DNA from: a virus
Lineage: Duplodnaviria > Caudoviricetes
Virus record (IMG/VR): IMGVR_UViG_3300049846_001293
Coordinates: 1,683 to 65,682 of that record
Length of the DNA stretch: 64,000 bases
Direction: 5' to 3' (one strand)
Every line of letters starts with the position of its first letter. Positions within the stretch are counted from its first letter, which is position 1. Below the pieces are notes generated by a model. It was not told the DNA's origin, did not search any database, and was given only the letters and a program-made list of their open reading frames with translations. Both the position numbers and the translations under genes were made by a program. Positions 1-64,000 of the stretch are shown in pieces.

Positions 1-1
1 G

Positions 2-682
2 TGCTGGTCGTGAGGCTGATGGAGTATTCTTGAATGCTTCACAGAAGATCTTCACCAACAATCCCACATTCTTACGGTCTTCGCCCATATTACCCCGCAT
101 CCAATGTCCAACGAACAGAAACGCGAATTTTTCCTTGACGTCCGCCATGGCCGATGTAATGGTCTTTGGAATTTCTTCGGGATCGATACGACGGAATACA
201 TCAGTATGAACGCAATTGTGTAACACTTCGACCGGCACAGTAACCTTCAACTCCCGAACAATACGACCGTCCGGTGTCTGTTCTCGTGACACGGTGTTCT
301 TGATGACTTCCGCCGAGTGTTGGGAGATAGCCCACACGGTATTCATACGATTACATCCCTCGATCCACGGCGCGGAAATCAATGTAGTTTCGATGCCAGC
401 AGTGATACCAATGTTGTACTTGCCGATCGGCTGAAATTCATTGGGTACAGTAATTTGGATGAACAGATCCGGCTGTTCCGTAAGATGCGGTACGATACGA
501 CGAATCAATTCTGCGTCGGTTGTGGGGTCCAATGCCGTCATCGGGCACGCACCCCATGGCGTGCTCAGCAATTTAACGTCGTACAGATCAAGATCGATGA
601 TATGTCGTACGATGTCTCTGGCCATATCGCCATATCCACTTCTAGTGGCAAAGGGGCTTTGTATAACACAGATCGGTTTCAT
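2..682 (-). CDS. GT-B (GT4-like) glycosyltransferase, runs off the left edge of the window
   Basis: Not in the ORF track. Manual translation from ATG 682 (ATGA overlap with the upstream stop) gives MKPICVIQSPFATRSGYGDMARDIVRH...GITAGIET...FAFLFVGHW...EDRKNVGLLVKIFCEAF, with typical GT4 SGYG and FxFVG..RKN motifs. Confidence 0.8.
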   Translation of the reverse strand, partial: MKPICVIQSPFATRSGYGDMARDIVRHIIDLDLYDVKLLSTPWGACPMTALDPTTDAELIRRIVPHLTEQPDLFIQITVPNEFQPIGKYNIGITAGIETTLISAPWIEGCNRMNTVWAISQHSAEVIKNTVSREQTPDGRIVRELKVTVPVEVLHNCVHTDVFRRIDPEEIPKTITSAMADVKEKFAFLFVGHWMRGNMGEDRKNVGLLVKIFCEAFKNTPSASRPA

Positions 683-1125
683 TCAGTGAATGCCTCAACT
701 TGGACGTATTCGATTGTTGGAGTATATGGGAATGTGATTCGTACTCGTGATTCAGATGATGTATATGCGGATCCGTTGGGTTCCACGAATACTCGACCAT
801 TGATATCGTATGCACCGTCGATGTCCTTGAACACGTGCGAGCATCGATTGTTTTGATATACCGGCCCACGGTCGGTTGGACCGTATGCAGATACATCGTT
901 CCACTCATCATCCGTTCCCTGTAATGGTAACAACGGTTCAAATGCAAGTAACTTCTTCAATAGTGAAAGTGTATATGACGCACTGAATCCACTATGCCCT
1001 TCCTTGGCAAACTCCTCTACCATGTGCAAGATATGCTTTCGCATGGCAACGTTCATTTCATCCGGTGAATCTTCGGTTAATCCGAGGGCGTCTAACTCTC
1101 GTGTTGCGTGGGATAATAGGTTCAT
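679..1125 (-). CDS. Conserved phage hypothetical protein
   Basis: Start trimmed to MNLLSHA because of AAGGAG at 1135-1140; EGHSGFSA and YQNNRCSHVFKD motifs of a phage family of unknown function. Confidence 0.7.
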   Translation of the reverse strand: MNLLSHATRELDALGLTEDSPDEMNVAMRKHILHMVEEFAKEGHSGFSASYTLSLLKKLLAFEPLLPLQGTDDEWNDVSAYGPTDRGPVYQNNRCSHVFKDIDGAYDINGRVFVEPNGSAYTSSESRVRITFPYTPTIEYVQVEAFTE

Positions 1126-1129
1126 TTGG

Positions 1130-2053
1130 TCATTCTCCTTTGTAGATACCGAATTTCTGCTTCGGAGCCCATCGGGCAAACGTATCTTCAATGCCTTTGA
1201 TCAATCGGTCGCACATCAATTCAGCGGTCATACCAACGTCCGGTCGAAGTGCATATTCTCGTCCAAGTTTACCACGGCGATGTCGTTCTTCTGGTGTCAT
1301 ATCGTACACTTCACGAATGGCACGTGCGGCATCAGTATAGGAACACCGGTCGTCGAAAATATACGGTGTGATGGGCGATCCAATCAATGCACGGTTCGTT
1401 GGGAACAACGGAATGACCCACTCCCCGTGTTGTCGATATTTGCCATCGGCATTCGTATCCCACTCGGCATTGAAGTGTACTTCAGGATCCAACAATTGAC
1501 CGTGTTCATCCACGAATCCCATTTGGTCCTGTAGTCCGCCGGTAACGTTAGCGATAATCATACGTTCGGTCATCATGGCTTCCAAGGTGCCGATGCCGAA
1601 TCCTTCGTTCGACGTCATACTGATAATCACATCGGCACAGTTGTAGAGTTGTACCATTTCAACCGCGGATAGTCGGTCAGGGGAAAACACCGCCTGAACG
1701 TCGGGTGCGAGATCTCGCAATACGGCCAAGAGGTCCGTACCATTTTCATCGACGGGCTGGGTGTGCAACAGCAGTCGGCAGAACGGCCGATCGGTTTCAG
1801 GAATCGTCTTGAGAAATTCCCGATATGCCAAGATGATGTCACTGGTCATCTTTCGTCGAATGTTACGACTGTTGTACATGACGACGAATTTGACGTTGTC
1901 GGCATCCTTACCGAATATACGGACTCGCATCGCGGCAACGGCCTTTAGACCTTCTTCATCGGTGATGTTCTTCCACAAGGTATGATTGACACCATGAGGC
2001 ACATATTGAACTAATACAGGAGCTTCGCCTGCTTCTCGTTTTGGTTCTGGCAC
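1130..2053 (-). CDS. GT4-like glycosyltransferase, C-terminal half
   Basis: YVPHG, NSRNIRRK and EGFGIGTLEAM (EX7E) motifs; GTG start after TAAGGAG. Confidence 0.85.
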   Translation of the reverse strand: MPEPKREAGEAPVLVQYVPHGVNHTLWKNITDEEGLKAVAAMRVRIFGKDADNVKFVVMYNSRNIRRKMTSDIILAYREFLKTIPETDRPFCRLLLHTQPVDENGTDLLAVLRDLAPDVQAVFSPDRLSAVEMVQLYNCADVIISMTSNEGFGIGTLEAMMTERMIIANVTGGLQDQMGFVDEHGQLLDPEVHFNAEWDTNADGKYRQHGEWVIPLFPTNRALIGSPITPYIFDDRCSYTDAARAIREVYDMTPEERHRRGKLGREYALRPDVGMTAELMCDRLIKGIEDTFARWAPKQKFGIYKGE

Positions 2054-2062
2054 ATGCTCTCC

Positions 2063-2590
2063 TTACTGATTGACGGTGTTTTCAGGTCCTAATACATTTC
2101 GTACGATATTGTGCGTCTGCTTAGAAATGGTCAAGATGGTGTCACACGATCGGTAGAAATCTCGATTGTACTTCGGTGCTGGAGTGTCGTCCCATACGTG
2201 ATAGTAGATGAGCGGAATCTTCGACCGGATTTCATGTTCCATTTGATACAACCAAGTCCAGAATCGTGGGTCGGTGAAGTGGATGATGGCATCCGGCTTC
2301 TCAACTTCCATCAACTGACGTAGGATGTTCTGATCGCCATAGCCATTGTAGGGATAGATACGAACGTATGGATCTTCCACACCAAACTCGTTCTTGATAC
2401 TATCGGAAATATCCACACCACGCCCGGCCTCTGGATGCTGAACCGCGGCACCAATCTGTACCCAGTTGTATATGTGAGCGGTACCGATGATGAGATCTCG
2501 GCTGATATTACCTACACCTGAGGGCAATCTCATGTCATCGGATAACATGAGCATCTTCTTTCGGTTGGCCTTCGGAATGCCCTTAATCAT
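2063..2590 (-). CDS. GT4-like glycosyltransferase, N-terminal half
   Basis: KKMLMLSDDMRLPSGVG...EKPDAIIHFTDPRFW...YHVWDD...SCDTILTISKQT; start trimmed to MIKGIP. Confidence 0.8.
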   Translation of the reverse strand: MIKGIPKANRKKMLMLSDDMRLPSGVGNISRDLIIGTAHIYNWVQIGAAVQHPEAGRGVDISDSIKNEFGVEDPYVRIYPYNGYGDQNILRQLMEVEKPDAIIHFTDPRFWTWLYQMEHEIRSKIPLIYYHVWDDTPAPKYNRDFYRSCDTILTISKQTHNIVRNVLGPENTVNQ

Positions 2591-2984
2591 CGGTCTTCTT
2601 CCGCTTCGACGGAGTCTTCTTGGCACGGGGCTTGCGCGTCTTTTTGATTTCACCTTCAACTAAATCTTTCAACGGCGGTGGTACGGGCTTCGGTGGAAGT
2701 TCATCATCAAATCGCTGTACTGGAGATTCGACGTCCCACGGCAAATCTGTTTGAAGTTCTTTGGCAAATTCTTCTCGTTGTGCCTCAAGTTTATTGCGAA
2801 CGATTTTTTCTCGTTCTAGGTCTTCCACACGCTTCAATACGCTTATGGAATGTTGCGGCAATCCGCTTTCCATAAGACGCTGGGCTTCGAGTTCAAGATG
2901 TACTTCGGCCAATCCTTTATTGTCAAGGCGACCAAACAATCCAAACTTATCGATGATCTTCCAAATATACGTGAGTACAGTCAT
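2583..2984 (-). CDS. Hypothetical protein with basic C-terminal tail
   Basis: ORF in the operon; likely start MTVLTYIW; Lys/Arg-rich end. Confidence 0.6.
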   Translation of the reverse strand: MTVLTYIWKIIDKFGLFGRLDNKGLAEVHLELEAQRLMESGLPQHSISVLKRVEDLEREKIVRNKLEAQREEFAKELQTDLPWDVESPVQRFDDELPPKPVPPPLKDLVEGEIKKTRKPRAKKTPSKRKKTDD

Positions 2985-2985
2985 A

Positions 2986-3144
2986 TTAATGGTCCTTGGT
3001 TGAGCCGGAAACGGCTTGGAGGAAAATAGTTTCAATGAAACGGCCAATCTTCAAACCCTTTCGGTTACAGTAATCGGCTACTTGTTCTTTTATGTCACGC
3101 CGGATTTGTAACGTGGCGTATTCTTCTTTCTTATGTCGTGTCAC
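2986..3144 (-). CDS. Small ribbon-helix-helix-like DNA-binding protein (52 aa)
   Basis: Below the ORF-track cutoff: MTRHKKEEYATLQIRRDIKEQVADYCNRKGLKIGRFIETIFLQAVSGSTKDH; GTG start after GGAG; strand-helix-G-helix pattern. Confidence 0.6.
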   Translation of the reverse strand: MTRHKKEEYATLQIRRDIKEQVADYCNRKGLKIGRFIETIFLQAVSGSTKDH

Positions 3145-3211
3145 AAGGAGTCTCCGTTGGGATGATGACTATACATATCGAGCAATAGTAGAAAACTACT
3201 ACTTATGACAC

Positions 3212-3247
3212 AAAAAACCCGACGCTTGTTAGGGCGTCGGGTTTTTT
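3212..3247. terminator. Bidirectional rho-independent terminator
   Basis: AAAAAACCCGACGC-TTGTTAGG-GCGTCGGGTTTTTT. Confidence 0.85.
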
Positions 3248-3264
3248 GTTTTGATTCGGTGAAG

Positions 3265-3696
3265 TTATCTACGTTGTGCGTATCCGTCTTCCACACCTTG
3301 TGCGTAGGCTACGTCTACACTGAGCATCCCTGTGTTCGGTTCGACCTGAATGGCTCGGTCGTCGTAGAATCGTATCATGTTGTAATCCTTACACGCGGTG
3401 ACCGGCACGATTTGACCCAAATGTGTCAAACACCACTGTTCAATGGCGTGAAGAATTTCGCTTTGTGGAATATCTTGATTGCCGTGCGGTTCTGCACGGG
3501 CCGTCAAAATTCGAATATTCATCCCACTTTCCAATAACGATTTTGCTCGATCCACCATTAATGGAATTGGCGGTCCGATTCGTAAGGGATGATATGGTTG
3601 GCCGTCCTCGCTGTCGGCAAGTGTAGCATCCAGGTCGAATCCTATCCATGCTTCGGAATTTGTCGTTTGAATGTCGTTCGGTGGCATTTCGTGCAT
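3265..3696 (-). CDS. HAD-family phosphatase (PNKP phosphatase-like)
   Basis: WIGFDLDATLA (DxD), ILTAR and YDDRA motifs. Confidence 0.75.
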   Translation of the reverse strand: MHEMPPNDIQTTNSEAWIGFDLDATLADSEDGQPYHPLRIGPPIPLMVDRAKSLLESGMNIRILTARAEPHGNQDIPQSEILHAIEQWCLTHLGQIVPVTACKDYNMIRFYDDRAIQVEPNTGMLSVDVAYAQGVEDGYAQRR

Positions 3697-3818
3697 AATG
3701 TTCGTCCATTGGTTAAATCGTATCGTAGTTCAGGATAATCTTTCCATGATTTTATGTGATCCGCTTCTAGGTTGCCGCCGCGGACGTTACAAAACTGACA
3801 AGTAAAATTATCTCGTTC
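3642..3818 (-). pseudogene. 5'-truncated HNH endonuclease remnant
   Basis: A frame with no start codon reads ERDNFTCQFCNVRGGNLEADHIKSWKDYPELRYDLTNGRTLCTKCH...*, with an in-frame TAG a few codons upstream. Confidence 0.75.
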
Positions 3819-3819
3819 A

Positions 3820-4437
3820 TCATGGTCGATGGGGTTTTGGAAGCGCTAACGCTTCGGTGACAGTAATGGGGTGATAGTTGGTCAGTTCCACGCCAACATT
3901 GATATGATGATCCGAATCGAACAACCAGCCATAGTCCGTGAGGAACATGCTCGGGTTCCTCATCATGTTGTTGTGATGATGTCCGTAGAAATTGAACTGC
4001 CGACCCCACAACTGCTTCTGTGGTTCGTGGCTCAATAGAATACCAACATCGTCCACTTCGACCGCGACCATTTCGGACTTCCAATCATCCGAATGGCCGA
4101 TGATATGACGGAAGTATTCGTGATACAGCGATCGATACTTTCCCCCGTCATTGGCATGTTTGTCGTGGTTGCCTAATAGGATGTAGTGTTCTCCCCTCGG
4201 CCGCCAGGACATCTTTCGGATCGTGTCCGGGCGAAAGACGAAATCGCCTAGGTGAAAGATGGTCTTGCCTGCTTCGTCGGCCTCACGAAAGGCATCAAGC
4301 ATGACCAAATCCATCGCCTCGGTGCCAGCAGGTGAAAATTCGAATGGCCGAGTGCAGTATTTGATGATGTTCTGGTGTCCGAAATGTGTATCGGACCAGA
4401 ACACCACATCGTCATGCTTAAACGTCAGATTTTCCAT
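3820..4437 (-). CDS. Calcineurin-like metallophosphoesterase
   Basis: SDTHFGH, HLGDF, GNHD, SHEP and GHHH motifs; start trimmed to MENLTF. Confidence 0.85.
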   Translation of the reverse strand: MENLTFKHDDVVFWSDTHFGHQNIIKYCTRPFEFSPAGTEAMDLVMLDAFREADEAGKTIFHLGDFVFRPDTIRKMSWRPRGEHYILLGNHDKHANDGGKYRSLYHEYFRHIIGHSDDWKSEMVAVEVDDVGILLSHEPQKQLWGRQFNFYGHHHNNMMRNPSMFLTDYGWLFDSDHHINVGVELTNYHPITVTEALALPKPHRP

Positions 4438-5344
4438 GTATATAGACTTTTCGTTGTCCTGCCGGTAGATAATAGCTATAGGCGCATTTGGTTGCGTCAT
4501 TCTTGAACGGACAGAACTTACAGCTTTTTTCGGAACTGGTCGGTGGCAGGTTATCCAACCGAGGCTGTCCCGCTTCATCAAACGTATCGGTGATCCACTT
4601 CTCCAAGCGGTCCATCGCTTTCTTCATACTCGGTTTGCCATGCGCTGGCACGAATCCCGAAATATGCTTGACGGCGAATTCCGTGTTCTCGGGAATCTTC
4701 CGCTTGAGAATGATGAACTCGACTTGAATATTGTCGATCGGTACACCGAACAATTCGCTGTAATACTTCTTGTACAACAGCAATTGGTCCGTTTTGTTCG
4801 AGTCTTTCTTTTGGTAGTCTTTCCAGCCGCGATCGGAAGTTTTGAAGTCGTAGATCGTGTATGTTTTGGTGGCCTTCTCATACATGACAATGTCGATGAA
4901 TCCCTTGAACTTGAGATTTCGACCAATGTCCAACAATAACGGAACTTCGATGCCCACCAACGTGTGACCGGTGGCAGGAAACCAAGTACGGCCGTGCTTG
5001 CGTACGTGATCTAGAATTTTACATCCATCGGCATAGAACTCCGACAGTTCCTCGGGCGTGGTGAGCTGTTTTCCGGCCACCAACAATTCTTCCTTTGCAC
5101 CCTTGACAAGCTCGGACTTCAGCATGTCATGCATGTCGAACATCTTTGCTTTGGACGCGTCCGAATAGAACAACGTCAACCAATGTTGAATGACCGTGTG
5201 CATCGCCGTTCCGAATACCAAGTTGATATTCGAATCTTCGGTGTGCCCGTCGATGTACTTCAGTTTCCATCGATATGCACACGTACTTCCCATCGTGTAT
5301 TGGGAGAACGAGATATTACGCGGCGTGGGTGTAGTTTCAGTCAT
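4418..5344 (-). CDS. PD-(D/E)XK nuclease (RecB/AddB/Cas4-like)
   Basis: ISFSQY..TC, FGTAMH, GFIDIV, YDFKT, QLLLY motifs and a C-terminal CKFCPF...C cluster. Confidence 0.85.
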   Translation of the reverse strand: MTETTPTPRNISFSQYTMGSTCAYRWKLKYIDGHTEDSNINLVFGTAMHTVIQHWLTLFYSDASKAKMFDMHDMLKSELVKGAKEELLVAGKQLTTPEELSEFYADGCKILDHVRKHGRTWFPATGHTLVGIEVPLLLDIGRNLKFKGFIDIVMYEKATKTYTIYDFKTSDRGWKDYQKKDSNKTDQLLLYKKYYSELFGVPIDNIQVEFIILKRKIPENTEFAVKHISGFVPAHGKPSMKKAMDRLEKWITDTFDEAGQPRLDNLPPTSSEKSCKFCPFKNDATKCAYSYYLPAGQRKVYIHGKSDV

Positions 5345-5349
5345 ACTGA

Positions 5350-5378
5350 AATCTACTCGATTGTGAGGGGTTTGGCAA
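5350..5378 (-). promoter_or_regulatory. Sigma70-like promoter, probably giving a leaderless mRNA
   Basis: TTGCCA-17 nt-TAGATT, then 5 nt and the ATG at 5344; no SD sequence. Confidence 0.6.
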
Positions 5379-5383
5379 GGGTG

Positions 5384-5608
5384 TTACCGATAGGTACGAG
5401 TTTTCCTCGGCCCCTTGATGTGCCAGTGTCCACATACATCCTGATGGGCTTTGAACAAATGTCCTGTTTTCTGGCCCACTTTGCGCGCGGCGTCGATCGC
5501 ATGTGATTCGGTCGAATACACAACTTTATCATGTCGTTCACATTTGTATCGTAGATACGATTTCCCGCGCCAATCCACCGTTTCTTCGTAAATCTCATTC
5601 ACGCTCAT
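5384..5608 (-). CDS. Small Cys/His (zinc-binding-like) protein
   Basis: C..H.K..YST...A..AA...CGHWH pattern; ATGA overlap with the gp62-like gene. Confidence 0.6.
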   Translation of the reverse strand: MSVNEIYEETVDWRGKSYLRYKCERHDKVVYSTESHAIDAARKVGQKTGHLFKAHQDVCGHWHIKGPRKTRTYR

Positions 5609-6045
5609 AGTTTCAGCTTTTTGATGAGTTTCGGATCGGTGCCGTAACGTTCAAGGAGTTCGAGCAATCCAGCACGACCGGTGTCGTCTTTGTGGAAAAT
5701 GTCCAGATATTCCATTGCATGTGCGGTGCTGACCTGATAATGTTGTGCCACCCTGGCAATCAACCAGTCGGGATACCGATCGTCCTTTTTGCCTTTGACC
5801 CACTTACTGTATCGTTTGCCTTTAGGCAAAATTTGGCTATAGAACAGGTAGGTGGATCGGGCGTCCAACTGGTCCCAGTATTTGTTCGCTTCATTGGCAA
5901 TCGGTAGGAATTCTTGGGTCATGGAGATACCCATCGAAATCAAATACGGCGAAAATGACTTACGATCTGCCTCACTCAACGTATCATAATAGTCGATACG
6001 TTGATTGGTGTAGATCGCGTCAATGTGTGCGAACGGAGAGGCCAT
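5605..6045 (-). CDS. gp62: Clamp loader small subunit, gp62-like
   Basis: FSPYLI..ANEAN...YLFY..ILPKGKRYSKWVK...HYQVS...AMEYL; lies near gp44 and gp45. Confidence 0.75.
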   Translation of the reverse strand: MASPFAHIDAIYTNQRIDYYDTLSEADRKSFSPYLISMGISMTQEFLPIANEANKYWDQLDARSTYLFYSQILPKGKRYSKWVKGKKDDRYPDWLIARVAQHYQVSTAHAMEYLDIFHKDDTGRAGLLELLERYGTDPKLIKKLKL

Positions 6046-6335
6046 TATTCTGCTGCGATCTCGGTTGGTGCGGGGAGTGCGGCGAGAGAGGCCGCGCGGG
6101 ACAACACCGTCATGGCATGATCACAGTCCTTGATATAGACCTGTGTCAATGGCACTTTCGTCTTGAACTGCTTTTCACGAGCTGATTGACGGGCGAATGG
6201 AATCAACGCACGTTCGAGTTCTTCGATCCGGCGGAGCAACATCGGTACACGACGAATCACCCATTCGCCACCTTCGGGCATTTCTCGGCGAAGATAATCC
6301 TGTACTTCTTCTACTTGTACGATAAGATTGGACAC
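6045..6335 (-). CDS. Hypothetical protein
   Basis: ORF packed in the operon. Confidence 0.55.
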   Translation of the reverse strand: MSNLIVQVEEVQDYLRREMPEGGEWVIRRVPMLLRRIEELERALIPFARQSAREKQFKTKVPLTQVYIKDCDHAMTVLSRAASLAALPAPTEIAAE

Positions 6336-6343
6336 AATGAGCC

Positions 6344-6610
6344 TTAGATAAGGGTGAGTCGTGGTCGGTCGGCAACTTCTGGCGAAGCCTTTATGCCTTG
6401 TGCTTCGAGCTTGATGAACTCCGGTACCGCTTCATCGGGACACTTACCACATGCATTGCAAGTAAATGTCGGAATCGGTAGAATACCTTTCTTTCCATTG
6501 GGTGAAATCAACTCTGATACTTTTCGAAGAAATACACTGGCAGTGAAGGTATGATTGCCGCATGTACAAACCAGTGCAGTGGTTTTTGACGGATCGAACG
6601 GTGTTTCCAT
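6344..6610 (-). CDS. Small zinc-ribbon protein
   Basis: CTCG...CNACG; AAGGAG RBS. Confidence 0.65.
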   Translation of the reverse strand: METPFDPSKTTALVCTCGNHTFTASVFLRKVSELISPNGKKGILPIPTFTCNACGKCPDEAVPEFIKLEAQGIKASPEVADRPRLTLI

Positions 6611-6652
6611 AAGATGCTCCTTAGTAGATTACTACTATAACTAGTTGTAAGA

Positions 6653-6865
6653 TTATCGAATCGGTCGCATGAAGACGAAATGATGAATATATTTCTTGTT
6701 CTCTAAAATGAAATTTCGCGATATCAGACACCAACCCTGATTACCATAGTAATTCAACCAACCTGCGGCGCCATCGCCGGTCGCCGCGGTCGTTCCCGTA
6801 ACATTGAGAACCTCGTTATTATACGCAGTGTTATCAAATTCCAGAACCAAATATTCATATTTCAT
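6653..6865 (-). CDS. Small DUF4177-like protein
   Basis: MKYEYLV...LNYYGNQGWCLI...FMRP pattern. Confidence 0.55.
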   Translation of the reverse strand: MKYEYLVLEFDNTAYNNEVLNVTGTTAATGDGAAGWLNYYGNQGWCLISRNFILENKKYIHHFVFMRPIR

Positions 6866-7785
6866 CAGCCGATTACCTGTAACACATCGATGATCATTGA
6901 CATGAAGTTGATTTCCTTGTTGACCACTTGACTATCATACTTCTGTGCTTCGGCGATTGCACGAATAACGCCACTGATGTTGCCTTTGCCGTATTCGTCT
7001 ACTTTCTCGTAACACAACGCATACAAATCGGTGAAGTCCCGAATTTTTGCATCGGCGATGAGCTGACGGATTTCCTGAAACTTCTTCTTGGGGTCCATTT
7101 TTTGCCCGAGCAATGTGACGATCTGTAGTTTCACATCACTCTGTACGATCTCTTCCGCGTCCAACTTCAGCACTCCGTCATGGGTATGCAATTGACACGT
7201 ACCAATAATCTTCCGAATATCTGGATAGTGGGCGTCGATCAGTAACTTGATGTCGGCCGGCTTGTATTCCACCTGTTCTTTGGTGAGAATTCCTGCCACA
7301 TGCTTTGCCACTTCCAATTTGGTCGGCGGCACCACATGAAAGTGTTGAGTACGACTGACGATTGCATCGATGATACGTTCTTCGTAATTGCACGTTAGAA
7401 TGAATCGGCAATGCTTACTGAACGTTTCCATCAGATTTCGCAACGCGGCCTGTGCATTCGGCGTCAAGAAATCCGCTTCATCCAGAATTGCGATTTTCTG
7501 ATCGCGAAATCCTGAACTTGATGCGAAGGTCTTGAGTTTGTTACGAACAGTATCGACGTTGTTTTCGTCCGAGGCGTTGATGTACAAGAAATCGCAGTCA
7601 ATGTTCTTGACCAGAATCTTGGCCATCGTCGTTTTGCCCGTGCCCGGCGGACCGCTCAAGAGTAGATGTGGAACATCCGACTCGGCGATATACCGGGACA
7701 TCTTGGACTTCAGCGCATCATTACCAATGTAACCATCAACGGTATCGGGTCGATATTTCTCTACCCAAATCGTATGTTCGGTCAT
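6865..7785 (-). CDS. gp44: Clamp loader AAA+ subunit (gp44/RFC small subunit)
   Basis: WVEKYRP, GPPGTGKT, NASD, LDEAD, AQAALR motifs. Confidence 0.95.
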   Translation of the reverse strand: MTEHTIWVEKYRPDTVDGYIGNDALKSKMSRYIAESDVPHLLLSGPPGTGKTTMAKILVKNIDCDFLYINASDENNVDTVRNKLKTFASSSGFRDQKIAILDEADFLTPNAQAALRNLMETFSKHCRFILTCNYEERIIDAIVSRTQHFHVVPPTKLEVAKHVAGILTKEQVEYKPADIKLLIDAHYPDIRKIIGTCQLHTHDGVLKLDAEEIVQSDVKLQIVTLLGQKMDPKKKFQEIRQLIADAKIRDFTDLYALCYEKVDEYGKGNISGVIRAIAEAQKYDSQVVNKEINFMSMIIDVLQVIG

Positions 7786-8000
7786 TCCTGTGCCGCCGGT
7801 GTGATTTTCTTCACGGTGAACGTGGTCAACTGTGCCAATATCTCAGGATCGGTCTTTCGCATGAACGTGTGGAACTTTTTGATCGCACGTGCGTTGATAA
7901 CTTCCTCCGCCGTTCCTTCACGATACGTGACCGTAGTATCAAATTGCGCCGCGGTCATCTGATCGGCGCTCACGCCCTTCACATTTACTGCAACTTTCAT
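7782..8000 (-). CDS. Hypothetical protein
   Basis: GAGG RBS; ATGA overlap with gp44. Confidence 0.55.
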   Translation of the reverse strand: MKVAVNVKGVSADQMTAAQFDTTVTYREGTAEEVINARAIKKFHTFMRKTDPEILAQLTTFTVKKITPAAQE

Positions 8001-8083
8001 GTTAACCTCATTGTGTATAATGGAACTTCATATTCCTACTTGGAGTCGAACAATGGTACATTCTTGCGCCAAACCCCGCCTGG

Positions 8084-9256
8084 CTACCGCCCAACGTCGT
8101 TTAGGAACGTGGCCCGAGCCTCTTCCCAAGTCATCGACAACATCGTGTTATAGAACAACACATCCGGCTTCAATCGACCTTCCGTATGCAAGGTCGTGTA
8201 CCGGGACAACGCTTTGGGTTGCCACCAGGTCATCACATCAGCGACCGCGGTACCCCGTTTCTTGGGCACCAGTTGTGCTTCCGTAATCTCCTGTCGGAGG
8301 AACGCGTTGGTGTTTTCGTACAATGGTGCGAAATACGCGCCTCGTTCAAATCCATGCGTATATGCCGATGGCTTTACGCCCACTTCTCGGAAAATGAGAT
8401 TCATGATTTTGCCCTTCACGCCGGTAGCAACATCACCCGCGTCATTGTAGGACAGTTCCTCATATTCCGCCGGATATTTAGCCTTGATGACATCGTGCCA
8501 GATCTTGTAGAATCGATCATCGGGCTTCAACGGCACTTTACCCTGTGTATGGCCTAAGGCTTTCCACCACGGAATGCTATTGTACATCGATCCGTTGCCG
8601 TACAATGACGTTGTGGTGATTCCTGCCAGCACCTGTCCATACGATTGATACCATCGATCTCGTATTTCCGGTGTCACCAACATCGCGGCGAGAAGTTTGC
8701 CGCCGAGGAAATTGAATCCGAAGGGCTGTGTCGCGACGATTGTCGTGCCGATGGCCGTGTGATTCAACATGCCACCGATTTTCTGTTCGTTGGTCCATCC
8801 GATATGTTGATCCCGCACGCCAATGCTCATGACGTCGGATGCGATGGACGTTACACCGATCACCTTACCCGTGACTTCATCTTCGAACATGAATCGAAGG
8901 AATCGACCGGGGTTTTGATCGAAGTTGAAACTACTCACGTAGACGCGGTGAATCTCCCACGCCGTGATACCCTGCTTATCCGATGGATCGATGAATCGAA
9001 GTCGGGGACGGAGGGCCTTCACTTCAGCGACGGTCTGGTCATAATTCTGAATATCCGTCGGCTTCCAGATCTTGCCCTTTTCGATGTCCGCTTTGTTATG
9101 CCAGGACGCGTAGTGTGTGGTGATCTCGTACCATTTCTTGTACAAGGTCTGTTCTTCCACAGACATGGTTTTGAGTTCATCGAGATGGGCAATGAACGCA
9201 CGCTTTTCTGCTTCGATGTCAAACGCGGGTTTATCCGCCCACTTATCAAAACTCAT
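8084..9256 (-). CDS. DUF4338/DruA-like protein
   Basis: PGRFLRF, RDQHIGW, QPFGFNFLGGKLLA, TTTSLYG..SMYN and LGHTQG motifs. Confidence 0.75.
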   Translation of the reverse strand: MSFDKWADKPAFDIEAEKRAFIAHLDELKTMSVEEQTLYKKWYEITTHYASWHNKADIEKGKIWKPTDIQNYDQTVAEVKALRPRLRFIDPSDKQGITAWEIHRVYVSSFNFDQNPGRFLRFMFEDEVTGKVIGVTSIASDVMSIGVRDQHIGWTNEQKIGGMLNHTAIGTTIVATQPFGFNFLGGKLLAAMLVTPEIRDRWYQSYGQVLAGITTTSLYGNGSMYNSIPWWKALGHTQGKVPLKPDDRFYKIWHDVIKAKYPAEYEELSYNDAGDVATGVKGKIMNLIFREVGVKPSAYTHGFERGAYFAPLYENTNAFLRQEITEAQLVPKKRGTAVADVMTWWQPKALSRYTTLHTEGRLKPDVLFYNTMLSMTWEEARATFLNDVGR

Positions 9257-9978
9257 TAGTCACCCAACTTTACTTCGGGAAGGTAATATGCTACGGTGAA
9301 ATCCGTCAACGTGAACTTGACGCGAATAAGCCCTTCACTGGATACTTCCAACGTGCCCTCGTCCGCTTCCTTGTTAGCAACCAACACATCACGAAGGCAA
9401 CGAGCGTGAAAATGAATCGCGTCCATTTTGGCCTGTGTGTCTACCTCACATTCCAATGCGATTCGATTGGTGTTCATCTTGCTATGGCCCAATACGAGAT
9501 TCGTGGTTTTGCCATCGGCAACCACTGCAAACGTATCGACGTCCGATAACGCACCCTTCGCCTTGATGAATCGGTCCATGAATGCACGATCCATTTTGAT
9601 CGTGAATTCGAATTTGGGTAGATTCTTGAAGTTGGGTGCGCCTGGGATGGTGGATGCGTCCTTCGCAAGCACGAACGTCGTCTTGATCGACTTGTCCGAA
9701 AATGTCAATCCAGTGGTTTTGGTGCCGTCGGTCTGTACCTTGACCGTGATGTCATCAGACAACACGCCCAATAGACCACGCAGCTGTGACGTTTCGTAGA
9801 CATAGTATTCGCCAGGATCCATAGCAAATTCCGTGGTCGATACCTCGCCAACAACATTTCGGTCATCCGAAATGAATCTCGTGGACAGTCCTGACTTATC
9901 CGACTTCCACGTTACTTTATCCGCGGTGCCGTTAAGGTTGTATTTTGCAATAAATCGGTCCAACACACTTTTCATCAT
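9256..9978 (-). CDS. gp45: DNA sliding clamp, gp45-like
   Basis: 240 aa two-domain beta-rich pattern ending LEVSSEGLIRVKF...YYL; next to the clamp loader. Confidence 0.7.
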   Translation of the reverse strand: MMKSVLDRFIAKYNLNGTADKVTWKSDKSGLSTRFISDDRNVVGEVSTTEFAMDPGEYYVYETSQLRGLLGVLSDDITVKVQTDGTKTTGLTFSDKSIKTTFVLAKDASTIPGAPNFKNLPKFEFTIKMDRAFMDRFIKAKGALSDVDTFAVVADGKTTNLVLGHSKMNTNRIALECEVDTQAKMDAIHFHARCLRDVLVANKEADEGTLEVSSEGLIRVKFTLTDFTVAYYLPEVKLGD

Positions 9979-10006
9979 AGAAAACCTCGGTGAGTGATAC
10001 TATGGA

Positions 10007-10035
10007 AGTATAGTATCAAACTTCACATCTGTCAA
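10007..10035 (-). promoter_or_regulatory. Sigma70-like promoter
   Basis: TTGACA-17 nt-TATACT upstream of the clamp gene. Confidence 0.75.
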
Positions 10036-10793
10036 TACCTGTTAAATGTATCCAGTTCCGATACAGTAGGGACGTAATTTAATTCTTTGATTTTCGTGAA
10101 GAACCATGTCTTGAGATTTTTTGATGGGGTGAATCCATAATCTCGAACGTACTTGATCATTCTATTGAATGTATAATCGGCGGTCAATATGGGCTTAACC
10201 GAATCATCCAAATCCAATTGTTTCTTTTCAAGATCGATGAAGAAGTTTGGATGGTGTGCGATCATGGGAATGCCCGCATCATCCACATAATACACCATTT
10301 GACATACTGTGAAATCAAACTCACTTATAATCTCTACCGGCGTGCCAAATCGTAACTTTACCAAATCCAACAATACATTCTCGGTGTTATGCCGAAACCC
10401 AACCGATCGGTCGGATGCATATTCCTTTGTATAGTTTGGATTCAAAGTCAACTTGTGCACCATCGTAGCATGTTCGTTGACATCCGAAAACCAAATGTCA
10501 ATATCACGAATGGGATTGCCGGTCAAAAATTGCTTAAAGCAACCACCGGCAACAAACATGCGTTTCGACACCAATGGTCGGAACCACTCTGCCAACCCCG
10601 TATGTAATTCTCCCGCAGGAACAAGAACCACCGGGAGTACCGGTGGTTCTTTTTTCTGTGGTCGGTCGACTCCAAAAAATACTTCTTCATCCAGGGGCGT
10701 CATCGATGCTGTCGACAGACCACTGCCGACCCAAATCGGATTGATTGCTCCTTGTGCAGACCATGATGTTGGGAACATGTTCTTCGATAACAT
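10032..10793 (-). CDS. Nucleotidyltransferase (CCA-adding/poly(A) polymerase head-like)
   Basis: FVAGGCF...RDIDIWF...FDFTVC motifs; start trimmed to MLSKN (TAATG overlap). Confidence 0.65.
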   Translation of the reverse strand: MLSKNMFPTSWSAQGAINPIWVGSGLSTASMTPLDEEVFFGVDRPQKKEPPVLPVVLVPAGELHTGLAEWFRPLVSKRMFVAGGCFKQFLTGNPIRDIDIWFSDVNEHATMVHKLTLNPNYTKEYASDRSVGFRHNTENVLLDLVKLRFGTPVEIISEFDFTVCQMVYYVDDAGIPMIAHHPNFFIDLEKKQLDLDDSVKPILTADYTFNRMIKYVRDYGFTPSKNLKTWFFTKIKELNYVPTVSELDTFNRY

Positions 10794-12160
10794 TATACCT
10801 CCGCCCGTGAGCGAATTTCGTTGAAGGTGGGATCGACCAATAGTTTTCCATTCTCCCAAATTGTCTGGAGTACATCCTGACCAATTTCATGGATATCTAC
10901 GGTCTGGTATGCGCCGTCCTCGAACACCAGCTTCAATCGACCCGGCTTCGATCGCTTGTTGTTGTCCGTTACTGGCGTCTTTGCAATGTTACGTTCCCGG
11001 CCGTTCACCACGACATAGGACGCCTTCAATGCAAACTTCTGCGTGTCTCGATCCATCTTCTGCAACAGCGCACCACCCATACCAAAGGCTACATTGTCAG
11101 CAGACCAGCCACGAATTTTCAAGGCTTCAAGAATACGACCGATTTCGTCCAAGGTAATACCATCACCCTGAATGACACGAACCTGATTTAGCACCTTGTA
11201 GCCCTTGGTGTTGACCGTATAGCCGAACTTCTCACCAAGGATTTCCACAATCTGTCGAACCACTTCGTTCGGGACGCCGGAATCCGGTCGAACGACGAGC
11301 ATACCCGGCGCTGACTTGACCTTATCTACGAGCATTTCGCCCCAAATCACCTTGGTTGCGTTGTAGATGTCATACGTGTCCGATACCACGGCATACATAC
11401 CGTTGCTGAACTGATTGATCATGTTCTCATAGGCCTCGTATTCGAACTCTCGGCCCCACGCCATGATCGTGGAATGTTCGGCGGCGGGAATGGTCGCAGC
11501 GGGATTCTCGGCGTTGTAATACATCTGTGCCGCGAGGATGGCGACGATGGTATCCGATCCAGCGAAATTCACCAGATGTGACATGCCACCGAGCATTGCC
11601 GATTCTTCGGACGAGACACCACGGTAGCCGAAGTCATGCAACTTGTAGGGCAGTCCCGATACATCACCCGTCTCTTCAAGATACTTCTTGATGAGCTTCT
11701 TGATATTCCGCGAAATCGTCGCGACGGTTGTGGTGTACCAGACCTTCATGACCATGCCTTCCACATAGGTCGTGGCCCAGGCACACTGTTCATCGGTGTT
11801 CTCAATGGACAGTAGAATGTTACGGGTCGGAATGGTCAGGCCTTCGGGTGCCGACTTGATACGAAGCGGCCAGTACCCGTCATAGTTCTTGACGATGTAT
11901 TCGAAGCCGACACGATTGAACACCTTGCTCGTACCAAAGTACGAAGTGAACAACTTTTCGGCCTGATCGATATCGGCCATCGTGATCGGCTTCGAGAAAT
12001 ACTCCTTCAAGATGGCCGTGATGCCGAACCAAGTGACTTCCGGAAATTCACCACCACGCGATTCCAAATACGCGTAGAGCTTCGAAGTCTTGGGCGGAAG
12101 CTGAAGCCAGTGTGACGGCTTGTAGCCGTCGGTACGAAGAATGTTGTTGATCGGTAGCAT
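10793..12160 (-). CDS. nadV: Nicotinamide phosphoribosyltransferase (NAMPT)
   Basis: TDGYKPSH, LHDFGYRG, PAAEHS, VSDTYD, RPDSG, IQGDG, FGMGGALLQ, RDTQKFA motifs. Confidence 0.95.
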   Translation of the reverse strand: MLPINNILRTDGYKPSHWLQLPPKTSKLYAYLESRGGEFPEVTWFGITAILKEYFSKPITMADIDQAEKLFTSYFGTSKVFNRVGFEYIVKNYDGYWPLRIKSAPEGLTIPTRNILLSIENTDEQCAWATTYVEGMVMKVWYTTTVATISRNIKKLIKKYLEETGDVSGLPYKLHDFGYRGVSSEESAMLGGMSHLVNFAGSDTIVAILAAQMYYNAENPAATIPAAEHSTIMAWGREFEYEAYENMINQFSNGMYAVVSDTYDIYNATKVIWGEMLVDKVKSAPGMLVVRPDSGVPNEVVRQIVEILGEKFGYTVNTKGYKVLNQVRVIQGDGITLDEIGRILEALKIRGWSADNVAFGMGGALLQKMDRDTQKFALKASYVVVNGRERNIAKTPVTDNNKRSKPGRLKLVFEDGAYQTVDIHEIGQDVLQTIWENGKLLVDPTFNEIRSRAEV

Positions 12161-12181
12161 GGTATATCTCCTTATCTTGTA

Positions 12182-13090
12182 TCAGGATAGATGTTTGATG
12201 AGTGCGTTCAGTAGTACCATATGTTCCTTCATGACCAGTATGGATTGGGTCGGGAAGATCTGATCATATGGTACCCATTGGACTGACTCAATATCGTCAG
12301 CCCCTTCCGGCCGCCCGAACACATAATCGGCCGTGAAAAACAACGTCTTGATTTTATCCATCTCGTTTCGATATCGCCAGTCATCGATCTTGAAGCTACC
12401 AATGTACTGAAGATTTCCCACTTCGAGTCCCGTCTCCTCGATCACTTCACGTTTGGCGTCGGCTTCAAACGAATCGGAGTTGGGATCGGCGAAACCACCA
12501 ATGAATCGAAGGCCCGGTTCTCCCTTTTTCCGACCCATCAATACGCGACGCTTGTCTCGATCCAAGATCGCAACATCAACGGTCGTATAGACGGTGGGAA
12601 ATCGGTTGAAACTGGCTTCGATGATGCCGGCCCGATGATCTTTGGTATGGGTGGAGGAATTGGCGATACGGCGACGGATTTCCGTCCCGGAGATGAAAAT
12701 CTCTGATTCCAATTCGACCGTCAGATGTTTGCCGGTGTAGTGAACGATGAAGCTATCACGACTACCGTACAATGTGACGGTTTGATGTGGTTTGCACCAC
12801 TTGTCCAGTTCGCGGTCGAGATTTCGGCTCCACACCGCGTCACTGTGCTGGTCTTCAATATAATACACTTCAACGTCCGGATACGTTTCCTGAATCATCC
12901 GTTTCCGTGTATTATAGTCCAGTGGATTGTTGATGGTATTTCGAAGCGGGCTCAAGCCAAGGAAAATGATCACTCGGTCGTGTTGAGCTAATACGGTATC
13001 GATCAATGATCGATGTGCTTCGTGAAGTTCGTGGACCTGAAATCGGCCGACGATGGCGCCCACATCGGATGTGGGAAGTTTCTTTTGCAT
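12182..13090 (-). CDS. nadM: Bifunctional NMN adenylyltransferase / Nudix hydrolase (NatV/NadM-Nudix)
   Basis: GRFQ..HEAH, NPL, SGTEIR, then the Nudix box GGF...AKREVIEETG. Confidence 0.9.
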   Translation of the reverse strand: MQKKLPTSDVGAIVGRFQVHELHEAHRSLIDTVLAQHDRVIIFLGLSPLRNTINNPLDYNTRKRMIQETYPDVEVYYIEDQHSDAVWSRNLDRELDKWCKPHQTVTLYGSRDSFIVHYTGKHLTVELESEIFISGTEIRRRIANSSTHTKDHRAGIIEASFNRFPTVYTTVDVAILDRDKRRVLMGRKKGEPGLRFIGGFADPNSDSFEADAKREVIEETGLEVGNLQYIGSFKIDDWRYRNEMDKIKTLFFTADYVFGRPEGADDIESVQWVPYDQIFPTQSILVMKEHMVLLNALIKHLS

Positions 13091-13121
13091 ATGCCCTTAC
13101 CTTGTATCTGAGGGATGGATG

Positions 13122-13179
13122 CTACATGTAGGTAATGGGTACTCGTCAAGTGACATCTTTCGCCATTACCTATATGTAG
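13122..13179. repeat. 17-bp inverted repeat in the NAD operon leader
   Basis: CTACATGTAGGTAATGG (13122-13138) and CCATTACCTATATGTAG (13163-13179), one mismatch. Confidence 0.85.
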
Positions 13180-13180
13180 T

Positions 13181-13209
13181 AACCTAACAGGCTAAACGTG
13201 CACCGTCAA
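13181..13209 (-). promoter_or_regulatory. Sigma70-like promoter of the NAD operon
   Basis: TTGACG-17 nt-TAGGTT. Confidence 0.65.
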
Positions 13210-13392
13210 CCCCATCGGGGGCGTTGATACCGGCGCAACGCCCAAACTGACTAGAGTTTGGTTGTACTCATTCCATGCAGCCTGGCACCGACCTAGATCG
13301 AAGTCCATCTTTTTGTTCTGACACCCGTACGCTGTGGTGGCGTCAAATTTCTGCCACGCGCGTTGAATACGTCGATATGTGACGTTGTCCAT
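13192..13392 (-). CDS. Hypothetical protein
   Basis: TAATG overlap with the upstream gene. Confidence 0.5.
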   Translation of the reverse strand: MDNVTYRRIQRAWQKFDATTAYGCQNKKMDFDLGRCQAAWNEYNQTLVSLGVAPVSTPPMGLTVHV

Positions 13393-14447
13393 TAGAAATC
13401 ACTTCCTCCGCCGCCACCAGAGAATCCACCACCACCGCCAAAGGAATCGGAACTACTGGAAGAACTGTCCGATGAGGAGGATCCATAATATGAGGTATCC
13501 GTCGAATACGACGATCGGCGACGTCGTTCATCCTCTTCGTCTTCACGTTCTCGACGGGCCTTTTCTTCCTTCAACCGACGAACACGAGCTTTCTCTTCGT
13601 TGATTTCTCGTTGTTTAGCCGCTTTCCATTCCTGTTCCTTGCGAAATGCGATTTCGGCGGCCTGTTCTTCCGGTGTCAACGCATCCCATCGTGCCTTTTC
13701 TTTTCGTGCAGCTTCAGCGGCGCGTGCTTCGGCCTGACGACGTTGTTCTTCTGCTTGTCTTCGTACTTTGGCATTGTGTGCCGCCCACATTGCCCGTGTT
13801 CGTCGGTCTTCCTCTTCCTGCAATCGACGTTGCCGGCGAAGCAGAAGTAATCCACAAATGAACAACCCACTGATAATGAACACTGCCCAGATGATGGTAG
13901 TGGGATCCATCGGGTCGGCCGGCACGACCACCGGTGGTGATACGTGTTCTTGCATGAGGGCCGATACTGACGTAACCAAATTCAGCGTGGCCTCTCCATA
14001 TTTGGAAGCTTGGAACAACGTTCGGTTATCACGACACAATGTGCCTGCTTTGCTATCGGTGATGAACCCCTCGGCACCACGACCGGTGCCAATGAAACAC
14101 TTACCACCGTGATTGGCCGTTCGTGGCACGATAAGAATGACCACACCAAGGTTTCGTTGTTCCGACCCGATCGCGGCGGACCCACCCACTCGCCACTGCC
14201 GACCGGCTGTCATCGCGACTTCAGCAGGCAGATAGTCATGGATGTCAGTCAACGTAAGTACGGCAATATCACCACCGATCGTCGCTTGCGTACGTCGTGC
14301 AACATCATTCATCGCCGTAATTTCATTGGGTGCGAACAACCTTGCGGCATCAGTGACGAACGGCGTCGCTGGTGGGATGAGACTGTCCAATTTGGTCTGC
14401 GCCGAGGCGGTGGTGGCCAACAGACCCAACATCCATAACCATTTCAT
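13392..14447 (-). CDS. TPM-domain (YgcG-like) membrane protein
   Basis: Signal peptide, FVTDAA...W.VG...GVVILI...GTGRGAEGFITD, TM helix, charged coil, FGGGGGFSGGGGGSDF tail. Confidence 0.85.
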   Translation of the reverse strand: MKWLWMLGLLATTASAQTKLDSLIPPATPFVTDAARLFAPNEITAMNDVARRTQATIGGDIAVLTLTDIHDYLPAEVAMTAGRQWRVGGSAAIGSEQRNLGVVILIVPRTANHGGKCFIGTGRGAEGFITDSKAGTLCRDNRTLFQASKYGEATLNLVTSVSALMQEHVSPPVVVPADPMDPTTIIWAVFIISGLFICGLLLLRRQRRLQEEEDRRTRAMWAAHNAKVRRQAEEQRRQAEARAAEAARKEKARWDALTPEEQAAEIAFRKEQEWKAAKQREINEEKARVRRLKEEKARREREDEEDERRRRSSYSTDTSYYGSSSSDSSSSSSDSFGGGGGFSGGGGGSDF

Positions 14448-14704
14448 AATAAATTCCTTATGTATACGATTTTAGAAAGCAGATCATTAAGTTCGGTCAC
14501 ATCTTTCATGAGTTTTTCACGTTGACGAATAAGGTTCAGCATCGTTCGATCAAACTCTGTTGTGTCATCATCTTCATTAACCTTGCGACGAGCATAGAAA
14601 AGAATCTCATCAATCTTGTCAAGATTGAGCACATCGTTTTGTTCGATTCGAGAAATCAAACGACGTAATTGTACAAACGTAGGAAGATTTCGTTTACGTA
14701 TCAC
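14444..14704 (-). CDS. Hypothetical coiled-coil protein
   Basis: ORF with 4-nt overlaps on both sides. Confidence 0.55.
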   Translation of the reverse strand: MIRKRNLPTFVQLRRLISRIEQNDVLNLDKIDEILFYARRKVNEDDDTTEFDRTMLNLIRQREKLMKDVTELNDLLSKIVYIRNLL

Positions 14705-15048
14705 GATGCTACGTCCTCTGAGTTGGTTGTGCGTGCGTCATACACTCGGCACGCTTTGTTGTAGGCGCCGATAAGGGTTTTATCAGTTTCTCCGTTGACG
14801 GTCCAGTGTCTAGAGGTCAATTTGTTCGGATCATCAGCATCGAAATATCCATCCGTGTGGTCGATCTTCCACCCACGACTGGCGATAACTGCCATGGGCA
14901 TCGTGCCTGCGTCTATCGTATTCAATAGAACCCTGTGTGCATAGTACGCATCTTCTCGCCGGCGGCGTACCATAGCAATTTCATCTCGATGCCACATCAG
15001 GCTGATGAGTAGTGCGAATGCTAATAGTCCAAAAATCCATGCAAACAT
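14701..15048 (-). CDS. Hypothetical membrane-anchored protein
   Basis: N-terminal hydrophobic helix. Confidence 0.55.
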   Translation of the reverse strand: MFAWIFGLLAFALLISLMWHRDEIAMVRRRREDAYYAHRVLLNTIDAGTMPMAVIASRGWKIDHTDGYFDADDPNKLTSRHWTVNGETDKTLIGAYNKACRVYDARTTNSEDVAS

Positions 15049-15051
15049 GAG

Positions 15052-16362
15052 TTAATCCTTGAAAGGGTCAATGACATCATCACCGGCCATCACCACGATG
15101 ACCGGCTTAAGGGTGTGCAACACCGTCACGGTGTCGCCCTGTGCGGCCAGAACGTCCGGCAATCGACGATAGGCCTGTGGGGCTTCGTCCAGACCTCCGC
15201 CACGGAGAACCACGCCCGTCGAACGCAGCCACTTCTCCATTTCCTGCGGCGAGATACGGCCGGCATTGATGATCTCACCGGTGATCTTGTGCCGCTTCAA
15301 CTGACCTGTCTTGCGGTCACGCTTGCCAGCCGCTTCCGTTCGGGACATGACACGACCTGCGCCGTGGACCGTAGAATACAATGCGTTACGTTGTAGCGAT
15401 TCAATGAAGAGTTCATAGGGTGCTTCGTCCAATGCTGTTTTGCCACAATCGGTTCCCTCCAGAATCACCGCGTCATCACCCATCGAACCGCCAACGAACC
15501 CACGCTGACCAGGGAACGCAGGCGTGGCACCCTTACGAACCACAATGAGTTCTTTGTTGTCGTGCGTTTCCTTCCACGCGAAGTTGTGGTGGTTGTGCAC
15601 CATGTCGACTTCAGCGCCACCGAGGATCTTCACGACCGTGCGAGTAACCCACTCACGGCCGGCGTACGCGTACTGCCCGGCGAGGTTCATCAACGCCCAG
15701 TAATCGTCACCGGTTGGTGTGCCGAGCGTGACCAACGTCTCCACTTCCCGGCTTCGGTCACCCCACGTTCCACCTTGGCCGATGGCTAGGAAGTTCGTCG
15801 CAATTGTGTGACCAAGTCCACGAGAACCGAAATGCACACCAACCCAAAGAGCACCATCGGCTCGATCAACAAAAACATCAACGTAATGATTGCCCGACCC
15901 AACTGTACCGAGCTGACGACGAGCCTTGTCCAGAAGGTCATCCCGATATCTCCCAATGTTAGGAATCAAATACCACGCTGGGTCCAGAAACAGTGGGTGG
16001 TCCACCGGTGCATCATTGGCCACGTTCGACCGACCAATGCCAAAGCTGATAGCCTGTGCGATCGCATCGGCCAACTTGTTCAGCGTTGGATTGGAATATA
16101 CGGCATATGGGTTAGCATCCATATCCGCGACAGTCATCCCCAACACATCCTGTGCGTTGAGGTTCGTTTTGATCGCGCAGTTACCACATGCGATATCGTA
16201 TCCGACGCCCGGCACGGATACTTGGTTATCATAGGCCGCAACACCACCGACCGGCATGATATAGCCAAAGTGCCCGTCCGCCATCAATGCGGCACGAACG
16301 GATTGTGCTCGAATGGCATCGAACTGTGCGAGAGTGTTGGAATCGTGTTTACCGAAAATCAT
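15052..16362 (-). CDS. rtcB: RtcB RNA ligase
   Basis: MADGH.GY..PVGG, GYDIACG, GTVGSGNHY, HFGSRG, HNHHN, RKGATPA, HGAGR, DEAPQAYR; start trimmed to MIFGKHD. Confidence 0.95.
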   Translation of the reverse strand: MIFGKHDSNTLAQFDAIRAQSVRAALMADGHFGYIMPVGGVAAYDNQVSVPGVGYDIACGNCAIKTNLNAQDVLGMTVADMDANPYAVYSNPTLNKLADAIAQAISFGIGRSNVANDAPVDHPLFLDPAWYLIPNIGRYRDDLLDKARRQLGTVGSGNHYVDVFVDRADGALWVGVHFGSRGLGHTIATNFLAIGQGGTWGDRSREVETLVTLGTPTGDDYWALMNLAGQYAYAGREWVTRTVVKILGGAEVDMVHNHHNFAWKETHDNKELIVVRKGATPAFPGQRGFVGGSMGDDAVILEGTDCGKTALDEAPYELFIESLQRNALYSTVHGAGRVMSRTEAAGKRDRKTGQLKRHKITGEIINAGRISPQEMEKWLRSTGVVLRGGGLDEAPQAYRRLPDVLAAQGDTVTVLHTLKPVIVVMAGDDVIDPFKD

Positions 16363-16553
16363 GGTGTTTTTCCATTCAGTTTTTGCGTTATAGATTCGAT
16401 GAGGCCCGCCGCGGACCCGTGATGCAGATGTGAATGTCCACTGCCCAAATACACCGCGGCTTGTGTGCCGCCATTCATCGGTACAATGTGTGTAATCCAA
16501 TTTAACATGAGGATCATTGGACCGTGTTCGGTGCTTAATTCAATGTATTTCAT
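16359..16553 (-). CDS. Small hypothetical protein
   Basis: ATGA overlaps on both sides. Confidence 0.6.
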   Translation of the reverse strand: MKYIELSTEHGPMILMLNWITHIVPMNGGTQAAVYLGSGHSHLHHGSAAGLIESITQKLNGKTP

Positions 16554-16840
16554 AGACCGAGTTTCTTGGCTACGAAAAGCGTGTGCTTACACGCGCCTTT
16601 CTTTTGAATACGAAATCCCTGGCAGGTACACTTCAATTCATTGCCCCGACGAGACACCGTATGAATGGAGTTACCCTTGGTCGATTGGAACGTTTCTACC
16701 GCTTGCCAGACATCACCGCTGAACGTTGCGTTCTCGATTTCACCCGTCATTGGAGATATCGTCGGCGGCACATACGTGTTAATCTTATCGAGCAGATGTG
16801 TGGGCAAAATGAACGAGCCCAATCGGTCTTTATGCGTCAT
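16550..16840 (-). CDS. SWIM zinc-finger protein
   Basis: CTCQGF...CKH; start MTHKD. Confidence 0.75.
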   Translation of the reverse strand: MTHKDRLGSFILPTHLLDKINTYVPPTISPMTGEIENATFSGDVWQAVETFQSTKGNSIHTVSRRGNELKCTCQGFRIQKKGACKHTLFVAKKLGL

Positions 16841-16959
16841 GTGCGTACCCAATTGATGATACGAAGTAATCCGTTGCCCCACACAAGCCACGAAGCTAAA
16901 AGGCCAACGATGGCACCGATTACGATATCTCGAATAAGAGTTCGTAATTCTCTATCCAT
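16837..16959 (-). CDS. 40-aa single-TM micro-protein
   Basis: Not in the ORF track: MDRELRTLIRDIVIGAIVGLLASWLVWGNGLLRIINWVRT; TAATG and ATGA overlaps fill the gap exactly. Confidence 0.65.
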   Translation of the reverse strand: MDRELRTLIRDIVIGAIVGLLASWLVWGNGLLRIINWVRT

Positions 16960-18062
16960 TAGAATTCGCCTTCCTCACGAACGGTCACACCGACCGGAAA
17001 CTGCGGCACACGTTCCTTCTTCGTGATCGTCTGGTATCGAACCGTGAGATACTTGCCAATCAACGACTTTCGCATCTTCCACATTTCTGCACGAACCTCG
17101 GTCGAACCTTCCGGCCGTGCCTTGAACGTGTTGCCTTCCTTCGTGATACATTCGAAGATGGCCAGACCCTTCTCACGACCGTCGCCTTCCAGCACCCCGA
17201 CGATCTCGAATTCCGAATCCACGAAATCCTTGTGCTTCTGCAACTGCGTGGACCGGTGGCCGACATCATAACCCGCCGAATCGTCCCGAACGATGATGCC
17301 TTCGTATCCTTCGGCGACGAACTGCTTGTGGAACTTCAAGACCTCGGCTTCGTTCTTCGCCGTATACGTCGGAATCACCTTCACGTTCTTGGGCGCGTGC
17401 TTCTTGACCAGCGCCTTCAATACGGCGAGCCGTTCGGAATACGGCGAGTCCAACATGATGTCATATACGATATACGTCAGTTTCTCTGAAATGCCCGGCT
17501 TGTAGGACTTCAGCGCCTGAGCGGTTTCTTCCAGCGGCACGTTGCCGGGCAGGATGAGTTCGCCATCAACGACCTGACCCTCGGTGTCGAACAGTAGATG
17601 CTGGACCGCGGGCAGGACCATGTCCTTGCCACCACGGGACCAGCATTCTTCGTCCTGTTGCAGCATGCGATTGCCGTCGAGCTTCGGCTGAACGAGGACC
17701 GGATATACCAGTGACTTCTTCCGCTTACTGAACGTCTGCGCGAGCATAGGCAACGGCCGAACGGCCGACACCTTGCCCGGCTCCGTGTATCCCTTGTCCT
17801 GTTGCTTCTGTACCATGCTGCGGAATTCATCACGCGCTTGGTCCTTGGCAGACGTCTCGTTCGCGCGACCGACGTTCTTTGGCGTCGCTTCATATGGATC
17901 GCTGAACTGTACCTTGGAGGTCTTACCGTCCGCAGTGCCCTGCCAATAGGACGTCTGCGTATACCACCGACCTCCCTCGGTAACAATATGGGCCTGCCAG
18001 AACTTGTCCTTGCCGGTACGGGTCTTGGACACAAGGACGGGAGACGAATGGAAGGTCTTCAT
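16959..18062 (-). CDS. lig: ATP-dependent DNA ligase with WGR-like N-terminal domain
   Basis: PMLA, QPKLDGNR, DGEL, YDI, EGIIVR, QKHK, OB fold ending PQFPV; start trimmed to MKTFH. Confidence 0.9.
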   Translation of the reverse strand: MKTFHSSPVLVSKTRTGKDKFWQAHIVTEGGRWYTQTSYWQGTADGKTSKVQFSDPYEATPKNVGRANETSAKDQARDEFRSMVQKQQDKGYTEPGKVSAVRPLPMLAQTFSKRKKSLVYPVLVQPKLDGNRMLQQDEECWSRGGKDMVLPAVQHLLFDTEGQVVDGELILPGNVPLEETAQALKSYKPGISEKLTYIVYDIMLDSPYSERLAVLKALVKKHAPKNVKVIPTYTAKNEAEVLKFHKQFVAEGYEGIIVRDDSAGYDVGHRSTQLQKHKDFVDSEFEIVGVLEGDGREKGLAIFECITKEGNTFKARPEGSTEVRAEMWKMRKSLIGKYLTVRYQTITKKERVPQFPVGVTVREEGEF

Positions 18063-18097
18063 AGATTCCAGTTTTGAGGTGGTCGGGACTATGCTGA

Positions 18098-18133
18098 AAT
18101 CTAACACAAAGACCCCTCGAAATCAAGGGGTCT
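18098..18133 (-). promoter_or_regulatory. Sigma70-like promoter overlapping a hairpin or terminator
   Basis: TTGATT-17 nt-TAGATT within the AGACCCCT...AGGGGTCT stem. Confidence 0.5.
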
Positions 18134-18146
18134 GAAATGTGAGCAA

Positions 18147-18962
18147 TTAGAAGGTAAAGAACTTGCGAAGCTGCTTCGTACTTTCCAGTTTCCGGGTGTT
18201 TGACTTGACCGTCTTGTTGTGCTGATTGCTGGCAGTGGCATTGTATACAATAGACGGGGTATCGGACCATTCTCCTGTGTCAAGGTCTTGGATCTTCCAC
18301 TCCAAATCGGCCTGTTTGGGATATGGCGTGTTCCAATCCATCGGAGACTCTCGGAGCAAGGCCTTCTGTTCTTTCTTGCCACAGGTGAAATAGACGTATC
18401 GAAACTGCTTGCCTCGAACGTGTTGCCATCCCCGTTGTTTCAGAATCGTTAACGTGGGACGATGGCCGTATTTGGTGGTGGTTTTGTCTCCCATCGTTTG
18501 AGAAGTTCGTGGATGTACCTTTTCGCCGGTTTCAGCAATATAGAGGTCCGTCCAGATGAATCCACCGTATTTGAAATTGGCCGCTTGATACACATACCCC
18601 GGCTTACCCAAAATACCATCGGCCCACGTAAACAACACCTTGCACGTGGTATTGTCCTTGATCCATTGAACTACACGGGATAGAAAGATGGACTCGGAAT
18701 TCTTGGGCATCGACTCATCCATGCACATCTTGCCGATCTCATAGTAGTCGGTGCGTTCCAATGATGGAAACAACAATTTAATGGTGTGTACCGGTCGAAC
18801 ACCCCACCCCAATGTCATCACCCCGACCAATGTATCATCAATGAACCCGCCGAGATAATGTTCGGTGAGCTTCGGCATGATCTTGCTGTAGTGGTGAGCA
18901 AAAATGAGTTCGATAGCCTGCATCTTATCGATGGGTCGAACTTCCAGTTTCGTGATATCCAT
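18147..18962 (-). CDS. Mom-like GNAT-fold DNA modification protein 1
   Basis: HHYSK, LVGVMTLG, EIGKMC, KNSES..LS, LFTWAD...GYVYQAANFKYGG. Confidence 0.75.
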   Translation of the reverse strand: MDITKLEVRPIDKMQAIELIFAHHYSKIMPKLTEHYLGGFIDDTLVGVMTLGWGVRPVHTIKLLFPSLERTDYYEIGKMCMDESMPKNSESIFLSRVVQWIKDNTTCKVLFTWADGILGKPGYVYQAANFKYGGFIWTDLYIAETGEKVHPRTSQTMGDKTTTKYGHRPTLTILKQRGWQHVRGKQFRYVYFTCGKKEQKALLRESPMDWNTPYPKQADLEWKIQDLDTGEWSDTPSIVYNATASNQHNKTVKSNTRKLESTKQLRKFFTF

Positions 18963-19783
18963 TATTTGTTTTGTCTGAGCGTGAACGTGCCGTCACCGAC
19001 ACCTGAAATCCGTTCCACCGAAACCACGGTGCCGGTGGAATCAACGGTAATCTTCTGAATCAATTGATCCACCGGTTGTAAACTATCATACCCAATGATA
19101 GGCAACTTCAGCAGTTTCTTCAATCGTTTGGTTTCTTTCTTATCGGTCAAGAAATAAAGATACCGGTGTTTCGCCGTTTCTTCCTTGCGCCAGAACGTGT
19201 GACCGATAGCTTGTGCAAGATTCTCGATTTTCTTGTTCCCGAACCGTTCGCTGACCGACCGACTATGCATCCACGGACCGTCTTCGGCCAATCGAATGCT
19301 ATAGTCCGGCATGAGTTTACTGACGCCACAACCCTGATACAGCCAGTTGGTTGCTTGGTAGATTTTTCCGATGTGGCCCACTTCAGGATCCGCATAACTG
19401 ATCAACACCTTCACAGCCGGGTCATTTTCTCGAATCCATTTGAATGATTGACCGATGACATACGATTCTATGTTCTTTCCGTATCCATCATTGATGTGCA
19501 ACCGAATCAACTCCAATACCTCATTCAGTGCCAACACTCCTACTCCACAGATCGAATCGATTGCACGATTGCTGACCGGATGGGCATAGACAATCGTTCC
19601 GATCAATGTATCGCCGAGGTCAAAGAACTTATTGGTATTGCCTTTTGCATACACACCCAACGCATATCGACACCCATTCATATTTTGGGTGTAATGATGG
19701 GTTTCGATCCACTCTTTAGCAACCGATTTATGAATCGGACGAACCGATATTACCGTCGGATCAACATATACATCAGTGGTCAT
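18962..19783 (-). CDS. Mom-like GNAT-fold DNA modification protein 2
   Basis: HHYT, LIGTIVY, LELIRL, KNIES, LISYADPEVGHIGKIYQATNWLYQG, KHRYLY. Confidence 0.8.
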   Translation of the reverse strand: MTTDVYVDPTVISVRPIHKSVAKEWIETHHYTQNMNGCRYALGVYAKGNTNKFFDLGDTLIGTIVYAHPVSNRAIDSICGVGVLALNEVLELIRLHINDGYGKNIESYVIGQSFKWIRENDPAVKVLISYADPEVGHIGKIYQATNWLYQGCGVSKLMPDYSIRLAEDGPWMHSRSVSERFGNKKIENLAQAIGHTFWRKEETAKHRYLYFLTDKKETKRLKKLLKLPIIGYDSLQPVDQLIQKITVDSTGTVVSVERISGVGDGTFTLRQNK

Positions 19784-20151
19784 GGTTTGATTGACTTCAT
19801 GATGGATTCGTCTATTTTCTTGGCTATTTGTTCGGACAAATCCTTAGCCATCATCTTCTCAAGTTTTTTCAATGCTTGTGGATCCCAAAATGATTCTATG
19901 TCTTGTGCAAGTTCAACCGTCCATTTAGCCTTCAATTTTCGTGGTCTATGTTGTGGGACGGACTGCCATTCGAATTGGTCCGGTCCTACATGACCTTTCA
20001 CTACGATACTGTCAAAATATTTGACATGATCGGGAATGTCCTTCCACGCTACACCGGCTACGCTTGTGATTACACCCGCGACAATTTGCGTATCATTGCC
20101 ATGTGGATGAAATACTGGATACAGAGAACTTACAATAGTCCATTTTTTCAT
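19780..20151 (-). CDS. Small protein: shared N-terminal domain plus gp23 capsid-like fragment (RKLKAKWTVELAQD)
   Basis: Paralogous to 20158-20499 at the N-terminus; the C-terminus resembles a conserved gp23 segment. Confidence 0.7.
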   Translation of the reverse strand: MKKWTIVSSLYPVFHPHGNDTQIVAGVITSVAGVAWKDIPDHVKYFDSIVVKGHVGPDQFEWQSVPQHRPRKLKAKWTVELAQDIESFWDPQALKKLEKMMAKDLSEQIAKKIDESIMKSIKP

Positions 20152-20157
20152 ATCATA

Positions 20158-20499
20158 TTAGGGTTTAAGAGAAGAGGATTTTGCCCAGTCGATGTAAAAC
20201 ATCAATCCTGATGGCAGATTCATCGGTTGGACCGATATCAGACTTGAGGCTGACAGAGGCGGGAACGCAGTCTTAACATTGGGTATCGCCAGTGGTGATT
20301 CAATCCATTGAAAATCGTCAACGGTAACGCCGGATTTACAAACTAAACCACCGCAATACTTTGCTGAGTCAGGAATATCAATCCATAAGACGCCGGCGAC
20401 ACTGACGATTTTTCCAGCAATACACACTTTCCGACCACCCTGGACATACACAATTTCCGGTCGAGCCGTGCTTACAATTTCCCATGGAGATTTGATCAT
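20158..20499 (-). CDS. Small protein: shared N-terminal domain plus gp23 Gol-region-like fragment (SVQPMNLPSGLMFYID)
   Basis: Paralogous to 19780-20151; the C-terminus carries the gp23 VQPM motif; start MIKSPW. Confidence 0.7.
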   Translation of the reverse strand: MIKSPWEIVSTARPEIVYVQGGRKVCIAGKIVSVAGVLWIDIPDSAKYCGGLVCKSGVTVDDFQWIESPLAIPNVKTAFPPLSASSLISVQPMNLPSGLMFYIDWAKSSSLKP

Positions 20500-20500
20500 A

Positions 20501-23182
20501 TTAGAATGTGAACCATTTGAAGGCACTTTGATTGATTTCCGTGGGCAATAAGCCCCAGTTCAAAGCATCATAGAAATCTTGCAACTTATTCTTCAACTCT
20601 TTTTCATAGAGCCAATCATAATCCATATACTCGTCCACAAGCGCCACGAGTTCCGGTGGGTCATCATATCCTTTGAGAGCTATCGTGTGAATTCCCAACT
20701 CGTTCTTTTTCAACTGCGTCCACTTGATCTTCGCACCGTCCCGAATGGATTCGTGAATCTTGTCCAACTTGAATTTTCGGAGATATCGATTGTATGTGAT
20801 CGCAGCTTTGACGTGCGCCGAACACCCCGATGGAAACTTATCGAAGCTCTTCTCTTTCTTCAGATCATAGACTTCCAATTCACTCACGGACGTATTACGA
20901 GCAACCTCCACGAACTTCAAGGTGTTCATGTGTGATCGGAATGCCAACAATAGTTCATCCAGCTCGGGCTTCTGGCTCTTACGAAGGATTTTGTTGAGAA
21001 CATCTGCCATGACCGCCTGAAACGCCGGCGGGAAACTGGAACGAACCACATCCAATCCCTTGACCTTGAACATCTTGTTCGCAATGCGTTTCCGTTCGAC
21101 ATCTGTAGTTGCCTTGGCATATGACAGTTCCAAGTCTTCGTTCTTGTCCAAGTCGTACACCACCCGCATGGCATATCGTTTCTTGGCTACCCAAAACGCC
21201 GTTTCACAAACCGCTTCACCCTTGATGAACAGTCGAGTGTTCTGGCAGAAGAACATTTTCTGCGACATGATCTTGTAGAACGTATTGAGTTGTGATTCGA
21301 ATTGCTTTGCGGTTTGTACGGCAAATTGCTTCAAATCACCCGTGGATTGGAGCGGAACGATGGAGAAATACACCGAATCGGTGTCGATATAGAGACAATG
21401 GTCATTAGGATCCAAGAATCCTTGAATTTCGGCCTCAGTCAATGGCGGTTTCACATCTCGCAACACTTCTTCATACCGATGCAACCACGCATCAGTCTTC
21501 GGCGCGACACCGGCCGCTTTGTATTGATTGGACAGATATTTTGAGGTGGTCTTGATGACATCCTGCCCAGTGGCCGTAACAGCCAAGGCATTATCCAAAT
21601 CGTAGAATCGGAAAATGGGAAGTCCCAACACACCGTAAATGGAATTCAGTAGAATCTTCTGTACGTGTTGTCGGCGGTCATAGTATTCGGACAATTCCAC
21701 GTTGCCGGCTTCAGCATATTGCTTTTTGAGTTTGTTGTATTCGATACGTTCAGCGAACCACTTATCAAGGATTTGTGGAATGACGCCGACCTTGTCGGAC
21801 CGATACAACACACCATTGCTGCTCAGCATGAATCCTTCACTGGTCATGAATTCCATGAATTGATCTTTGGTCAACACATTTTCCACGGACCCGATAGCCA
21901 CGATATATTGACCATCATTCGACTCGAAGTGCGACTTGATGTTCCAATTCTTCACATACCCCACTTTCGTTTCCGGGGAAATGTTCAAGCTCATGATGAT
22001 CGATGGGTACAGCGAATTTAGGTCCAAGTTGAAGACCCATTCATGGAGATCCGGCATCGGCGGCTTCACAAATGCGCCGGCGAATCCTTCTTCGTTATCG
22101 TCTAATCGTTGATCGAATTCGTCTCGTCCTTCCGGTCGCTTGTTAGGCGCGACACGGCCCAGACGATGCAAATACACAAGAATAGTTCCGTCAATATATT
22201 TCGAACTATACGGATAATCGTCATATTGCGTATGACCCACATGTGAGATGTTTTTGACCAAGTCAATAAGCTTCATTTTCTTGTCAATAGCCACCACAAT
22301 ACGCACGTCTTGCAAATTATATCGAATGAATTCGGGAAGGTTCGTCTCGAACAACTGATCAAGGGTTCCGTCATACTTGATCTTTCCCATACCTACTTCA
22401 TACATGCCGATGGCATCCAGTCGATAGGACGGCCGGCGAGCGAAAGTGAACTTCTGATACATATCGAAGTAGTCGAGACAACTGACACCCGCAATTTGAT
22501 ATCGATCTCGCATTCGGCTGAATCGCACGATGCCGATCGGACTCAGCATATTTGCTGTATCCTGATCGAATACGTTCCCTAGTCGATGGTAGAGATATGG
22601 AATGTCATAGGCATTACTGTTCCATCCGACCAGAATTGTCGGTTGGAGTTCACAGTAGAATTCCATGAAGGACGCCAGCATTTCGGCCTCGGTGTCGAAC
22701 CCACGTACCACACAGCCGTCAATGAGCTGGTTCCGGTTCGTCATTTTACCGTGTTGGTCCCATACCCACATCAATTCTCGCTTGTTGAACTCGTCATAAC
22801 AACCGATGGCCGTGATTTCCTTGTCGGCTTTTTCAACCGACGCAAATCCACCTTCGGAGCTGACTTCGATGTCAAAGAATAGGGTACGATGTCCCTTTGC
22901 GACCTTATCACTATGCAAATAGAGGTCGGTCAGTACACGAGTTTCTCGTTGTACGTCACTTTCGAAAATACCACGGGTATGTTCGTTCCATCGGTAGGTC
23001 TTGCTGACCCGGTCGCCGTAAATCGTTTCTAGTGGGCCTGACGGATCCAATTTATAGGCATATTCGAAGTCGGAGAACGGTAATACCCGAAGTCCCGCAT
23101 CATTATCCTCGCCGTCACCCCAAATATACACCTGTGCCGGCTCGTCATCCGTTCGATTGCTCACGTAAATGTTCTGGTACAA
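20501..23182 (-). CDS. gp43: Family B DNA polymerase (gp43-like)
   Basis: FDIE, GWNSNAYD, YNLQD exonuclease motifs; DLNSLYPS, KILLNSIYG, YIDTDS, KKRY; TTG start. Confidence 0.97.
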   Translation of the reverse strand: MYQNIYVSNRTDDEPAQVYIWGDGEDNDAGLRVLPFSDFEYAYKLDPSGPLETIYGDRVSKTYRWNEHTRGIFESDVQRETRVLTDLYLHSDKVAKGHRTLFFDIEVSSEGGFASVEKADKEITAIGCYDEFNKRELMWVWDQHGKMTNRNQLIDGCVVRGFDTEAEMLASFMEFYCELQPTILVGWNSNAYDIPYLYHRLGNVFDQDTANMLSPIGIVRFSRMRDRYQIAGVSCLDYFDMYQKFTFARRPSYRLDAIGMYEVGMGKIKYDGTLDQLFETNLPEFIRYNLQDVRIVVAIDKKMKLIDLVKNISHVGHTQYDDYPYSSKYIDGTILVYLHRLGRVAPNKRPEGRDEFDQRLDDNEEGFAGAFVKPPMPDLHEWVFNLDLNSLYPSIIMSLNISPETKVGYVKNWNIKSHFESNDGQYIVAIGSVENVLTKDQFMEFMTSEGFMLSSNGVLYRSDKVGVIPQILDKWFAERIEYNKLKKQYAEAGNVELSEYYDRRQHVQKILLNSIYGVLGLPIFRFYDLDNALAVTATGQDVIKTTSKYLSNQYKAAGVAPKTDAWLHRYEEVLRDVKPPLTEAEIQGFLDPNDHCLYIDTDSVYFSIVPLQSTGDLKQFAVQTAKQFESQLNTFYKIMSQKMFFCQNTRLFIKGEAVCETAFWVAKKRYAMRVVYDLDKNEDLELSYAKATTDVERKRIANKMFKVKGLDVVRSSFPPAFQAVMADVLNKILRKSQKPELDELLLAFRSHMNTLKFVEVARNTSVSELEVYDLKKEKSFDKFPSGCSAHVKAAITYNRYLRKFKLDKIHESIRDGAKIKWTQLKKNELGIHTIALKGYDDPPELVALVDEYMDYDWLYEKELKNKLQDFYDALNWGLLPTEINQSAFKWFTF

Positions 23183-23483
23183 TGGATCCGCCTAAAATGG
23201 ATGTAAGACTGTCAAATCGTGCGTCGCCGACCCAGTCTTTGAGTTGATTACGAAAGTTATCATTCGACCAGAGTTCTGTCAAGGCATATTCAAATGCTTC
23301 GTTTTCTGGTATTCCCCAGCCATGTGGGGTTTGAAAATGGACAAGTTTTCCGTCCAACGTCACTTCCAATTCATAGGTGCCCCAATTCCGTACATTTCGG
23401 CGACTGTATGAGAATGGTTGAGATTGAATCCACGACAATAACGTTGGTAGTTGTCCTGTTTCACTGGGTAATAGATTAGGCAT
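23145..23483 (-). CDS. Hypothetical protein
   Basis: Fills the gap between dUTPase and polymerase; likely start MPNLL. Confidence 0.5.
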   Translation of the reverse strand: MPNLLPSETGQLPTLLSWIQSQPFSYSRRNVRNWGTYELEVTLDGKLVHFQTPHGWGIPENEAFEYALTELWSNDNFRNQLKDWVGDARFDSLTSILGGSIVPEHLREQSNG

Positions 23484-23943
23484 CACTACTGCCAAATCCT
23501 TTATCTCCTCGTTTTGTGTCACTCAACTCCTCCACTTCGAGAATTTCCACGATCGGCGATGCCACCAATACCATCTGTGCGATTTTCATTCCCATCGACA
23601 CATGGAATGGATCGGTGCCGGTATTATGCATCAATACTTTGATTTCACCACGATATGACGGGTCAATAACACCGGCATGAACATAGACATTGTATTTGCT
23701 AGCAATCGAACTACGATCTTTAAGGATACCACCATATGACAACCAATACGAATTCATCAGACCTTCGGTGATGTATCGAGTAGGAAATTGACATGCGATT
23801 CCCGTGTGAACCAATGCCGCGGCACCTGGATCGATAACCGTATGTTGGGACGCGTACAAATCCAATCCCAAATCGTCATCATGTGCTTTCGTCGGAATCG
23901 TAGCAAACTCCGACAACTTCTTGAATCGAATGTCCATAACCAT
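23476..23943 (-). CDS. dut: Trimeric dUTPase
   Basis: GLDL, RSS, GVIDPSYRGEI, IAQ, RGDKGFGSS. Confidence 0.95.
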   Translation of the reverse strand: MVMDIRFKKLSEFATIPTKAHDDDLGLDLYASQHTVIDPGAAALVHTGIACQFPTRYITEGLMNSYWLSYGGILKDRSSIASKYNVYVHAGVIDPSYRGEIKVLMHNTGTDPFHVSMGMKIAQMVLVASPIVEILEVEELSDTKRGDKGFGSSDA

Positions 23944-23966
23944 TGGTGATATCCTTAAAGAAAGAG

Positions 23967-24677
23967 TTATTTGGTGGTGCTAAGTGTAACCTTTACATCG
24001 TCCGTGAATGCACCATATGACTCATTCATCATTGGTCCTGATGTTACGCCACGGGTCATCATGTACGATCCCAGTGAATTTGCAGTCGCTGTATATGTTA
24101 CTGAAGCACCGGTTGCGGTACTGTTGTACGTCGCGATGTTATTGATCGAGGCACCGAATGTCTGTTGTGCCGCGTGGATATCCACATTGGCCAATAGATA
24201 GGTGAACGTCCAGTTACCCTGGTCCTGTAACCGTTTGATTTCGTCCGTAAGAATTTGTTGTGTGACTTCTCGTGACGCATTCTCCTGACCATCGGAAATG
24301 ACACAGATAAGGTATGCGGTGTCCTTGGTAGCCGGTTTACTCTTCAAGGTGTTGATGGCGGTCCAAATGCCATCATACATGGCCGTGCCACCCCGCGGTT
24401 GAAAATCGTTCATACCCCATTCCGTGAGTTGATCGGGCTTCGCTGAATCCATCACCGTGTCAATTTCTGTGTCAAACTGTACTACGGTGATTTCCGTGTC
24501 GCCGGCCACATTGCCGGCTTTGCGAATGGCTTCGAATTGTTGATTGATACCGTCTACGGTTTGCTTATGAATGCTACTCATAGATCCCGATCGATCCAGT
24601 ACAATGGCAATGTAGGTTTTCTTGTTAGGCTTCTTCGTCCGCGTCTTCTTTGGTGTAACCTTCTTCTTAACGGCCAT
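23967..24677 (-). CDS. von Willebrand factor A domain protein
   Basis: VLDRSGSM (MIDAS), GGTAMYD, ISDGQENAS; start MAVKKK after AAGGAG. Confidence 0.85.
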   Translation of the reverse strand: MAVKKKVTPKKTRTKKPNKKTYIAIVLDRSGSMSSIHKQTVDGINQQFEAIRKAGNVAGDTEITVVQFDTEIDTVMDSAKPDQLTEWGMNDFQPRGGTAMYDGIWTAINTLKSKPATKDTAYLICVISDGQENASREVTQQILTDEIKRLQDQGNWTFTYLLANVDIHAAQQTFGASINNIATYNSTATGASVTYTATANSLGSYMMTRGVTSGPMMNESYGAFTDDVKVTLSTTK

Positions 24678-24837
24678 TGGTAGCTCCTTTCGGGGACATC
24701 CCCAGTTTATCGAAAATGTTGGTGGGTCGAACGTATGGTGCCGGTACATAAGTCACCGTGGGATAGTAGACCCACACCGGTTGATATACAATCGGCGGTC
24801 GGCAATAATGACAGCAACAGTGGTGGTGACAACACAT
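24667..24837 (-). CDS. 56-aa Cys/His-rich micro-protein
   Basis: Not in the ORF track: MCCHHHCCCHYCRPPIVYQPVWVYYPTVTYVPAPYVRPTNIFDKLGMSPKGATNGR; AAGGAG RBS and TAATG overlap. Confidence 0.65.
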   Translation of the reverse strand: MCCHHHCCCHYCRPPIVYQPVWVYYPTVTYVPAPYVRPTNIFDKLGMSPKGATNGR

Positions 24838-25415
24838 TATGGTTTCTCCTTGGCAGCGGACATACCCATCTGCTCAAAAATATTTGGATTGTTGGTTGTC
24901 GTAATGATCGAGGCCACTGCGCTGGTCATTGTATTGATACCGGTGTGTCCGGTAATCGTGGCAACTGCCGGTGATACCCAGGCCACATTGCCGCTGAGAT
25001 ATCCACCGTCTGTACTCAGCCGTACCAATTTCGCTTCGCTCAAATTCAACGGCGCTGAAGTTACTGCACATGAACCACTTTGTGCAACGTAGGTATTAAC
25101 CATATCTTCATATGATATTTGCCCGACGGCCGAGCGTCCATTGGTGTATAGCGTCGTTCGGCCGACGCCATTGATGCCTCGCCAATTGGGAGCTTTCTCC
25201 CCCACTCGAACACAACCACAACTGGTTGATTTGCCAGAAACCAATGTATACACATCGGCACGCTTGATTTGACCGCACACACAACGGACATCCATTTTGG
25301 CAGGACTACCGTGAATGATTCCATCCACGACAGTCCAAGACCCGAACGTATGTCCGTTGGCGAACTTATTAGCGTATTTTGATGTACGTTTCTTGCTCAC
25401 AATAACCTCGTTCAT
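24837..25415 (-). CDS. Degenerate HNH/EndoVII-like homing endonuclease homolog
   Basis: FGSWTV...CVCG...STSCGC zinc module; Q.G.CA...GY..GNVAWV nuclease scaffold. Confidence 0.7.
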   Translation of the reverse strand: MNEVIVSKKRTSKYANKFANGHTFGSWTVVDGIIHGSPAKMDVRCVCGQIKRADVYTLVSGKSTSCGCVRVGEKAPNWRGINGVGRTTLYTNGRSAVGQISYEDMVNTYVAQSGSCAVTSAPLNLSEAKLVRLSTDGGYLSGNVAWVSPAVATITGHTGINTMTSAVASIITTTNNPNIFEQMGMSAAKEKP

Positions 25416-25500
25416 TGTTGACCACTATACATAGTGTCGTTCGAACGGAAACGCACACTTTTGTAGATTTCAATTCGAATTACATACTTTTATGGTAAGA

Positions 25501-25833
25501 TTATACTACACTTACCGACACGGATGCAGTCTCTACCGTTTGTGTTGGGAACGTCACGATCGACTGGATGATTTTGGTACCAACTCGTCTCGTGTTTCGA
25601 TACGTGGTGATGAAATGCCCCGATGTATCCGTGACGCCGGTGGTGGATCCGAAGACATGAGTTCCGGTGCCGGTGGCCGATAGAACTACCGATGCATTCG
25701 GCGTCGGAACAAACGACCAATAGCCAGAGCCCGATCCAGCAGGCTCAAAAAATTGATATGTACCGGCCAGTACATCGATGATGGTGTCAACGTTTTTGGC
25801 AACCGACGTCGGTGTAGCAGTTAATGTGATCAT
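25501..25833 (-). CDS. Small beta-rich, Ig-like protein
   Basis: ITLTATPTS...GVTDTSGHFITTY pattern. Confidence 0.5.
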   Translation of the reverse strand: MITLTATPTSVAKNVDTIIDVLAGTYQFFEPAGSGSGYWSFVPTPNASVVLSATGTGTHVFGSTTGVTDTSGHFITTYRNTRRVGTKIIQSIVTFPTQTVETASVSVSVV

Positions 25834-25866
25834 GTGGTATTCTCAATTCGAGTTAACGTAGATTGT

Positions 25867-26187
25867 TTATCGTTCAATTTCCAATACCGCTTCGGTAAGT
25901 GTACGAATCGGCGTCACGCCGACGAATCGACCCACTTCCTGATTATTCTTGATCAATACAAAGGTAGGAATGCTACGGACCGCGTATTGCTTTGCTAAAT
26001 CCGGTTGTGTTTCGGTGTTGATTTTGAGAATCGTACCTTTGCCTTCAATCTTTGGTTCGATGGACGGCAGAATGCGGAGCATCTGTTTACATGGAGAACA
26101 CCAATCGGCGTAGAAATCGAGAACATACGTGTGATCGGCGGTCTGTAATTGTTCTTGCAAGTCGGTGGCAGTAGTAATGTCAATCAT
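25867..26187 (-). CDS. trxA: Thioredoxin
   Basis: DFYADWCSPCK, VRSIPT. Confidence 0.95.
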   Translation of the reverse strand: MIDITTATDLQEQLQTADHTYVLDFYADWCSPCKQMLRILPSIEPKIEGKGTILKINTETQPDLAKQYAVRSIPTFVLIKNNQEVGRFVGVTPIRTLTEAVLEIER

Positions 26188-28034
26188 ACAATCTCACACG
26201 CCCCACCGGCACAGGCCAATTCATCTTGTAATGCCGTATCGTCGGCCAATTCCACGACCTTGGTCAAATCAATCTTATGCAGAGTCTTCACCAATTCCTT
26301 GTATTGTGCTTCGGTGATATCTTCGAATGGCGCCTGGACATAGCTGTGGTCGGAGTACGGTAACACGCTCAATGCCGTGAAGTTGTCCCGGTTCGTCCAC
26401 ATCCACTCACCCACTTCTTCCCATTCGTGTGGCTTGATGGTAATGGTGGTCGAGACGTTGTTCTTGTTCTCACCCTTACGATGACCAGGCTTGACCCATT
26501 CCTTATAGACCTTACTGACGCGATTGAGCAAGTCCAACGCACTCTCTTGTCGTGTGATCGCCCCAGCAGGTGCACGTTGTGGAACTTGAATGACGGCTGT
26601 GGTCGTCGGCTTGAAGAACTCGTCTTCGACGATCTCCGGATGATTCTCTACCAAATACTTGTAAATGCTCTCGTTCTTGTTGACGCGGATTCGACGGATG
26701 TAGAAATCATTGTGCCAAGCATGTATGCCAGATGAGGCGCCCAGCACCAAGGACGTAGTACCCTCCGGCTTCACTGTAGTACATCTCGCTGCTGACTTGA
26801 TCCCAATCAATGTTGCAACCCGGGCATTCTCGTCTTTTACGATCGTCGCGGTTTCCTTCATGTTCAGCGTCAACACCTTCCCCGAGGCGATGCCCGTCAT
26901 CGAGACGCCGATCAAGGCTTCCCGTTCTGTAGTTTTCTTCCATATATCCCTCAGGTAATGAAAATTGGTGTAACTCGCTTGCAACGTGGCAATGAACGCC
27001 GCAGCACGAGCACGTGCATTGAAATCGTCCTGGTCCTTCACATCACTGGCATTGATGGTGACCAAGTTACAGAACTGGAACGGTCGGAGGGAGATTTCCG
27101 CACATGGGTTCAATCCCCATGCGGGATCGTTCGTGAAGAAGAACCCAGGTTCGCCAGAACCCGACAGTTCAATCTTCTTCCACAAATTGAGGAATACGTC
27201 CTTCTCGATCTTATGGCGAACAATCACGGCCGAGTTGTTCGCACGGCCACGTTGTGGATTCAATTCGTACCAGTTACCGAACTTACAAGTCAACATATCT
27301 TCGTCATCGATATCGAAGAGTGCAATCATGGCCGACCGACGAATGCCGCCGGACAATACCGCATCGGCGATGAAGCATAGAATGTCGTGCACTTCCAAGG
27401 TCGAGAGTTTCTCACCGTTGTTCTTGCGGTCAAGAATCTTCTGCACGTTGTGCAAACAATCCTTCAATGGTTCAGGTCCCGGCGCTTTACCACCACTTGT
27501 AATGAGTTGTGCGCCCTTGGGACGAATGTCGCTGAAGTCGAACTCGGGATATGCTTTGCCTTTCATGTACGCCGCCATCAATACCTTCACCGCATCGGAC
27601 CATCCTTCGATGCTGTCCCCGATCAAATATCGACGGGACTTCGTAGGCTTATTGATTTCGGCCAACTTCTCAACGTGTGCGCTCTGTACTGAGTATCCGA
27701 CGCCGGTACCCGAGAGCAAAAGGAACATCACTTCACTGAATGCATCAACGTGATCGATTGGCAAGAACGAACAATTGTACAATCGAGTATTGTTGATGTC
27801 TACTGGCTTTCCTGCGAATTGCAACGATCGCATCGATGGTAGAATCTTCTTGTCATACACGAAATCGTAAGCATCGTTGATTTCGTCATTGAGGGCTGGA
27901 AACCGTGCAATATGCATTGCACGATTTCGGTCCACAATTTCTTTCCATGTCTCACGGCGTTGCTTCTTTGGAACGTACTTCGCGTACTTCATGAACGTGG
28001 TAATATCGGATAGTGCTTTTGATGCTAATTCCAT
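26184..28034 (-). CDS. nrdJ: Class II (B12-dependent) ribonucleotide reductase
   Basis: YNC, GTGVG, RRSA, GEPG, NPCAEI, FCNL, TVKPEGT, C-terminal ACAGGACE. Confidence 0.9.
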   Translation of the reverse strand: MELASKALSDITTFMKYAKYVPKKQRRETWKEIVDRNRAMHIARFPALNDEINDAYDFVYDKKILPSMRSLQFAGKPVDINNTRLYNCSFLPIDHVDAFSEVMFLLLSGTGVGYSVQSAHVEKLAEINKPTKSRRYLIGDSIEGWSDAVKVLMAAYMKGKAYPEFDFSDIRPKGAQLITSGGKAPGPEPLKDCLHNVQKILDRKNNGEKLSTLEVHDILCFIADAVLSGGIRRSAMIALFDIDDEDMLTCKFGNWYELNPQRGRANNSAVIVRHKIEKDVFLNLWKKIELSGSGEPGFFFTNDPAWGLNPCAEISLRPFQFCNLVTINASDVKDQDDFNARARAAAFIATLQASYTNFHYLRDIWKKTTEREALIGVSMTGIASGKVLTLNMKETATIVKDENARVATLIGIKSAARCTTVKPEGTTSLVLGASSGIHAWHNDFYIRRIRVNKNESIYKYLVENHPEIVEDEFFKPTTTAVIQVPQRAPAGAITRQESALDLLNRVSKVYKEWVKPGHRKGENKNNVSTTITIKPHEWEEVGEWMWTNRDNFTALSVLPYSDHSYVQAPFEDITEAQYKELVKTLHKIDLTKVVELADDTALQDELACAGGACEIV

Positions 28035-28103
28035 GGTACATTCTCTGTTAGTGTAAGGAAGGATAAATAGTCGGCGATTCGTGTAAACATCACATCTACT
28101 ATT

Positions 28104-29531
28104 TTACCCCAAATCGATGGAATTAAAATCACCGGTATCCAACGCCCGATTCGTATGCCCGATATCCAACAACTTCTTCTGCATCATTTCTCGAACCTTT
28201 CCTGTGCCATTGACCATCTGATTCTTCACCTTGATGCCGTCCACACTGGCTTCATCGAAGATTTCAATCTGTCCATGCGTCAAATCCATGACCGCGGGAA
28301 ACGTCATGCCGTCGGCACCGAATCGATTCTTGATCATGTGTACACGAGCCGTGTTCGACACTTTATCGGCCAACTTACGGCTGACCGACATGATTACGTC
28401 ACACACGAAGATCTTTGAATATGCACCGGCGATCTTGTCGGCTTCAACTACATCATCCTGCAACGCTGCACGTTGCGACTGCGATGCGGTCCAGCCCGGA
28501 ATCTGCAACTCACCCAACATACCACGAATCTCTTCATAGATGAATCCCAGTTCTTCGTGTCGTGCATTGGATCGTTCAATGGACCGCATGAGGTCAGCAT
28601 AATCGATGATGACCAGGTCAGGCTTGTAGCCGATCTGTGTCATACGATTGATGTGCGCCATCATATGATTGACCGTTGCGGCACGCGTGGGGTAATACTT
28701 GATGATGAGTTCGCCGTTGATCTTGTCGATCTCACGCTGAACTTGTGGAATGTTATCCTTGATCTTGCTCGGTTCGATACCGGTGATGACCGTGTCATAT
28801 CGAAGGCCCACGTAATTTTCGGAGAGTTCGAACGTGTAATCGACCACACGAAGGCCTCGACGTAGTGCTTCTGCACCTAATGCACGAAGGAACCACGACT
28901 TACCAATACCGGAGGGTGCGATGACACAGCCAAGTTCACCCGCACCCAATCCGCCGTCGATCAATTGATTGATGACAGGCCACGGCGTAGGAATCGTGTT
29001 ACGTGCCAACTTCGACACACGCGCTTCCAAACTCTCGGTCCAATGATGCCCAATGTCACGTTCCTGTCCGGCTCGAAGTGCACGGTCCACCAATACCTTG
29101 ATGTCATCGTATTTGCCTTTCTGTACCAAGTCGGCACTACGCAATACAGCATTCTTGATGGATTGATTTTTGCAGAATGTCAGAAACTCATTCTTGACGT
29201 AATCCAAATCCAATGCCTTGCTGTGGCCGTATACATTCTTCAACTGTTCGATGACGGCTACTCGCATTACGTCCATCGACGCAGGAATCTTGTCTACTTC
29301 CTGCTTGAACACATCCATCGTCGGTTGAGAACGATAGGTCTGAAAGTACCAGAGGATCTTTTCTGCGATCCACTTATTTGCATCACTCTCGAAGTAGTGC
29401 GGTACAACAATATCATATGTCTGTTCCAAAAACTTCACATCAGTCAACAATGTTGCCAATGCTTTGGTTTGGAATGAATTACCGAACTTCTGAAGGGTGT
29501 CGAGATTCTCCTCGATAAGATCTTCTTTCAT
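28104..29531 (-). CDS. gp41: Replicative DnaB-like helicase (gp41-like)
   Basis: GGLGAGEL..APSGIGKS, IIDYADL, WTASQ, KNRFG. Confidence 0.9.
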   Translation of the reverse strand: MKEDLIEENLDTLQKFGNSFQTKALATLLTDVKFLEQTYDIVVPHYFESDANKWIAEKILWYFQTYRSQPTMDVFKQEVDKIPASMDVMRVAVIEQLKNVYGHSKALDLDYVKNEFLTFCKNQSIKNAVLRSADLVQKGKYDDIKVLVDRALRAGQERDIGHHWTESLEARVSKLARNTIPTPWPVINQLIDGGLGAGELGCVIAPSGIGKSWFLRALGAEALRRGLRVVDYTFELSENYVGLRYDTVITGIEPSKIKDNIPQVQREIDKINGELIIKYYPTRAATVNHMMAHINRMTQIGYKPDLVIIDYADLMRSIERSNARHEELGFIYEEIRGMLGELQIPGWTASQSQRAALQDDVVEADKIAGAYSKIFVCDVIMSVSRKLADKVSNTARVHMIKNRFGADGMTFPAVMDLTHGQIEIFDEASVDGIKVKNQMVNGTGKVREMMQKKLLDIGHTNRALDTGDFNSIDLG

Positions 29532-30568
29532 TATGCTTTACCGGAAAAACGACTGAGTGGTGCAAATGTTGTTGTCATCCACTCATCTATGTTGGGGAAG
29601 GATGCTAGTAATCTATCACGTAGTAGTGATTGTGTCAAGGCAAGTTTGTTCAAGCCATTGATCGGTGCATCAAATTGACTCAACACTTTCAATCGAATGG
29701 CACCGGACATATGTTGTTCATCCAATCGCATCAATGAAGTGTTTCGTTCCAACAGGTCTTTATTATTCAAAATGTCCTTGCAGGCTTTGCTATCATTTCC
29801 TTCTGCTACGGCGAAAATATGTTCCCAGGCAATCGGTTCTGCATTGGCCAATTCAGGAAAATATTTGATCAGTTTCGCCGGACCAACCCCATGGACACCA
29901 GGAATGTTATCGCTCTTATCTCCGTCAATCGTACGATAGATAACGAAGTTATTGGGATGAATGCCGTATTCTTCCACCACACTCTCCACTGTATATACCT
30001 TTTTCTTGATTGGATTGTATACGGTGATTTGTGCATTCACCAATTGAAGGAAGTCTCGATCATTCGACATGATGATAGCTTCGCCACCACGTTCGGCGGT
30101 GAGATTGGCAAGATATGCCAATGCATCATCGGCCTCAATGTTATCGATTGCAATGACGGTCACTGGTAGGTGAGTCAACGATTCCACCAACTTGATGAGT
30201 TGATATTTGCGACTATCCACTTCGTCGTCCAGTGTATTGAAATCGTAGGTTCGATTCAACTTGGTCATGGATCGACGATTCTCTTTGTAATCCTTGAAGA
30301 TAGCACGACGTTTCGCAGACCCACCTTTACCGTCAAAGACGATGACACATCGTGACGGTTTGAACTGGCGAATTGCCATACCTATGCCTCGTAAGAAGCC
30401 GGTGTAGCCACCCATGTGCACCCCATCTTCGTTCATCGTTGGTGTGCTGGCGAACATCCGCATAAATTGGTTGAGCCCATCAACCAATAAGACTTTGCTA
30501 TCTCGGCTAATGGGCTCAACGTTAGTGTGGGTTTCAGAAAATTGGCGTAACTTTGCTGCGAAATCCAT
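29531..30568 (-). CDS. rnh: 5'-3' exonuclease / T4 RNase H-like flap nuclease
   Basis: LLVDG, VFDG, YKENR, EADD, SNDRDFLQL, GDKSDNIPGVHGVG. Confidence 0.9.
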   Translation of the reverse strand: MDFAAKLRQFSETHTNVEPISRDSKVLLVDGLNQFMRMFASTPTMNEDGVHMGGYTGFLRGIGMAIRQFKPSRCVIVFDGKGGSAKRRAIFKDYKENRRSMTKLNRTYDFNTLDDEVDSRKYQLIKLVESLTHLPVTVIAIDNIEADDALAYLANLTAERGGEAIIMSNDRDFLQLVNAQITVYNPIKKKVYTVESVVEEYGIHPNNFVIYRTIDGDKSDNIPGVHGVGPAKLIKYFPELANAEPIAWEHIFAVAEGNDSKACKDILNNKDLLERNTSLMRLDEQHMSGAIRLKVLSQFDAPINGLNKLALTQSLLRDRLLASFPNIDEWMTTTFAPLSRFSGKA

Positions 30569-30574
30569 ATGTCC

Positions 30575-30811
30575 TCAGTCTGTGGGCCATAGTGCTATTG
30601 ATGCACTTGCTCCATCAATGTTCAACCGTTTATCTTCTTCCACTTCTTCTTCGGTGACGAAGTCACCACTGTAGCCGTCTTCTTCGATGTAGAACCCCAT
30701 TGTGTGACTGGCCAATGGCGAGAATCGATTGCCGTCCGCGTCATGTGACAGAATCACTAATACATCATCATCGATATCTTCTAGCAAGTGTTTGAGTTCT
30801 TTGACGTTCAT
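30575..30811 (-). CDS. Small acidic hypothetical protein
   Basis: MNVKELK..L...D.DGN.FSPL phage motif; ATGA overlap. Confidence 0.65.
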   Translation of the reverse strand: MNVKELKHLLEDIDDDVLVILSHDADGNRFSPLASHTMGFYIEEDGYSGDFVTEEEVEEDKRLNIDGASASIALWPTD

Positions 30812-31935
30812 AGGTCGATGTCTCCTTCTTCAAGTTGTACATCTTCCGGAGTCAATCCAACGCTCGAATAACTCATAACTGCCGTTTCGACCATGCGATT
30901 GTAGAATTCCTCACGCAATTCAGGATTGTCGTTCAACCACTTGCGCCAATCCGACGACTGCATTTTGTGATCCGTGCCACTGAGGTCGGTGTACGTGAAA
31001 TATGCACCGCCCGTCGAAACGAGCTCATGGTCCTTACCAAATTGGAGCCACGATTCAAGATCGTCAATACCACGGTCAAAGTATACATTGAACTCTGCAA
31101 CACGGAATGGCGGACCCAATCGATTCTTCACGACCGAGGCCTTGACCTTCACACCGATTACATCTTTGTCCTTGTTCGTTACTTTACCCGTCACTGACAG
31201 GCGAAGTCTCGTGGACGCGTGGAATGCGATAGCCTTACCACCTGATGTGGTCCACGGATCGGAGAATGCGGGTGCGTTCATCTTCTGTCGTAGTTGATTT
31301 GTGAAGACCAATGCAATCTTCTGCTTTGCAATCAACTGTGTGACTTTCCGCATGGCTTTACTGAGAATGATAGCCTTGCCGGTGGCATAGCCGTCCTTCG
31401 AGTAGTCCGTTTCCATTTCCTGTCGGGTGGGTGCGCCTGCGACCGAGTCCACAACGATAATGACCTTCTTCTCATTACCCTGTGTTTCTCGAACGCGTGT
31501 AACGATGGTTTCAATCGTATCGAAGATATCTTCGACCGTCTCTGGCTGTGCGTACACCATACGACCAAGATTCAAACCAATGGCTTCGAAGAATTCAGCA
31601 TTCACTGCGTTCTCCGTATCAAGCAATACAACCACACCGTTTTCCTTCTGTACATTTGCCATCATGTGTGCCGCGATCAAACTCTTGCCCGAACCTTCCA
31701 ATCCTGTCAGTTCGGTGATGCGACCACATGCAATGCCGCCATATGGACGGTTGCTGATGGCGAGGTCCAACAACGAACTGCCGGTGCCGATGAAATCCGT
31801 CAGGTCCGTTGGTGTCTCTTCTTGTCCGATGAGATATGCGATGTTCCCATCTTTGAATTTCTTATTGATTGCATCAACAATCGCACTCGCAAGTTCTTCT
31901 TGCTGTTGTGTTGGGTCTTTCTTTTTGGATGCCAT
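30808..31935 (-). CDS. uvsX: RecA/UvsX recombinase
   Basis: TGS..LD, GLEGSGKS, DTE, VVDSVA, FTNQLR, TTSGGKAI.FHAS.R, KNR; start MASKK. Confidence 0.93.
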   Translation of the reverse strand: MASKKKDPTQQQEELASAIVDAINKKFKDGNIAYLIGQEETPTDLTDFIGTGSSLLDLAISNRPYGGIACGRITELTGLEGSGKSLIAAHMMANVQKENGVVVLLDTENAVNAEFFEAIGLNLGRMVYAQPETVEDIFDTIETIVTRVRETQGNEKKVIIVVDSVAGAPTRQEMETDYSKDGYATGKAIILSKAMRKVTQLIAKQKIALVFTNQLRQKMNAPAFSDPWTTSGGKAIAFHASTRLRLSVTGKVTNKDKDVIGVKVKASVVKNRLGPPFRVAEFNVYFDRGIDDLESWLQFGKDHELVSTGGAYFTYTDLSGTDHKMQSSDWRKWLNDNPELREEFYNRMVETAVMSYSSVGLTPEDVQLEEGDIDL

Positions 31936-31957
31936 GAAGTATACCTGGAATAGACGC

Positions 31958-31992
31958 AACAGGGGCAGTGATTGAGATCCCTACCCCCATTA
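31958..31992 (-). terminator. Hairpin after gp32 (terminator or processing site)
   Basis: GGGGTAG...CTGCCCC stem on the minus strand; weak U tail. Confidence 0.4.
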
Positions 31993-32003
31993 CATCAGAA
32001 GAT

Positions 32004-32816
32004 TTACTTGCCGAAGAGTTCAGCGAATTCGTTTTCGACTTTAGTCGTGCCGCGTGAGGCGGACTTCGACGCAGACTTCGCTGCGGTCGGCGAGGCGGCT
32101 TCCGTGCCCCAATCGTCATCGGTAGTCGAAACTACCTTACGAGGAGTTTCGGACTTGCTACCGCCATCCACATACTTCACCAACACATCCTTCAACTCGT
32201 CATACGTCATACGCTTGTACAACGAAAGAAGGTCGGGTTGTTCAGTAAGCCACTTCTTCAACTGTTCAGCATCCGTGGTCAACGGCTTCTGTGAAGGTGA
32301 CACGCGGATCGCCGTCTTTGCAAACGACGTATCCGACTTTTCTTGTGGAGTGAAGATGACCTTTACGTCACGACCACCCTGTGGGTCGGTGATATCGCCG
32401 TATTCGGCGTCGGCCATCACTTCGAGCAAGTCGTTGTATACAGTCTTGCCGAAGGCCCAGAATCGTACGCCCTGTTCGGGGTGCTTGCGGTCGATGACCG
32501 GCACGAAGGTACGACGTTGTGGGACGAACTTCTTGGTTTCCTTCCAGTCTTCCTTGGACAATCCACCACCGGAACGCAGTTCATCTGCGAATTCAGCGAT
32601 TGGATCGGGTTCATTGAAAGAGATAGGCGACAAATACGTCTTATTTCCAAGATAGTGGAAATAGAGTTCGGTGAACGGATTGTCGGGGTTCTTCGCGAGC
32701 GGGATGATACGAATGAGGTTTTCACCTTCCTGTGGCTTCCAAAGCACTTCCGTGCGAGCCGTATTTCCCTTTAGTTCGCCAAGTTTGGCGCGAAGCGCTG
32801 CAAGATCTAATGCCAT
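32004..32816 (-). CDS. gp32: Single-stranded DNA-binding protein, gp32-like
   Basis: WKP...IRIIP...PF....HY...SP......DPI, FGK.VY, DITDP..GRD, acidic tail ending ELFGK. Confidence 0.85.
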   Translation of the reverse strand: MALDLAALRAKLGELKGNTARTEVLWKPQEGENLIRIIPLAKNPDNPFTELYFHYLGNKTYLSPISFNEPDPIAEFADELRSGGGLSKEDWKETKKFVPQRRTFVPVIDRKHPEQGVRFWAFGKTVYNDLLEVMADAEYGDITDPQGGRDVKVIFTPQEKSDTSFAKTAIRVSPSQKPLTTDAEQLKKWLTEQPDLLSLYKRMTYDELKDVLVKYVDGGSKSETPRKVVSTTDDDWGTEAASPTAAKSASKSASRGTTKVENEFAELFGK

Positions 32817-32935
32817 TGTGTAACTCCTAATGATGTAAGTGATAAGTGATAATCATGAAAACATAACCGTTTGGTGGTACTCCTATAAGTATCCTGATTA
32901 TCGTAGTTCCGAGCAGTTCTCGTCGCTATGATAGG

Positions 32936-32964
32936 AACCTAATTCGCATATCGTAAACCGTCAA
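32936..32964 (-). promoter_or_regulatory. Sigma70-like promoter for gp32
   Basis: TTGACG-17 nt-TAGGTT, the same boxes as at 13181-13209. Confidence 0.65.
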
Positions 32965-33374
32965 GCGAGGTCGTCAACTTTTACGATTCGATTCAACTTA
33001 GTATGAATTTTCTTCAATTTATTGTACGCGGTGACCAGAATAGTATTTTCAAAGTCCGACCAATTGATTTTGTAATTCTTGTCCATGCGGCCGCCGTTCA
33101 GCTCGGCAATCAACAGATTCAGTGCATTGATGGTATACAAGGTATTACTGCTCTTCTTACGATGCAAGGAAATCGTCGCTTCGGGAACTTGCCCTCGCAG
33201 TTCCGAACCCAGTTCTACATTATATGTGCAACAGAACGCAGTGTCGAGTTCTGAATTTTCGAGTACGTAAATTGTGCCAAATGCAACGGTGTATGTTGCA
33301 TGAATTTGACGGAGGGTCTGATCTAATTTATCAGCGGTTGTAAACGTACACAGTAATTGTGTCCTTTCGGTCAT
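32961..33374 (-). CDS. Conserved hypothetical protein
   Basis: QLLCTF...CTYNV...HRKK.SNTLYTINALN; AAGGAG RBS. Confidence 0.7.
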   Translation of the reverse strand: MTERTQLLCTFTTADKLDQTLRQIHATYTVAFGTIYVLENSELDTAFCCTYNVELGSELRGQVPEATISLHRKKSSNTLYTINALNLLIAELNGGRMDKNYKINWSDFENTILVTAYNKLKKIHTKLNRIVKVDDLA

Positions 33375-33455
33375 ACAGACTCCTTATGATCACATCACAT
33401 TTTGTGTGAGTGAGATACTTTCACATAAGTAGTAAACCGAACTGCCACAATTTGA

Positions 33456-34808
33456 TTATCTCGACAATTTCTTCATTTCCTGGTAGGTATTTCCGTAATA
33501 CACCCGCATCGGGAATCGGCCACCATGAGAAAGCACTTCGAGCGTGGAATTCAACAATTCTTTTCCGTCGGCCATCGAATAATCGATCAGAATGGCGTCA
33601 TAGGTGTATAACGTCAATTTGGAACGAGCCGCCTGGTAGATCGGCTGAAGTTTGTGAATGGCCGCCAAATTCAGCTCGGTTTCGGCCAGCTGTACCATGT
33701 AGTTGAATATTTTGGCGGGTGTCGGTGACTCGATATCCGATTTGCGGATGGCACGCTTGTAATACGGGGAAGTGATATATCCCTGAATCTCCATCAACAT
33801 GGTCAACATATCAATGTACTTGTACACGGCAGTAAAGAATTCAGGAACATTCGTATCCCGGTCATCACCATACAGCAACCGGAACGTGATTTGCTTACCT
33901 TCCTCATACTGTTCCGGTGTCAATTCAGCGACATCAAAATATTGACGACCGAGGTATTCATGAACCGCAATATCCGTAGGCAACTCGAAACCAATCATGT
34001 CTGCAATCAATCGCAGGTGAAAACTTTCGAAATCGGCCATCACTAACAGCCCGTCGTCGTGCCGGCTGGTGAACATTTCTCGTGACCCGTCTCGTTTGTT
34101 CAGTGCCGCAAAATTCACGCCACCGAACTTATTTGACGGACGGCCGGTGGTGGTGAACAGATTGTATTCACTGTACAATAAGTCGTTCTGAATGTATCGG
34201 TTGATTCGGGGTCCGTATTTGGCCACGGACTGGGCCGTTTCGACATGTACACCTGACGATTCCAGATATTGTGTGGCCGGAATGGCGATCTCGTTCATAA
34301 ACTGATACGCGGACGAGTTGATCGTCTCCTGTCGAATCGACAGTAGACCATTCAAATGTTCAATGTATGCTTCCAACCACTCGATATGTCGCATCAACGC
34401 CAAACTTCGATTGATACGAACGTGCTTGTCATACATCGCATAGGTACGTTGGTGGTACAGTGTGTAAAACGTCGAAGCCTCGGTCACTTTACTCGTCGTA
34501 AGATATTCAATCGACTCGATATCATACACGGTACGGATGGACGGCAGAGCATGCATCAATATCTTCTTGGACGGGGTCCAGATTTCAACGTCATCAAACT
34601 TATTCAATACCGCCGGGTCCAATCGTAACGCGTCATTGTGATCGAACGTCAACAAATATGACGCAGACCCCTGTACAACACACAAAGCGCATAAAGCATT
34701 GATTGCCTTATGCGCTTTGTCATCTACGAATATCGGAATCAATGTCACCGGACCGGTGATCGTACTCATCATTGATTCAAATTCTGTAACCGTTTCTACG
34801 ATTTGCAT
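33456..34808 (-). CDS. Divergent family A DNA polymerase
   Basis: TTTGRPSN, motif A ADFESFHLRL, motif B KQITFRLLYG, motif C LYTYDAIL. Confidence 0.8.
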   Translation of the reverse strand: MQIVETVTEFESMMSTITGPVTLIPIFVDDKAHKAINALCALCVVQGSASYLLTFDHNDALRLDPAVLNKFDDVEIWTPSKKILMHALPSIRTVYDIESIEYLTTSKVTEASTFYTLYHQRTYAMYDKHVRINRSLALMRHIEWLEAYIEHLNGLLSIRQETINSSAYQFMNEIAIPATQYLESSGVHVETAQSVAKYGPRINRYIQNDLLYSEYNLFTTTGRPSNKFGGVNFAALNKRDGSREMFTSRHDDGLLVMADFESFHLRLIADMIGFELPTDIAVHEYLGRQYFDVAELTPEQYEEGKQITFRLLYGDDRDTNVPEFFTAVYKYIDMLTMLMEIQGYITSPYYKRAIRKSDIESPTPAKIFNYMVQLAETELNLAAIHKLQPIYQAARSKLTLYTYDAILIDYSMADGKELLNSTLEVLSHGGRFPMRVYYGNTYQEMKKLSR

Positions 34809-35233
34809 TACAACCCTTGATAGAATCTCGCGTATTGTGTTACTACTTGCGTAAGTCCTGGTAATCGTTCATTGGCCAATTCAATACTTCGTCGATTACT
34901 GTCCATGACTCCACTTCGAAGTCTAACGGGCGGTGAGGATTCTGTCAACGTGTATTCATCGTGTAATGGACCAGATATTTGCCATCGAACTTCCACAACT
35001 GTGTACAAGGCATTTCGTTGTAATTTAATGTACGTCGATCGGTCGATTTCTTGGATATCCACATGTGACGTCTGTTGTGATGGGCGAGCGAAATATCGTG
35101 TAAATTCCCCTTGTGCTACATCACGAGGAGTTACCGTCGGTGTATGATCGTACACCGCGATGGGCTTGAACACTTGGGCCGCCCCCACCCGGCGATAGGT
35201 ATCCATCATTTCACGAATAGAAAAGAATGACAT
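34808..35233 (-). CDS. Hypothetical (baseplate-region) protein
   Basis: PT..D...G.FTRYF...EI...W.ISGP; start trimmed to MSFFS. Confidence 0.6.
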   Translation of the reverse strand: MSFFSIREMMDTYRRVGAAQVFKPIAVYDHTPTVTPRDVAQGEFTRYFARPSQQTSHVDIQEIDRSTYIKLQRNALYTVVEVRWQISGPLHDEYTLTESSPPVRLRSGVMDSNRRSIELANERLPGLTQVVTQYARFYQGL

Positions 35234-35234
35234 G

Positions 35235-38162
35235 TTAGAATCTCGCCGTTGCGTTACCATTACCTTCATACCACAACATTTTGAAATATCCACGAATTTT
35301 CGTTCGCCATCCGGCGGGCGTGATGGCATCAGAGATTTCAGTAACTTGAAACACGCCGTGCTTTTCGAACACGAACGGAATCTTATCGACGAAGAAGCCA
35401 TCGGATATACTGATGCCCGCAATACCCTGAATTTCAACCGTGACCGACGTTGTCGTAGGGAACGGGGACATGAAACTATTGACCTGTTCCATGTTCGTAT
35501 ATGCGTCTTTGGTGATGGAATTGATCATCTTATTTCGTGATGTTGCAATCAAATTGACGATGCCATCACCGAACTTTGCCGATACTTCAGCACGGCGACG
35601 TTCTTCGGCCTGTTGGTCGGCATATGACGTTTGTTGGTCGGAGTTGGGAGTTCGAGCCAATGATGTTTCCGGCATCGATACGTTACCGTCGATGCTGGTA
35701 AGTTTTGGTAGTGCAGAATATCCCAATTGTTGAATGTGGCCAAGATCGTTGTACTCGTCCGGCAATAATTCCAGCAATGGCCATTCTGCCTGACGGGACC
35801 GTATCAGTTGTCGCATGTAAACATTTCCATCATACGGCTTATCTTTGTACACGTTCAGATCAACCGCCGCGCCACGAGTATGTGCTGAATCCGTGGTCCA
35901 GGTAACAATCTTGCCATCCCGTTCACGACCCTGTCCATACAGATACGTTTGTCGTTCTTGTGGTCGGAATGCTTCAACGACCTGTACAATGTACCCCTCG
36001 GACTGCAATATATCGACCACTGCTTTGATTTGTGCTCGAAAATCAGGTAATAGTTTGTTAAGATCGGTATCAGGCTTGTCTAACGGCAACGTTGCAATAG
36101 TAATGCTGTTTTTTGCGGATGGTGGATCGAGATGTACAAACGTTGATGCTGCCGGCGCTAATGACAGTCGAGACGTACCCAGTGCATCACCGGGTTGTCG
36201 ATCCACGCCGGTTTCAGTCAATTGTGGACCGATAGGGTTCACACCGGCAATACGAGCCGCGGTCGTTGGATTTGTACTATCCACCGGTTCAAACACTACG
36301 ATGCTATTTGTTGGTGGTGGCGTCAATCCGGTCTGATATGCACGAATAGCCGTTTGTAGATCGTCTACTAGGTTCGTCCAATTGAGCACAAACATATGTG
36401 CACTGGTCGTACCCAGCAACGGCATCGACTTGATCATTTTTTGTTGTTCCTCGGTACTACTCGCTTTGAATTTTGCCGTCAACATCATCTGTGTGATCAA
36501 CTCTGGTGGAAACGCACTATCGAATTCCACCGAGAGACATTCGCCGGCGCCACCAACATTGAACTTGTAGAATGAACGACCCCGTGCCTGATCCCCGAAT
36601 TTGTAATCGATGATCTTGTACCGAGCGTTTTCTTCGTCATAGAACAATTGTAACTGCCAATAGTTACCGACTGCATAGTTCATCTTGTTCAATAACGCCG
36701 TGATCGACTGTCGAAGATCCATGGAAGTCATGAAACTCTGCCGAATGGCGCCGGCCATAATCCACACGCCTTCGGTTAATTTGCCTTGGCGATTGGACGA
36801 GTAGTATCCGCCAAATTTACCCGTGAGTGGGAATTTAGGATCGGCTTCTATGAGATATGGCTCTACCCAATTAGTAATGAGCAACATGGTTTCCGGATCC
36901 GAGGATTTCAGTACCGGATGAAACCCCACATATTCACCATCATCCACATTGTAAAACTGCAGGAACTCTGTCAGTTGTGTTCGCACAAATGTGTCAGAGA
37001 TTACACTGATCATGTCTTGGAATAGATCTTGGAATAAGAATTTCCATGTAACATAGGTGTAATCCATTGGATTCTGTGTTACATCGTCGTCCGTGGTGGC
37101 AGTATTCGCTTCTCGACGGCGGGTCGAATTCAATCGCTTTTCAAAATCAGGATTAATGAAATGATGTACGTTTTGATTGCCATCTTTGACATGTCGTTGA
37201 ATAAACTGATCGAACATACCAGAGGTGAAATATTCTCGAATGCTGGTGATGCCCGGATTCTCAACCGTTTGATTGAAATGCGTGTTATCCAAACTAACAC
37301 CCCACATATTTTCGCCTTGTGAGACGATTGTAGTGGTGCACTTGTATATGTTGGTCGTTGGTTCGAAATCGATTTGGAAATTGCCAATCTGACCCACGAT
37401 GAAGTCGTAATTTCCGTGGTTGGGCTTATTGTAATTCTCAATAACGTACGCACGACCGGTTTGATCGGCCAGGCCCGGTATTCGACGTACGGCGCCCACG
37501 ACATGAAGCAATTCAGTTGATAATTGTTGATAGTTTGCAAAATCCAACGTTTTGGCCGGCCGTTCATCAGAGAACAGTTGACCGAATTCCAAAATCACAT
37601 GATTGCCAGGAATAAGGAAGTGAGTACGGAGAAATTCCAACTGTCCTCGGTTATAGCACTGCCACTGCACCTGTGCCGTGAGCGGTTCGCCCAATCCACG
37701 GCGGTTGACCGTGACATTGGTGATACCCGGTGCCGGATGTGGTACATGAGGAATGGTACGACGGGCTTCCGCCAGTCGAGTATCTCCACGTTCTCGTATC
37801 AATGACGGATCGGATTGTGCAAACGTGCCATAGTCCACAGAAATCATATCGCTGGTAATGATCTTCTTGGCATTTCGATTGTTTGCGTCCGGCGTATCCA
37901 AATCATATGCCGTGCCAATCACACCCTTGTTCAGACCACCATACGTCAAATCAAAGATGTTCGCCGACCGATTGTCAAACCCATGTAAACCCAATGACAG
38001 ATGTCGGTATCGCAGCCCCGACGTAGCATCGACCATCGTCGAGGTTAATCGAACGAATGGCGTGATGGTCGAAGTGGGATACGTTGACTTACGACGTCTG
38101 AGTTCGTCATATACGAATGGACGAAATTCATTGAATTGTGGATATGGTGCGCGAGAGGACAT
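35235..38162 (-). CDS. Baseplate hub-like protein with an internal M15 peptidase domain
   Basis: PGIT.V.V..., C-terminal GIAGI...F...IP...GVFQVTEI......W.T; internal EAFR..ERQ..LY.QGR...SAH..G.AVD...DLGHIQ. Confidence 0.7.
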   Translation of the reverse strand: MSSRAPYPQFNEFRPFVYDELRRRKSTYPTSTITPFVRLTSTMVDATSGLRYRHLSLGLHGFDNRSANIFDLTYGGLNKGVIGTAYDLDTPDANNRNAKKIITSDMISVDYGTFAQSDPSLIRERGDTRLAEARRTIPHVPHPAPGITNVTVNRRGLGEPLTAQVQWQCYNRGQLEFLRTHFLIPGNHVILEFGQLFSDERPAKTLDFANYQQLSTELLHVVGAVRRIPGLADQTGRAYVIENYNKPNHGNYDFIVGQIGNFQIDFEPTTNIYKCTTTIVSQGENMWGVSLDNTHFNQTVENPGITSIREYFTSGMFDQFIQRHVKDGNQNVHHFINPDFEKRLNSTRRREANTATTDDDVTQNPMDYTYVTWKFLFQDLFQDMISVISDTFVRTQLTEFLQFYNVDDGEYVGFHPVLKSSDPETMLLITNWVEPYLIEADPKFPLTGKFGGYYSSNRQGKLTEGVWIMAGAIRQSFMTSMDLRQSITALLNKMNYAVGNYWQLQLFYDEENARYKIIDYKFGDQARGRSFYKFNVGGAGECLSVEFDSAFPPELITQMMLTAKFKASSTEEQQKMIKSMPLLGTTSAHMFVLNWTNLVDDLQTAIRAYQTGLTPPPTNSIVVFEPVDSTNPTTAARIAGVNPIGPQLTETGVDRQPGDALGTSRLSLAPAASTFVHLDPPSAKNSITIATLPLDKPDTDLNKLLPDFRAQIKAVVDILQSEGYIVQVVEAFRPQERQTYLYGQGRERDGKIVTWTTDSAHTRGAAVDLNVYKDKPYDGNVYMRQLIRSRQAEWPLLELLPDEYNDLGHIQQLGYSALPKLTSIDGNVSMPETSLARTPNSDQQTSYADQQAEERRRAEVSAKFGDGIVNLIATSRNKMINSITKDAYTNMEQVNSFMSPFPTTTSVTVEIQGIAGISISDGFFVDKIPFVFEKHGVFQVTEISDAITPAGWRTKIRGYFKMLWYEGNGNATARF

Positions 38163-38169
38163 GCGGGAG

Positions 38170-38430
38170 TTATTCCGTTGGGATGATTAGATCCGTGCCA
38201 GGAGTGATGTGCAAACTACCGTCAACTTTACCGTTGACCGCGGCAATCTTCCACCAATCCTTTGCAGATCCATATACACGATTGGCGATGATGTCAAATC
38301 GATCACGTTCACCAGCAGACACCACCACATCAGCGGTTGTAGGCTTTATCACCGTGGGGCGGCACGTTTGGTTCACACGTGCACCGTCGAATCGAGTCGT
38401 TTGTTGTAAAGGCTTATCGTATCGTTCCAT
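38170..38430 (-). CDS. LysM/tail-X-like baseplate wedge protein
   Basis: DRFDIIA..VYG....WWKIAAVN...PGT.L.IP. Confidence 0.8.
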   Translation of the reverse strand: MERYDKPLQQTTRFDGARVNQTCRPTVIKPTTADVVVSAGERDRFDIIANRVYGSAKDWWKIAAVNGKVDGSLHITPGTDLIIPTE

Positions 38431-38433
38431 AGA

Positions 38434-40518
38434 TTATTCTGGTAGTATTGTTACGGTAGGCAACATAGGTGGTTCCACTACAGGTTTGATGAGATCCCAT
38501 GCACCTTTGACAGGATAGAACTCGGATCCGGCGGCCTGATGCGACTTTTCGATGATGCTGAAGTTACATGAGACGGTAACGCCTCGCGGCACTTGTTCGC
38601 CCGGTTCAATTTCCCAATCGTCATCTTCCCATTCATACGATAGACTCTTGATGTAACCAGGTTGATCCTTGTACAGATTACCAATGGTCAATTTGGTCAG
38701 TGGCGGGACCATGAATCCGTCCACGTATTTCGACGGATAGGTCATGCCAGTCAAGTAATTGATTTTCGCCCATACGTTGGTCAATTCATCACGACTGAAG
38801 GCTTGTATTCGGAATTTGAACGACACCTCTCGAATCACTCCTGTGAATACGATATTTCGTTCGATACGACCGATGTATGGTTGTTCCGCGAAGTTTGGAC
38901 TGACCGATTCGTTCATATCCGATAGGAACGCACGGAACGGCAAGATCTTCTTGTTGACGAAATCGTAGAACATGAAATCGATCAAATTGCTGGTTTCATC
39001 TCGAATGGATTTGACATTTGCCGGTGTAACAGATACGCCATCTTTGTTGTCGAAGATTGGATTGATTCGATTCATGGTGTCAACATATCGTGCGCCGGCC
39101 GTCGGCGGTACTTTTGACGCTCCCACTCGAACTCCGGCCGTATTACCCAATAATTTACGACCATCCAGTGACGTCAACGTCTTTTTCCATTCCGTGGTCT
39201 GTGTTTCCAGCGGCGCTTCTGCACCCATCGATTTCATTTGTGCTTCATATCGTGATTGAATCGACAAATCTGGATACACCATTCGACCACGACCCAGATC
39301 ATCTTGATCGTTCGATAGTGGACCCAATACTTCCGGAGTAATCGGCAGGAACTTTGAACTTGTTGCGTTTGCGCCAAAGAGGAACGTTCCGACCGTACGC
39401 AGCTTCTTGAGAAAATTGCCTGTGGTCTGTAGTTCTCGGCTGTTTCGCGTTCGGATGGATTGTTCGGTTTTCTTTACCTTTGCGTTAGCGGCCTTAAGTT
39501 CGGCCTGTGCGGCGGATTCCACCGTAGAAGTGGATCGATGTTGTGCACGTGGACGTTGATTCAAGAATCCCAATTGTGCCATTGGTACGACTTGAGTTTG
39601 TCCTGCAACACCGGTACTACGACTTTCGAACTGGACCGATCCATACAGATATCGATCCGCTTCCGTTTGACTGGTAAGGAAGTATCGATAGCCTGCCAAT
39701 CCGCTGTTGTTGCTGTCGCTGCGGTCCGGCTTCGTGAATGAGGCAAGGTCCAATCCCGTACGACCTCGTAATACATCTTTGGCACCATTGACCACCGTAC
39801 GTACCGCAGCTTTAGGATCACCACGACGAAGTTGTGAGGATGCCACTGTCAATGGATTTGCAATCGGTCCCTGACTGCGAAACCCACGCCACGTTGCAAC
39901 GGAGAAGAAATTGCCGTTGAAATCGATTTCTGGTCGGTCGTTGATGCCGACGATGTTGTTGACCCCACGGACTGCGTTACGAACGGCCGAGACGGCACGT
40001 ACGACTTTGTTGTTCGGGAACAACAGATTCAGCAATCCGACCTGTCCCTTTGAACCGACCCGATCGGCGATCACCTTCTCCTTCGTCTCTTTCTGTAAAC
40101 GACCCGCCGATCCAATACGGGCATCAGATCCGGGACTTACGTCATTACCGGAGAGTTGAATACCATTGGCACTATTGACCGGTCGTTTGAAATGCCGAAA
40201 TGGTACAATACCACTGGTCAAAAACAGTGGATTGAACAGTCGAGTCTCCGCGAACACGTTGCCAGTTTGTAGTTCGGCTTGACGCGTGAGGAACACCATA
40301 CCGGTCGAACTTTTCAAGTATTTCGCTAGGCGAGTTCCTTCACGACGCATCGTGCCTGGAAACACTGCTTGGGAATCATACAGAGTTTCGGACCGATTCG
40401 GTGAGTTGGGTTGGAACGTCATCAATGGATGTGTGTCACCCGGCTCCGGCAATGGATACCGACTATACAAATCTTTGTAGTGTTGTTCGAATCGTTCGGA
40501 TAATCCAGAAAATGGCAT
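38434..40518 (-). CDS. Baseplate / tail-tube initiator-like protein
   Basis: C-terminal FRAFL....ES......YIGR...R.VSF.F...KINYL....YP...P...LTIGNLY...PGYI.SL...WEI. Confidence 0.6.
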   Translation of the reverse strand: MPFSGLSERFEQHYKDLYSRYPLPEPGDTHPLMTFQPNSPNRSETLYDSQAVFPGTMRREGTRLAKYLKSSTGMVFLTRQAELQTGNVFAETRLFNPLFLTSGIVPFRHFKRPVNSANGIQLSGNDVSPGSDARIGSAGRLQKETKEKVIADRVGSKGQVGLLNLLFPNNKVVRAVSAVRNAVRGVNNIVGINDRPEIDFNGNFFSVATWRGFRSQGPIANPLTVASSQLRRGDPKAAVRTVVNGAKDVLRGRTGLDLASFTKPDRSDSNNSGLAGYRYFLTSQTEADRYLYGSVQFESRSTGVAGQTQVVPMAQLGFLNQRPRAQHRSTSTVESAAQAELKAANAKVKKTEQSIRTRNSRELQTTGNFLKKLRTVGTFLFGANATSSKFLPITPEVLGPLSNDQDDLGRGRMVYPDLSIQSRYEAQMKSMGAEAPLETQTTEWKKTLTSLDGRKLLGNTAGVRVGASKVPPTAGARYVDTMNRINPIFDNKDGVSVTPANVKSIRDETSNLIDFMFYDFVNKKILPFRAFLSDMNESVSPNFAEQPYIGRIERNIVFTGVIREVSFKFRIQAFSRDELTNVWAKINYLTGMTYPSKYVDGFMVPPLTKLTIGNLYKDQPGYIKSLSYEWEDDDWEIEPGEQVPRGVTVSCNFSIIEKSHQAAGSEFYPVKGAWDLIKPVVEPPMLPTVTILPE

Positions 40519-42287
40519 TAGACCATACCGTTGACAGTGTTATATCGATTGGCCGTCATCAAACCACGGGAGACGCGGGTGCCATCCAAGTACGTAGTGG
40601 CCTGAATTGGCTTACGATGTAAGTCCGTAACCGCCTTGGTCAATTGTTCCGTTGACCGCTGTTGTTCCTGCATTACTTGATTTGATCGATATTGATGTTG
40701 TGTGACCGAACGAGACAGTCCTCCATCATTCATCGAACTCTTTGTAAACGCACTAATACCTTGTACGAGGCCCACCAATCCGCCCAACGCGCCGCCGATT
40801 GCCGTGCCGGCCGGGCCAAAAATTGATCCAATCGATGCGCCGGTGCCGGCCAGACCCAATGCACTGGTGATGGCGCCGGTTTTCTCGTATCCCGCATCGG
40901 AGAGCGCACCACCAGCAATCGTGGTAAGTCCACCCAACGTCGCGCCGGCGACTCCACGACCAACGGACTGTTTGGTTACACTACCTAGTGCAGATTGAAT
41001 GGCGGCTTCCAATCCACCGCCTTTACCACCCAACAATCCACCCCGCGTAGCCATCAATCGAGCCGGGTTACCACCACCACCACCAAGAATTGATTTGAAG
41101 ATGTTACCACCTAAAGCCGTCATTGCACCAAGACCAAGGCCTGCGGCCACCAACATCAATAGATTCACAACACGATCCATTTTCTTATCGATGGATTGTA
41201 CGTGATCTGGAATTTTATCGGCTTGCACTGGTTCGATCGTGTGTAACAGGTTCGTGATCTGTTCTTGGGACATACCCAATGAACTGGAAATCATGTTACG
41301 AATGGATCGTGGCAATTCACCCAAGTCTCGAAGACCCGCACCCTGTAACGCCGATTGCAAGGATTCGGCAACTTGTTGTTCAGTTCCGAATTGTGATGCG
41401 TAGAGCACTTGTGACATGTCCAATCCAGGCATTATAGTCTGGAGTCGGGCGGTCATCATGAGGGAATCTTCAAAATTACCCGTAAGTTTATCGGCGAAGC
41501 CGGACATTTCCTTCATCGTTACACCCATGCGGGTCAACGCGATGGATTGACGGAAGAAGGATTCGGCACCCTTTGCACCGTATCGGGCAACGATTTCACT
41601 GTTCTTCGCCATGTCCTGTAACAGTGTGCCCACCGGAACGCCGGCCGCATCACCCAAGGTCTTTGCAATGTCGAACGTATTACGTACAATCGCTTCACTG
41701 CCATCAGACCAGCGATACATCATCGAGGTGACTTTGCCACTTGTCTCGAACGAGATGCCATACAACGAATTGAGCGTGGCCATATCTTGCACCATGCCCT
41801 TGGTCACCATATGAGTGCCACCCAACGAACCAATCAAATTCTGATTGATCTTGACCATATCGGTCATGCTGATCGGAACGCCCCGAAGTGTTGACGATAT
41901 AGCTTCAACAATACTACGACCAGCTAATGCCGCACTATTGAATGGGTCGAATCCACTGTTTTTCGCAGTACGTAATGCATTAGCGAAGTCTGCAGCAATG
42001 TACGCACCAATACTACGGAACGTGTTCGCTAAGAACACGGCCAACTTGGAGATTTTTTGTACTGGCGGTGCAGCGGCGCCGGCCGCCGGGGCGATACCAC
42101 CGGTGTTTGCGGCGATCTGGGCGGTGAGGCCCGCCATGATTTGGAATTGTTGATTTAGCTTTGCTGCACGATTGACTGCTCGTGCTAAATTCAATTGAAT
42201 TTGCTGCGTATTCGTTGCGGTCGTTGCCGTGTTCGTGGCAATGGCCTTTGTCAATTGATTGAGCATATTGGCAATCGTTGGATCCAT
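40518..42287 (-). CDS. Tape measure protein
   Basis: Helical Ala/Gly-rich protein with GASIGSIFGPAGTAIGGALGG and a C-terminal YLDG; follows the chaperone genes. Confidence 0.7.
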   Translation of the reverse strand: MDPTIANMLNQLTKAIATNTATTATNTQQIQLNLARAVNRAAKLNQQFQIMAGLTAQIAANTGGIAPAAGAAAPPVQKISKLAVFLANTFRSIGAYIAADFANALRTAKNSGFDPFNSAALAGRSIVEAISSTLRGVPISMTDMVKINQNLIGSLGGTHMVTKGMVQDMATLNSLYGISFETSGKVTSMMYRWSDGSEAIVRNTFDIAKTLGDAAGVPVGTLLQDMAKNSEIVARYGAKGAESFFRQSIALTRMGVTMKEMSGFADKLTGNFEDSLMMTARLQTIMPGLDMSQVLYASQFGTEQQVAESLQSALQGAGLRDLGELPRSIRNMISSSLGMSQEQITNLLHTIEPVQADKIPDHVQSIDKKMDRVVNLLMLVAAGLGLGAMTALGGNIFKSILGGGGGNPARLMATRGGLLGGKGGGLEAAIQSALGSVTKQSVGRGVAGATLGGLTTIAGGALSDAGYEKTGAITSALGLAGTGASIGSIFGPAGTAIGGALGGLVGLVQGISAFTKSSMNDGGLSRSVTQHQYRSNQVMQEQQRSTEQLTKAVTDLHRKPIQATTYLDGTRVSRGLMTANRYNTVNGMV

Positions 42288-42290
42288 CGC

Positions 42291-42497
42291 TTATCTCGTA
42301 ATGGGTGGCTTCCGTTTCTGCTTCCCGTCTCCGGCGCCACTTTCTAGTTTCAGTGCTTTGGCTAACAGTTCCATGTAATACGTACGAAGATGAATGGGTA
42401 AATTGTACACCTGGTCCCAAGTCCATCCACCCTTACCATACGTAACCATATTGAAAATATTCGCGTGTAACTCTACCTTATACTTTGGCGTTAGGCC
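42291..42497 (-). CDS. Tail assembly chaperone extension (gpGT-like), probably reached by frameshift
   Basis: Open frame GLTPKY...GGWTWDQVYNLPIHLR overlapping the upstream ORF at a T7 run. Confidence 0.6.
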   Translation of the reverse strand, partial: GLTPKYKVELHANIFNMVTYGKGGWTWDQVYNLPIHLRTYYMELLAKALKLESGAGDGKQKRKPPITR

Positions 42498-43245
42498 AAA
42501 AAAAGGTGACGTCAATCGGCACCTCCATGCGTTGGGACGCACCGCAAGAGGTACACGTAAAATCAAAGTTGAGGTCTATATTGGGATTGATTTTGTTGGC
42601 ATACTCTCGGAATGCCATAGCATCACGGGCCGGCATTGCATCAACGAACTCTCGAATAAACTTTGGATCTCGGTTGCCATCCACAGCAAGAATAGACTTT
42701 CGAATACGAGTGGTGACTTCTGCGGTGGCGCCATCACGAATCAACTTTCGCATGGCCGCAATTTCCGTATTCACCGATTTCTCATCACCATGTGTCAATA
42801 GCTTGAACGTAATGGTCTTCTTCATGATAGGTAGGAAGAAATCGAATTCGTTCTTACCCTTACTTGCGGGGTCAAACGCAATGTCCTTTTCTGCCAACAG
42901 TTCCAGATTGACGGAAGTGACATTGTGTTCACCACACTTCGGACAGTCGATGCCCACCTGATAGTCCTTACCATACCCCAAAATGCGAGCGGCAATCAAC
43001 AGACCGTTCTTATCACCCAACAACAGGTCATCGTATCGAACCGATGGCGTCGCAATCAACGCTTCCATCAATTTATCCAACACCACACCCTTTTGAATCA
43101 GGTTGGTACTGGTGAGAATGTCTTCATGTTTCGCTGTCATGTAGAACAGATCAATCTGTCCACTCGTCAACGGATGTCCATCTGGATAGAACCACCCCTT
43201 ACTAGGCAAATCGACCCGTTCGGATGGATATTGTACTTCGCTCAT
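42478..43245 (-). CDS. Tail assembly chaperone / gp26-like baseplate hub assembly protein
   Basis: LPSKG..Y, MTAKHEDIL, GD...LLIAARILGYG, CPKC, CTSC, FFWP. Confidence 0.8.
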   Translation of the reverse strand: MSEVQYPSERVDLPSKGWFYPDGHPLTSGQIDLFYMTAKHEDILTSTNLIQKGVVLDKLMEALIATPSVRYDDLLLGDKNGLLIAARILGYGKDYQVGIDCPKCGEHNVTSVNLELLAEKDIAFDPASKGKNEFDFFLPIMKKTITFKLLTHGDEKSVNTEIAAMRKLIRDGATAEVTTRIRKSILAVDGNRDPKFIREFVDAMPARDAMAFREYANKINPNIDLNFDFTCTSCGASQRMEVPIDVTFFWPNAKV

Positions 43246-43288
43246 ATGTAACTCCTTTGGTTGGTACTGTCTATAAATAGACCCCGAC

Positions 43289-45193
43289 TCAGACTTCTAA
43301 CTCAGGAATCTCCTCGTCCACCGCAGCAATATCGACCTTTTTCAGGTCTTCCAAATACCCCTTTTTCAATGCGGATACGAATTCTTTGAAGAAACTCTTA
43401 TTCTGTGGACCGGTAATGAGGCCACCGTCCACGATTTGATCGATGACTTTCTGTTTCTCGGTCAAGATATTGCCCATATACTCGTCAAGCGTGTTAACGC
43501 AGGTGAAGTAGTAACAGGACACTTGTTTGGTCTGGCCGGTACGAAATAACCGATCTTCGGCCTGTTCATGTGTTGAAGGTACCCACCACCGATCCAAAAA
43601 GATCACAGTATCAATGCTATGTTGCAATCCATCGATACCCATAGCGCCTGCGCCTACGCTGAAGAGGCCGACCTTGGCCTCACCTGACCGTAACGCATCG
43701 ATGCTCTTCTGTCGTTCAGACATGGTCATCTGTCCATGCAACACTACAGCTTTGTCCCCATAATGTGCGGCAAGCTTTTCCAATGGTGCAATGAAACAAC
43801 TGTAGATGAGGATCGGCCGATCATTGTCCAGATACTCATCCACCATCTCAATAGCCCGGGGCATCTTCTTCTCAATCAGATATTGTTGGATGGCCGGCAT
43901 TTCTCCAATAGTCGGCTTTCCTGTGGCACCCCATCGTTTGAACAACTTCGTCAACAACGTGTTGTATTCCTTCATCTCCGCATCGGACAATTCTACATAC
44001 AGATCATTTCGTTGTTTTGCGGGCAGTTCCGTAAGAATGTTCTTCTTCAAGCGGCGAATGACCAAATCCTTGACGCGGTGATGCAGATCTTCCAAGTTCC
44101 GAGGCTCCGATCCCTTCCATCCACCGTATTTCTGTGTGAACTGATAGAAATTGTTGAATCGGTCCTTGTCCAAGAAATTCAACAAGGCAAACGCTTCGAC
44201 GGGTCGATTCATCACCGGCGTGCCCGTCAGAAAGATCACATGCTTGGTTTTGATGCCCGGGTACAATTTCCGTTGTTTCCAGTCTCCGAGAATCGCTTTG
44301 GCACGTTTGGTTTGTCGGTTCTTCAACATGGTCGCTTCGTCACAGACCAATAGGTCAAATTCCGCCTTCCGCAGTTCGGCCGCACGCCGTTCCACGATGT
44401 CATAGTTGATGAGGTGGTATTGGGCGTCGATCCGGCCCGCCTTGGCGTCCGTAGACCAAATAGTGGCTTTCTTGCCAGTGAACCGCTCGATCTCACGTTG
44501 CCAATGGATGATAACCGATTTGGGCGCAATGACGAGGGTCTTTAGGCTGTTGTGAGCGGCGTATGCGATGGCCGTGGCGGTTTTACCCAAGCCGGGCTGG
44601 TCAGCATCCATGCCCCGACCCCCGGCACGCATGAGAAAGTCCACGGCGACTTTCTGGTACGGAAATAAGTCCAATTTAATGTTATTGATTTGGATATCGG
44701 AGTCATCCTGTACCCGAATCTCGTCCAAATCCTTCCGACGCGCGATTTCTGCACGATACAAGGCCTTAACCTTGTCATCAGCGGTGATATTCTTGACGCC
44801 ACCGAATAATTCCACCATTTTGAGCAATTGGGGACCTGGAACTACCCAACATTTCTCGTCGGCATCCCACTTTCGACCATCAATTTCGAACTTGAATCGT
44901 TCGAGAAGGTCTTTATCATACGCAAATGTCACCCGAACCGTATTTTTTGGTCCGGATGACATTTCTACTTCCAATTTTCGGAAATCGTGTTTGGCCTGGC
45001 GTGGCAAATGCAAATCTTCCACCGATTCGTTGCGCAGAACGCGACGGGCAGCGATGGGCCAGTTACCTGGCATCTTATCGTTGGATGATAACCATTCGAT
45101 GTAACTCGGATCGGAATCGTAAACGAATCCTAATGATTTACCGTTATGTTTTCCAAATCGGAATAGGACGTTATAGGCAGATGGATGGGCCAC
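43289..45193 (-). CDS. SNF2-family (HARP/SMARCAL1-like) helicase
   Basis: FGKH.G N-terminal domain, LFPYQ, DQPGLGKT, DEAT, LTGTP..NRP.E, RRLK, QAEDR..R.GQ. Confidence 0.9.
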   Translation of the reverse strand: MAHPSAYNVLFRFGKHNGKSLGFVYDSDPSYIEWLSSNDKMPGNWPIAARRVLRNESVEDLHLPRQAKHDFRKLEVEMSSGPKNTVRVTFAYDKDLLERFKFEIDGRKWDADEKCWVVPGPQLLKMVELFGGVKNITADDKVKALYRAEIARRKDLDEIRVQDDSDIQINNIKLDLFPYQKVAVDFLMRAGGRGMDADQPGLGKTATAIAYAAHNSLKTLVIAPKSVIIHWQREIERFTGKKATIWSTDAKAGRIDAQYHLINYDIVERRAAELRKAEFDLLVCDEATMLKNRQTKRAKAILGDWKQRKLYPGIKTKHVIFLTGTPVMNRPVEAFALLNFLDKDRFNNFYQFTQKYGGWKGSEPRNLEDLHHRVKDLVIRRLKKNILTELPAKQRNDLYVELSDAEMKEYNTLLTKLFKRWGATGKPTIGEMPAIQQYLIEKKMPRAIEMVDEYLDNDRPILIYSCFIAPLEKLAAHYGDKAVVLHGQMTMSERQKSIDALRSGEAKVGLFSVGAGAMGIDGLQHSIDTVIFLDRWWVPSTHEQAEDRLFRTGQTKQVSCYYFTCVNTLDEYMGNILTEKQKVIDQIVDGGLITGPQNKSFFKEFVSALKKGYLEDLKKVDIAAVDEEIPELEV

Positions 45194-45221
45194 TATTTCA
45201 CTTTCGGCAGTTGTTAACTAG

Positions 45222-45250
45222 AATATAGTCAGGGATTCAAATTCTGTCAA
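45222..45250 (-). promoter_or_regulatory. Sigma70-like promoter for the SNF2 gene
   Basis: TTGACA-17 nt-TATATT. Confidence 0.75.
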
Positions 45251-45726
45251 GCGCGTTCGTACGGCGGTTCCGTTGGCCATATTATATTGTACGGATCGGG
45301 TTGATTAGTGACGTCTCGTAATTTTTGACGATATGCTTGAAAATTGGCCCGACAGGCCGAAGATATGGGCACAGATAAAAATTCAGTATAATCAGACGCT
45401 GCTAATAATTGATTCCGTCGTTCTCTTACACTGCGCCATTTTTCCAATCGATTTTCTTCGGCCAGTTGATTGAGTTCTTCGGCTGATATTGAAATAGGTA
45501 CTACGGACCATCGTTCAACCCATTGATTATCTTCGTATACGGCACCAAGGTATTCCAATTGTTCCAACGCACCTACGCTCGGCGGTGCAGTAGGACGTAC
45601 CGGATCTACATTCAAAAAATCATACGTTGATGTATCCCAATTGATCGGTAACGAAATATTTGCATACCGATCACGAAGTTCGAACAACTCATACAACTGA
45701 CCAGTAGTTCTATCTCTATATTTCAT
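45247..45726 (-). CDS. Tail fibre assembly chaperone
   Basis: WRSVRERRNQLLAASDYT...YRQKLRDVT.Q......WP. Confidence 0.85.
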   Translation of the reverse strand: MKYRDRTTGQLYELFELRDRYANISLPINWDTSTYDFLNVDPVRPTAPPSVGALEQLEYLGAVYEDNQWVERWSVVPISISAEELNQLAEENRLEKWRSVRERRNQLLAASDYTEFLSVPISSACRANFQAYRQKLRDVTNQPDPYNIIWPTEPPYERA

Positions 45727-45732
45727 GAGTTA

Positions 45733-46623
45733 TCACCCATACACTTGTGTACCCACAGCACCGAGTGGATAAGTACGACCATTACCCCATATCAACCGTA
45801 CGGCGCCCGCAGATCCAGATCCGCCTTTCTTAGTGGTATCATCCGCGCCACCACCACCACCGCCATATGATCCACCGGATCCAGCATTGCCACCGAACGG
45901 CGCAGATCCAGATGCCAGTGCTGCGGCAACCGATCCAGTCCAACTACCGGGACCACCGCCTAGTGGCGTTGCAGCGCCGCCGACGCCGTTGGATCCTGAA
46001 CCATACAATCCTACTCCACCGCCGCCTGCGCCGCCGGCAGCGGCGGTTCCACCACCTCCACCACCTCCACCGCCTGTGCCGGCCGCGCCGGCCGTCGTGG
46101 CGGCGCCCGCGCCTCCGGTTCCGGAGTATCCACCGGCTCCACCGCCACCTCCGCCACCGTTGGCACTTGAGGCCGCACCCGCACCACCAGATCCACCAGA
46201 TCCCGAACGCACGGTGCCGCCGGTGCCGTTGCCAGTGGCACCGTTGTTACCACCAAGTCCACCGACAGCGTATACAAATACCGTATTACTTCCAGTCACC
46301 CATGACGATCCTCCGTCACCGGCTCGACCTGTAGTTAACGAAGCAGATCCCGTTTGTCCACCTATACCCACTACGATTTGTAACAAAGATCCGGGTGTTA
46401 CTGGAAACGTTGCGTAAGCCAAGGCGCCACCACCGCCACCGGTACCGCCGTTACCTGCCGCGGCTCCGCCACCGCCTCCGCCGCCAGCAACCGCCACCGC
46501 AGAAATCATAGAGACATTTGCGGGCACCGTCCAACTATGCGTTGCAACCGTGGTGAATATTGCTTCACTAACCGGTGCATAATTGGTAAATATTGATTGA
46601 AATGGAAATAGAGTGGAATACAT
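45733..46623 (-). CDS. Glycine-rich tail fibre tip / adhesin-like protein
   Basis: WTVPANV..I...AVAGGGGG, many GGG tracts, GSAGAVRLIW. Confidence 0.75.
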   Translation of the reverse strand: MYSTLFPFQSIFTNYAPVSEAIFTTVATHSWTVPANVSMISAVAVAGGGGGGGAAAGNGGTGGGGGALAYATFPVTPGSLLQIVVGIGGQTGSASLTTGRAGDGGSSWVTGSNTVFVYAVGGLGGNNGATGNGTGGTVRSGSGGSGGAGAASSANGGGGGGGAGGYSGTGGAGAATTAGAAGTGGGGGGGGGTAAAGGAGGGGVGLYGSGSNGVGGAATPLGGGPGSWTGSVAAALASGSAPFGGNAGSGGSYGGGGGGADDTTKKGGSGSAGAVRLIWGNGRTYPLGAVGTQVYG

Positions 46624-48275
46624 TACTTACTATCTCGCTGCAACAATACGCCTCGCCAGTTTGCACCGGCATCAACCGTGCTGAATCCCAACAAATCCAC
46701 ACCACCGGAGGTCAGCGTTGGTGCTGTGCCGCCGGGCCATCGTGTATTGGCAAACCATGCATTGGTCAACTGGGCGCCGTTCGAATATTGTAAAACAAAT
46801 CCACCCAATGTGCCACTTGATGGTGCACCTGAGGCGGTCCATGCGACGACGCCGGTACCGGATCCACTAGCAATGAAGTAATTGGCGGCATTGAGGTTTA
46901 GGTTATATCCCAAACCACCCACCACCAAAAATCCACCAGACGTTTGTGCCGTAACGTTTCGTGTTCGGATAGTGCCGGATATGGCCGATACATCCAATGA
47001 CGCGGATGGATCAACCATACCAATGCCTATACCAACAAAACCATTGGGCGCAATGGTCAGGTCAGCTTGTTGAGATGATGAATAGAATCCATTGGTGAAG
47101 AATCGGATGGCACTATTTGATCCAGTTGAAGCATTACCGATCAACAGTTCTCGGCCGGTTGAATACAGATAGGCATCGTTGCCCACGCCGACTGCATTAG
47201 TAGTGGTTGTGTGACCGCTGCTATTGATACCCATATCAATGTAATATGATGTTTCATTCAGTTGTCCCAGATTATTCGTTGCAACGAAATCTGCCGATGC
47301 TGAAATGCCCGAGGAGGCGTTTATCATATTAAATTGTATGTAATTATCGACCGACGCACTTGCCACTACAAGGTTGTACGATGTATAGGAAGCTGTCGGA
47401 TAAATACCCATTGCCTCTCGCGGAGTTCGTATCGGTCTAGAAACGCCCACCAACAATGCTTCGGTAGCTCCCAATGAACCAGTAATATCCACCCGATCGG
47501 ATCGAATATTCACAGATGCGGTAGAAACAATGGATCCATTCGGCGTAGTTCGAACGGACACCACCGTACCTCTATTGGTACCAGACCAATTTTCATCTGT
47601 CAAGAAGGAAATATTGGCGTGGTTAGTTTGATAATCCGTTCCATCGTGTCCATCACCGACAAGTTGCAACAATACATCACCCGATTGAAGTGCGGTAGGT
47701 GCCGTTGTTGTTCCTCTGGAACGTCGTGCCCGTATCGATGAACCAAATGTACTATCATTGTTATGCGTATCAATTGAAATACGTGTCGGCAAGCTGCTGC
47801 TTGCGACTACTTGAAGTAATGTTCCAGCGAGCGGAATGCTTCCGGTGGCTTGTCCAAGGATACGAACCTGCGGAGTGGTTTCGTGTACGACATTCAACGA
47901 TCCGGAAATAGCCGCACTACCGGTATACGGAAATGAACTACCACCTGTGGAATTAATGGTAATGGTGTCGGTGGTGTCGTTGGTAGTAATGCTAATGTTT
48001 GTACCGGCTACCAATGTTAACGAATCATTGGTTTGATCCGCGACCACGTTATTCTGTCCAGCAACTACAACGGTTCCAAATGCATTGCCGCCGGCACCCG
48101 GAGCATATGACGCTGAAAGTGCATATGACGCGGATGTAGCCGTCAATGCACTGCCACTCAATGATCCCGTCAATCCACCGGCGGAATTACTCAATTGTAG
48201 GGATCCGGATATCACAATGGTATTTATAACATTCAGTGTGTTAAAACTACCGGAATCGGTGTAAAATATTGCCAT
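46623..48275 (-). CDS. Tail fibre-like protein
   Basis: SGS/SASYA repeats, GFVGIG...P.ASLDV repeat, C-terminal WPGGTAPTLT..GVD. Confidence 0.75.
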   Translation of the reverse strand: MAIFYTDSGSFNTLNVINTIVISGSLQLSNSAGGLTGSLSGSALTATSASYALSASYAPGAGGNAFGTVVVAGQNNVVADQTNDSLTLVAGTNISITTNDTTDTITINSTGGSSFPYTGSAAISGSLNVVHETTPQVRILGQATGSIPLAGTLLQVVASSSLPTRISIDTHNNDSTFGSSIRARRSRGTTTAPTALQSGDVLLQLVGDGHDGTDYQTNHANISFLTDENWSGTNRGTVVSVRTTPNGSIVSTASVNIRSDRVDITGSLGATEALLVGVSRPIRTPREAMGIYPTASYTSYNLVVASASVDNYIQFNMINASSGISASADFVATNNLGQLNETSYYIDMGINSSGHTTTTNAVGVGNDAYLYSTGRELLIGNASTGSNSAIRFFTNGFYSSSQQADLTIAPNGFVGIGIGMVDPSASLDVSAISGTIRTRNVTAQTSGGFLVVGGLGYNLNLNAANYFIASGSGTGVVAWTASGAPSSGTLGGFVLQYSNGAQLTNAWFANTRWPGGTAPTLTSGGVDLLGFSTVDAGANWRGVLLQRDSK

Positions 48276-48278
48276 AAA

Positions 48279-50147
48279 TTAGGTTTCCCCGTATGCTGTT
48301 GCAATCCAATATGTGGAGCCAGCTAGATCAATGCTCGAATTTGAATTGATAACAAAACTTCCCGCGACCTTACTTTCGATGGTCCAGGATCGAGCATCAT
48401 CACCAGTGACCACTACAGCATAATTAGCAGTAGCAAATGATGATGTAAAGGTAATTGTGGCCTTTCGTGGTGTGCCAGTAAATGCACCACTACCCGTTAC
48501 TCCGGACTTTGTGGCCAATCCAGCAATACCGCCTGGTGCCCATGATGCAGTCAGTGCGTACGACGCAGATGTTGCCGATTGAATGCTACCGCTGAGAGAA
48601 CCAGTAATACCGCCGGTAACGATCAAACTGCCCGTAACCGTAAGTCCGTTAGTGAAATTAATTCCACCGGAAATATATGACGCTGATGTTGCGAATGATG
48701 CAAAGCTGGAAGTGGACGCGTATGAACTGGATATACCAGATCCACCACCATTCATTGCATACGATGCACTTAGTGCATACGATGCCGATGTTGCAGTCAA
48801 CGCACTGCCGCTCAGTGATCCTGTAAATCCAGCGGTTGATATTGTGGATCCCGTGACAGTCAATCCATTGGTAAATAAAATTGAACCACTAAAATATGAC
48901 GCAGTAACCGCGAATGATGCCCAACTTGATGTACCAATGAACGAACCACTAAAGGATCCGGTGTTGATTTGAATTGATGATGACACCACACCAATTGGCA
49001 GTATAGTTGGTGCATAACTTGCAGATACGGCATCACTGGACCAACTACTCGTGCCCAGCAGAGATCCAGTAATTTTTCCAATAAACGAACCAGTGAACGA
49101 TCCAGTGTTAATTTGAATAGAGCTTGATACAAGTCCTATAGGCAGCACTACCGGTGCATACGACGCCGACACAGCATCTGATGCCCAACTTGACGTGCCT
49201 CGTAACGATCCAGTAAATGAACCGGTGAACGATCCGGTATTGATTTGAACAGAACTAGACACTGTTCCAACCGGTAGGATGAATGGTGCATACGACGCCG
49301 ACACAGCATTACTGGACCAACTACCGGTGCCTAACAGTGACCCGGTGAATGACCCGGTGAATGACCCGGTGTTAATTTGTAAAGAGCTAGATACTACACC
49401 GAGAGGTAATATTGTGGGTGCATACGACGCCGACACAGCATTTGATGCCCAACTTGATGTACCAATGAACGAACCGCTGAAGGATCCGGTATTGATCTGT
49501 ATGGAAGATGATACTGTGCCTATTGGCAATATTGTCGGGGCATAACTCGACGATATTGTATTGGTTGCCCAACTTGATGTGCCCAGTAGTGATCCAGTAA
49601 ATGAGCCTGTAAATGAACCGGTGTTAATCTGAACTGAACTTGATACCAAGCCCGTTGGCTTACCGGTTATTGAATTCCAGTCCGATGCACCACCACCATT
49701 CATTGCGTATGATGCGGTCAGTGAGTAAGATGCTGAAGTAGCCGATGCAATGCTGCCGCTGAGAGATCCGGTGATGCCGCCGGTAACGATCAAACTACCG
49801 GTGACTATTAAACCATTTGTAAAGTTAACACCACCAGAAATATACGATGCAGTAACAGCGGTCTGAGCAAATGATGATGTAATAGCGTATGAACTGGATA
49901 TACCAGATCCACCACCATTCATTGCATACGACGCAGTGAGCGCGTAAGATGCTGAGGTGATACTGCCGCTGAGAGATCCGGTGATACCACCAGTTGCAAT
50001 TATGGATCCGGTGACCGTGAGTCCATTTGGAAATTCAATATTTCCGGACAGATAGGATGCAGTTACTGCAGTAGTTGCTATGGTAGCACTACCACTCAAT
50101 GATCCTGTTATTCCGGCATATACCGATAGTGAATGTAATTTATGCAT
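48279..50147 (-). CDS. Repetitive fibre-like protein with gp53/H-lectin-like C-terminus
   Basis: Tandem ~40-aa units SYAPTILPIG.VSSS.QINTGSF.GS; C-terminal ITF...F....Y.V.V...YWIA.A.G. Confidence 0.75.
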   Translation of the reverse strand: MHKLHSLSVYAGITGSLSGSATIATTAVTASYLSGNIEFPNGLTVTGSIIATGGITGSLSGSITSASYALTASYAMNGGGSGISSSYAITSSFAQTAVTASYISGGVNFTNGLIVTGSLIVTGGITGSLSGSIASATSASYSLTASYAMNGGGASDWNSITGKPTGLVSSSVQINTGSFTGSFTGSLLGTSSWATNTISSSYAPTILPIGTVSSSIQINTGSFSGSFIGTSSWASNAVSASYAPTILPLGVVSSSLQINTGSFTGSFTGSLLGTGSWSSNAVSASYAPFILPVGTVSSSVQINTGSFTGSFTGSLRGTSSWASDAVSASYAPVVLPIGLVSSSIQINTGSFTGSFIGKITGSLLGTSSWSSDAVSASYAPTILPIGVVSSSIQINTGSFSGSFIGTSSWASFAVTASYFSGSILFTNGLTVTGSTISTAGFTGSLSGSALTATSASYALSASYAMNGGGSGISSSYASTSSFASFATSASYISGGINFTNGLTVTGSLIVTGGITGSLSGSIQSATSASYALTASWAPGGIAGLATKSGVTGSGAFTGTPRKATITFTSSFATANYAVVVTGDDARSWTIESKVAGSFVINSNSSIDLAGSTYWIATAYGET

Positions 50148-50173
50148 TTAGTTTCCAAATGGAGTATATGATC

Positions 50174-51100
50174 TTATCCGTTTGATGTGTACGCACCACA
50201 CCAATCGGTCAACGACACAGCCGCCGCGGCCCAATACCACGCGGGTGCACACCCGACCGTGGCTCCTATTACGTGCGGACCATTCGTTCCCATAAACCAA
50301 GTTCCTGTTGCACTTTCGCCACTGGTGCCGTATGCCGCGGAATATCCCGAAAGCGAGGCGCCGCCAGCAACGGAAAAATCTGATGTACCATACACTAGAT
50401 CATTGGACGCATTATAAATTCGTAGTTCATGTTCTCGTAAATTAGTGTCGGTTCTATGCATCGCCATTTCAATACGATACCATACATTTCTACTTAAATA
50501 TATTGGCGTCGAACCACCCAGTGTAAATCTAGTAGGAGCACCCGCAACCCAGATATTAAAGATCGGGTTCCATCCACCCGCAGCGGTGTGAAAAGTAAAG
50601 GACCATGAATTTCCACCACCGGAATATTGCTCAAGACAGTGATTTCCGTTACCCAATGCCGGTGGATCGGATACGTGAGGATACACCAGTCGTTTATATA
50701 CACGAAAGTATGTGGATCCACCAACATTTGGCGGCGTCCAGTAATTACTCAATAATGCGAGTTCTGCAGTGTCCATATTTTGTACCGCCCCACCAACATA
50801 AATTAAATCTGTACGTAGCGCATTGGTAGTAGGACATCCGGAATCAATACCCTCGGTAGCAGCATCAACCACGGAAAGTCCAGCAACGTTTCCAATTACA
50901 GATTCAAATGGAGATACACCAGCAGTTCCACGAACAATTGCACTGGTGGTACCAACCACGGGCCAATTTTGTCTGAACACGAATGAATTGGATTGGTTAT
51001 TTTGTACTATTCGTGCAACTGCGGGCCGACCCCGATTGGGTGATCCGGCTATAATATTGTTACTGGAGCCACCTGCTTGAAAAATAAAATTGTTTGACAT
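50174..51100 (-). CDS. Putative virion protein, beta-sandwich/lectin-like
   Basis: Lies in the fibre cluster; WYRIEM motif; aromatic and beta-rich. Confidence 0.55.
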   Translation of the reverse strand: MSNNFIFQAGGSSNNIIAGSPNRGRPAVARIVQNNQSNSFVFRQNWPVVGTTSAIVRGTAGVSPFESVIGNVAGLSVVDAATEGIDSGCPTTNALRTDLIYVGGAVQNMDTAELALLSNYWTPPNVGGSTYFRVYKRLVYPHVSDPPALGNGNHCLEQYSGGGNSWSFTFHTAAGGWNPIFNIWVAGAPTRFTLGGSTPIYLSRNVWYRIEMAMHRTDTNLREHELRIYNASNDLVYGTSDFSVAGGASLSGYSAAYGTSGESATGTWFMGTNGPHVIGATVGCAPAWYWAAAAVSLTDWCGAYTSNG

Positions 51101-51301
51101 TTATGGACCTATAATTACAGAATTTGGCCGTAAGCCAGATATTACAACCTGATTTTGTCCTGCCGGAAATACCTTTATCGTAATTCTATCAGAAGAAGTT
51201 AGTTCATCTAATGTAAAATTAACAGAATTTCCAGACGGGGCAGAATAGCTGATCAAATCAAAATTAACAGAATTTCCAGACGATGGAGTATATAAAGGCA
51301 T
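51101..51301 (-). CDS. Small protein with a duplicated SGNSVNF motif
   Basis: 23-bp direct repeat at 51215-51237 and 51260-51282. Confidence 0.55.
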   Translation of the reverse strand: MPLYTPSSGNSVNFDLISYSAPSGNSVNFTLDELTSSDRITIKVFPAGQNQVVISGLRPNSVIIGP

Positions 51302-51304
51302 ACA

Positions 51305-52645
51305 TTACACCGGTGATATTGACCAATTTGACAATGCATTATATTTGACACTACCTGTTTCATATTCTACCATAACATGATATGAGCTTCCACTAGGTAC
51401 ATTAAATTGATATTTGCCCGTCGCGTTGCTGGAGGTTGATATGGTTTTATTGTCAATCTGACGAGTCAATCGAATTACCGCACCTGAGATAGGCAAACCA
51501 CCGTTGGTCACCGATCCTGATATTACAAATGAACCTGACAAATATTCCTCATTTGTAAATTCACTTCCACGCAACAAAATATATGGCCATCTGTAACTGG
51601 CGCTGGTTGGAGTATTTAATACTCCATCAGTCAAGGTACAGTATCGTACATTTTCTCCTCCAGCAGAAAGATTTTGCATGTCTTCGGTATTTCCGAAATC
51701 GTACACCGCAAGCCTGACCGTAGCACTTGAGCTAGGCTTTACTGTAAATCGATATGTTGATCCTGAAAAGAAGCTAATGGGTGATGCATAGGTGGTGGAA
51801 TACAATGCCGACGAAGTCAATGGTACCTGATTGGTATTGGCAACAGATGTATGAATCGCTGTGCTCCCGCTATATGTAACAAATTCTACATACGATTGAC
51901 TGGTATCAAATCGTACCCCATAATCTACACCGGTCAATTTCCAATTTTTTGATGGTTGCCATTCCAATCCACGTTCATCGCCACTGTCCAATGATGTAGA
52001 AGATCCGGCACTAGACGTACTGAATGTTGCCAGACCGTTGCCAAGATACACACCAAGTGTACCATCAAAATATCCACGAGATCCATCGGAAAATATAAAT
52101 CCAACGGACGGTATTCCATTGGCCACTCCCAAATATGCAGATGATAAAAATGAAGTAACTGTTGGGAACGCAAACGGCGCGGAAATGCCCATAGAAGTAG
52201 TTCGCAGGGCCAATGATGTAGAGGATCCAAACGTAGAATAATCAAACACCACACAAACAGTATCACCGATATTCACTGTTCGGTTTGAATTGAGATTTCC
52301 CGTTCTTACCAACCCAGCAGACGGTTCATTGATATACACAGTAAATCCCGCAACGCTGCCGGTTTCCCAGTACTGGTCAACGATTAGATCATCACGAGCA
52401 ACACCAATGCTACCTGAATCCAAATCAGCAAGATATACACGAAATGTTGTACCGGTTCCGGCAGTTCGTGCACCGACGCCGAAATCTAACATCTGTATAC
52501 TTTTACTTCCACTGGTCCAGTTGTGACCCCGTATCTTTCCAACAAAAATTACTCGCTCCGTCGCAGCGTCTATTGTTACCGATCCGACACCACCACCGAG
52601 AGATTGTTTTGATATGGGAATTATAAAATTCTCAAGATTAGGCAT
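51305..52645 (-). CDS. Putative virion protein with C-terminal carboxypeptidase-regulatory-like domain
   Basis: ISGSVT.GG.PISGAVIRL...SNATGKYQF. Confidence 0.6.
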   Translation of the reverse strand: MPNLENFIIPISKQSLGGGVGSVTIDAATERVIFVGKIRGHNWTSGSKSIQMLDFGVGARTAGTGTTFRVYLADLDSGSIGVARDDLIVDQYWETGSVAGFTVYINEPSAGLVRTGNLNSNRTVNIGDTVCVVFDYSTFGSSTSLALRTTSMGISAPFAFPTVTSFLSSAYLGVANGIPSVGFIFSDGSRGYFDGTLGVYLGNGLATFSTSSAGSSTSLDSGDERGLEWQPSKNWKLTGVDYGVRFDTSQSYVEFVTYSGSTAIHTSVANTNQVPLTSSALYSTTYASPISFFSGSTYRFTVKPSSSATVRLAVYDFGNTEDMQNLSAGGENVRYCTLTDGVLNTPTSASYRWPYILLRGSEFTNEEYLSGSFVISGSVTNGGLPISGAVIRLTRQIDNKTISTSSNATGKYQFNVPSGSSYHVMVEYETGSVKYNALSNWSISPV

Positions 52646-52721
52646 TTTGTGTCCTGAATGTTTGATGTATCACCAATAAATAGTTTAAACATCGTGTATT
52701 GAGTGAAAATAGAACCATTGT

Positions 52722-55700
52722 TTATGCCAATTTTACAAATGTAAATGTATATGAACTGGATATTGATGATGTAGTGGAACACATTTCCAAGAATATAGTG
52801 CTGCCACTGACGGAATTAGTTCGTAAAAATATAGAATCTGCTGATGTTGCGCCGACGCGGTGTAAAAATAGTTCATCAGTACCGCTTGATGACACAGATC
52901 CAGTATACCATGATAGTATTCCTGAAATACGATAGTTGTTGTATACAGAATCATTGATAATAGATGAAATTACGTAAGTGCTATTGGATAAATGTTGTGC
53001 GCCAGATGTTATTCGTGCGAATGATGGGGATAGTGCCGCGGAGACGGTAAATGTTATTTTGGTTAATTCATCTGCAGCATTCGCATACGATGCCGATGTT
53101 GCAGTCAACGCACTGCCGCTCAGTGATCCTGTAAATCCAGCGGTTGATATTGTGGATCCGGTAACGACGAGTCCATTAGAAAATTGAATATTTCCGGTGA
53201 GATATGACGCAGTAACCGCGAATGATGCCCAACTTGATGTACCAATGAATGAACCGCTGAAGGATCCGGTATTGATTTGACCGGAGCTGGATACGATTCC
53301 TATAGGTTTTCCGTTTATTAGACCCCATTCGGATACCGATGTATACGAAGAAGTTAGAGCATAGGAAGCGGATGTTATACTACCGGTGAACGAACCAGTG
53401 AATGACCCAGTATTGATTTGCGTTGAACTTGATACCAAGCCCGTTGGCTTACCGGTTATTGAATTCCAGTCCGATGCACCACCACCATTCATTGCGTATG
53501 ATGCGGTGAGCGCGTACGACGCAGATGTTGCCGATTGAATGCTGCCGCTGAGAGATCCGGTGATGCCGCCGGTAACGATCAAACTGCCCGTAACCGTAAG
53601 TCCGTTAGTGAAATTAATTCCACCGGAAATATACGATGCCGTTGTTGCTATCGTTGCGTGTGATGCAGAGGTCGCATATGAACTGGATATACCAGATCCA
53701 CCACCATTCATAGCATATGACGCGGTGAGTGCATAGGAGGACGATACTATTGATCCAAGTAGTAAACTTGCAGTAGCGGCATACGATGCCGATGTTGCAG
53801 TCAACGCACTGCCGCTCAGCGATCCTGTAAATCCGGTTGTGGATAACGTGGATCCCGTGACAGTCAAACCGTTAGGAAAATCTAAAGTGCCGCTAAAATA
53901 CGAAGCAGTATTTGTATTTGCGGCCCAACTTGCTGTACCGAGTAACGATCCGGTGAATGAGCCTGTAAATGAGCCGGTGTTAATCTGAACTGAACTTGAT
54001 ACCAATCCAGTTGGTTTACCTGTTATCACTGACCAATCGGCACCACCATTCATTGCGTAGGATGCGGTCGTAGCAAAACTTGCACTTACTGCATTCGAAG
54101 ACCAACTTGATGTACCAATGAACGAACCGCTGAAGGATCCGGTATTGATCTGCACCGAACTTGATATTAAAGTAGGTCTATTTAATATGTTGGTATATTG
54201 AATTGCGTTTGCAATGGATGAAGTAGTGCTATTGGCCGCCCAACTTGACGTACCTAACATTGAACCGGTTATGCCGCCAGTAACTTGAAGTGTGCCGGAT
54301 ATAATTTCAGTTCCAATAAATGTATTAGAACCGGTAGTAACAAACACCGAAGAGTCCAAACCATCAAACAAATTTGTATTTTCAGCATACGCCGCATACG
54401 ACGATGATGCCACCGATCCCGACTGTGCAACTGTCACTGAGAAGGTTGATCCGTCGCCCTTCGTGAACGTAATAGTAGTGTTCGATGCACTGGCGGTGAC
54501 GATGTTCTGTACTGCAAGTGTTGCGGAAATTGCAGCAGTGGCCCACGAGGCGGTGCCAACAAACGATCCACTGAACGACCCCGTGTTGATCTGTGCGGAA
54601 GAGGATACAATACCCGTAGGTAGAATTACAGGTGCGTATGATGCCGATCGGGCAACCGACGCCGTTGCTGCGTATGATGCACTGGTTAGATTTGTAAGAT
54701 TCGCACCATTGCCCACGAAGAACGAAGCCGAGACAGTGCCAACGATTCGAGTATCACCGGTCTGTCGGAATATTTGTGTGCCACCCGGATCGGCACCCAC
54801 AACAACGACACCGCCACTAGGCATCAATCGAAGCGAACCAGAACTAATTGATGCAGTATTTGATATTTCTATTGCGGTATTGATGAGATTATTCGTATCC
54901 CAAAATCCGATAGTTACTTTTTCATTTGCTTCATAGTAATCGGTGGGCATCAACGTCAGACTGCCACCTACACTGCCGATTCTGGATCCTTCTACACCAC
55001 CACTGGTGGCTAGAACATTGCGAAGTCGCAATGACGATTGTTCATTATCCAATTCGAGCAAATGTCCATCGCGTTGTACAACAAATGCAAGATCATTTGT
55101 TGCCAAATTACGATATAGAGCAATATCATTGGCAAAATGTGCAGTGCCACTAACATTCAAACTTGATGAAATGTTCACCATAGATGCAGATTGCTGCACC
55201 ACCGATCCGGTCAATGTAGTATTTGTGGACCACACTGCAAACGTATTTGGTGTGCCATTACCGACATTTGTATATGCAGACGTTACGGCATATGACGCAG
55301 AAGTAATGGAACCACTGAAAGATCCGGTGTTGATCTGTAGTGAACTGGATACCGTGCCGACCGGCAATATTGTTGGGGCATACGAGGCAGACGTCGCAAA
55401 TGCGGTTTGTCCCACATAACTTGCGGTAACCGCCGATTGTGCCAATGTCGCATATGATGCCGTGGCCACCGAGCCCGATTGTGCAACGGTTATGTCAAAT
55501 GTAGTACCATTGCCCTTGGTAAACGTAATGGTCGTGTTACTGACACTGGCCGTGATGATGTTTTGCGTTGCAATCGACGCGGAATTGGCCCAACTACTTG
55601 TGCCAATCAACGAACCAGAATATGATCCTGTATTGATTTGAATTGAGCTGGATACCAATCCTGTTGGTTTCTGTGTGATCGAGTCCCATGTCGAGGCCGC

Positions 55701-55973
55701 ACCACTGACATATGATGCCGTGAGTGCATATGATGCCGAGGTTGCCAGTACAGAATAGGACGATGAGATGGATTGGGTGGTATCACCAATCAATAAATAA
55801 GTCTGTGCCCACGACGCGGACACAGCAAAACTTGCAGTTGTGGCAAGTAACGCAACGGACGAGGTCGCGGCAACACGTTGCGCTTCAGCATTAAGAGTGA
55901 CAGTTTTTGTGGCGTCAACACCTAACGAGACAACGGACGAACTAGGATTGACGGTGATGACGGTTACGGGCAT
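52722..55973 (-). CDS. Long repetitive tail fibre-like protein
   Basis: SASYA, WxxIxxKP and QINTGSF repeats; ITFTKG.G.TF units. Confidence 0.75.
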   Translation of the reverse strand: MPVTVITVNPSSSVVSLGVDATKTVTLNAEAQRVAATSSVALLATTASFAVSASWAQTYLLIGDTTQSISSSYSVLATSASYALTASYVSGAASTWDSITQKPTGLVSSSIQINTGSYSGSLIGTSSWANSASIATQNIITASVSNTTITFTKGNGTTFDITVAQSGSVATASYATLAQSAVTASYVGQTAFATSASYAPTILPVGTVSSSLQINTGSFSGSITSASYAVTSAYTNVGNGTPNTFAVWSTNTTLTGSVVQQSASMVNISSSLNVSGTAHFANDIALYRNLATNDLAFVVQRDGHLLELDNEQSSLRLRNVLATSGGVEGSRIGSVGGSLTLMPTDYYEANEKVTIGFWDTNNLINTAIEISNTASISSGSLRLMPSGGVVVVGADPGGTQIFRQTGDTRIVGTVSASFFVGNGANLTNLTSASYAATASVARSASYAPVILPTGIVSSSAQINTGSFSGSFVGTASWATAAISATLAVQNIVTASASNTTITFTKGDGSTFSVTVAQSGSVASSSYAAYAENTNLFDGLDSSVFVTTGSNTFIGTEIISGTLQVTGGITGSMLGTSSWAANSTTSSIANAIQYTNILNRPTLISSSVQINTGSFSGSFIGTSSWSSNAVSASFATTASYAMNGGADWSVITGKPTGLVSSSVQINTGSFTGSFTGSLLGTASWAANTNTASYFSGTLDFPNGLTVTGSTLSTTGFTGSLSGSALTATSASYAATASLLLGSIVSSSYALTASYAMNGGGSGISSSYATSASHATIATTASYISGGINFTNGLTVTGSLIVTGGITGSLSGSIQSATSASYALTASYAMNGGGASDWNSITGKPTGLVSSSTQINTGSFTGSFTGSITSASYALTSSYTSVSEWGLINGKPIGIVSSSGQINTGSFSGSFIGTSSWASFAVTASYLTGNIQFSNGLVVTGSTISTAGFTGSLSGSALTATSASYANAADELTKITFTVSAALSPSFARITSGAQHLSNSTYVISSIINDSVYNNYRISGILSWYTGSVSSSGTDELFLHRVGATSADSIFLRTNSVSGSTIFLEMCSTTSSISSSYTFTFVKLA

Positions 55974-55988
55974 TGGCGCACCTAAACG

Positions 55989-56384
55989 TTATTCGGTGAC
56001 TGTCGGAATCGTAGAACCTAAATAGACACGAACTTTGCCCTGTGCTAAACGATATACCGTGTCGGGGGTAGTAGATTTATCAATGCCTACAATGTCGTAC
56101 ACATATCGGGTGCCGGTCATCAATGCGGTTTGCGCAGGCGTTAGGGTAAATTCAACAATGGATTGTGTAAGATCTACCACCGAACTGGTAAAATAGACCG
56201 AGGGCAACAAATCAACAAATTGTTGACTAATGGATGCAGAGAAAGACCAACTCGTGATATCCAGCGCCGTAGCGCTGGCCGAGTCGAGTAGTTGGTAGGT
56301 CAGTTTGAACGATGCGTGCTGATTGATGTTCAGGTCTGCGTTAACTACCGTTGGGTTCGTGGTGGCTTCCCCTAGTGCAGACAT
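55989..56384 (-). CDS. BppU/LtfC-like fibre or baseplate adaptor
   Basis: I.Q.ASF......LDIT.W.F...TLTPAQTA....YVYDI...RL.QG.V. Confidence 0.65.
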   Translation of the reverse strand: MSALGEATTNPTVVNADLNINQHASFKLTYQLLDSASATALDITSWSFSASISQQFVDLLPSVYFTSSVVDLTQSIVEFTLTPAQTALMTGTRYVYDIVGIDKSTTPDTVYRLAQGKVRVYLGSTIPTVTE

Positions 56385-56385
56385 A

Positions 56386-56715
56386 TTATCGCTTCAAAAT
56401 GGTATTGGCGGCAATGGTGATTTCGTTAGAACCGCTTTTCTCTACACGTGCAGTTACAGAAGTACCGCCTACATTGGAATACAGATATAGTCCTTCTGCA
56501 GTCAATGCACGTTGAGCAACACTACTTGTGAGTGGTGTGGCCTGAAGTGGTACATAAGAACTACTGTGGCCGGTCAGTCGACCCCACAACTGTACGCCTT
56601 GTACGCCGTACGATGCGCTTGGTACATAGACCAATAGATCCGCGGCAATGGTTTCGCCTAGACCAAACTCACTGCCGGTGCCGGACGACGCGCTCACAAA
56701 TAAAAGTTGAGGCAT
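56386..56715 (-). CDS. Hypothetical virion protein
   Basis: Beta-rich ORF following the tail tube gene. Confidence 0.55.
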   Translation of the reverse strand: MPQLLFVSASSGTGSEFGLGETIAADLLVYVPSASYGVQGVQLWGRLTGHSSSYVPLQATPLTSSVAQRALTAEGLYLYSNVGGTSVTARVEKSGSNEITIAANTILKR

Positions 56716-56744
56716 AGATGATTCTCTTTAGAAGTGAAGGACAA

Positions 56745-57233
56745 TTAGTAGTTGAGAATCCACAAATCAGCTTGAATGGTGATGTTGATTTCTGCGGGAT
56801 CGTCCACGTTCCAGTCGGCAGAACCGAAATTTGCTTCGGTGAGCATGCAGCCTTTGCCGACCCATTCTTCTACCTTGTCACCCACCGGGCCCAACATATT
56901 GAAGATGATATCCTTCTTATAGAAATCGGCATAGCCGTTACGACCCGTTACGGATTCGTGGTGCAAACGCACCCATTCCATAACGGCTTGTGCGCCGGAC
57001 GGAACGACCGGATCGTACAACTGGCACGAAATTGGGCCCCACTTGGACTTGCCCTTGATATAACGTTCTACGTTGATATGGGGCAATACTTTAGTCTCGC
57101 TCGAGAACTTTGGACGTTCAATTTTGCGAACGAGATAGGACGGAATACCGTCGATGTACATTACGAATCGATTTTGAGTTTTTGGCTCAAACTGCGTATA
57201 GAACATCTCGTTTTCTGATACTAAATTAGCCAT
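56745..57233 (-). CDS. gp19: Tail tube protein (gp19-like)
   Basis: FEPK.QNRF, GKSKW, LYDPVVPSGAQAVMEW, GYADFYKKD, LGPVGD.VEEW. Confidence 0.9.
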   Translation of the reverse strand: MANLVSENEMFYTQFEPKTQNRFVMYIDGIPSYLVRKIERPKFSSETKVLPHINVERYIKGKSKWGPISCQLYDPVVPSGAQAVMEWVRLHHESVTGRNGYADFYKKDIIFNMLGPVGDKVEEWVGKGCMLTEANFGSADWNVDDPAEINITIQADLWILNY

Positions 57234-57282
57234 GATAGATCTCCTAGATCTCTTACGTACTTATACATATCGACGGGGTGGT

Positions 57283-57314
57283 AAAATACCGGCCGGCATT
57301 ACTGCCGGCCAGTA
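57283..57314 (-). terminator. Rho-independent terminator after the sheath gene
   Basis: TACTGGCCGGCA-GTAA-TGCCGGCCGGTA followed by TTTT. Confidence 0.7.
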
Positions 57315-57316
57315 CC

Positions 57317-59698
57317 TTAGGCCTCAGGGAATACTGCGCCAGTGGACAAAATGTTGAAATCCAAGCTGATGATTTCAGCAGTCTTGGTCGGCTGGAGATA
57401 CAGCTGTCCGACCAACACATTTCGGTCAATGATATCTGGCGTATTGTTCGTCTCATCCATGACTACCTTGAAGGCGTACAGACCACTGCGTTCCTGTACC
57501 GACTGTAGATATGGATTGACGATGGACAAGAAGCGTTGACGCGTGGATTCGACATTCTGTTCGAATACCAAATAACGAGACGACGACGCGATGAACTTCT
57601 TCACAGCAATCAACAAACGACGGACATTGATACGATCCAGTGCGGAAGCATCTTGCTGTAACGTCTTCTGTCCCCATGCTACGATACCCTGACCAGGGAA
57701 CGACGCAATTGGGTTGACACGTGCCTCGTACAACGAATCTCGATCCGACTGATCCACTCGTGTACGAACCTGCAATGCGATATCAATACCACCACGTTGC
57801 AAGCCGGCCGGAGCGAACCATTCAGCGGCAACACGATCGTTGAACGCGAAGACATTTGGCATCACGACTGACGGCGGCGCCCAGATCAACTTATTGGTGT
57901 CTGTGTCACGGATCTTAACCCACGGGTAGTACGTACCAGCGTAGTTGGTGTCCAAATCCTCGACATCGGTTTCTGCCGTTGCGACGGTTGCACCCAACAC
58001 CGATCCATCGAGCACGAAGAAGCAATCACCACGGTTTTCACACATGTTGATACCTTCGGTAACAATATATGCGTGCTGACTATAAATGACACCCGGCAAT
58101 ACCAACATATTGATGTCAAATGCATCCGGATTTGCGAGCGCGTCGATGCAGAGCTTGTATGCACGAGAACCTGCTTTGTTGGAATCGCTCAAATCGAATC
58201 CTTGTGTATTGGTCGATGTGATGTTACCACCTACTTCACGAAGGACCGATGGATTCTGTCCATCGAAGCCATTCTGGAACGGCACCGTGAACTTACGAAT
58301 GGCCGTGTTGGCTTGTACGCCTACGTCAACCAAATCGGTAGATTCAAGAATTTCCAATAGGTCGAATCCTGGGTCCACACCACCTGCTGGCACTGCCGTA
58401 GAACCACTTGCAAATACACCCACCCGAAGGGTCGTGCCCGCCGAGTTAATGGAGCCAGATGGGATTGGCGCAATGTAGGCAAGGGTTGTGTCATCACTGA
58501 GGTCGATGCCGTAGTATACTCGGTTGCTGGCAACTTCCGTGGTTCCGCCGGTTGGGGCCGCGTAACGCGTGGTGACATAGGCCGGTGCAGGCAAGTTGGC
58601 AACTGACAATGGAGCGGCCAATGGCGCGAATCCATACGGCAGAGCCGACTCGGACACATCTTCAGCACCACTGTCCATTTCGACATAGACGTACTTGGAT
58701 TTATTCTCGTACTCGCCTTCGAGGTAAATGTCATTGTTTGCATCGATAATCGTACGTGCCGTACCAATTGCACGGGCAACGTAATTCGGACTAGATGGAT
58801 CCATTGTTAGATTATCGAACTGCTCCAATACATTGATACGTGCATCGGTGTCGTCGAACTTGCGAACCAATACCGTGAACGTACCATAGCCGGTGCCCGA
58901 TGGGTTCGGTCGAATGGACGCGATGGAAATCTTGACATCGGTATTTGCCGAAGTACCATCTGACAACGTGTGGAACTTGAACAAGTTGTGATGGATGGAA
59001 CCGATCAACTGCGAACGAATCCATGGCGTCTCGGCATTGCGATAGGTGCCGTAGGTGGAACCCGACAACATCAGTTGTGTGGTTTCAACGGCCAACGTCA
59101 TCGAGCCCGAACCAACCAATGCACCGGACACGAAACTCGTGGCCGATGGGAACTGTAGCAATACGAAACCGTCTTGTCCGGTTGTCGTGGTCGTACCCAA
59201 TACCTTTGCAAAGTAATTTGCACTGGTTGGATCAACGCTCATGCTATTGTAGGTCGTAACACCTGACGCACCACTGATGGTCAAGGTGAACTGCGTTGGT
59301 GCACCGGAGGCGGAACCGGATACCAATGACACACCCTGTCGGGATGGGAAGATTACACCGATCGGTCGGCCGGTGGGCGAACCAGAACCACTGATCGACA
59401 AAATCAGAGATTCGACGGTACTGTTATCGTATCCGTCCAAGCCAAGAACACGACATACCGTGGCACGGCCGGCTTCGCGTAGATAATTCTGTACCGCGTG
59501 TGGGGTATAGAAATCCACGGTCGGACCACCGAAGATCGCAGTGAATTCCTCTTGGGACTCTACGATGACAGGCCGAAAGGCTGGTCCTTTTTGTGTCGGC
59601 CCAACAAACGCCGCGCCGATTTGTGCGATGCCTTGTGGCAAGAATGAAAGATCTCGTTCTTGAGTGAAGACACCAGGGCTGATAAATCGCTCTGCCAT
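57317..59698 (-). CDS. gp18: Tail sheath protein (gp18-like)
   Basis: SPGVF..E.D.S, GPT.KGPAF, YYPWV, WFAPAG..RG, NPI, WGQKTL, RINVRRL, NNTPD.IDRN. Confidence 0.95.
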   Translation of the reverse strand: MAERFISPGVFTQERDLSFLPQGIAQIGAAFVGPTQKGPAFRPVIVESQEEFTAIFGGPTVDFYTPHAVQNYLREAGRATVCRVLGLDGYDNSTVESLILSISGSGSPTGRPIGVIFPSRQGVSLVSGSASGAPTQFTLTISGASGVTTYNSMSVDPTSANYFAKVLGTTTTTGQDGFVLLQFPSATSFVSGALVGSGSMTLAVETTQLMLSGSTYGTYRNAETPWIRSQLIGSIHHNLFKFHTLSDGTSANTDVKISIASIRPNPSGTGYGTFTVLVRKFDDTDARINVLEQFDNLTMDPSSPNYVARAIGTARTIIDANNDIYLEGEYENKSKYVYVEMDSGAEDVSESALPYGFAPLAAPLSVANLPAPAYVTTRYAAPTGGTTEVASNRVYYGIDLSDDTTLAYIAPIPSGSINSAGTTLRVGVFASGSTAVPAGGVDPGFDLLEILESTDLVDVGVQANTAIRKFTVPFQNGFDGQNPSVLREVGGNITSTNTQGFDLSDSNKAGSRAYKLCIDALANPDAFDINMLVLPGVIYSQHAYIVTEGINMCENRGDCFFVLDGSVLGATVATAETDVEDLDTNYAGTYYPWVKIRDTDTNKLIWAPPSVVMPNVFAFNDRVAAEWFAPAGLQRGGIDIALQVRTRVDQSDRDSLYEARVNPIASFPGQGIVAWGQKTLQQDASALDRINVRRLLIAVKKFIASSSRYLVFEQNVESTRQRFLSIVNPYLQSVQERSGLYAFKVVMDETNNTPDIIDRNVLVGQLYLQPTKTAEIISLDFNILSTGAVFPEA

Positions 59699-59771
59699 AA
59701 TAAAGCTCCGTTATAGTTGTTCTAACATTTGATAACCCTGAATCCGTGACTCAACCGATTTTGAAAACCGG

Positions 59772-60029
59772 TTATTCCGAGATCTGCGGGATAAATTCTT
59801 GAGTGACAAGATTGACCTGTCCCGCACCATATTTTTCCTGCAATTTCGAGATGGTTTCGAACCGATCTGCATCCAACTGCTCGAGTGACGCATCAATTGC
59901 GGACAACTCGGATTCAATGACCTTTTTCTGATAGTGTAATTCACCGTATTGTCGTGTCAGTGCTGACCAACGATCTTGAAGGTCGGTCAATTGCTTAAAT
60001 TCATCATCTGGTAGCTTGAAACCTGTCAT
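59772..60029 (-). CDS. Small coiled-coil protein
   Basis: Heptad pattern ending LQEKYGAGQVNL.T.EF. Confidence 0.7.
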   Translation of the reverse strand: MTGFKLPDDEFKQLTDLQDRWSALTRQYGELHYQKKVIESELSAIDASLEQLDADRFETISKLQEKYGAGQVNLVTQEFIPQISE

Positions 60030-60104
60030 ATTAACCCCGGGAATTGGTTCAACCCATAAGTATTGATTTTTGGACCCAAAATGCTATACATATCGACGAA
60101 CTGA

Positions 60105-60893
60105 TTATTTTGTTGTCACAGTTTCAGTCATTACAATGACTTTTTTGGCTGTGTACATCTTTTGTGTCGTTGGTGAGATGTGATATTTCTGAACCATTCG
60201 GTCGGGAATCAAATATGCGCTCACTTTCATCGAAAATTGCGTTCGAATGACTCGATCCTGTGTGGCATCGAGGTCAGATTGACTGTCAAATTTGTCAATT
60301 TTGACTCGAAATTTGAATCCGTTACGAACACCCCAAAAATCGTCCGCTTCCATCTGTAACTGACCGATCAAATCGGACATTTGTTCTTCATACTCGGTCC
60401 ACACCATAAATTCATACTGTAAATCCACGTAATCGGGAATGATGATGCTGTGAAATTGCTTGGACGGACGAATATTGTTCAGTACACTGAATTTATCGTA
60501 TGCGTTGCGAGCATTCCAACCCGTTTCCCACGAGGTGGACACGTATTTGTTTGATGGATTGGACAACTTACCACGATCGACTGACACCCGACGCAACAAA
60601 ATCAACGGCGTTTGTGCTTTGTCCGTTGCAGGGTCGCGTAGAGCACCGTGTTGTCGGACGGCCGCCCATCGTTCAGGAGAGCCATATTGAACAGCAACGG
60701 GTTTGATTGCACCGTTATCAACAATGGTGGGTTTGATGACAGTGGTAAGATGGTTTACGATCAACTCATCAATGGACATCAACGTCACGGATAATGGTCG
60801 TTGATCTCCATCATTCAACTTCGTGTCCATTCCTCGATTTGGAACGTCATCTACTACCTGTGCTGCGGCGAGATGTGACATATCGGAGGTCAT
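60105..60893 (-). CDS. Tail terminator / completion protein (gp15-like)
   Basis: VQYGSPERW, PLI...R, PDYV...YE...WT; position between neck and sheath genes. Confidence 0.65.
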   Translation of the reverse strand: MTSDMSHLAAAQVVDDVPNRGMDTKLNDGDQRPLSVTLMSIDELIVNHLTTVIKPTIVDNGAIKPVAVQYGSPERWAAVRQHGALRDPATDKAQTPLILLRRVSVDRGKLSNPSNKYVSTSWETGWNARNAYDKFSVLNNIRPSKQFHSIIIPDYVDLQYEFMVWTEYEEQMSDLIGQLQMEADDFWGVRNGFKFRVKIDKFDSQSDLDATQDRVIRTQFSMKVSAYLIPDRMVQKYHISPTTQKMYTAKKVIVMTETVTTK

Positions 60894-61342
60894 ACGAGCG
60901 GTGCCTCAAGTTGGAGTCCAGTGTTACGTGTCAAATGTGTGGCACATACAATGGCGTGATTGTAATTCACCTGACCAGCGACCAACTGAATGTCGTTCAA
61001 CTGATCGATTTCAAAATAGCTACCCGCAAAATCAATGATATCGCCGATTTCTGGAAATACCCCTCGGGTCTGGCATTCATTACGAAGGAAACTGAACTCT
61101 GCGGTCTGTTCGGTGTTGACCGTCATCGTATCTTTGATTGCAGTGCTGAATTGACGATTCACCAAGCATGGAATTTGCACGCCACGATACCACCGTTTAG
61201 TGGTGGATTCACCGTAGACATTTTTCTTCGAAGACGTAATGTTCAACTTGTACAACACGACCGGTGTATCGACGAAAGTGTTCAATAGTTCCGAATTGAA
61301 GTGCAACATCAGATTGTAGTCCTGCTGGGACGTAAATCGCAT
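60890..61342 (-). CDS. Neck / head-closure protein (gp14-like)
   Basis: NVYGES, FPEIGDII...YFEID; position. Confidence 0.7.
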   Translation of the reverse strand: MRFTSQQDYNLMLHFNSELLNTFVDTPVVLYKLNITSSKKNVYGESTTKRWYRGVQIPCLVNRQFSTAIKDTMTVNTEQTAEFSFLRNECQTRGVFPEIGDIIDFAGSYFEIDQLNDIQLVAGQVNYNHAIVCATHLTRNTGLQLEAPLV

Positions 61343-61354
61343 CTGTGTTATCCG

Positions 61355-62557
61355 TTAAAGGATAAAGATTGGCATAGGTGCCAGTCGAAGAATTTCCTGC
61401 ATGTTCAACTCATTTTCCTTTTGCTTTTCCATCTGCTTTGCCTTACCACTCTCTTCCAGTGTTTCTCGTAGTTGATCTATCAGACGTTCCGCGTCTTGTT
61501 GACCCTCTTGTCGCAAAGTTTCACCATCCAATCGAATTTCAGAATTCGGGATGGGCAACATATCGTACTTGCTACGAATATTACCGAGTGTAATTTTCGT
61601 CAGTGCTAACGTGTAGTTGAAAATCCATTGACGACCAACGTCATTGATGTGCGAAAATGGCACATAGCAGAATGGTACGTTGCTAAAATCGCTGGCCACG
61701 CTTCGTTCGGCACGTCCTGGCGATCCGGCAGCGGACGTGGACAGTCGGAACTTGTCGCTCTCTACATAATACTCGAACCAAATACGATCGCCAGTGGAAT
61801 CCGGCAATGGGTATACTCGAATTTTGTTATTGTGAATTTCGAAACTGTAGTTCGAACGTCGAATCTGATCGTTCAATTCGATTGCTTGGGCACGCAATAG
61901 TGTTTCGAACGTCGGCATGATGAGAAAATTGGATGCGACGGCATAGCCCGTAAATCCAAATGATCCCAACAACGAACTCATATCGGTGCCCGTACCTGCA
62001 AATGGGTCAAAGAATCGTTGCATGGCAGGTACACGTTCATGAAAAACACGTCGAATTTCCATTCGAGTGCCGGATTCCGACACATCGGCCCATAGGTCTT
62101 GCAAATCATAATCTTGTTCACCGGCGGTAAGCGAAATATAGCCTCGCTTCAAATCCACCGTTCCACCCGATTGTGCTTCGGTGCCGTAGTCTGCTGCGAG
62201 TTTGACCAAAAATGGCATCGGCGTCGAGCGAATCAACGTTTGACTGAATGACGAGCCCGTTGGCATACCTTGATATGCCATCATATTGTCTCGCATATTG
62301 AATTCGTTCACAATCGATGTGAACTGCATCGTTGCCGTTTCCAAATTGTTATAGATGTTCTGGTCTTGTAGTTCGATGGACACCATCGGATATCCCAAAG
62401 TGGAACAAATCCACTTTGCTACCCGCGGCGCGGCATATTCAAAATCACCATCATCATCGAACAGTCCATATGCAGTGCGGCCGGACGGATTACTACCCGA
62501 GCCAGGCCACATGATAACGTCTACTACCGGCCCACCACCCACAGCATCAATCGGCAT
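61355..62557 (-). CDS. Neck / head-tail adaptor (gp13-like)
   Basis: LGYP.V.IEL, YTLAL.K..LG.IR.KY...PIP......L.G. Confidence 0.8.
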   Translation of the reverse strand: MPIDAVGGGPVVDVIMWPGSGSNPSGRTAYGLFDDDGDFEYAAPRVAKWICSTLGYPMVSIELQDQNIYNNLETATMQFTSIVNEFNMRDNMMAYQGMPTGSSFSQTLIRSTPMPFLVKLAADYGTEAQSGGTVDLKRGYISLTAGEQDYDLQDLWADVSESGTRMEIRRVFHERVPAMQRFFDPFAGTGTDMSSLLGSFGFTGYAVASNFLIMPTFETLLRAQAIELNDQIRRSNYSFEIHNNKIRVYPLPDSTGDRIWFEYYVESDKFRLSTSAAGSPGRAERSVASDFSNVPFCYVPFSHINDVGRQWIFNYTLALTKITLGNIRSKYDMLPIPNSEIRLDGETLRQEGQQDAERLIDQLRETLEESGKAKQMEKQKENELNMQEILRLAPMPIFIL

Positions 62558-62595
62558 GCCTATCTCCGTAAAGTACCTCTATAAATAGCCTGGCA

Positions 62596-63240
62596 TTATT
62601 TGTTACTTTTCAATAGATTGTCTTTCCACGGAATAATTCGGAGGTTGGAAATATTACCAATTTCGGACGGTGAAATATTTTGATCGTATCCCTCGGATAT
62701 CGATATGATATGATCTAATTGATATGCTCCGTTCACTCCACACAACCCCCTAATTTTATCATAATTTTCTAACTGTGTAATATCTTGTTGTCGTGTAATT
62801 CGAGAGACTTCTCGCCTGTATTTCTTTTTGTTATCTAGGTCCGCCATATACGCATCGAACGATTCGTATCCAGCTTTTCTCGCAGACATTTGCTTAATGT
62901 GTTCATCTTTGATCACATAAGTCCATGATTTTTTGTAAACTATGGACGAACACGAGTTGCAAATAGCATTTGATTTTGCAGCACGTTGCATAGACCACTT
63001 GCTTATATAGTCATGAGGCGCATCGCATAACGGACAGTTTCGTATAAATGGACCAGTATCTTTTTTTGGACGTGCGTACCATTCGGATAGATGTTTTATT
63101 GATTGTCCTGATTTACTGGACTTCATCTTCTTGATACCACACTTTTTACAGCCAGTACGTTTCTTTTCCAACCGATCTCGATTATATTTTGATGAATGAT
63201 AGATTTTATCATTACACATCGGACATATTCGTTCCCACAT
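62596..63240 (-). CDS. HNH homing endonuclease with zinc-ribbon repeats
   Basis: Four CxxC pairs; YQLDHIISI..G...I..ISNLRIIPWKDNL.KS. Confidence 0.8.
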   Translation of the reverse strand: MWERICPMCNDKIYHSSKYNRDRLEKKRTGCKKCGIKKMKSSKSGQSIKHLSEWYARPKKDTGPFIRNCPLCDAPHDYISKWSMQRAAKSNAICNSCSSIVYKKSWTYVIKDEHIKQMSARKAGYESFDAYMADLDNKKKYRREVSRITRQQDITQLENYDKIRGLCGVNGAYQLDHIISISEGYDQNISPSEIGNISNLRIIPWKDNLLKSNK

Positions 63241-63294
63241 AACAAGTCATACCTCCACATCATAGTATATTAATACATAGTGTGAATGTGGTCG

Positions 63295-63335
63295 AAAAAC
63301 ATAAAGGAGCATCTCGTTAAAGATGCTCCTTTATG
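63295..63335 (-). terminator. Rho-independent terminator after the capsid gene
   Basis: 15-bp stem CATAAAGGAGCATCT/AGATGCTCCTTTATG followed by TTTTT on the minus strand. Confidence 0.85.
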
Positions 63336-63358
63336 AACTTCGACTTAATCAGTTACGA

Positions 63359-64000
63359 TTAGAGCGCGGCCAAATCGCCGACCACGATCTTACCGAAGAA
63401 TTCTGGACGAACGATTTTCTTCGCGTAACGGGTGAGCACACCGCGGCGTGGAGTGAAGTTTTGTGGGTCATACACGAGCGGCGTCATGATGAGTGGGATG
63501 TACGGAGCGTATACGGCACCCGTTTCGAGGAAGTTACTGCCTCGGAAGCCCATCAAGATAACGTTCGACGTCATATAAGGGTTCTTGTAGACCGTGAATC
63601 GGCTCTGGAATTCTCCAACCTTCGAGACGCCCATTGCGAATTCGGCCTTGTCACCATCGGTCTTGGCCGAGAATCCTGGGATGGATTCGATGACGGAAGC
63701 GATTTGCGGCGAAACAACCATCCAGTTTGCGCCACCACGCATCGTCAACTGATGAATCTTGTTGGAGACGTTCTGAACCACGTTACCAAGTGTCTGGTAC
63801 CAGGTCATCGTCGTCCAAGCCTGACCGGAGATGTTCGTGTCAGCCACGAAACTACCACCGTTCCACACGTTACCGATCTTGGCCGACCAGTAACCGGTCG
63901 TCTGTGCGTTGACCAAGAGCATTTCGAGGATTTCAAGATCGATTTCCAACGAAATGTATTCGGACAACATAGCAGTCAATTCGGCTTCTGCGTCGATCGA
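63359..64000 (-). CDS. gp23: Major capsid protein (gp23-like), C-terminal part
   Basis: IDAEAELTAMLSEYISLEIDLEIL, RGGANW.V.SP, VYKNPY, GAVYAPYIPL, FTPRRGVLTRY. Confidence 0.95.
   Translation of the reverse strand, partial: SIDAEAELTAMLSEYISLEIDLEILEMLLVNAQTTGYWSAKIGNVWNGGSFVADTNISGQAWTTMTWYQTLGNVVQNVSNKIHQLTMRGGANWMVVSPQIASVIESIPGFSAKTDGDKAEFAMGVSKVGEFQSRFTVYKNPYMTSNVILMGFRGSNFLETGAVYAPYIPLIMTPLVYDPQNFTPRRGVLTRYAKKIVRPEFFGKIVVGDLAAL

Follow-up and report, generated by a model that had tools for sequence, protein, structure and literature searches.

Two adjacent genes of an uncultured T4-like freshwater phage, here termed ORF1 and ORF2, are genuine genes that arose by tandem duplication and belong to a rare phage family, whose products join a common domain to different pieces of the major capsid protein. 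Each product consists of an orphan domain of ~65 residues, modeled as a β-barrel (domain D), followed by a 35- to 60-residue peptide copied long ago from a gp23-type major capsid protein; sequence comparison shows both tails to be gp23-derived. That ORF1 and ORF2 belong to a functional protein family is very probable. That they act by mimicry of capsid segments is a plausible but tentative reading, and that they serve specifically as immune decoys is a conjecture that we regard as unlikely.

Results

Gene Layout and Neighborhood

The window, the whole 64,000-nucleotide stretch of phage DNA analyzed here, carries the pair inside a replication and nucleotide-metabolism block, flanked by the DNA polymerase and two Mom-like genes. 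All of these genes are on the minus strand, and the pair lies about 43 kb from the capsid gene, the separation given in the original prediction. The features are as follows:

20501..23182, minus strand: family B DNA polymerase, directly upstream of ORF2 (tblastn, 37% identity to Mel-JY01 PolB)
20158-20499, minus strand: ORF2, 113 aa from ATG, or 122 aa from GTG at 20526
20299..20499, minus strand: ORF2 residues 1-67, domain D, modeled as a small β-barrel (BLASTP of ORF1 against ORF2, AlphaFold2)
20179..20298, minus strand: ORF2 residues 68-107, capsid-protein piece (hhalign, BLASTP, PDB profile matches)
20158..20178, minus strand: ORF2 residues 108-113, ending in LKP, and the TAA stop (sequence reading)
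19780-20151, minus strand: ORF1, 123 aa
19960..20151, minus strand: ORF1 residues 1-64, second copy of D (BLASTP, alignment, AlphaFold2)
19798..19959, minus strand: ORF1 residues 65-118, capsid-protein piece (Pfam Gp23, hhalign, PDB profile matches, modeled helices)
19780..19797, minus strand: ORF1 residues 119-123, ending in IKP, and the stop (sequence reading)
18962-19783 and 18147-18962, minus strand: two tandem Mom-like genes, directly downstream of ORF1 (Pfam PF25680, E = 9.6e-44 and 3.6e-49)
18110..18133, minus strand: terminator-like hairpin with a 10-pair stem, after the second Mom-like gene (consensus scan)
63359..64000, minus strand: C-terminal 213 residues of the phage's own gp23-type major capsid protein, its N-terminal part lying beyond the contig end

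Packing is tight, with starts and stops overlapping or 1-6 nt apart. The junction CTAATATGAT is present twice, once between the polymerase and ORF2 and once between ORF2 and ORF1, and a KP ending is common to ORF2, ORF1, and the relative P0003. In Mel-JY01, the nearest cultured relative, the region 3′ of the polymerase holds different genes, and megablast of positions 19000-23500 against the phage collection gave no match. Contigs from a run of a different study match positions 19643-19887, 19966-20116, and 20141-20684 exactly; because they are identical over the genes, they offer no variants for a substitution test. The sequencing runs listed as holding this DNA include none from RNA.

ORF1 and ORF2 are probably cotranscribed with the polymerase, and the timing of their expression is judged from gene position only. 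The hairpin at 18110..18133 would close a unit running from the polymerase through ORF2 and ORF1 to the two Mom-like genes, but the region has no excess of terminator-like sites over chance (5 against 5.4 expected). The same holds for promoter-like sites (13 against 11.0 expected), and there is no enrichment of the T4 late-promoter motif (3 against 1.45 expected), which does not occur near ORF1 or ORF2.

The Shared Domain

The ~65-aa N-terminal domain originally noted as common to both genes is confirmed by BLASTP (E = 7e-16); the two copies of D are 45% identical, with 29 of 69 columns invariant. AlphaFold2 predicts a small β-barrel confidently, with pLDDT 79-94 over residues 1-70 and six strands in ORF2 and pLDDT 88-93 over residues 1-60 in ORF1. 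No match to D was found in Pfam, PHROGs, NCBIfam, PADLOC, PDB, or BFVD; the threshold was E ≤ 1e-3 for Foldseek against PDB and for the BFVD search. The best Z in a wide fold comparison with VIA-align was 2.2, and language-model features place D near SH3 clusters at 0.82-0.85, a lead only.

We rejected the idea that D is left over from a domain of the capsid protein: hhalign against the capsid alignment gave a probability of 0.06%, and no gp23 or gp24 chain was among its fold matches. Our search found no longer, fused forms of D, which is weak evidence, and cofolding of ORF1 with ORF2 returned a score of 0.00, which speaks neither for nor against contact.

Two Tails and Their Counterparts in gp23

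The expectation that the tails would match gp23 was borne out by profile-profile comparison. Against a five-sequence capsid alignment, hhalign places the ORF2-type profile at T4 gp23 92-131 (E = 1.7e-10; 93-125 by pairwise alignment), the end of the N-arm and the first I-domain-linker strand, and the ORF1-type profile at T4 gp23 251-311 (E = 1.5e-11), the returning I-domain-linker strand, a short helix of the P domain, and the beginning of the spine helix. The order from ORF2 to ORF1 is colinear with the capsid protein, in which the two copied pieces flank the insertion domain and adjoin each other.

Against PF07068, whose cut-off is 24.4 bits, ORF1 residues 71-120 align with profile positions 148-193 (E = 8.5e-7; 29.1 bits, over the cut-off), and ORF2 residues 69-104 align with positions 6-41 (E = 1.1e-3; 18.9 bits, under it). 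The other ORF2-type proteins, P0003 and P0008, score 23.8 and 16.0 bits, also under the cut-off, P0004 scores 44.9 bits, and five of the seven family members match Pfam Gp23 (best E = 1.4e-11). PHROG 138, the major head protein, is matched by ORF1 at E = 1.4e-6 and by ORF2 at E = 9.4e-3. PDB profile matches are to gp23/gp24 chains only for the ORF1 tail (7/7) and to gp23 chains only for the ORF2 tail (4/4). In tblastn against 50,697 phage records, ORF1 matched 1404, nearly all at capsid or vertex genes (best E among the matches listed, 3e-3), and the ORF2 tail matched capsid genes at E as low as 7e-7.

The closest full-length capsid protein used for comparison, the 544-aa protein of LR756508.1, aligns at residues 65-118 with ORF2 residues 55-110 (BLASTP E = 4e-13) and at residues 302-357 with ORF1 residues 60-118 (E = 8e-9). 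The ORF2 tail is identical to it at 15 of 17 positions, from SVQPM to the aromatic residue that follows an aspartate. The phage's own capsid protein, over the part in the window, is 66% identical to that of LR756508.1. The earlier alignment of the ORF1 tail end with the phage's own capsid holds only by way of full-length relatives; the direct match to the windowed part, with 8/24 identities and E = 0.09, is not significant alone. The tails share no DNA repeat with the part of the capsid gene within the window, and on that ground we rejected the possibility that a repeat had broken the contig there.

Of the 376 positions in the Gp23 profile, the tails cover only 46 (ORF1) and 36 (ORF2), which could not make up an HK97 fold, as had been anticipated; lacking the A domain, the P-domain sheet, and the insertion domain, neither protein can form a shell subunit. 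In monomer models the ORF2 tail has pLDDT <50 and is unfolded, and the ORF1 tail is a lone helix beside a confident D, with helices at residues 77-86 and 91-120, as would be expected of peptides that need a partner. The picture of a modular display array is sound in its parts, a constant carrier with different capsid pieces, but "array" overstates two genes.

A Small and Rare Family

A D profile searched against 1.84 billion representatives recovered only five proteins at E ≤ 1e-3, all of 94-131 aa; a sixth, P0008, came from a separate search. The orthologs lie on contigs of 557-5208 nt, where they are called as separate short proteins. The catalogue of D fusions that the original prediction envisaged holds capsid pieces or nothing only: the N-arm in three proteins, strand plus helix in two, the helix only in one, and no tail in one. 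Because one member keeps only the helix and another has no tail, D can stand alone. Tail type follows the branching of D, needing the minimum of three changes on a tree with weak support. Other phages also carry proteins of each paralog type; the duplication is therefore old, and neither tail has been lost. The alternative-frame N-terminus of P0003 resembles the polymerase-overlapping one here, which suggests the same junction between polymerase and ORF2 in a relative.

The family has no member among the 50,697 phage records, which include all cultured T4-like phages, and queries with ORF1, ORF2, the family alignment, P0003, P0004, and the polymerase found no close relatives in IMG/VR. A scan of JGI metagenomes with P0003 returned two loci, both rejected as ordinary full-length capsid genes, and tblastn of the tail-poor P0005 and P0006 against phages returned nothing at E < 1. 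None of the seven family members matched a PADLOC-DB defense model at E ≤ 1. A family this rare is not a general strategy.

Discussion

Proposed Capsid-Segment Mimicry

We propose that the two proteins would be made from the polymerase operon, away from the capsid gene, and that D would act as a soluble carrier, exposing two capsid surfaces rich in interactions to a factor that otherwise engages capsid protein before it assembles. The displayed tails would compete with, or pre-empt, that factor's contact with the capsid protein. Our best guess for the factor would be a host component reading this region, either EF-Tu as in Gol or a capsid-sensing defense protein. We found no precedent in print for the arrangement of D with a capsid piece.

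The Gol stretch of T4 gp23, which triggers the Lit protease via EF-Tu, is the closest comparison. We take it to be gp23 residues 93-122, so that the ORF2-type tail (gp23 92-131), its positional homologue, covers it. According to the review PMC3014915, Gol spans 29 residues, is better conserved than any other part of gp23, and binds domains II/III of EF-Tu; the ORF2-type tail likewise corresponds to the most conserved gp23 stretch. Unlike Gol, it sits on a separate small protein behind the carrier D and is encoded beside the polymerase, and EF-Tu is only a candidate partner for it. If made early, a Gol-like peptide ought to set off a Lit-type sensor rather than block it.

The bolder form of this proposal, which we think improbable enough to call speculative, is a new class of phage countermeasure. 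In it, D would display two peptides copied from the phage's own major capsid protein: the N-arm stretch of Gol that binds EF-Tu, and the strand-helix adjacent to it in the folded subunit. Expressed alongside the replication genes, they would occupy or blunt host sensors of free capsid protein ahead of the capsid protein itself, and the paralogs would between them cover the two halves of one recognition surface. The phage protein DSAD1 counters DSR2, a defense triggered by a structural protein (PMC11087589). Under the decoy reading, the two cases would be alike in that a phage protein interferes with the sensing of a virion protein. DSAD1 is not known to derive from the trigger, whereas the candidate decoy here would copy part of it.

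The two segments are homologous in sequence to gp23/gp24 (PF07068, an HK97 fold with an insertion domain), but with so few of the profile positions ORF1 and ORF2 form no whole HK97-type subunit. The Soc decoration protein binds a capsid surface that these segments form, whereas ORF1 and ORF2 would imitate that surface, and, unlike Soc, they are not encoded with head genes.

Alternative Explanations

The main rival to mimicry is a role as head-assembly accessories, an explanation that we judge unlikely. The tails would dock on capsid protein, scaffold, or portal by strand complementation, like the capsid protein's own N-arm and linker strands, with D as a knob, cap, or chaperone, for example where a neighbor's arm is missing, or holding capsid protein until assembly. 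What PMC9546572 reports of T4 speaks for this role as it does for mimicry. The copied segments make contacts there: the I-domain linkers touch within and between capsomers, the N-terminal region probably contacts the scaffold, and the segments also contact the portal whiskers and form the Soc binding site. Head-length mutations fall inside both the first segment (A94V, G97S) and the second (A268V, A275T, D285V, D287V/N), and M98, H282, and M284 of one subunit form one cluster (PMC9546572). The pieces are colinear with the capsid protein, and the D of ORF1 sits at the place of the insertion domain. Against this, the genes lie in the replication and nucleotide-metabolism block, far from the head genes, and the absence of the family from the phage records argues that assembly has no general need of it.

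Mimicry also has to be weighed against the idea that the proteins are weapons against coinfecting T4-like phages, whose capsid folding or assembly the conserved strands would poison. As the most conserved segments of the family they would fit many gp23 proteins, and the gene placement suggests expression apart from the late genes. A tail that nearly equals the closest full-length capsid stretch should, however, poison the phage's own capsid protein too, and no selectivity is evident; we consider this use distinctly improbable.

The tails might instead be nonfunctional leftovers, capsid-gene pieces joined to a duplicated small gene by illegitimate recombination. Some members have a reduced or absent tail, and the ORF1 tail is far more diverged from the phage's own capsid protein than capsid orthologs are from each other (8/24 against 66%). 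That ORF1-type tails evolve faster than D (16/53 vs. 36/64 identities) counts against mimicry. Yet even where identity in D has fallen to 56-62%, relatives keep both tail types open and recognizable. Conservation of the ORF2-type tail roughly equals that of D, with tail and D identities among orthologs of 25/45 vs. 42/68, 18/43 vs. 41/68, and 24/45 vs. 40/68. The family shows no frameshifts, and its reading frames end soon after the capsid-like part. Orthologs about 60% identical in D keep their tails, and relatives of both types keep their own tail type, which argues against the neutral debris named as an objection with the original prediction; we give this explanation little credence.

A role as partners or regulators of the two Mom-like DNA-modification enzymes, in which the capsid pieces would couple modification with head assembly or packaging, is very improbable. 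Two D genes precede two Mom-like genes, of which the first begins with an ATG overlapping the ORF1 stop (ATGA) and the second is followed by the terminator-like hairpin; neighborhood is the sole evidence. Com of phage Mu, a cysteine zinc finger and translational activator of mom, resembles ORF1 in being encoded by a small gene that immediately precedes and overlaps a Mom-family gene, but ORF1 has no cysteine, and so is not a Com-type zinc finger, and has no Pfam or NCBIfam match of that kind. Equally improbable is read-through of the ORF2 TAA into a single protein (D, N-arm/strand, D, strand/helix), a mini capsid-protein stem with D replacing the insertion domain: two codons separate the TAA from the ORF1 ATG, which is in frame with ORF2, and the pieces run as in the capsid protein, but chance alone gives a shared frame one time in three, the standard code suits the rest of the window well, and the orthologs are called separately.

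Implications

Capsid proteins rank with the most frequent triggers of bacterial immunity, and to our knowledge the ways in which phages cope with this besides capsid mutation are largely open. If the tails do copy the most constrained capsid stretches onto a soluble carrier, the family would offer a handle on how phages cope with capsid-triggered immunity or, alternatively, on how the N-arm and linker strands steer head assembly. D itself would be a natural "peptide display" scaffold of about 65 residues without known relatives, and it would become possible to test outside T4 the long-standing proposal that gp23-type proteins meet EF-Tu through their Gol region in many hosts.

Genomic setting

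The source viral contig comprises 65,682 bases (estimated completeness 30%), of which the window takes in 1683–65682, and the minus strand holds nearly all long ORFs of the window. Two short minus-strand genes, ORF2 and ORF1, occupy the space that separates a family B DNA polymerase from two Mom-like genes and are surrounded by replication and nucleotide genes (DnaB-like helicase, ribonucleotide reductase, VWA protein, dUTPase, DNA ligase, RtcB, and NMN/NAD salvage enzymes).

18147–19783, minus strand: two tandem Mom-family genes (Pfam PF25680), one of 271 aa (E 3.6e-49) and one of 273 aa (E 9.6e-44)
19780–20151, minus strand: ORF1, 123 aa
20158–20499, minus strand: ORF2, 113 aa (counted from ATG)
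20501–23182, minus strand: family B DNA polymerase
57317–59698: tail sheath gene, at the window end opposite ORF1/ORF2
63359–64000: gp23-type capsid gene, truncated by the contig end, also at the opposite window end

The Mom-like genes, linked to each other by stop/start codon overlap, lie directly downstream of the ORF2–ORF1 pair, and a terminator-like hairpin is located past the second. Judged by the polymerase, the closest cultured relative is Microcystis phage Mel-JY01 (37% identity); for the capsid fragment, identity to its counterpart in LR756508.1, an uncultured record of 484 kb, is 66%. Sequencing runs containing the phage DNA are freshwater or freshwater-sediment metagenomes.

Other features were observed in the window. 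NAMPT, a cytidylyltransferase-NUDIX protein, a TPM-domain protein, and RtcB cluster at 10793–16500 (minus strand) beside an ATP-dependent DNA ligase, which suggests that a T4-like phage carries functions for NAD salvage and RNA repair. In the replication block, dUTPase and genes without assigned role flank a von Willebrand factor A domain protein (23967–24749, minus strand). Diverged direct-repeat families at 48100–55900 (units of ~120–300 nt, up to 16 copies) fall within large minus-strand ORFs at 46623–48275, 48279–50147, and 52722–55973, which match nothing in Pfam and probably encode repetitive fiber-like proteins. Just past the capsid gene stop, an inverted repeat at 63291–63344 (24 nt, 88% complementary, 6-nt loop) is likely a strong terminator.

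Two paralogs with a shared carrier domain

Judged by BLASTP (E 7e-16), ORF1 and ORF2 are paralogs: As originally predicted, they share an N-terminal domain (D), 45% identical over the first ~66 residues with 29 of 69 columns invariant, and diverge beyond it. These are the only two D copies in the contig; Gp23 is matched there three times, by the capsid gene and by each of the tails. The nine-base CTAATATGAT is present at both the polymerase–ORF2 and ORF2–ORF1 junctions, which fits tandem duplication. Contigs identical to the phage DNA, from a run of another study, span the junctions, which excludes a chimeric assembly as the origin of the genes. Gene joins at 19740–20560 (minus strand) are overlaps or gaps of 1–6 nt, and no Shine-Dalgarno-like sequence precedes the starts of ORF2, ORF1, or the first Mom-like gene (3/3) in that interval; together these suggest coupled translation, or a host making little use of such sites.

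AlphaFold2 models built with the seven-sequence family alignment give D as a small barrel of six strands, the block pLDDT being mostly ~90 (79–94, both models) over the first 60–70 residues; the ORF2 tail falls below 50, and the ORF1 tail is modeled as helices at 77–86 and 91–120. Neither model had a Foldseek hit in the PDB at E ≤ 1e-3, and BFVD likewise returned no match at that threshold. For the ORF2 model, VIA-align gave a top Z of 2.2 against 48,161 chains; in the ORF1 model, the helix alone had matches, to coiled coils. Language-model features place bacterial SH3 domains at 0.82–0.85, a lead only. D has no significant match in Pfam or PHROGs (weak rows only: Tox-HNH-HHH, E 0.04; phrog_20165, E 0.22), only weak rows in NCBIfam (E 0.033 or worse, far under cut-offs), and no match in PADLOC.

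Capsid origin of the tails

ORF1 residues 71–120 match Pfam Gp23 profile positions 148–193 (E 8.5e-7, above cut-off), and ORF2 residues 69–104 match positions 6–41 (E 1.1e-3, below cut-off); PHROG 138 agrees for both. In tblastn against 50,697 phage records, both tails land in capsid or vertex genes, and in LR756508.1 within a single gene, ~550 bases apart. Pairwise, ORF2 residues 55–110 align with 65–118 of that capsid protein (E 4e-13) and ORF1 residues 60–118 with 302–357 (E 8e-9). The predicted gp23 relationship held in an HHpred-type check, a profile–profile comparison of each ortholog group with an alignment of five capsid proteins: ORF2-type residues 68–107 map to T4 gp23 92–131 (E 1.7e-10) and ORF1-type residues 59–118 to 251–311 (E 1.5e-11), and D alone matched none of the five. 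PDB sequence hits of the two profiles were all T4-type gp23/gp24 chains (7/7 and 4/4). By these sequence comparisons, both tails are capsid-derived. They span only 36 and 46 of 376 Gp23 profile positions, so ORF1 and ORF2 are not capsid proteins.

The claimed alignment of the ORF1 end with the phage's own capsid is weak by itself (8/24 identities, E 0.09), indicating that the ORF1 tail has diverged far beyond true capsid orthologs and is no recent copy. The contig terminates inside the capsid gene (window 64000), a few codons past the part to which the ORF1 tail is homologous; because no DNA common to the tails and the capsid gene part was found within the window, this is probably coincidence.

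According to PMC9546572, the gp23 insertion domain is suspended on two long linkers, which are the HK97 E-loop equivalent and make contacts inside and between capsomers. In the prohead, the N-terminal region ahead of L106 probably contacts the scaffold core; it goes on to form the N-arm and N-fist, which bind Soc together with the linkers. Within one subunit, M98, H282, and M284 cluster and are oriented to the portal whiskers (same source). Of the head-length mutations that it includes, A94V and G97S fall within the ORF2-type segment and A268V, A275T, D285V, and D287V/N within the ORF1-type segment (T4 alignment numbering). By this mapping, the tails are the two insertion-domain flanks, adjoining in the fold.

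The ORF2 tail would be the counterpart of Gol, which we take to be gp23 residues 93–122; the likeness of ORF1 and ORF2 to the Gol peptide is one of position alone. In the review PMC3014915, Gol comprises 29 residues that bind EF-Tu domains II/III and are more conserved than any other part of gp23; the review also cites a proposal that gp23 proteins encounter EF-Tu in every host.

The family and its constraint

A D profile searched against 1.84 billion representatives (E ≤ 1e-3) returned five proteins of 94–131 aa, ORF1 and the orthologs P0003, P0004, P0005, and P0006; a word-index search added P0008. None of the members found is longer, and each ortholog is known from one contig of 557–5208 bases. 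The catalog of D fusions that the original prediction called for comprises ORF2-type N-arm tails (P0003 and P0008; Pfam Gp23 E 3.4e-5 and 8.5e-3), an ORF1-type tail (P0004; E 1.4e-11), a helix weakly like the spine helix (P0005), and no tail (P0006), with a Gp23 match in 5/7 members. The called N-terminal extension of P0003 resembles an alternative-frame extension of ORF2 overlapping the polymerase end, so its phage may have the same polymerase junction.

Between ORF2-type orthologs, D and tail appear about equally conserved (42/68 vs. 25/45, 41/68 vs. 18/43, and 40/68 vs. 24/45 identities); in the ORF1–P0004 pair, conservation is lower in the tail (16/53) than in D (36/64). Each tail type occurs in more than one phage, so the duplication is old, with each copy retaining its own tail. 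A D tree groups members by tail type with the minimum of three changes, with weak support (76/85; 38/200 shuffles as good).

Candidate function

We tentatively favor action by mimicry of capsid-protein surfaces, because the tails are short, conserved, apparently unfolded alone, and drawn from where the capsid protein is richest in interactions, and are borne on an apparently stable carrier encoded in the putative polymerase operon. The proteins would present capsid surfaces to something that otherwise binds capsid protein before assembly; as this partner we would first suspect a host factor, for instance EF-Tu, or a sensor of capsid protein. The specific immune decoy originally proposed is unlikely. 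The main rival, a role in assembly, is likewise doubtful. Poisoning of competitors, also in the original prediction, is improbable. Debris is quite improbable: Both tail types are open and recognizable in orthologs, as a neutral stretch at such divergence would not be expected to remain. Very remote are a link to the Mom-like enzymes and a read-through fusion, the latter favored by the ORF2 TAA lying in frame with the ORF1 ATG, only two codons ahead of it (20152–20160, minus strand). In such a fusion, the second D would occupy exactly the place of the capsid protein's insertion domain.

In the available literature on Gol/Lit, capsid decoys, anti-defense, and gp23 fragments or duplication, we found no report of carrier-plus-capsid-fragment proteins or of capsid-derived decoys. 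We regard the gene architecture of ORF1 and ORF2 as new and capsid-surface mimicry as its candidate function.
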